Origin: an uncultured virus (IMG/VR IMGVR_UViG_3300016472_001095)
Lineage: Duplodnaviria; Heunggongvirae; Uroviricota; Caudoviricetes
Length of the DNA stretch: 20,000 bases
Virus record (IMG/VR): IMGVR_UViG_3300016472_001095
Strand: one strand, 5' to 3'
A model generated the notes under the pieces. The model did not search any database. It was not told where the DNA came from and was given only the letters and a program-made list of their open reading frames with translations. This document shows, in pieces, positions 1 through 20,000 of the stretch (positions within the stretch are counted from its first letter, which is position 1; each line of letters begins with the position of its first letter). A program made the position numbers and the translations under genes.

Positions 1-673
1 GAGGAGTACGAGTTACCGTTGCTGAAGGAGTGGGCGTAGGAGCGGTCGTACCAGAAACTGTGATTGATGGTGTTATTGTTGGTGTTATTGAAGACGTAGG
101 AGTAACTGTAGGAGCGGGGGTTCTTGAAGGAGTAATTGAAGGTGTTTGTGTAGGTGTTCTAGACGGGGTTGGTGTAACGGTCGGAGTAGATGAAGGAGTT
201 GTAGTATTTGTAGGAGACTGTGTAGGCGTTTTAGTAGGTGAAGGAGAATGAGTTGGCGTAGAAGTGCACGTTGGTGAATGTGTAGGCGTTGTTGTTGGTG
301 ATAGTGTTGGAGTTGGGGTTAATGTGTTAGAAGCTGAAGGCGTCAATGGGAAAGGCGTGGTTGTAGGAGTTAGCGTATTTGTAGGTGTTGTTGTTGGTGA
401 TAGTGTTGGGGTAGAAGTATTAGTCGGGGTATTAGATGGAGTTACAGTATTAGTGGGAGAGATTGAAGGTGTTATAGTACTGGTAGGTGTTACAGAAGGC
501 GATATAGAGACTGTTGGAGTAGGAGTTTTTGTAGGAGTAACTGTAGGTGTTAATGTGGGGGTATTTGATGCAGTTGGCGTAGGGGAAGGCAGCAGAGGCG
601 TTACAGGAATAGCTCCAAAACTCCTTTTAATAACAAGTTTTTCTCCCTTTCTTACAGTAAAGTTATAGGCCAT
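1..673 (-). CDS. Pro/Thr/Ser-repeat (mucin-like) late protein, 5' part; runs off the left edge
   Basis: Not in the ORF track. ATG at 673, open to the edge (checked by hand): [53 protein letters not shown]...; TAAATA (680-685, minus strand) lies 6 nt upstream. Confidence 0.9.
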   Translation of the reverse strand, partial: MAYNFTVRKGEKLVIKRSFGAIPVTPLLPSPTPTASNTPTLTPTVTPTKTPTPTVSISPSVTPTSTITPSISPTNTVTPSNTPTNTSTPTLSPTTTPTNTLTPTTTPFPLTPSASNTLTPTPTLSPTTTPTHSPTCTSTPTHSPSPTKTPTQSPTNTTTPSSTPTVTPTPSRTPTQTPSITPSRTPAPTVTPTSSITPTITPSITVSGTTAPTPTPSATVTRTP

Positions 674-762
674 CTAATTTATTTATGCATGGTTTTAATA
701 TTAATACTACATGTCTACAACTAAATACCAAGCATTGTGAGAAATAAGAATAAGTATTAATA

Positions 763-981
763 ATGAATATAGATATTTTATCTGCTAAACAGAAAGAAGT
801 GTATAATTTATTAAAAGATCGTTTTGAAAGTGAAAATCAATTTCAACTGTGGCTTTCTATGCCTAACAAACTTTTTAGAAATAAAACACCTATTGATACT
901 CTACTTTCAAATAGTTTTGAATATTTTGACAGATATTTTGGCGACTTAAAAAATGAATACTATCACAAAACAGAAGTATAA
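763..981 (+). CDS. Stand-alone Xre/MbcA/ParS-type antitoxin toxin-binding domain (DUF2384-like)
   Basis: FESENQFQLWLSMPNKLFRNKTPIDTLL fits the F-x-x-x-x-x-A-x-x-WL-x-x-PN-x-x-L-x-G-x-TP-x-x-LL pattern; no N-terminal HTH; TAAGTA 6 nt upstream. Confidence 0.7.
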   Translation: MNIDILSAKQKEVYNLLKDRFESENQFQLWLSMPNKLFRNKTPIDTLLSNSFEYFDRYFGDLKNEYYHKTEV

Positions 982-2059
982 TACTATATTTGGTTTTGAT
1001 ACTTCACATAAAGTATCAGCTAGAGCTATAGATATAATATATTGGATAATTATGGGAGCAGCTTATGCTTTTGCTTACCATGCTTTAGATCTAGTATTAC
1101 ATTCTTGGAATTGGTTTCTCGTAGCTATGACAGCTCTAGGAGTAGTAGGCCTTCCATACTGTGTAAAGATTATTTTATTTGGAAGAGATGAATTTCCTAA
1201 AAAAGCAGCCATCTTGTGTATGTTTCTAAGTCTTCTACCTGCAATTTTTGATTTCACAGGGCTATATGCTGAAACAGGATTACAAGATAGCTTAAAGCTA
1301 AGTAAAGTACAGATTTTAGAACAAATTAATAATTTTGAAGCTGCTAGTAAAAAAGCAGCACAAGTGCAGGAAGATCAAATAAAAGAAAATGAAAGAGTGA
1401 GGCTTGCTGAAATTGAAGCTTCTCACTCTAGAAAATTAGAAGATATAAATAGACAGATTAATGAGGCCAATCAAAAAGTTATTGATGAAAAAACTGGAGT
1501 AAAGGCTGATTTTTCTACAGGAAAAGTAGGTGAAGGGCCTAGAGCTAAAGAACTTCAAGCAGCAGTAAGAAGGTTGCAAAGTGAAGCAGAAATAGAAAAA
1601 GATTCATCTCGTGAAAAAATTTTAAGAGAAGAAAATCTTGCTCGACAGCAAACTAAAGATGAGGTAAAGAAGCTTCAAGTTGCCAATAAATTAATAGAAG
1701 AAAAGTTTTCTGATATTAAAAAAGAGGTTAACAAAGCTCATAATTTCGGAGAATTAGAGCTAGCTAATATCCAGGTTAACGGGCTAATTTCATCCGTTGC
1801 TTCTAAAGTAAATGTTGAATTTAAAGCTACTGAAATTTCAGGATCTGATAATATTATACGCCTTGCATTTGAAGGACTTTTAAAATTAGAAGTAACTGCA
1901 GTTGTATGCCTTTTGCTTGCACTTTTGATGGAAATAGGTGATATAGTTATTGTATATACAATAAGACATAAGAGAGAAGTTAAGGTTGATAAAAAAATAG
2001 AAGAAGTTGCACTTCCAGTAAGAGTAGCTATGTTTAAGAAAACATATGAAGGTTATTAG
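953..2059 (+). CDS. Membrane protein with long coiled coil (DUF4407-like)
   Basis: Three N-terminal hydrophobic segments, charged coiled coil containing EKTG...STGKVGEGPRA, and a C-terminal TM segment. Confidence 0.6.
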   Translation: MNTITKQKYNTIFGFDTSHKVSARAIDIIYWIIMGAAYAFAYHALDLVLHSWNWFLVAMTALGVVGLPYCVKIILFGRDEFPKKAAILCMFLSLLPAIFDFTGLYAETGLQDSLKLSKVQILEQINNFEAASKKAAQVQEDQIKENERVRLAEIEASHSRKLEDINRQINEANQKVIDEKTGVKADFSTGKVGEGPRAKELQAAVRRLQSEAEIEKDSSREKILREENLARQQTKDEVKKLQVANKLIEEKFSDIKKEVNKAHNFGELELANIQVNGLISSVASKVNVEFKATEISGSDNIIRLAFEGLLKLEVTAVVCLLLALLMEIGDIVIVYTIRHKREVKVDKKIEEVALPVRVAMFKKTYEGY

Positions 2060-2300
2060 AAAATTTTTGATGTGTTCATGCACATCTGAATCTATAGTTT
2101 TAGAGAAGTTTGATGGTGAAGACGAAATATATTTATCTATCTTTGGACGCGGATTAAATTTAAAGAGATATAATATTTTAGACAGATTTAGACATGTTTG
2201 GCAGATTATTAAGACCGGGTTTCCTTATACCGATGAAATTGTTTTAACTAAAAGAGATGCTAAAACTCTTGCAAAAGAAATTAATAATTTATGCAAATAA
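2046..2300 (+). CDS. Hypothetical phage protein (CxC motif)
   Basis: 84-aa ORF overlapping the upstream gene; CSCTSE...YLS...RHVWQII..G..Y.DEI.L. Confidence 0.75.
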   Translation: MKVIRKFLMCSCTSESIVLEKFDGEDEIYLSIFGRGLNLKRYNILDRFRHVWQIIKTGFPYTDEIVLTKRDAKTLAKEINNLCK

Positions 2301-2503
2301 AGATTCTAAATAGAGGCCATCTATTAATAGCCTTTACTACCCCGGATTTTTTAATAATAAGAAAAGACGAAAATGGAGATATTGAAATTGGTCCTTATTT
2401 ATCTAATGCTGATTCAGGTATTTTTTATAGTAAATACGATTTTGGAAATATGCTCAAAATAAAGGTTTTAGGTTTTGGAATAGATATTTGGTGGATAGTT
2501 TAG
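2291..2503 (+). CDS. Hypothetical protein
   Basis: 70-aa ORF coupled to the upstream gene; stop overlaps the convergent gene. Confidence 0.65.
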   Translation: MQIKILNRGHLLIAFTTPDFLIIRKDENGDIEIGPYLSNADSGIFYSKYDFGNMLKIKVLGFGIDIWWIV

Positions 2504-2721
2504 ATAGGTACAACCATAGTGTAAGGAGAGACAGTATATCCTTGAGGTATCTGAGACCAAACATCCTTATCATTAACTTTTAATTTTCTATCTCCACCTA
2601 TTACAGCAGAGCAGTTAGTACACCTAATTAACCTTAAATTTTTATAGATATTATCTAAACCAGGTATTCTAAATTTCTGACCATAATCTAAAAAGTTAAG
2701 AGGTACTTCTTTATTTTCCAT
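2500..2721 (-). CDS. Hypothetical protein
   Basis: 73-aa ORF; own TTGTAT-N16-TATAAT promoter 6 nt before ATG. Confidence 0.75.
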   Translation of the reverse strand: MENKEVPLNFLDYGQKFRIPGLDNIYKNLRLIRCTNCSAVIGGDRKLKVNDKDVWSQIPQGYTVSPYTMVVPI

Positions 2722-2790
2722 TCCTATATTATATAGGTTATAAAATAAAATACAAGCTTGACTTTATTTAATTTTATTCTAAAATAAATT
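2722..2790. promoter_or_regulatory. Divergent pair of sigma70-type promoters
   Basis: Plus strand TTGACT(2758-2763)-N16-TAAAAT(2780-2785)-N5-ATG; minus strand TTGTAT-N16-TATAAT-N6-ATG(2721); both TTG come from palindrome CAAGCTTG 2753-2760. Confidence 0.75.
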
Positions 2791-3108
2791 ATGACTCTTT
2801 GCGAGCTAGCAAAAGAAATAGAATTAGCCGCAAAAAATAGCGGAGTAGAAATCTTTATTGACGATACAACTCTTAATCATAACTTTATACCTATTGTAAA
2901 TGAGCAAGGAATAGTAGGGGCTATAGGTCAATATTTAGAAGACAAAAAAATTAAGACAGGATATTTTATATTAAACCATAATATAGTTAGATATGGATTG
3001 AGCGAAGGGTTTTCTAAGGATGAATTATTCGACAGCTTTAAAGATAAAATCTTTACTGAAACAGGCAAAGAAAAGTTTTTTTCTATTATGACTGAAAAAA
3101 AATATTGA
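2791..3108 (+). CDS. Hypothetical protein
   Basis: 105-aa ORF directly after a promoter. Confidence 0.8.
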   Translation: MTLCELAKEIELAAKNSGVEIFIDDTTLNHNFIPIVNEQGIVGAIGQYLEDKKIKTGYFILNHNIVRYGLSEGFSKDELFDSFKDKIFTETGKEKFFSIMTEKKY

Positions 3109-3132
3109 TTTAAAACCTTTTATAGTTATAAT
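3105..3132 (+). promoter_or_regulatory. Sigma70-type promoter
   Basis: TTGATT(3105-3110)-N16-TATAAT(3127-3132)-N5-ATG. Confidence 0.75.
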
Positions 3133-3137
3133 AAGTT

Positions 3138-3332
3138 ATGTCTAAAATAAACCCTACAAAATTACAAAAATTAATTAATAAAGGTAGATTAGTTCCTATT
3201 TTGTCTGTGAATAAGGAAGGAAAAAATGTTCTTTTAGGATATCGCCGTAAAACTTTGAGAAGCTCTAAGGCACATGAGCAATATATGTTTGCTGAGCCTA
3301 TGTTATTAGAAAAACCAGTTGATCCTTCTTAA
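3138..3332 (+). CDS. Small basic hypothetical protein
   Basis: 64-aa Lys/Arg-rich ORF with its own promoter. Confidence 0.75.
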   Translation: MSKINPTKLQKLINKGRLVPILSVNKEGKNVLLGYRRKTLRSSKAHEQYMFAEPMLLEKPVDPS

Positions 3333-3367
3333 TTATACTTTATTATTATTATTAAATGAAGGGAGGT
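3319..3367 (+). promoter_or_regulatory. Sigma70-type promoter and strong Shine-Dalgarno
   Basis: TTGATC(3319-3324)-N16-TATTAT(3341-3346); GGAGGT at 3362-3367, 9 nt before ATG 3377. Confidence 0.65.
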
Positions 3368-3376
3368 AAGAATATA

Positions 3377-3580
3377 ATGAGTGATATCAATTACAATAGC
3401 CGCGATCTCCGTCCGAAGACGTTCTTCGTCAAGATCGAACGCAGCCGTAATGGCCAGTTCACAGTTAAGCGCGCCAAGTTGCTCGAGCAGTCTAATCAGT
3501 TTGCTCGTTCCATCCGTCGCGTGGACGCTCGTGATCTAACCCGTGCAATTAACCGCACTGGTGGTCTTAACGTTGCCTAA
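3377..3580 (+). CDS. Small Arg-rich protein with GC-rich codon usage
   Basis: Start moved from 3356 to ATG 3377 because of the SD; 67 aa with 11 Arg, all CGY codons; about 52% GC by hand count. Confidence 0.85.
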   Translation: MSDINYNSRDLRPKTFFVKIERSRNGQFTVKRAKLLEQSNQFARSIRRVDARDLTRAINRTGGLNVA

Positions 3581-3596
3581 TTTTAACGTTGAAATT

Positions 3597-3635
3597 AGAG
3601 CGCCGTTACTCTTTGAGTGCGGCGTTCTTTTTTTT
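3597..3635 (+). terminator. Rho-independent terminator
   Basis: agagcgccg-tt-actc/ttt/gagt-g-cggcgttct hairpin followed by a T run. Confidence 0.85.
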
Positions 3636-3651
3636 GTTCAAGAGAATTTAC

Positions 3652-3679
3652 TTGTACTGTCTAAATTATCAACTATAAT
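3652..3679 (+). promoter_or_regulatory. Sigma70-type promoter
   Basis: TTGTAC(3652-3657)-N16-TATAAT(3674-3679)-N6-ATG. Confidence 0.75.
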
Positions 3680-3685
3680 ATTTAA

Positions 3686-3985
3686 ATGCTTAACAAAGAT
3701 GAAATAAATGCCAGGCTTAAAAAAAGTTTACAAGGCAAAACACCTAAGCTAAAATGCCTAGTTACTGGATTAGAGCGGCTTACGAGCTCAGATTATTTAA
3801 AAACTAAAGAAGAAAAATTTGGATCTATTAAAAATTATCTAGATAACTATATTAGTAGAGAAGCAGTGAAGCTTCTTAAAGAAAAAAGATCGGTTATTGA
3901 TATTAAAAATGAATTAAACCCTAATGGAGATTTTATACCTTGTGAATCAGCCATTAATGAGGCAAAAAAATATTATGAAATATAA
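3686..3985 (+). CDS. Hypothetical protein, paralogue of 16713-17039, possible C-terminal HTH
   Basis: TPKLKCLVTGLERLT...NYISREAVKLLKEKRSVIDIKNEL aligns by eye with the 16713 protein. Confidence 0.85.
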   Translation: MLNKDEINARLKKSLQGKTPKLKCLVTGLERLTSSDYLKTKEEKFGSIKNYLDNYISREAVKLLKEKRSVIDIKNELNPNGDFIPCESAINEAKKYYEI

Positions 3986-4193
3986 AGAACCCCCCTTTCC
4001 TATCGGTTTAAAAAAACCTAAGATAGATTTACCTCCAGAAAAACTTCGTAATCGTTTTGGCCGCATGGTTTATGGTCATAAGACCGCAGGGGCTATTGAA
4101 GTAATGACTAAAGAGTGTTGGGACAGTAATAAGAAATATTTTGTTCCAAATGGAGCAAGAAGCTGTGTAAAGAATTTTTCAAAAGTTACTTGA
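3975..4193 (+). CDS. Hypothetical protein
   Basis: Likely start ATG 3975 (MKYKEPPFP...), which minimises the overlap with the upstream gene. Confidence 0.65.
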   Translation: MKYKEPPFPIGLKKPKIDLPPEKLRNRFGRMVYGHKTAGAIEVMTKECWDSNKKYFVPNGARSCVKNFSKVT

Positions 4194-4218
4194 CCTGTAT
4201 TTAAATTTCATTTATATT
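4190..4218 (+). promoter_or_regulatory. Sigma70-type promoter
   Basis: TTGACC(4190-4195)-N17-TATATT(4213-4218)-N5-ATG. Confidence 0.65.
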
Positions 4219-4223
4219 AAATT

Positions 4224-4484
4224 ATGGAAAAAATATATTATTGTTCAGTATCAGGTGAACCTCTTCCAGGTTCTAGAGTAGAAGCACTTAAAATGTTAGG
4301 TATTCCTGAAAATATGTGGACTGCTGTTAAACATAGTAAGATTAGACGTAATAAAGGCATATATTTTGGCGAACAAGGTTCGGGTAAATTAATTATCGCT
4401 TCTAAAATTTATTCAGATAATATCTCAAACCTGGATGAAGCGCTTACGGAGCAAGAAAAGCGTGACAAAACGTTGGCGAGTTAA
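4224..4484 (+). CDS. Hypothetical protein with degenerate DksA/TraR-like N-terminal motif
   Basis: CSVSGEPLPGSRVEAL...P resembles CxxCGxxIPxxRLxAxP but retains only one Cys. Confidence 0.55.
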   Translation: MEKIYYCSVSGEPLPGSRVEALKMLGIPENMWTAVKHSKIRRNKGIYFGEQGSGKLIIASKIYSDNISNLDEALTEQEKRDKTLAS

Positions 4485-4773
4485 AACAGGCACTATAGAT
4501 ATTGTTGGCGTAGAAGCTGACAACCCTATGGAAGCTGCAACAAAAGTTTTTGATCAATTAAAAGAAGACGCTAAAGTAGAAACAGAAAATAGACTTTTTA
4601 GAATCGGGGTTGTAATTGAATGTAGTGATATAGATAGATGTAGGCAAGATCCAGCCAATAATACCTTTTATGTTTTATCTTCAAAAGTTCTAGCTAATGC
4701 AGGGCTGCATAGTCTATGCAAAGATATGGAAACATTTATGAAGGAGAATATTGATGAAGAGGAAAGACTATAA
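4435..4773 (+). CDS. Hypothetical protein
   Basis: 112-aa ORF in a coupled run; start uncertain (GTG 4462 is an alternative). Confidence 0.75.
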   Translation: MKRLRSKKSVTKRWRVKTGTIDIVGVEADNPMEAATKVFDQLKEDAKVETENRLFRIGVVIECSDIDRCRQDPANNTFYVLSSKVLANAGLHSLCKDMETFMKENIDEEERL

Positions 4774-5032
4774 CGAAGTAACAAATAAGATAGTTTCTGT
4801 TGAACAAGTATTATCTAGAGGCAATAGAGTGCCTTCTATAGAGCTTGTGTTTAAAACAGACGGTTTTAATAGAGTGGGAGGGCACAAGGTTTATATAGAT
4901 TTTAAATGTGCAAAAGAATTATTAGAAAAATTAAAGGTTGAAACCACATCTATTGAATCTAAATATTTTCCGGGTGAGTACTATGATAAACTTACAAAGC
5001 CCCTCGAAACGCTGCTTTTCAACAGAGATTAG
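4751..5032 (+). CDS. Hypothetical protein
   Basis: 93-aa ORF; AAGGAG at 4741-4746 upstream. Confidence 0.75.
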   Translation: MMKRKDYNEVTNKIVSVEQVLSRGNRVPSIELVFKTDGFNRVGGHKVYIDFKCAKELLEKLKVETTSIESKYFPGEYYDKLTKPLETLLFNRD

Positions 5033-5036
5033 TAAG

Positions 5037-5258
5037 TTGGATTTAGATACCTTAATAGACAGACAAAAAGATATAGAGAAATACCTTGAGTATGGTTTTT
5101 GCTCAACGTGGATGGTTTTTAAAGAGGGTAAAGGTATTTTTAGTTTAAAATATTGGGATTCTTATGATATAATGAGATATCAAAGGCTGTTAATGATGGA
5201 ATTGTTAGATAGATGTAAAAAATTTGACTTATATCCAAAAATAAAATTTTATTTTTAA
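5037..5258 (+). CDS. Hypothetical protein
   Basis: Frame of track ORF 4938-5258; in-frame TTG 5037 chosen to avoid a 95-nt overlap; start uncertain. Confidence 0.55.
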   Translation: MDLDTLIDRQKDIEKYLEYGFCSTWMVFKEGKGIFSLKYWDSYDIMRYQRLLMMELLDRCKKFDLYPKIKFYF

Positions 5259-6532
5259 ATTCTTCCCATATTCCAATACGTCTTACCACCTATTACAGCT
5301 GAGACCTCATCACTATAAGTTGAATACGGGAGAATAATAGTAGAGCTCAAAGGCGGATTTGCGCTTCTTGATTCACCTTTATAAGCCGATACAAAAAACA
5401 TATTAGAAATATTATCTATTCTACATGCAAGCCCATAATTAAGAGAGGCATTACCTGCATGAAGAAGCCCAACTATCTTCCACGCACTTGTTTCTGGGTT
5501 TGTAGAATTTACGCATCCATAAACAAAAGAACCAGAGTCGCCTCCGGAAGCTACGTAGACATCAGTTGTCGGGCTATCAAATTGAATCATATCTATAAAA
5601 TAAAGTGTATATGAACCAAAATTAATATTTCCGTTTACCGAATTTGCAGTAATTCTTATATCACAACTTCCGTTTCCAACGGGACCTAAAGTTCTACCTG
5701 ATCTAAATAAAGGATCGTTAAGCGTTAAACTGTTTATTTCACTTGTAGTTGCAAAATCTGGGGGCGTATTAAATGGAGCGCACAAAGGATACCAACAAGT
5801 ATTATCTACCACTGTATTGTTAAGATTTATTAATGCAGTATCTATTATATTGTTACCTACATCTCTAAAAGGCATTGCTCTCTTAAGGGATCCTATAAGA
5901 TGTGTTGTACTATTTACCGTGGGGTAAGTGTCCCAAGAACTGGGACTATAAAAACTTACATTACTATAAGCACTAGCCTTTGCACCAAATGTAGAATCGC
6001 TTGTGATAGTAAATGGCAGACCGGCTTGAGGATCTGTGCCTCCCGCAACAGCTCCAACATGACAATTGGTCATTCCTACTATAGCTCCATCCATCATATC
6101 AACCACCATTCCTCCTAAGGTGCCTGTTCCAACAAACCCAGATTGAGGGGGGGTTCCGCCTGACATGCCTCCGCTAAGAGGTCTACTAAATGATCTATTA
6201 GATCTTACAGGTTCTGGAGCCAATGGCATAGGAACAGCAACTGCTCCTGAATCATTACAATAAGAAGGCATTGCCTCGTTAATACCAACAATTTCGTAAA
6301 CATCCGTTTCAATTTGTTCACCGTCTAAATCAATAATTTTTGGAATAATTTTAGAAGAATCTAGTTCATTAAGAGGTTTTTTAGATTTAACTCCAAACCT
6401 AAGACATTTCTTATCTGTTAAAATACCATTAGTGCTTTTATATCCAAGGCCTGTTTCAATAGCATCATAGCCGTTATTTCTAAATAACGATATAGCATAT
6501 TCTCTAGCTTTTTGTAGTGTTATTTCATTCAT
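5255..6532 (-). CDS. Trypsin-like serine protease (PA clan, Nal1-like) with N-terminal pro-domain
   Basis: GTLGG...MTNCHV (His), IDTALI (Asp), GGDSGS (Ser), IVGLLHAG; N-terminal GLGYK..NG......LRFGVKSKKPL.EL....IIP...ETDVYE. Confidence 0.88.
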   Translation of the reverse strand: MNEITLQKAREYAISLFRNNGYDAIETGLGYKSTNGILTDKKCLRFGVKSKKPLNELDSSKIIPKIIDLDGEQIETDVYEIVGINEAMPSYCNDSGAVAVPMPLAPEPVRSNRSFSRPLSGGMSGGTPPQSGFVGTGTLGGMVVDMMDGAIVGMTNCHVGAVAGGTDPQAGLPFTITSDSTFGAKASAYSNVSFYSPSSWDTYPTVNSTTHLIGSLKRAMPFRDVGNNIIDTALINLNNTVVDNTCWYPLCAPFNTPPDFATTSEINSLTLNDPLFRSGRTLGPVGNGSCDIRITANSVNGNINFGSYTLYFIDMIQFDSPTTDVYVASGGDSGSFVYGCVNSTNPETSAWKIVGLLHAGNASLNYGLACRIDNISNMFFVSAYKGESRSANPPLSSTIILPYSTYSDEVSAVIGGKTYWNMGRI

Positions 6533-8159
6533 AAGTTACAAATAAAACACCTTGCCCGGGAGCTATAACATTTGGTGATGAAGATGTGATAGTCGGTGTA
6601 GGTGTAGGTGTAGGAGCCGGGCATATACCTTCAATTATTACAGGAGCGGGGTTATAGCCGGGATCGTAAGATACCCACCCCTCTTGAGGTGGTACACTGC
6701 TTTGAGAGTTATTATAATAATAAATATTAAACATTGGATATCCGCGGATATACCAAGTGCCTGATACTCTGACAATCTGATAACTACCAAAAGGATCTAC
6801 TGAATACCAATAATATTCTCTACCAAAATAGGAAAGATTGACTTGTGCTACCCCGGCTCCAGTAACACAATAATAGCTTACAGGTGTGATTGAAGGTGTT
6901 GGGGTGTTTGTAGGTGTTTCTGAATGCGTAGGCGTGTTAGTAGGTGTTTCTGATGGCGTAGCAGTATTGGAAGGTGTAATAGAAGGAGTAATTGTATTAG
7001 AAGGTGTGACGGAAGGTGTAACCGTAGGAGTAGGTGTTTTAGTAATATAGTTTTCAACTTCATCAAAATTTTCAATTATAAAAATAGTTTGAGAGGGCGT
7101 GGGAGTTACCGTGGGGGTATTTGTTGAAGAAGGTGTTATTGTAGAAGTAGGTGTTTCTGTAGGTGTATGGGTTGGCGTTCCCGTGGGTGTATCCGATGTT
7201 GTAGGTGTATGTGTTGGTGTTTCCGTAGGAGTAAGCGTAGGTGTCTCTGAAGGTGTAACTGTAGAAGTTGGTGTTTGTGAGGGGCAAGGTCCCGTGTAAA
7301 GTATAATTGATGAAGGTTCAAATATATCTACCAAGAGCCAATTAGTTGAGGGCGCTTCGAACGGGTATTGAATTGAAGTGGTATTTATATAAATTAAAAA
7401 TCCAAGATAAAAAATTGACCAATACCCATCTATCTGTTTATATTCTAAAGACCAACCGTTTTCATTTTCATAAAGAGTATCAGGAAGAGATACTGCAAGA
7501 TTTCTTACATAGTTTCCATTAGCATCACCGAACTCACAGTTAGTAATACAATAATTAGAAGGATAAAAGGGTGTTACTGTAGGGGTAGGAGAGGGCGTTG
7601 TTGTTGAAGTCTGCGTTATCGTCACTGTCGGTGTTACAGTTACTGTGGGAGTAGGCGTTTCAGTTGGAGTAAAAGTAGGAGTTACAGTTGCAGTAGGTGT
7701 TTCTGAAGAAGTAACTGTAGGAGTAGGTGTTTCCGTAGGTGTTTCCGTAGGTGTTACAGTAGGCGTTTTAGTATTAGTAGGTGTAACTGTTGTAGTGGGA
7801 GTAATTGTAGGAGTGAATGAAGGGGTGACAGTTACCGTTGGTGTCTGTGTAGATGTTACAGTTGCAGTAGGTGTTTCAGAGGATGTTATTGTGGGGGTAG
7901 GTGTTATTGTTGGTGTGGCTGTAGGTGTTTCCGTTGGTGTTTCTGTAGGTGTTACAGTAGGCGTTTTAGTATTAGTAGGTGTAACTGTTGTAGTGGGAGT
8001 AATTGTAGGAGTAGGTGTTCTCGTATGGGTAGGTTCTATAGTTTGTGTAGGAGAGTGAGAAGGAGTTTGAGTTGGCGGAAAACTAAAACCTACTCTAGAA
8101 CTTGCGCCTGCTAAAAGCCTGGTTCTGTAGGATAAGTGTCTCACCGATTTCATAAACAA
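6525..8159 (-). CDS. Pro/Thr/Ser-repeat protein with two small Tyr/Trp-rich domains (putative virion surface protein)
   Basis: Long (T/S)PTx tracts separating YCITNC...ANGNY...GPCP and YCVTGAG..QVN...PPQEGW...PAPV..GICP; TAAATA at 8166-8171 (minus); start is TTG 8159 or ATG 8153. Confidence 0.85.
7131..7257. repeat. 127-nt repeat, copy 1 (copy 2 at 12173-12299)
   Basis: Manual alignment gives 6 mismatches and no gaps. Confidence 0.9.
7747..8012. repeat. 68-nt exact direct repeat (7747-7814 and 7945-8012)
   Basis: gtaggtgttacagtaggcgttttagtattag...gtaggagt occurs twice, offset 198 nt. Confidence 0.9.
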
Positions 8160-8190
8160 TGTAATTATTTATTAAATACGGTGTTATGTA

Positions 8191-8460
8191 TCAATAAACG
8201 TAAATAACTCTATGAAGCTTCTTTTTATCAGGAAATTCTATTTTTATTTCATAATACCCGGTTTCTTCTCTCACTATAACCTCTTCATATGTACCTAAAG
8301 ATTTTGAACTCTCAAAAACCGTTTTTGCATAATCTATTGCCTCAGATTCTGTCAAATCTGAAGCATGTACTATATTAGATCCATTACTCTCATGCAACAC
8401 AGTAATACCATCACTATCAAAAACTTCACTATATTGATCATAAGAACCTACCTTTTTCAT
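8191..8460 (-). CDS. Hypothetical acidic late protein
   Basis: Start moved to ATG 8460, which lies 5 nt after TAAATA (8466-8471). Confidence 0.8.
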   Translation of the reverse strand: MKKVGSYDQYSEVFDSDGITVLHESNGSNIVHASDLTESEAIDYAKTVFESSKSLGTYEEVIVREETGYYEIKIEFPDKKKLHRVIYVY

Positions 8461-8468
8461 AATTTTAT

Positions 8469-9155
8469 TTATCTCCAAGCATTATATGCAGAGAGAAAGT
8501 TAAAATAAAAATTGTTTTCATTATCTGGAGTAGTATTAGTACCTCCGCAGAAGAATTCAATTTGATCTACTGATAAATTACCATCTCCGGAAACGAGATT
8601 TACAGTTAATGCTGAGCCTGGACCTGTTCCAATTTGCTGTACAATAACAGTACCGGTAGTAGATGTTATTCTTCTATAATCAATATGAAACCCGTATCCT
8701 GCAGGATTATAGCTAAAAGTACCTGATACATTTACATACCCTTGGGTAGGAGTAAAGTACTCAAATTTATCACCTGCTATTTGAAATAAAAATTTGATTT
8801 GATTTGGGCTATCTGTGTTAGTTAAATATTTTACTCCTTTTGCTCCATTTCTATAATTAGCCCCTATTCTTACTACTGCTGTACCCCCTACCATTAAAGG
8901 AGATCTTAATGATCTATATGCACGAGCAAAGTTGTTAGTACCTTCCCCGTACATTCCAAAAGAATGACCGCTAGGTGTACTGGGAAGCCCGGTTATTATG
9001 TTACTATTGGGGGTAGATGCATAAGGAGGACCATTAAAAAACCCCACACTACTGTTACTACCTTCCTCAGCACTAGACCAGTTTTGATATCCTATCCCCC
9101 CGCTTGCAGGATCTGCAAACAAGCCGGTACCAGTATTATTATCTTCCCATGGCAT
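8469..9155 (-). CDS. Single-domain beta-rich protein homologous to two domains of 9167-12964
   Basis: SFGMYG...RAYR....L.VG......ANYRNGAKG...IEFF...ENNFYFN; TAAATA at 9161-9166, 5 nt before ATG. Confidence 0.85.
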   Translation of the reverse strand: MPWEDNNTGTGLFADPASGGIGYQNWSSAEEGSNSSVGFFNGPPYASTPNSNIITGLPSTPSGHSFGMYGEGTNNFARAYRSLRSPLMVGGTAVVRIGANYRNGAKGVKYLTNTDSPNQIKFLFQIAGDKFEYFTPTQGYVNVSGTFSYNPAGYGFHIDYRRITSTTGTVIVQQIGTGPGSALTVNLVSGDGNLSVDQIEFFCGGTNTTPDNENNFYFNFLSAYNAWR

Positions 9156-9166
9156 ATAATTATTTA

Positions 9167-12100
9167 TTAATAATAGTAGCTTACTCCGTTAAAAAAGAAG
9201 TTATTAAGTACATAAACGCTTTCTGTATTTTCCACATAAAAACTAATACCGCCTACAACACCAGTTTTTTGTACTGTATATATTTCAGATCCTCTAGAAA
9301 TACTAACATTTATTAGATTTGATGTTGGCCTGTATGCAGATAGTAAAAATACTGATAGTTGGTCATAAGCCCAGCCAAGAGGAATACCATCTAAATAATA
9401 TTCATTATTAGATGTTTCAAAATTTACTAAGAAATCAGTACAACTTGAATTTTGCCATAAATTGACACCTTTCTTTCCGTTTCTATATGCTATTGCCATA
9501 TTTGCAGACAATGAGAACCCTACACCCATAGGAGTATTTGGTGATGAATAGTATTGAAACCCTCTAAACGCTTCTACCTTATTGTTATTTTGATCCCATG
9601 CTTTTAAAAACCAGGCATACTTTGTACTTCTAGCGGGATCACGCAACGCTATATCACCCATTTTTTCAGGATCAAAATTCAATGTAGGATCTCCTATTCC
9701 CTGACTGCTATTATTAACATAACTAAAGTTCCATGGTAAAAAGTTAGTAGGAACATATGGAAGAGCTGGATTTATAAATTGTTTATTTGGATTTGCTCCT
9801 TGAACAAAATAAGGACCCCAAAGTTCTGGATTATTATTTGCAGAGTATGATCTAGCATCATCATATCCCATGTACGCGGGTGAAACAGTAGGGGTAACAG
9901 TTGGTGTGGTTGTAGGCGTTTCAGTAGGAGTAGGCGTTTCAGTGGGTGTTACTGTTGGTGTTACAGTAGGAGTCGGTGAAGGTTCAATAATTTGGTAATC
10001 TCTTGCAGCAAGAGTTGAATTTATTTGTAACGCATGCCACCCCGATACGCTATATTCAAATGTGCCCCATCCTAATTGAGTATTAGGCATTCTTATTTCT
10101 TTTAGCGAGGTAGACCCGGCTTGTAAGCTATAAACATTAAACGGACTAGATGTTATATTATAATGTAATATAAATTCATTATTTTTAAATATTACTTCAT
10201 TAGATAAAATATCAAAATTATTACCTGGAAGCTGTACGTTATAAAAATTCCAATTTATACCATCTATAGAAGAGAGTAACTTGTTGTATGTTAATGCCAT
10301 TACAAACTTATTATCTCCAAATGTAAGATTTTCACCATTACTAAGAAATGCAGTATAGTCGGATAGAGGAGATGTTGAAGTAATATATGTATCTACCCAG
10401 TTTATTCCATCATTAGAATTTAGTACTACAGGAACACCATAATTATTATTTGCAATAATAACATATTTGTTATTTCCATAATCAATATCTAAGCTTTTTG
10501 TCTTTACAGATAAAGGTAGGGTAAAGGTAAACCAGTTTTGAGCATCTAGCGAATAACATACCCTATCAGAATCGCCAATTACAGAGGTATCTGTTGAGTG
10601 AGTGGCGCCTACAAAAGCGTAATATATACCATTTACATATCTTAATTTATCATAGACAACACTAAGAGGGAGTGCAATTGTTGACCACTCATTGTTTTGA
10701 TATTTCACCAATACATTATAATAGCTAAATTTAGTAGTATAATTAACTGGGGCTAAAAGTAATTTATCTGAATTTGCTAATATTGAAGAATAACCAGTAA
10801 ACTTATCACCTGATAATGTAGGGTAGGTTAAGTAGTAATTATACCCATCAATTGAGGATAGAATTGTATTGAATGAAATAGTTTGTGATTGTGCTGCAGC
10901 GTATAATACTCCCGTACTATCACAATAACCTAAATAGTCAGGATTTATTATTATTCCGTCAACATAACTTGGTAGCCATGTTTCAATATTAGGCGTTACT
11001 GAAGGTGTCACAGTTAAAGTAGGTGTTTGCGAGGGGGTAATATAAGGTGTAGTAGTTGAGGTATTTGTCGGTGTTAATGTGGGGGTTGGAGTAGAGGTTG
11101 GTGTAGGTGTATTAGTGGGAGTAATTGAAGGTGTTTGCGAGGGGGTGAGAGTAGGTGTTACGGTAGGAGAAGAGGTTGTTGAAGGAGATGGTGTAGGGGA
11201 AGGCGGAAGAATATTAAGCGGATAATATGATATTCCATTAAAATAAAGATCATTTAATCCACCTGTTGGTGATTCTGTTCCGCTTATATAGAATTTTATA
11301 CTTCTTACAGTAGGTATTGGACCTAAATATGTAACGAATATTCTATGATTACGATTATCATTAGTTCTTGTTATACTATAAAAAATATCATTAGTACTTG
11401 GTCTGTAGGCTGAAAGAACAAATACTGAGGTTTGAATATAAGGCCACTCTAAATTAACTATACCACTTCCAACACTAAATGTATATTGATCCCCCCCTAC
11501 ATTAAAGTAGCACAGCTCTGAAGCCGCAGAAGGTGTTTCAGAAGAATAAAGAGCAATTCCTTTATTTCCATTTCTAAATGCAGCTGCGCAAGTAGCAGAT
11601 AATGACTGTCCAACTGCTAAACCAGTACTGAAAGGTCTAATTACATCACAAAACACTCCAGGGTTCACAGGAGAAGAATTTGCATAAATTCCAAATGCTT
11701 TATTACATGGAGATGAATCTACATTTCCATAATTAGAAGCCTGGCTACTAGCAATAAAGCTACCTGAATAAGAGATTCCTGGTTGCGCGTTTACTAAAGA
11801 CCATGGTTTAAATCCGCTATTAGGTAATGGGTAGCCCTGTGAACCTTCGTTTAATGAAATAAACGTCAAACCATAATTACAGGTATCATCATACCCAGCA
11901 TTTATAGTACCAATAGGTGAAACGGTAGGAGTAAGCGTAGGTGTGGCTGTTACCGTTACCGATGGTGTTACAGTTGGAGTATTTGTTGGTGTTTCAGTCA
12001 CCGTTTCTGATGGAGTCGTAGTAGGTGTTATTGTAGAAGTAGGTGTTTCTGTAGGTGTATGGGTTGGCGTTTCCGTAGGAGTAAGCGTAGGCGTTTGTGT

Positions 12101-12964
12101 TACAGTTTCTGAAGGAGATGCAGTTTGAGTATTTGTTGGTGTTTCAGTCACCGTTTCTGATGGAGTCGTAGTAGGTGTTATTGTAGAAGTAGGTGTTTCT
12201 GTAGGTGTATGGGTTGGCGTTTCCGTGAGTGTCTCCGATGTTGTAGGTGTATGAGTTGGTGTTTCCGTAGGAGTAAGCGTAGGCGTTTCTGAAGGTGTAG
12301 GTGTGGGTGTTTTAAGCTTTGTTGTAGTAGGAGTTGCAGTCACCGTTTCAGTTGGGGTAATTGAAGGCGTAGTAGTGTTAGATGGTGTATTAGACGGGGT
12401 AGATGTAGGTGTTAATGTTACAGAAGGCGTATTGGTTCTAGTAGGAGTTTGAGTTAATGTTACTGTAGGTGTAGATGTTTTAGTTATTGATGGTGTTACA
12501 GTGTTAGTATTTGAAGGTGTAGTTGTTGGCGAAATTGTTATAGAGGGTGTCAAGCTAGGTGTAATTGCGGGGGTGGGAGTGGGGGTAGCGGTTCTAGTTA
12601 GAGTGGGTGTTAAAGTCGGTACAGGAGGTAATAAGTTGCCATCAATTAGATAATTTTTATCTGAAAGTTTGGTATACCCCGCAGCATCCATAATTATTAT
12701 GTCATATATACCTGGATACAACAAATCATAAACATGTACATTAAGTTTATTATTGCTAGAAATGGTATAGTTATCGTACAAAAACCCTGTAAAATCAGCA
12801 AATGAGGCAGATAGTTTGCTATTGTAGTTAAAGGTTATTGTTGTTAAAGAATAAGTAGTAGATAAATTATTGGTACTTAAAAATATATTACTTGTGTAGT
12901 TAAAGTTATAACCTTTAAAAAACACCGTTGTCGTTGCAGCAGGAAAGTAAGTAATATAGTTCAC
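9167..12964 (-). CDS. Modular adhesin or fibre-like protein: Ig/IPT-like N-terminus, PT linkers, two RNGxKG domains, Asp-box (BNR) repeat domain
   Basis: KGYNF...[13 protein letters not shown] at the N-terminus; AFRNGNKG and AYRNGKKG domains; SLDAQNW, SNDGINW, SIDGINW repeats; GTG start 8 nt after TAAATA (12973-12978). Confidence 0.85.
11977..12226. repeat. 100-nt exact direct repeat (11977-12076 and 12127-12226)
   Basis: Identical text at a 150-nt offset within the PT linker. Confidence 0.9.
12173..12299. repeat. 127-nt repeat, copy 2 (copy 1 at 7131-7257)
   Basis: See copy 1; encodes [21 protein letters not shown]...[16 protein letters not shown] in both proteins. Confidence 0.9.
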
Positions 12965-13013
12965 GTACTAATTATTTATTGATTTTTTTTGTAAATACGT
13001 CTATTATTATTAC

Positions 13014-13166
13014 ATGAGCGCAGGAAAAGGTGACAAATATAGACCCGTAAAACGTAAAGTATTTGATAATAATTATGACCAAATCAACTGGTTAAGCAAA
13101 GAGCAAAACAAAGAGATTCGAAACTACACGGTAAAAAAAGGTAAGAAGATTTATAGGTATCCTTGA
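13014..13166 (+). CDS. Small basic hypothetical phage protein (50 aa)
   Basis: Below the track cut-off: MSAGKGDKYRPVKRKVFDNNYDQINW...; promoter TTGATT(12979)-N17-TATTAT(13002)-N6-ATG. Confidence 0.8.
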   Translation: MSAGKGDKYRPVKRKVFDNNYDQINWLSKEQNKEIRNYTVKKGKKIYRYP

Positions 13167-13167
13167 T

Positions 13168-13251
13168 GCGCAAGTGGCGAAATGGCGAAACGCAAGGGAC
13201 TTAAAATCCCTTACATTAGAAACACTGTGGGTTCGAGTCCCACCTTGCGCA
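13168..13251 (+). tRNA. tRNA-Leu(UAA)
   Basis: GCGCAAG/CTTGCGC acceptor, AGGGA-CTTAAAA-TCCCT anticodon arm, GTGGG-TTCGAGT-CCCAC T arm; CCA not encoded. Confidence 0.92.
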
Positions 13252-13257
13252 TTTATC

Positions 13258-13285
13258 TTGCACTAATTTAAAAGTCCTTTATACT
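13258..13285 (+). promoter_or_regulatory. Sigma70-type promoter
   Basis: TTGCAC(13258-13263)-N16-TATACT(13280-13285)-N6-ATG. Confidence 0.75.
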
Positions 13286-13291
13286 TACGTT

Positions 13292-13585
13292 ATGGATATT
13301 GAATACCTTTTAGAACAGATTGAGTTTCATAATTCAAGCTATGAATGGATTGTAAGGGAATCTGAAAAAGTAGCATTAGAATTGAAAAAGCTTGATAAAC
13401 AAAAGAACTTTGATGCAGATGCTTACGAGGTGGTTGTAAAGCGGTTTATGGAGCTAGATAGCCGTTATAAGCGTAATAAAAAAGAATATGATGATATTGT
13501 TTCTAAAGTAAGAGAATATTTTAACGATAAACACGGTATTGATATTATTGGAATTCTTGATGGTAATGAGGATAATGCTAAATGA
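13292..13585 (+). CDS. Hypothetical helical protein
   Basis: 97-aa charged ORF with its own promoter. Confidence 0.8.
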   Translation: MDIEYLLEQIEFHNSSYEWIVRESEKVALELKKLDKQKNFDADAYEVVVKRFMELDSRYKRNKKEYDDIVSKVREYFNDKHGIDIIGILDGNEDNAK

Positions 13586-13710
13586 AACCTACAATTATAA
13601 TTTGGTCTTTAGTTATTATTGCTATTATTTTTATTAGTAGGGTTTGTAACTTTACTCCTCAAGAAGATACTGATAACCCTAACCGCCCTTATGTGGCAGG
13701 ATGTCCGTGA
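13582..13710 (+). CDS. Small single-pass membrane protein (42 aa)
   Basis: ATGA overlap with the upstream stop; MKPTIIIWSLVIIAIIFISRVCNFTPQEDTDNPNRPYVAGCP. Confidence 0.65.
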   Translation: MKPTIIIWSLVIIAIIFISRVCNFTPQEDTDNPNRPYVAGCP

Positions 13711-13742
13711 ATAGGGTTGTTCGAATACGATAGGAGGTTTAT

Positions 13743-13834
13743 GCCTCCGTCGTCTAGTGGTCAAGACACTCGGCTTATACCCGTGCTCGGCGCCAGATTA
13801 GCGCAAAACGTTGGTTCGAATCCAACCGGAGGTA
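13743..13834 (+). tRNA. tRNA with UAU anticodon (Ile by anticodon) and a long variable arm
   Basis: GCCTCCG/CGGAGGT acceptor, GTCT/AGAC D stem, CTCGG-CTTATAC-CCGTG anticodon arm (one U-U mismatch), 24-nt variable region, GTTGG-TTCGAAT-CCAAC T arm. Confidence 0.85.
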
Positions 13835-13843
13835 AGTTTAGAC

Positions 13844-13920
13844 GTGCCTGTAGCTCAATTGTCTAGAGCAGCGCTCTTCTAAAGCGCAGGTTGCAGGTTA
13901 GATTCCTGCCAGGCACGCCA
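13844..13920 (+). tRNA. tRNA-Arg(UCU)
   Basis: GTGCCTG/CAGGCAC acceptor, GCGCT-CTTCTAA-AGCGC anticodon arm, GCAGG-TTAGATT-CCTGC T arm, encoded CCA. Confidence 0.9.
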
Positions 13921-13933
13921 TATATAATATGTT

Positions 13934-14020
13934 GGACAGATGGCTGAGCGGTTTAAAGCGTCCGCCTTGAGAGCGGAAGAGGTTTAAAAGCCTCCGTGGG
14001 TTCAAATCCTACTCTGTCCG
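13934..14020 (+). tRNA. tRNA-Ser(UGA)
   Basis: GGACAGA/TCTGTCC acceptor, TCCGC-CTTGAGA-GCGGA anticodon arm, paired long variable arm, G73. Confidence 0.93.
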
Positions 14021-14030
14021 AATTCCGAAT

Positions 14031-14112
14031 TCCTAGGTGGCGGAATGGTAGACGCACCGGACTGTAAATCTCTTGGCTTACGCCTTCAGTGGTTCGAATC
14101 CACTTCTGCCCA
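14031..14112 (+). pseudogene. Chimeric pseudo-tRNA (Leu-type 5' half, Tyr(GUA) 3' half)
   Basis: D arm, variable arm and T arm each pair internally, but acceptor (TCCTAGG/TCTGCCC) and anticodon (CCGGA/TCTCT) stems are mismatched. Confidence 0.75.
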
Positions 14113-14120
14113 CTATTTAC

Positions 14121-14128
14121 TATAAATA
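14121..14128 (+). promoter_or_regulatory. T4-type late promoter TATAAATA
   Basis: Exact T4 gp55 consensus, 5 nt before ATG 14134. Confidence 0.85.
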
Positions 14129-14133
14129 TTTAA

Positions 14134-15264
14134 ATGGCCGATGTCAAGATATCACAGCTGTCTACTAAAACAGATTTAGCCACAACGAATTATATACCTA
14201 TTTCAGATAATACAACTACCACAAAAATAGGAACTGATAGTTTATTTGGTTTTAGAAATAAAATCATTAATGGTGATATGCGTATTGATCAACGAAATGC
14301 AGGAGCTGCATTAGTAGTTAATCCACCTTCTACAGCAGTATATTCTTTAGATAGATGGGGAGTAAGAATTACTAATTCAAACACCGCCTCACCAAATTCA
14401 CTATATGCACAAAGGGTTGCAGGTGATATTAGTTCTCCTTACGCGATAAGATTATCTAAAATATCTGGTACCTCTACAGGTCAAATTGCTATATTACAGC
14501 CATTTGAAAGTATTGAAAGCACTCCTCTTGCTGGAAAAACTGTAACATTAAGCTTTAGAGCTCGCAAAGGCAGTTCATTCACAGGAGCAGGCATAAACAG
14601 TACTGCTACTCCGTCTGTTCAAATATTCTCCGGAACAGGAACCGATCAAACATTAGAACAAGCATATCAAGCAGGATGGGCAAATCAAAATTATTTTTAT
14701 AATACCAATACAGGGAGTGTTTTAAACGGCACGTTAACAACTTCTTTTTCTCTTTTTATAGCAACAGGAGTAGTTCCTTCAAACGCTACTCAAATAGGAG
14801 TACAAATTGGGACGGGATTATTTTCGTCTGCTACAGGAGATTCAAATAACTATCTTGATATAGCTGATGTACAACTTGAAGTAGGTTCAACAGCAACCCC
14901 TTTTGAGCGAAGACCTGTTGGTTTAGAATTAGCGTTATGTCAAAGATATTATATAAATTATGATGCAGGACCCGGGCCGCTAGGAGCGCTTTATTTAGGA
15001 GCACATTTCTTAAACGGTAATACACAAACTACATCTGTATCATTTCCTGTTACAATGAGAACGTCTCCTACTCCAGGTTGGGGTACCCTCGCAGGGGTTT
15101 GGTGGAACGGAACTAATAGCTCACAATTAAACGCAACCTCTCCATTTAGTCTTATAATTACTTCTCCTATGAATTTTCAAATTGGCACAACTGGTAATCC
15201 AGGCAATATAAGCCCAGCTATTATAAGGCTTTATGGTGCATGTAACTTTTCTGCAGAATTATAA
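14134..15264 (+). CDS. Tail fibre-like protein with carbohydrate-binding-type domain
   Basis: FRNKIINGDMRIDQR...YSLDRW...VQLEVGSTATPFERRP.G.ELALCQRYY, a motif set typical of aquatic phage fibre proteins; N-terminus MADVKISQL. Confidence 0.8.
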   Translation: MADVKISQLSTKTDLATTNYIPISDNTTTTKIGTDSLFGFRNKIINGDMRIDQRNAGAALVVNPPSTAVYSLDRWGVRITNSNTASPNSLYAQRVAGDISSPYAIRLSKISGTSTGQIAILQPFESIESTPLAGKTVTLSFRARKGSSFTGAGINSTATPSVQIFSGTGTDQTLEQAYQAGWANQNYFYNTNTGSVLNGTLTTSFSLFIATGVVPSNATQIGVQIGTGLFSSATGDSNNYLDIADVQLEVGSTATPFERRPVGLELALCQRYYINYDAGPGPLGALYLGAHFLNGNTQTTSVSFPVTMRTSPTPGWGTLAGVWWNGTNSSQLNATSPFSLIITSPMNFQIGTTGNPGNISPAIIRLYGACNFSAEL

Positions 15265-15291
15265 CAGTTGTAATTGAACAATATTTTTTCA

Positions 15292-15297
15292 TAAATA
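15292..15297 (+). promoter_or_regulatory. Late promoter core TAAATA
   Basis: 5 nt before ATG 15303. Confidence 0.75.
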
Positions 15298-15302
15298 TTT
15301 AA

Positions 15303-16028
15303 ATGGTAGAATTAGAGTTTACAGGGGGTAGATTGGGAGATAGAATGTTTGAATATGCATTTGGAAGAATAATAGCTGAAAACCTTGGATTTGCTTATAA
15401 ACCTAAAATGGATAGTAATTTTTTAACTCCTTTTAATTTAACAGAAGTACCTGGAGAGATTTATGATGAACCAGTTCAAAATGTTTGCGGAAGACAAACA
15501 TATGAATATAATTTGCTTAATAAGATTTGTGAAAATAAAGAAAAAAGAAAAATAAGAATTCAAGGTTTTTTTCATTTATATGAATACTATAAAGATTATA
15601 TGCATAAAATAAAACAGTGGTATAGGTTAGAACCGAAAAAAGAATTAATAAAAAACGCAGTGGGCGTTCATATAAGAAATACAGATTACCCTATTGAATG
15701 GAGAAATAAGCCCGAATATTATATAGAAATTCTTAAAAAAGAATCTCCTGAAAAAATTTATATTACATCAGATGAACATGGCCATGAATCAGTTCAAAAT
15801 ATATTGAACAATTTTCCTCAAGCAGAAATATATAATAACCCTTGCGCTTATGGAACTATGTCGGACTTCTCTCAATTAAAAACTCTTATACTCAGTAATG
15901 GGAGTTTTAGCTTTTGGATGGGTATATTGAGTAATGCTGAAAAAATATATGGTCCTAGTAACTGTGTTATACCTAAATATATAGATCTTATTGTATATGA
16001 TGATAGTAGGTATAAATATCTAAAATGA
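15303..16028 (+). CDS. Glycosyltransferase family 11 (alpha-1,2-fucosyltransferase-like)
   Basis: GGRLGDRMFEYA, IQGFF, VGVHIRNTDY, ILSNGSFSFW occur in GT11 motif order. Confidence 0.8.
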   Translation: MVELEFTGGRLGDRMFEYAFGRIIAENLGFAYKPKMDSNFLTPFNLTEVPGEIYDEPVQNVCGRQTYEYNLLNKICENKEKRKIRIQGFFHLYEYYKDYMHKIKQWYRLEPKKELIKNAVGVHIRNTDYPIEWRNKPEYYIEILKKESPEKIYITSDEHGHESVQNILNNFPQAEIYNNPCAYGTMSDFSQLKTLILSNGSFSFWMGILSNAEKIYGPSNCVIPKYIDLIVYDDSRYKYLK

Positions 16029-16642
16029 TTATAGATTTAAAAACAGTGTTACAAGAAAATAGTATTATTCCTAAAGGGGTTATACATGTGGGTGGTTATA
16101 ATGGTGAAGAAATTTTTGAATATAAAGATTTAGGCATTAATAATATGGCGATTTTTGAGCCTCAAAAAAATTTATACGAGCAAATCCTGTTAAAAAAAGG
16201 ATTAGACGAGAATATATTAGCTTATAACTTTGGACTGGGGTCAAAAACAACAAAGCAAAAAATGTATAAATCTATAAACTTTGAAGCAGCTTCTTCTTTT
16301 TTACAGCCTAGTAAAGTTTTATCTCTTTACCCCGGTCTTATATTTGAAGAAACACTAGAAGAATTTGAAATACATAAAATGGATGATGTTATAAAAAACA
16401 AGAATCTATATAACATTTTAAATATAGATGTTCAAGGGTTTGAGCTAGAAGTATTAAGAGGCGGAGAGGAAACTTTAAAAAATATTGAAGTAATAATTTG
16501 CGAGGTAAATAGGGATTATTTGTATAATAATAATGCTCAAATACATGAAATAGATGAATTTTTATCTGCATTTAAATTTAAAAGATTGATAGTCAACTGG
16601 ATAGGCGATCTATGGGGTGATGCTTGTTATATAAAATGTTGA
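16025..16642 (+). CDS. FkbM-family SAM-dependent methyltransferase
   Basis: VIHVGGYNGEE, IFEP, LNIDVQGFELEVLRG, ICEVN, WGDACY; ATGA-coupled to the GT11 gene. Confidence 0.92.
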   Translation: MIIDLKTVLQENSIIPKGVIHVGGYNGEEIFEYKDLGINNMAIFEPQKNLYEQILLKKGLDENILAYNFGLGSKTTKQKMYKSINFEAASSFLQPSKVLSLYPGLIFEETLEEFEIHKMDDVIKNKNLYNILNIDVQGFELEVLRGGEETLKNIEVIICEVNRDYLYNNNAQIHEIDEFLSAFKFKRLIVNWIGDLWGDACYIKC

Positions 16643-16675
16643 TAATCAAGATATAAAAATATTTCAAAAAAATAG

Positions 16676-16703
16676 TTGACTGTTCCGCATTTTCAGCCAT
16701 AAT
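16676..16703 (+). promoter_or_regulatory. Sigma70-type promoter
   Basis: TTGACT(16676-16681)-N16-CATAAT(16698-16703), 9 nt before ATG 16713. Confidence 0.7.
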
Positions 16704-16712
16704 ATATGGACA

Positions 16713-17039
16713 ATGAATAGCACATTGCTAGAACCGACGGTTCGCAAGAACCCGGCCAACCGAGAGGGCGCCGCCAAGACCTCTCGCGAGGTGACCCCTC
16801 GCTTGGTTTGTATTATCACCGGTAAGTCCCGTCTTACCAACGCCAAGTACTTGGCTTCGAAGCCCCAGGGTTTCGTGACTAACTATATCAGCCGCCCGGC
16901 CCTCAAGCTCTTGCGCGCTGGTAAGAACGTCCAACAGGTTCGTTCCGAGCTTGGTGTGACGGAATCCCTTCCGGCGATTACCGATAGCGCCCTCCAGAAC
17001 GCTATCAAGATCAACGGTAAGTGGTCCAAACAGAGCTAA
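16713..17039 (+). CDS. GC-rich basic protein, paralogue of 3686-3985, possible HTH
   Basis: TPRLVCIITGKSRLT...NYISRPALKLLRAGKNVQQVRSELG; about 57% GC by hand count; own promoter and terminator. Confidence 0.88.
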   Translation: MNSTLLEPTVRKNPANREGAAKTSREVTPRLVCIITGKSRLTNAKYLASKPQGFVTNYISRPALKLLRAGKNVQQVRSELGVTESLPAITDSALQNAIKINGKWSKQS

Positions 17040-17084
17040 TTAATTTAGCTTAAGAAGAGCCTGAGATAACAATAATATAACAAC

Positions 17085-17137
17085 GAAATCCCGTACCGAG
17101 TTTAGCTCTTCTTATCGGTACGGGATTTCTATTTTTT
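17085..17137 (+). terminator. Rho-independent terminator with a 15-nt loop
   Basis: Perfect 15-bp stem GAAATCCCGTACCGA(17085-17099)/TCGGTACGGGATTTC(17115-17129), followed by TATTTTTT. Confidence 0.85.
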
Positions 17138-17155
17138 AGATAATATAATAAAACT

Positions 17156-17377
17156 ATGAAAAGCTATAAGCATGAGGAACTTGTAGATAAAAAAGTTTTA
17201 TTTTCTAATACCGCTACAAATAAATTTCTAATTCAAGAAGGTAAAATTAATGAGTTTTCACCTTCTGGTAAGTGTGTTAAAATTAATTACGAATGGTATT
17301 TGCTAGAAAAGCTAGCATTTCACGAAATATTTTCTGACGAAGAACGACCCGGGTTAAAGTTTGTTGTTAAAAATTAA
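17156..17377 (+). CDS. Hypothetical protein
   Basis: 73-aa ORF; TATAAT (17144-17149) 6 nt before ATG, no clear -35. Confidence 0.75.
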   Translation: MKSYKHEELVDKKVLFSNTATNKFLIQEGKINEFSPSGKCVKINYEWYLLEKLAFHEIFSDEERPGLKFVVKN

Positions 17378-18042
17378 CCTTCTGTTCCGGTGGTCAACCT
17401 ATCACCATTTTCGCAACATATTATATAACCCGGGCCGGTGGGGTGTGTGTTCCCTGAATCAGTAATAATATATTGATTTTTTCTAGCATATTGGAAGGTA
17501 ATAGTTTGACCTGCTTTCATAACTACAAGATAAGAAGACCCAGGTTTAAATGAAGTAATTAGATTACCAAGTTGATTAACTGGATTATAAACACCGTTTT
17601 GGTTAAAATAAAGACTTGGATTCTTTACAGCACCATCGTCCGTACCATCATAAGTGCCATATATAACTCTTATCTTATTTAAATTTTCTACTCCAAAAAT
17701 ATCTGTAAACGCTGCAGATAAAGCATTTTGATCGACTGTTACAAAATTTAATCCAGGTGTTAAAGTATATGTAGCAGGAAATACTAAACTATTATCATTT
17801 TGTATGGTTATTAATGCTGAATTATTAATGATATAAGCGGAACCAGGTTCAAATGTAGTAAACAATTGAAGAGGATTTCCTGGCAAATAGGAAATAATAG
17901 TATTGTTAAGAGTAGTAAAAGCCGTTAAGGCATCACCAAAAGTGAGAAGAGATAATGAAGTTGCATTATTATGGGTGTAATAATATCTTCCTGCCTTAGC
18001 ATTAGGATTATTCGTAGGTAGAGAAAAGTTAACTGCTGGCAT
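17374..18042 (-). CDS. Putative virion structural protein with an internal duplication
   Basis: FTTFEPGSAYII and ITSFKPGSSYLV repeats; TAAATA at 18048-18053, 5 nt before ATG. Confidence 0.75.
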   Translation of the reverse strand: MPAVNFSLPTNNPNAKAGRYYYTHNNATSLSLLTFGDALTAFTTLNNTIISYLPGNPLQLFTTFEPGSAYIINNSALITIQNDNSLVFPATYTLTPGLNFVTVDQNALSAAFTDIFGVENLNKIRVIYGTYDGTDDGAVKNPSLYFNQNGVYNPVNQLGNLITSFKPGSSYLVVMKAGQTITFQYARKNQYIITDSGNTHPTGPGYIICCENGDRLTTGTEG

Positions 18043-18080
18043 ATAATTATTTATTCGCAGCTGTACAATATTTTTTAATA

Positions 18081-18386
18081 TTATACTAAATCTGCAACTT
18101 TTTTGTCTAGCTTAGATACTAAAAAAGAAAGTTTAAAAGGTTTTACCTTTAACCCGTCGTCAAAGTTTCTTACAAACATATTTCCTTTTTCCGGAAGTTT
18201 ACCTCTATAGGTAAGAATCTTTTTTCCCCTCTTAACTTTAAATGTAGCCTCGTTAGGCAATACACTTACATAAATAATATTCCTAATCGATTCTATAATT
18301 GAGTTAGCAATGGGACATTTTCCTGGGTTAGTTTGTTCACCGTTCTTAATATTCTTTTTAGTTATTCTTAACTCCACCTTTTTCAT
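18081..18386 (-). CDS. Hypothetical basic phage protein
   Basis: ITKKNIKNG...CPIANSI...LP.....FV..FD.G..VKPF; TAAATA at 18392-18397, 5 nt before ATG. Confidence 0.8.
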   Translation of the reverse strand: MKKVELRITKKNIKNGEQTNPGKCPIANSIIESIRNIIYVSVLPNEATFKVKRGKKILTYRGKLPEKGNMFVRNFDDGLKVKPFKLSFLVSKLDKKVADLV

Positions 18387-18451
18387 ATAATTATTTAGTC
18401 GAAAAATCTATATTTTTATTAAAAAACTATTCAAAAGACATAAATATTATT

Positions 18452-19075
18452 ATGAATAAAGACAGTCATTTGATGTTCGAAAAATACGTTGAATCGCGTG
18501 TTGCAAAATTAATTGTAGAATCACAAATGCCTGTTCCCGCTGAAGATCAGCAAGGTCTTCAAAACTCTAATCAAGCATTAGATGCTGCAAATGCGAAAAG
18601 AATACTTGAAATTTTAGAGATAGTTAAAAAAGACCCAAGGCTCCCTGTTAAATTTGCTCTTTCTCCAGAAGAATTCGCTAGTGTAATTGATTGGGCAAAA
18701 AGCAAATTTGGAGGATCGGCTCCTGTAGAGAATGAAGAAGGTGGTGATATGGGCGGTGAAGCAGCTGCTTCTCCTGCTACAATGGGTGAAGCTGTTGAAA
18801 AAGCAGAAAAAGATTTAGAAGCAGCTAAAAATTTAAAACCTAAATCAGAAGAAACAGAAGAAGAATATCTAGCACGAAGAGATTCTGCAATTAAAGCTGC
18901 AATAGCAGCAAAAGAAGAAGCTGAAGAACATATGGCAATGCAGTCACATTATAATACTCAAAATCATGCATTAGATCTAATTGACGGTCTTCTTAAGAGT
19001 CCTAAAAAATATCAAAAAGCTGATACAATAAAAATTCTTTCTCTTGCTCTAGATAAGTTAAACGGTAAAGCTTGA
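18452..19075 (+). CDS. Acidic helical late protein, possibly head-internal or scaffold-like
   Basis: TAAATA at 18441-18446; Glu/Ala-rich; hydrophobic-x-Glu sites near the N-terminus resemble T4 gp21 cleavage sites (inference). Confidence 0.6.
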   Translation: MNKDSHLMFEKYVESRVAKLIVESQMPVPAEDQQGLQNSNQALDAANAKRILEILEIVKKDPRLPVKFALSPEEFASVIDWAKSKFGGSAPVENEEGGDMGGEAAASPATMGEAVEKAEKDLEAAKNLKPKSEETEEEYLARRDSAIKAAIAAKEEAEEHMAMQSHYNTQNHALDLIDGLLKSPKKYQKADTIKILSLALDKLNGKA

Positions 19076-19099
19076 ATTTAAGTTACCCTATATTATAAT
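19072..19099 (+). promoter_or_regulatory. Sigma70-type promoter
   Basis: TTGAAT(19072-19077)-N16-TATAAT(19094-19099)-N6-ATG. Confidence 0.75.
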
Positions 19100-19105
19100 A
19101 GGGAT

Positions 19106-19264
19106 ATGTCACAAGAAAAACCTGTAGTTAAAAAGTTAAAGTGTGGAGGCTGGGGCATCTATACTATTGATGTAAAGACCAAACAGCCTGCACAGACCGG
19201 TTATATTGGATCAAATTTGACTTTAGAATGCTGGTTACCTGAAGGCGCTATTGTAGAGAAATAA
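19106..19264 (+). CDS. Small hypothetical protein (52 aa)
   Basis: Below the track cut-off: MSQEKPVVKKLKCGGWGIYTIDVKTKQPAQTGYIGSNLTLECWLPEGAIVEK; fills the gap exactly and has a promoter. Confidence 0.75.
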   Translation: MSQEKPVVKKLKCGGWGIYTIDVKTKQPAQTGYIGSNLTLECWLPEGAIVEK

Positions 19265-19672
19265 TTATCCAAATACTATAACGTACCCTCTAGTAATATC
19301 ATTATAACTTCCTCCGGGCCGACCTCCTCCAACCGTAAAAGAAGTAGAAGAGGGTTCGCCCGATTCATAGCACCCATAAGTTCCGCCATCATTTCTTACG
19401 CTAGTCGCTATTCCATATCCTCCAGGAACTGGGTTTTTAAAGTAAAAAGTATATGTGCTATTTTGACCTTTAGCACCGGAAGAGATATTATAAGATCCTC
19501 CTATAGCTAACCCTCCGGATCCATCAAATCTTACCCATGCTTTTATAAATTGATTTCCGGCAGTTAAATTAGCTAAAGTAGTTTTATATGTTGTAGCTCC
19601 GTTTGAATAAACTAAAAGATCACTATTATTAGGTGAGTTAAAAGGAAGCTGATTAATTGTAACGTCTGCCAT
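19265..19672 (-). CDS. Short tail fibre-like protein
   Basis: N-terminus MADVTINQLP; IKAWVRFDG.....IGGSYNISS......YT.YF fibre C-terminal motif; AGGAGA upstream. Confidence 0.75.
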   Translation of the reverse strand: MADVTINQLPFNSPNNSDLLVYSNGATTYKTTLANLTAGNQFIKAWVRFDGSGGLAIGGSYNISSGAKGQNSTYTFYFKNPVPGGYGIATSVRNDGGTYGCYESGEPSSTSFTVGGGRPGGSYNDITRGYVIVFG

Positions 19673-19673
19673 T

Positions 19674-20000
19674 TTATTTTTCTCCTAATATATCTGGCCA
19701 TATAGATTTTATTTCTTCTGGGGTATTGCCAATTATCTCTATATTTGTAACATCTCTTAAAGCTCTCTTTTTTTCTACAATTTTTTGTTTTTCTATTTCA
19801 TTATTTTGTTCCAAAGCTAACATAAACTCTTTATCTAGTTTTTCTAAAATAAATTCTCTTTTTTGTCTCCATTTATTCTTCCATAATATTTTAGCTCTTT
19901 CAGAAACAAATACAGCTCCAATTTCTTTATTAAAATTGTAAGCATCAAAAAAGTCAAAATCTATGTCTAATTTGCTAACTATTTTATATTCTGTATTTGC
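19674..20000 (-). CDS. Tail fibre assembly chaperone-like protein, 3' part
   Basis: Not in the ORF track; open from the edge: ...WRQKREFILEKLDKEFMLALE...KKRALRDVT...TPEEIKSIWPDILGEK, stop 1 nt before the next ATG. Confidence 0.8.
   Translation of the reverse strand, partial: ANTEYKIVSKLDIDFDFFDAYNFNKEIGAVFVSERAKILWKNKWRQKREFILEKLDKEFMLALEQNNEIEKQKIVEKKRALRDVTNIEIIGNTPEEIKSIWPDILGEK

Follow-up and report, generated by a model that had tools for sequence, protein, structure and literature searches.

Two paralogous genes in opposite codon dialects in a T4-related phage, one of them probably written for high expression

The stretch of DNA analyzed here (20,000 nucleotides, below called the window) stems from a large, uncultured T4-related phage, the relatives of which reach about 230 kb. 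It contains two paralogous genes, an AT-rich copy and a GC-rich copy, a second GC-rich gene (the 3377 gene) just upstream of the AT-rich copy and, between the paralogues, four tRNA genes. The two GC-rich genes lie 13 kb from each other, each as an isolated cassette of a single gene. The features are:

3361..3580, + strand: the 3377 gene, GC-rich, encoding a basic protein of 67 aa; Shine-Dalgarno sequence GGGAGGT at 3361-3367, ATG at 3377
3598..3637, + strand: intrinsic terminator of the 3377 gene, directly 5' of the promoter of the AT-rich copy
3652..3679, + strand: promoter of the AT-rich copy, TTGTAC, 16-nt spacer and TATAAT, with the ATG 6 nt on
3686..3985, + strand: AT-rich paralogue, 99 aa, with 11 codons of the four kinds matched by the tRNAs
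3975..4193, + strand: downstream gene, sharing 11 nt with the end of the AT-rich copy
13167-13252, + strand: tRNA Leu-taa (ARAGORN and Rfam)
13742-13835, + strand: tRNA Ile-tat (ARAGORN and Rfam)
13844-13920, + strand: tRNA Arg-tct (ARAGORN and Rfam)
13933-14021, + strand: tRNA Ser-tga (ARAGORN and Rfam)
14022..14112 (about), + strand: deletion-fused remnant of tRNA-Asn and tRNA-Tyr (from the alignment with relative L001)
16665..16703, + strand: promoter of the GC-rich copy (promoter scan), A-tract, TTGACT at 16676-16681, 16-nt spacer and CATAAT at 16698-16703
16713..17039, + strand: GC-rich paralogue, 108 aa, without TTA, ATA, AGA and TCA
17040..17140, + strand: conserved 3' UTR and intrinsic terminator, stem 17085-17099/17115-17129, 15-nt loop and T-run

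BLASTP of the two products gave 25 identities in 59 positions (42%, E 2e-15), and the alignment contains the shared motif TP+LxCxxTGxxRLTxxxYLxxK by which the original prediction had recognized the pair. The GC contents, given there as about 29 and 57%, were measured as 0.28 for the AT-rich copy (GC3 0.18, share of A-ending codons 0.43) and 0.56 for the GC-rich copy (GC3 0.70, A-ending codons 0.06), the flanks of the latter having a GC content of 0.24-0.34, so that the GC-richness ends at the edges of the coding sequence. Among the 31 tabulated open reading frames of the window only 16713-17039 (0.70) and 3356/3377-3580 (0.55-0.57) are rich in GC3, the other 29 ranging from 0.14 to 0.31. The 3377 gene, read from ATG 3377, has a GC3 of 0.57 and, like the GC-rich copy, a share of A-ending codons of 0.06.

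The anticodons taa, tat, tct and tga of the four phage tRNAs read exactly TTA, ATA, AGA and TCA, as had been claimed, and these four codons are indeed absent from the two GC-rich genes (0 in 108 + 67 = 175 codons, the 3377 gene being counted from ATG 3377). Given the Leu, Ile, Arg and Ser content and the background synonymous shares of the window, the chance of finding none is 4.7e-19. The GC-rich genes avoid A-ending codons in general, and the four missing codons are just part of this. The AT-rich copy uses all four (TTA 4, ATA 3, AGA 2, TCA 2), again as claimed. With 11 per 100 codons its load of tRNA-matched codons is, however, the genome average (window median about 10), which argues against the proposal that this copy depends on the phage tRNAs in any specific way. 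The tRNAs were aptly called "four intact" ones since a broken Asn/Tyr remnant follows them; in L001, where tRNA-Asn and tRNA-Tyr are both unbroken, the promoter of the GC-rich copy follows them directly. The same four tRNAs occur in relatives, usually with Asn-gtt and Tyr-gta added; L006 and L007 retain only two, and yet all A-ending codons are avoided in their GC-rich copy as well.

Comparison with related phages went in favor of the original prediction in that the window and each of the four relatives with contigs extending far enough retain the two copies together, and in that the dialect of the GC-rich copy is found in seven of seven contigs and in a more distant lineage. All seven full-length orthologues of the GC-rich copy have a GC3 of 0.54-0.63 and lack the four codons; in the family member of the more distant lineage GC3 is 0.59-0.66 vs. 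0.19-0.41 in the neighboring genes. In a second, separate phage lineage, too, a member in the GC-rich dialect occurs alongside members in the AT-rich one. The dialect of the 3377 gene, the family of which comprises 97 clusters (66-100% identity), is likewise conserved in relatives. A recent acquisition of the GC-rich copy, an objection raised by the original prediction itself, was considered and rejected, because the copy is present in all seven relatives and in the distant lineage and because its flanks are free of foreign composition.

Of the 20 window genes with an orthologue among three relatives, the GC-rich copy has the lowest synonymous divergence (pS 0.43-0.45, with dN 0.04-0.10) and the 3377 gene the second lowest against two of the three (0.51-0.61), the remaining genes showing 0.54-1.06. 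The dialect prefers GGT, CGT/CGC, GCT/GCC, ATC, AAC, TTC, AAG and CAG and avoids A-ending codons, only 7-11 of the about 108 codons of each GC-rich copy having A in the third position. It is not GC-maximizing: 734 pooled codons contain GGT 28 times vs. GGC 7 times and GGA and GGG not at all, CGC/CGT 62 times vs. CGG 4 times and AGA and AGG not at all, GCT 33 times, GAT 17 vs. GAC 6 times and TAT 10 vs. TAC 3 times. The bias is confined to the coding sequence and is held there by selection at synonymous sites. In the tree the clades of the two paralogues are not sister groups; the AT-rich copy forms a clade of its own (support 100/100) on a long stem. The dN values of the AT-rich and the GC-rich clade differ 3- to 6-fold (AT-rich copy 0.27-0.28 vs. 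relatives), and the proteins differ at both termini and by an insert of six residues. The contrast between the two dialects is old and kept by selection.

The promoter of the GC-rich copy is invariant in its A-tract, -35 and -10 element in eight of eight loci, the sequence farther upstream being variable, and the arrangement CATAAT-N9-ATG is found in all eight copies. With the ATG only 9 nt past CATAAT the leader is probably very short or absent. In the AT-rich copy TATAAT-N6-ATG and TTGT at -35 are kept in five of five loci. When mRNAs with a -10 element 5-9 nt before the start codon and without a Shine-Dalgarno sequence are taken to be leaderless, the mRNAs of both paralogues look leaderless. 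A strong Shine-Dalgarno sequence precedes the ATG of the 3377 gene by 9 nt. The terminator stem of this gene is kept across loci with both arms changing and is followed by a T-run, and the terminator of the GC-rich copy (-29.4 kcal/mol, z -5.6) has a 15-nt loop that is invariant across relatives. The gene at 3975-4193 (86-90% amino acid identity, dN 0.08-0.12) is better conserved than the AT-rich copy, with which, because of the 11-nt overlap, it is probably co-transcribed.

The original prediction took both proteins for putative regulators of a helix-turn-helix (HTH)-like kind. A weak HTH-like signal was obtained from fold and profile, but a match to an HTH family was not, and the regulatory role is putative. 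Neither P0001 nor P0002 matched Pfam or PHROG HTH families at E up to 1, and 28 of 30 family representatives gave no match to these families either. The family profile matched two multi-HTH repeat proteins at positions 62-84; hhalign gave a probability of 61%. The AF2 model (mean pLDDT 75, core about 85-92) predicts a beta-hairpin followed by three helices; its best structural matches (TetR N-domain, GerE and small terminase, Z 2.1-2.6) are at noise level, and Foldseek against the PDB found no match below E 2.9. From these models the family appears weakly HTH-like. It may resemble small HTH proteins (homeodomain-like HTH_23/HTH_28, TetR N-terminal, GerE) in its helices, in the weak fold matches and, in some members, in basic low-complexity tails, but has a conserved T-P-x-L-x-C-x-x-T-G-x-x-R hairpin that is absent from those families.

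As a proxy for the genome of the window, the relative G006 was examined for how the dialect is used elsewhere; its complete sequence of 229,717 bp has 320 ORFs with a median of 9.7 tRNA-matched codons per 100. In G006 A-ending codons are scarcest in members of two families, those of the GC-rich paralogue and of the 3377 gene, with the member of the latter family having the lowest share of all 320 ORFs. For the major head protein (phrog_138, E 7.6e-84) GC3 is 0.49 and the number of tRNA-matched codons only 1.4 per 100; its choice among synonymous codons is correlated with the usage in the two small genes (rho 0.56, p 3e-6) but not with the background (rho 0.01). The gene immediately upstream of the head gene has 2.8 and the gp32-like ssDNA-binding protein 4.0 such codons per 100, the latter leaning towards the dialect more weakly than the head protein. 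A strong Shine-Dalgarno sequence is found in the 3377 gene and in the G006 head gene, most genes being without one.

Since in G006 the dialect is shared by a late protein, the major head protein, and to a lesser degree by the ssDNA-binding protein, it is best read as a high-expression codon set, tracking expression level rather than timing. We therefore lean towards the view that the dialect is the translationally optimal codon set of the lineage and that one of the two paralogues is needed in very large amounts. "Optimal for the host" would here mean optimal as judged by the G006 head protein; two scans of bacterial and archaeal genomes gave no match. An AT-rich genome carrying tRNAs for A-ending codons would thus have very few genes selected into a separate dialect, and the GC-rich paralogue and the 3377 gene would be its most extreme users, each a self-contained high-output cassette. 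Besides putatively optimal codons, the former has a sigma-70 promoter close to the consensus and preceded by an A-tract, and a strong terminator; the latter has a strong Shine-Dalgarno sequence and a terminator of its own. With these cassette features both products are most likely among the most abundant of the phage and made early by means of the RNA polymerase and tRNAs of the host. High abundance, early timing and DNA binding of the products are what we infer. The AT-rich paralogue would be an old, faster-evolving family member in the ordinary dialect of the genome, presumably with ordinary output. The two small genes exceed the head protein in bias, which expression level alone need not explain.

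A partition of codon usage between early and late genes together with phage tRNAs was reportedly described for T4 by Cowe and Sharp in 1991. Mioduser et al. (2017, PMC5683454) found such a partition in 50% of the 14 phages they studied. The phage group studied here is similar in having an AT-rich T4-like genome, tRNAs for A-ending codons and, in two relatives, a higher usage of such codons in late-type than in early-type genes; it differs in that the two classes do not differ in the window, that the GC-rich genes are single outliers and that a late gene shares the dialect. In many phages head and tail genes are biased to host-preferred codons (Lucks et al., 2008, PMC2266997). The likeness is a minority of genes off the background in GC3 and codons, including the G006 head protein; the differences are that the extremes here are not head or tail genes but two tiny, apparently early ones, and that one of them has paralogues in the background dialect in the same genome. 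For Syn9 in Synechococcus WH5701, where translation is limited by tRNAs, phage proteins with many UUA and AGA codons are reported not to be made when the tRNAs for these codons are scarce (Zborowsky et al., 2025, PMC11726456); from this account, genes without such codons would escape the block. That case concerns the same anticodons, Leu-TAA and Arg-TCT, but, as described there, it is one of host resistance to a marine cyanophage, with neither a paralogue pair nor dedicated codon-free genes. The present group also differs from this cyanophage in that psbA was found in none of five relatives.

Two further explanations do without translation. Selection could act on the RNA, a GC-rich and A-poor coding sequence giving mRNAs that are more structured or withstand nucleases cutting AU-rich RNA, and hence live longer. 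Shuffled versions of the coding sequence of the GC-rich copy fold less well than the native one (z -3.2), both the 3' UTR and the loop of the terminator are conserved, and codons 1-26 show synonymous variation at only 5 of 26 positions vs. 14-17 of 25-26 elsewhere, the otherwise rare CGA and CTA being used there within conserved hairpins; this extra constraint suggests a further signal at the level of RNA or DNA. There is, however, no net covariation for a structure of the coding sequence (covariation term +1.44), many predicted pairs of its 3' half are broken in relatives, and the sole clear compensatory run consists of four pairs of the terminator stem, with three isolated pairs in the coding sequence changed on both sides. 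The preference of GGT over GGC and of GCT over GCG suits decoding better than stability, and the head gene has the same dialect, all of which leaves this explanation only a slim chance. Scarcely any chance is left for the view that the GC-rich genes came in recently from a genome richer in GC and have not yet drifted to the composition of the phage. They are sharp GC outliers, and in L001 the GC-rich copy directly adjoins the tRNA array; yet they are equally GC-rich in seven of seven relatives and in the distant lineage, have synonymous sites that are conserved rather than drifting, AT-rich and phage-like flanks, promoters and terminators, and a codon choice short of GC-maximal, so that the import view is already largely refuted. 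A search of 185,579 bacterial and archaeal genomes with a single peptide pattern found no relative.

The remaining explanations concern the tRNAs. The original prediction saw in the paralogues putative regulators, here taken to be interchangeable, with a codon-timed hand-over from the GC-rich copy, translated on host tRNAs, to the AT-rich copy, translated on phage tRNAs. The split into two dialects on which it was built is real, conserved and selected, and the switch is what was not supported. The copies do lie side by side in the window and in four relatives, members in both dialects do coexist in a second lineage, and the anticodons do fit the differing codons; but both copies have early, sigma-70-type promoters, a late structural gene, that of the G006 head protein, uses the dialect too, and an AT-rich copy with an average load would be gated no differently from all other genes. 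With clades that are not sisters and 3- to 6-fold apart in dN, with terminal differences and the insert, interchangeability is doubtful, and the regulatory role of both proteins is only putative, so that we consider the hand-over very improbable. A related explanation is that independence of tRNAs was selected as such, allowing the two GC-rich genes to be translated at once in any host state, before phage tRNAs accumulate. It overlaps with the high-expression reading, placing timing and robustness ahead of amount, and includes hosts with depleted rare tRNAs. It would account for zero codons for the four tRNAs and for early sigma-70-type promoters, and, with the two families excluded, early-type genes have fewer tRNA-matched codons per 100 than late-type genes in G001 (5.9 vs. 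9.1, p 0.0009) and L001 (8.6 vs. 12.1, p 0.008), so timing may contribute. A dependence of codon usage on promoter class, which the original prediction had suggested checking, holds for these two contigs but not for the window (10.8 vs. 10.1, p 0.96), and over four contigs the trends are mixed (p 0.0009, 0.008, 0.11 and 0.96). Most early genes, the AT-rich paralogue included, are full of these codons, and in L006 and L007, with only two tRNAs, the avoidance is unchanged. The late G006 head protein avoids the identical codons, with the 1.4 per 100 marking expression level rather than a period before the tRNAs appear. Selection for tRNA independence as the main cause thus seems unlikely, though worth keeping in mind.

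Distinctly unlikely, in our judgement, is that the family gauges translation capacity, the GC-rich copy being made at full rate irrespective of the tRNA supply and the output of the AT-rich copy or copies reporting the supply of tRNAs for A-ending codons, either those of the phage or rare ones of the host. Were it so, the ratio of two related, putatively DNA-binding proteins would set the progress of the infection program, or else would let the phage cope with hosts that deplete rare tRNAs as a defense. In favor of such a gauge are the coexistence of GC- and AT-dialect members in two lineages and the position of the GC-rich copy beside the tRNA array in L001.

The window is phage DNA (GC 0.35) that encodes tail-fibre-like and Pro/Thr-repeat proteins, a small early-looking gene block and four tRNAs. 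Among GenBank phages it was unmatched by megablast, and no match was found there to the paralogue product P0002 (tblastn) or to the product of the 3377 gene. The following features are referred to below.

3377-3580, 3377 gene, GC-rich, basic product of 67 aa
3686-3985, AT-rich copy, 99 aa
16713-17039, GC-rich copy, 108 aa
2-673, 6525-8159 and 9167-12964, minus strand, large proteins with long Pro/Thr (PT) repeat linkers
13742-13835, tRNA-Ile(tat)
from 14022, after the four tRNAs, deletion-fused remnant of tRNA-Asn(gtt) and tRNA-Tyr(gta)
14022-16642, stretch with this remnant and then a tail-fibre-like gene, a glycosyltransferase and an FkbM methyltransferase

In its descriptive part the original prediction, that 3686-3985 and 16713-17039 are paralogues in opposite codon dialects and that phage tRNAs match the codons avoided by one of them, was borne out by composition, codon counts and anticodons. 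BLASTP aligns the two products with 25 identities in 59 positions (42%, E 2e-15) across the motif on which the paralogy had been based. The AT-rich copy has a GC content of 0.28, a GC3 of 0.18 and a share of A-ending codons of 0.43, the GC-rich copy 0.56, 0.70 and 0.06, respectively. Only the GC-rich copy and the 3377 gene are GC3-rich among the 31 ORFs tabulated, the remaining 29 lying at 0.14-0.31. The codons TTA, ATA, AGA and TCA, which are matched by the anticodons of the four window tRNAs (taa, tat, tct and tga), do not occur in the 175 codons of these two genes (p = 4.7e-19, given their amino-acid content and the background codon shares of the window); the AT-rich copy contains 11 of them.

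The rule of the dialect is that A-ending codons are avoided, not that GC is maximised, as is evident from 734 codons pooled from five GC-rich copies and three copies of the 3377 gene. The dialect resembles a translationally preferred codon set of the bacterial kind and is unlike the signature of a GC-rich donor genome.

Codon counts in the pooled GC-rich copies and 3377 genes
Gly: GGT 28, GGC 7, GGA 0, GGG 0
Arg: CGC 32, CGT 30, CGA 5, CGG 4, AGA 0, AGG 0
Ala: GCT 33, GCC 24, GCG 6, GCA 3
Val: GTT 24, GTG 19, GTC 6, GTA 1
Lys: AAG 54, AAA 10
Ile: ATC 31, ATT 13, ATA 0
Asp: GAT 17, GAC 6
Tyr: TAT 10, TAC 3

Full-length orthologues of the GC-rich copy, 86-91% identical to it, are present on seven IMG/VR contigs (an eighth, with only a 33-residue piece, was left out). 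All seven orthologues have a GC content of 0.51-0.53, a GC3 of 0.54-0.63 and none of the four tRNA-matched codons. Because the gene is kept, and kept GC-rich, in seven out of seven relatives, it is not a recent acquisition absent from them. The AT-rich copy is found 6.8-11.5 kb upstream of the GC-rich copy in the contigs L001, L006, L007 and G001 (69 kb). Three contigs lack it; as their sequence stops 1.9-7.2 kb upstream of the GC-rich gene, they are uninformative on its presence. The 3377 gene is present and GC-rich in every contig reaching far enough. L006 and L007 have a higher background GC3; there the AT-rich copy tracks the background (GC3 0.47) and the GC-rich copy exceeds it (GC3 0.63).

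When the window genes were compared with those of three relatives by the method of Nei and Gojobori, pS was 0.54-1.06 for almost all genes, synonymous sites being near or beyond saturation. The GC-rich copy had the lowest pS among the genes compared (0.43-0.45); that of the 3377 gene was 0.51-0.61. Both paralogues are under purifying selection, the AT-rich copy (dN 0.27-0.28) evolving 3-6 times faster than the GC-rich copy (dN 0.04-0.10). The GC-richness ends where the coding sequence ends, the flanks having a GC content of 0.24-0.34.

In a more distant lineage a member of the family shares 48-55% identity with the GC-rich copy (loci L020-L023, with L020-L022 almost the same as one another); it is likewise a GC3 outlier (0.59-0.66 versus 0.19-0.41 for its neighbours). 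One contig of this lineage, G006, is rated complete (229,717 bp, GC 0.353). Across its 320 ORFs (≥50 aa) the medians are 0.27 for GC3, 0.32 for the A-ending share and 9.7 for tRNA-matched codons per 100, and the lowest two A-ending shares of all 320 are those of the 3377-gene orthologue (0.08) and of the family member (0.09). The only large gene of the same codon class encodes the major head protein (phrog_138, E 7.6e-84) and has a GC3 of 0.49, an A-ending share of 0.17 and 1.4 tRNA-matched codons per 100; the bias of the two small genes exceeds even that of the head protein. In relative synonymous codon usage the head protein and the two small genes are correlated (Spearman 0.56, p 3e-6, 59 codons), and both are uncorrelated with the genome background (Spearman 0.01 and −0.15). 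Low loads of tRNA-matched codons are also found in the gene immediately preceding the head gene (2.8 per 100; it matches no family), in a KaiC/DnaB-like ATPase (3.6 per 100) and in a gp32-like ssDNA-binding protein (4.0 per 100). The head protein, a late protein, avoids the codons read by the phage tRNAs, and therefore the dialect cannot mark genes translated before these tRNAs arrive. It fits expression level, in agreement with the codon-biased head and tail genes described for many phages (PMC2266997). That codon bias tracks expression level in phages is a general principle already known.

The GC-rich copy is a single-gene cassette. An A-tract, TTGACT, a 16-nt spacer and CATAAT are invariant in eight of eight loci, the DNA further upstream being variable; the ATG follows the −10 element 9 nt on, and the gene ends in a strong terminator (z −5.6, four compensatory stem pairs). 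The AT-rich copy is preceded in five of five loci by TTGTnn, a 16-nt spacer and TATAAT with the ATG 6 nt on, and its last 11 nt are shared with a conserved downstream gene. A strong Shine-Dalgarno sequence precedes the 3377 gene, which also has a terminator of its own. A Shine-Dalgarno sequence is absent from most genes of the window, which have one of two upstream types instead: an early sigma-70 type (TTGACn, 16-17-nt spacer, TAnnnT, ATG 5-6 nt on) and a type with ATAAATA and the ATG about 5 nt on, which precedes the tail-fibre-like and other large genes and resembles the T4-type late promoter. By these motifs both paralogues would be early-type.

When genes were sorted into early and late by such motifs (crude rules, the two GC-rich families excluded), the loads of tRNA-matched codons differed in some contigs, and a weak timing component in the lineage is therefore possible; in the window it is absent.

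tRNA-matched codons per 100 in early-type and late-type genes
G001: early 5.9, late 9.1, p 0.0009
L001: early 8.6, late 12.1, p 0.008
L006: early 3.0, late 5.3, p 0.11
Window: early 10.8, late 10.1, p 0.96

On balance we favour the view that both GC-rich genes, 16713-17039 and 3377-3580, are cassettes for maximal output and use the high-expression dialect of the lineage, the AT-rich paralogue being an ordinary-level, faster-evolving member of the family. That the two GC-rich genes are built to be robust, independent of particular tRNAs, overlaps with this high-expression reading and is by itself rather unlikely. Selection at the RNA level is improbable as the general cause; it may contribute at the 5' end of the GC-rich copy, where the first 26 codons are synonymously constrained. 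At least as doubtful is the codon-timed hand-over between the paralogues that had originally been proposed, which finds no specific support: both promoters are early-type, the AT-rich copy with 11 tRNA-matched codons per 100 carries an ordinary load, and the late head protein shares the dialect. Recent import of the GC-rich genes is largely refuted and hardly credible.

By their codon usage, these two tiny genes of unknown function probably encode the most heavily expressed products of a widespread group of uncultured large lake phages. Since their codon bias lies above that of the head protein, both are priority targets for functional study. The paralogues are a natural experiment, with the same fold in two dialects within one genome, and their recoding could test translational selection, the phage tRNAs and host tRNA depletion directly.

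A profile search with the paralogue family retrieved 158 clusters (E ≤0.001) among 1.84 billion representatives. Neither the two paralogues nor the 3377 product could be assigned to a Pfam or PHROG family, and 28 of 30 family representatives scanned matched no Pfam or PHROG family above threshold. The other two, P0098 (465 aa) and P0102 (887 aa), are metagenomic multi-HTH repeat proteins matched at profile positions 62-84; with 8-9 tandem HTH units and matches to dozens of HTH families, they are unusual repeat proteins that have no relation to the window. The paralogues had been predicted to be HTH-like regulators. In favour are an hhalign probability of 61% for a stretch of the type LKLLRxGKxVxEVRxxLG and, from the AF2 model (mean pLDDT 75, core about 85-92, a beta-hairpin followed by helices), VIA-align matches across the wide set to TetR N-domains, GerE and small terminase (Z ≤2.6). 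With this model Foldseek found nothing below E 2.9 in the PDB, BFVD returned only unnamed family members, a profile search of PDB sequences gave only a chance-level match to FolD, and the protein atlas gave leads at 0.94, below its recognition threshold (for the 3377 product nothing). Because the structural matches are weak, the label HTH-like can serve only as a lead.

Both the AT clade (support 100/100, stem length 1.53) and the GC clade (96/99) come out as monophyletic in a maximum-likelihood tree but are not sisters; the backbone is poorly supported, and two rows were imprecisely cut. G006 and a second contig of the distant lineage, G007, each have one GC-dialect and two AT-dialect members, the latter with a Cys-rich tail; G007 has an additional member of intermediate dialect. 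Mixed dialects within the family are thus a recurrent feature. The 3377 product, a candidate very abundant protein, shows very strong conservation (97 clusters, 66-100% identity); its family profile found no solved relative in the PDB, and its AF2 model (pLDDT 64) shows no confident fold. In open-access papers and bioRxiv, neither the paralogue family nor phage paralogues in opposite dialects were found described.

In L001 tRNA-Asn(gtt) and tRNA-Tyr(gta) are intact and are directly followed by the promoter of the GC-rich copy. In the window the three genes of 14022-16642, which have late-type upstream motifs, separate the tRNAs from this copy; other relatives have other cargo in the same slot, e.g. 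Gly-rich proteins in L004. The tRNA-Ile(tat) is of class II build (92-94 nt, a variable arm of about 21 nt, discriminator A73), its length being the same in every relative holding it (L001-L007, also G006). Bacterial class II tRNAs are normally only those for Leu, Ser and Tyr. Recoding of ATA by this odd tRNA was considered and rejected: of 150 ATA positions aligned with orthologues, 67 were ATT or ATC, 28 ATA and 24 Leu codons. Because most align with ATT/ATC, ATA is probably still Ile.

A ferredoxin-dependent bilin reductase is encoded in three of five relative contigs, and the relatives' exonuclease has its closest counterparts in Synechococcus phages and an OM43 phage. A cyanobacterial host, to which these genes could point, was not adopted: psbA is absent from five of five relatives, the complete one included, and freshwater phages with bilin-pathway genes are described in PMC11480375 with alpha- and gammaproteobacterial hosts under discussion. 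In scans of bacterial and archaeal genomes no relative of the bilin reductase was found and none of the paralogue family, the latter searched with one peptide pattern.

Within the GC-rich copy, the first 26 codons (16713-16790), which encode a predicted disordered N-terminus, are synonymously variable at 5 of 26 positions, the later quarters at 14-17 of 25-26. CGA and CTA, which are rare elsewhere, occur in this stretch, as do two conserved hairpins, CGAGAGG-N12-CCTCTCG and GCGAGG-N5-CCTCGC, the second with a T-rich run after it. This suggests an additional signal, at the RNA or DNA level, directly after the promoter. A structured RNA within the coding sequence was rejected, net covariation support being absent. 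Within 17049-17129, the terminator has an unusually large 15-nt loop, invariant in eight of eight loci despite the compensatory stem changes. Ten loop bases match the complement of a conserved 10-mer that lies some 50 nt upstream in the 3' UTR, which makes a pseudoknot or alternative pairing possible.

G006 has at about 217-220 kb (loci L044-L045) a 3-kb block with a GC content of 0.45-0.47 including intergenic DNA, which differs from the bias of the two families, confined to coding sequences, and looks like foreign DNA. Further GC3-rich small genes lie nearby (224-225 kb), and one gene of the area has an HExxH motif and matches phrog_6361 (unknown function).

In the window the PT-repeat linkers cause strong GC skew and spurious opposite-strand ORFs; the 1265-aa protein among those with such linkers matches phrog_15511. 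The small ORF 763-981 matches the C-terminal toxin-binding domain of Xre/MbcA/ParS antitoxins with 25.5 bits (E 1.3e-5), barely over the Pfam cut-off of 24.5 bits. At most window genes a −10-like element of the TATAAT or ATAAATA type lies 5-6 nt before the start codon, e.g. at 2791, 3138, 3686, 4224 and 17156, and further at 6525, 8469, 9167, 14134, 15303, 16025, 17374, 18081 and 18452. Leaderless or near-leaderless mRNAs would thus be widespread, falling into two promoter classes; exceptions with a strong Shine-Dalgarno sequence are the 3377 gene and, in G006, the head gene.
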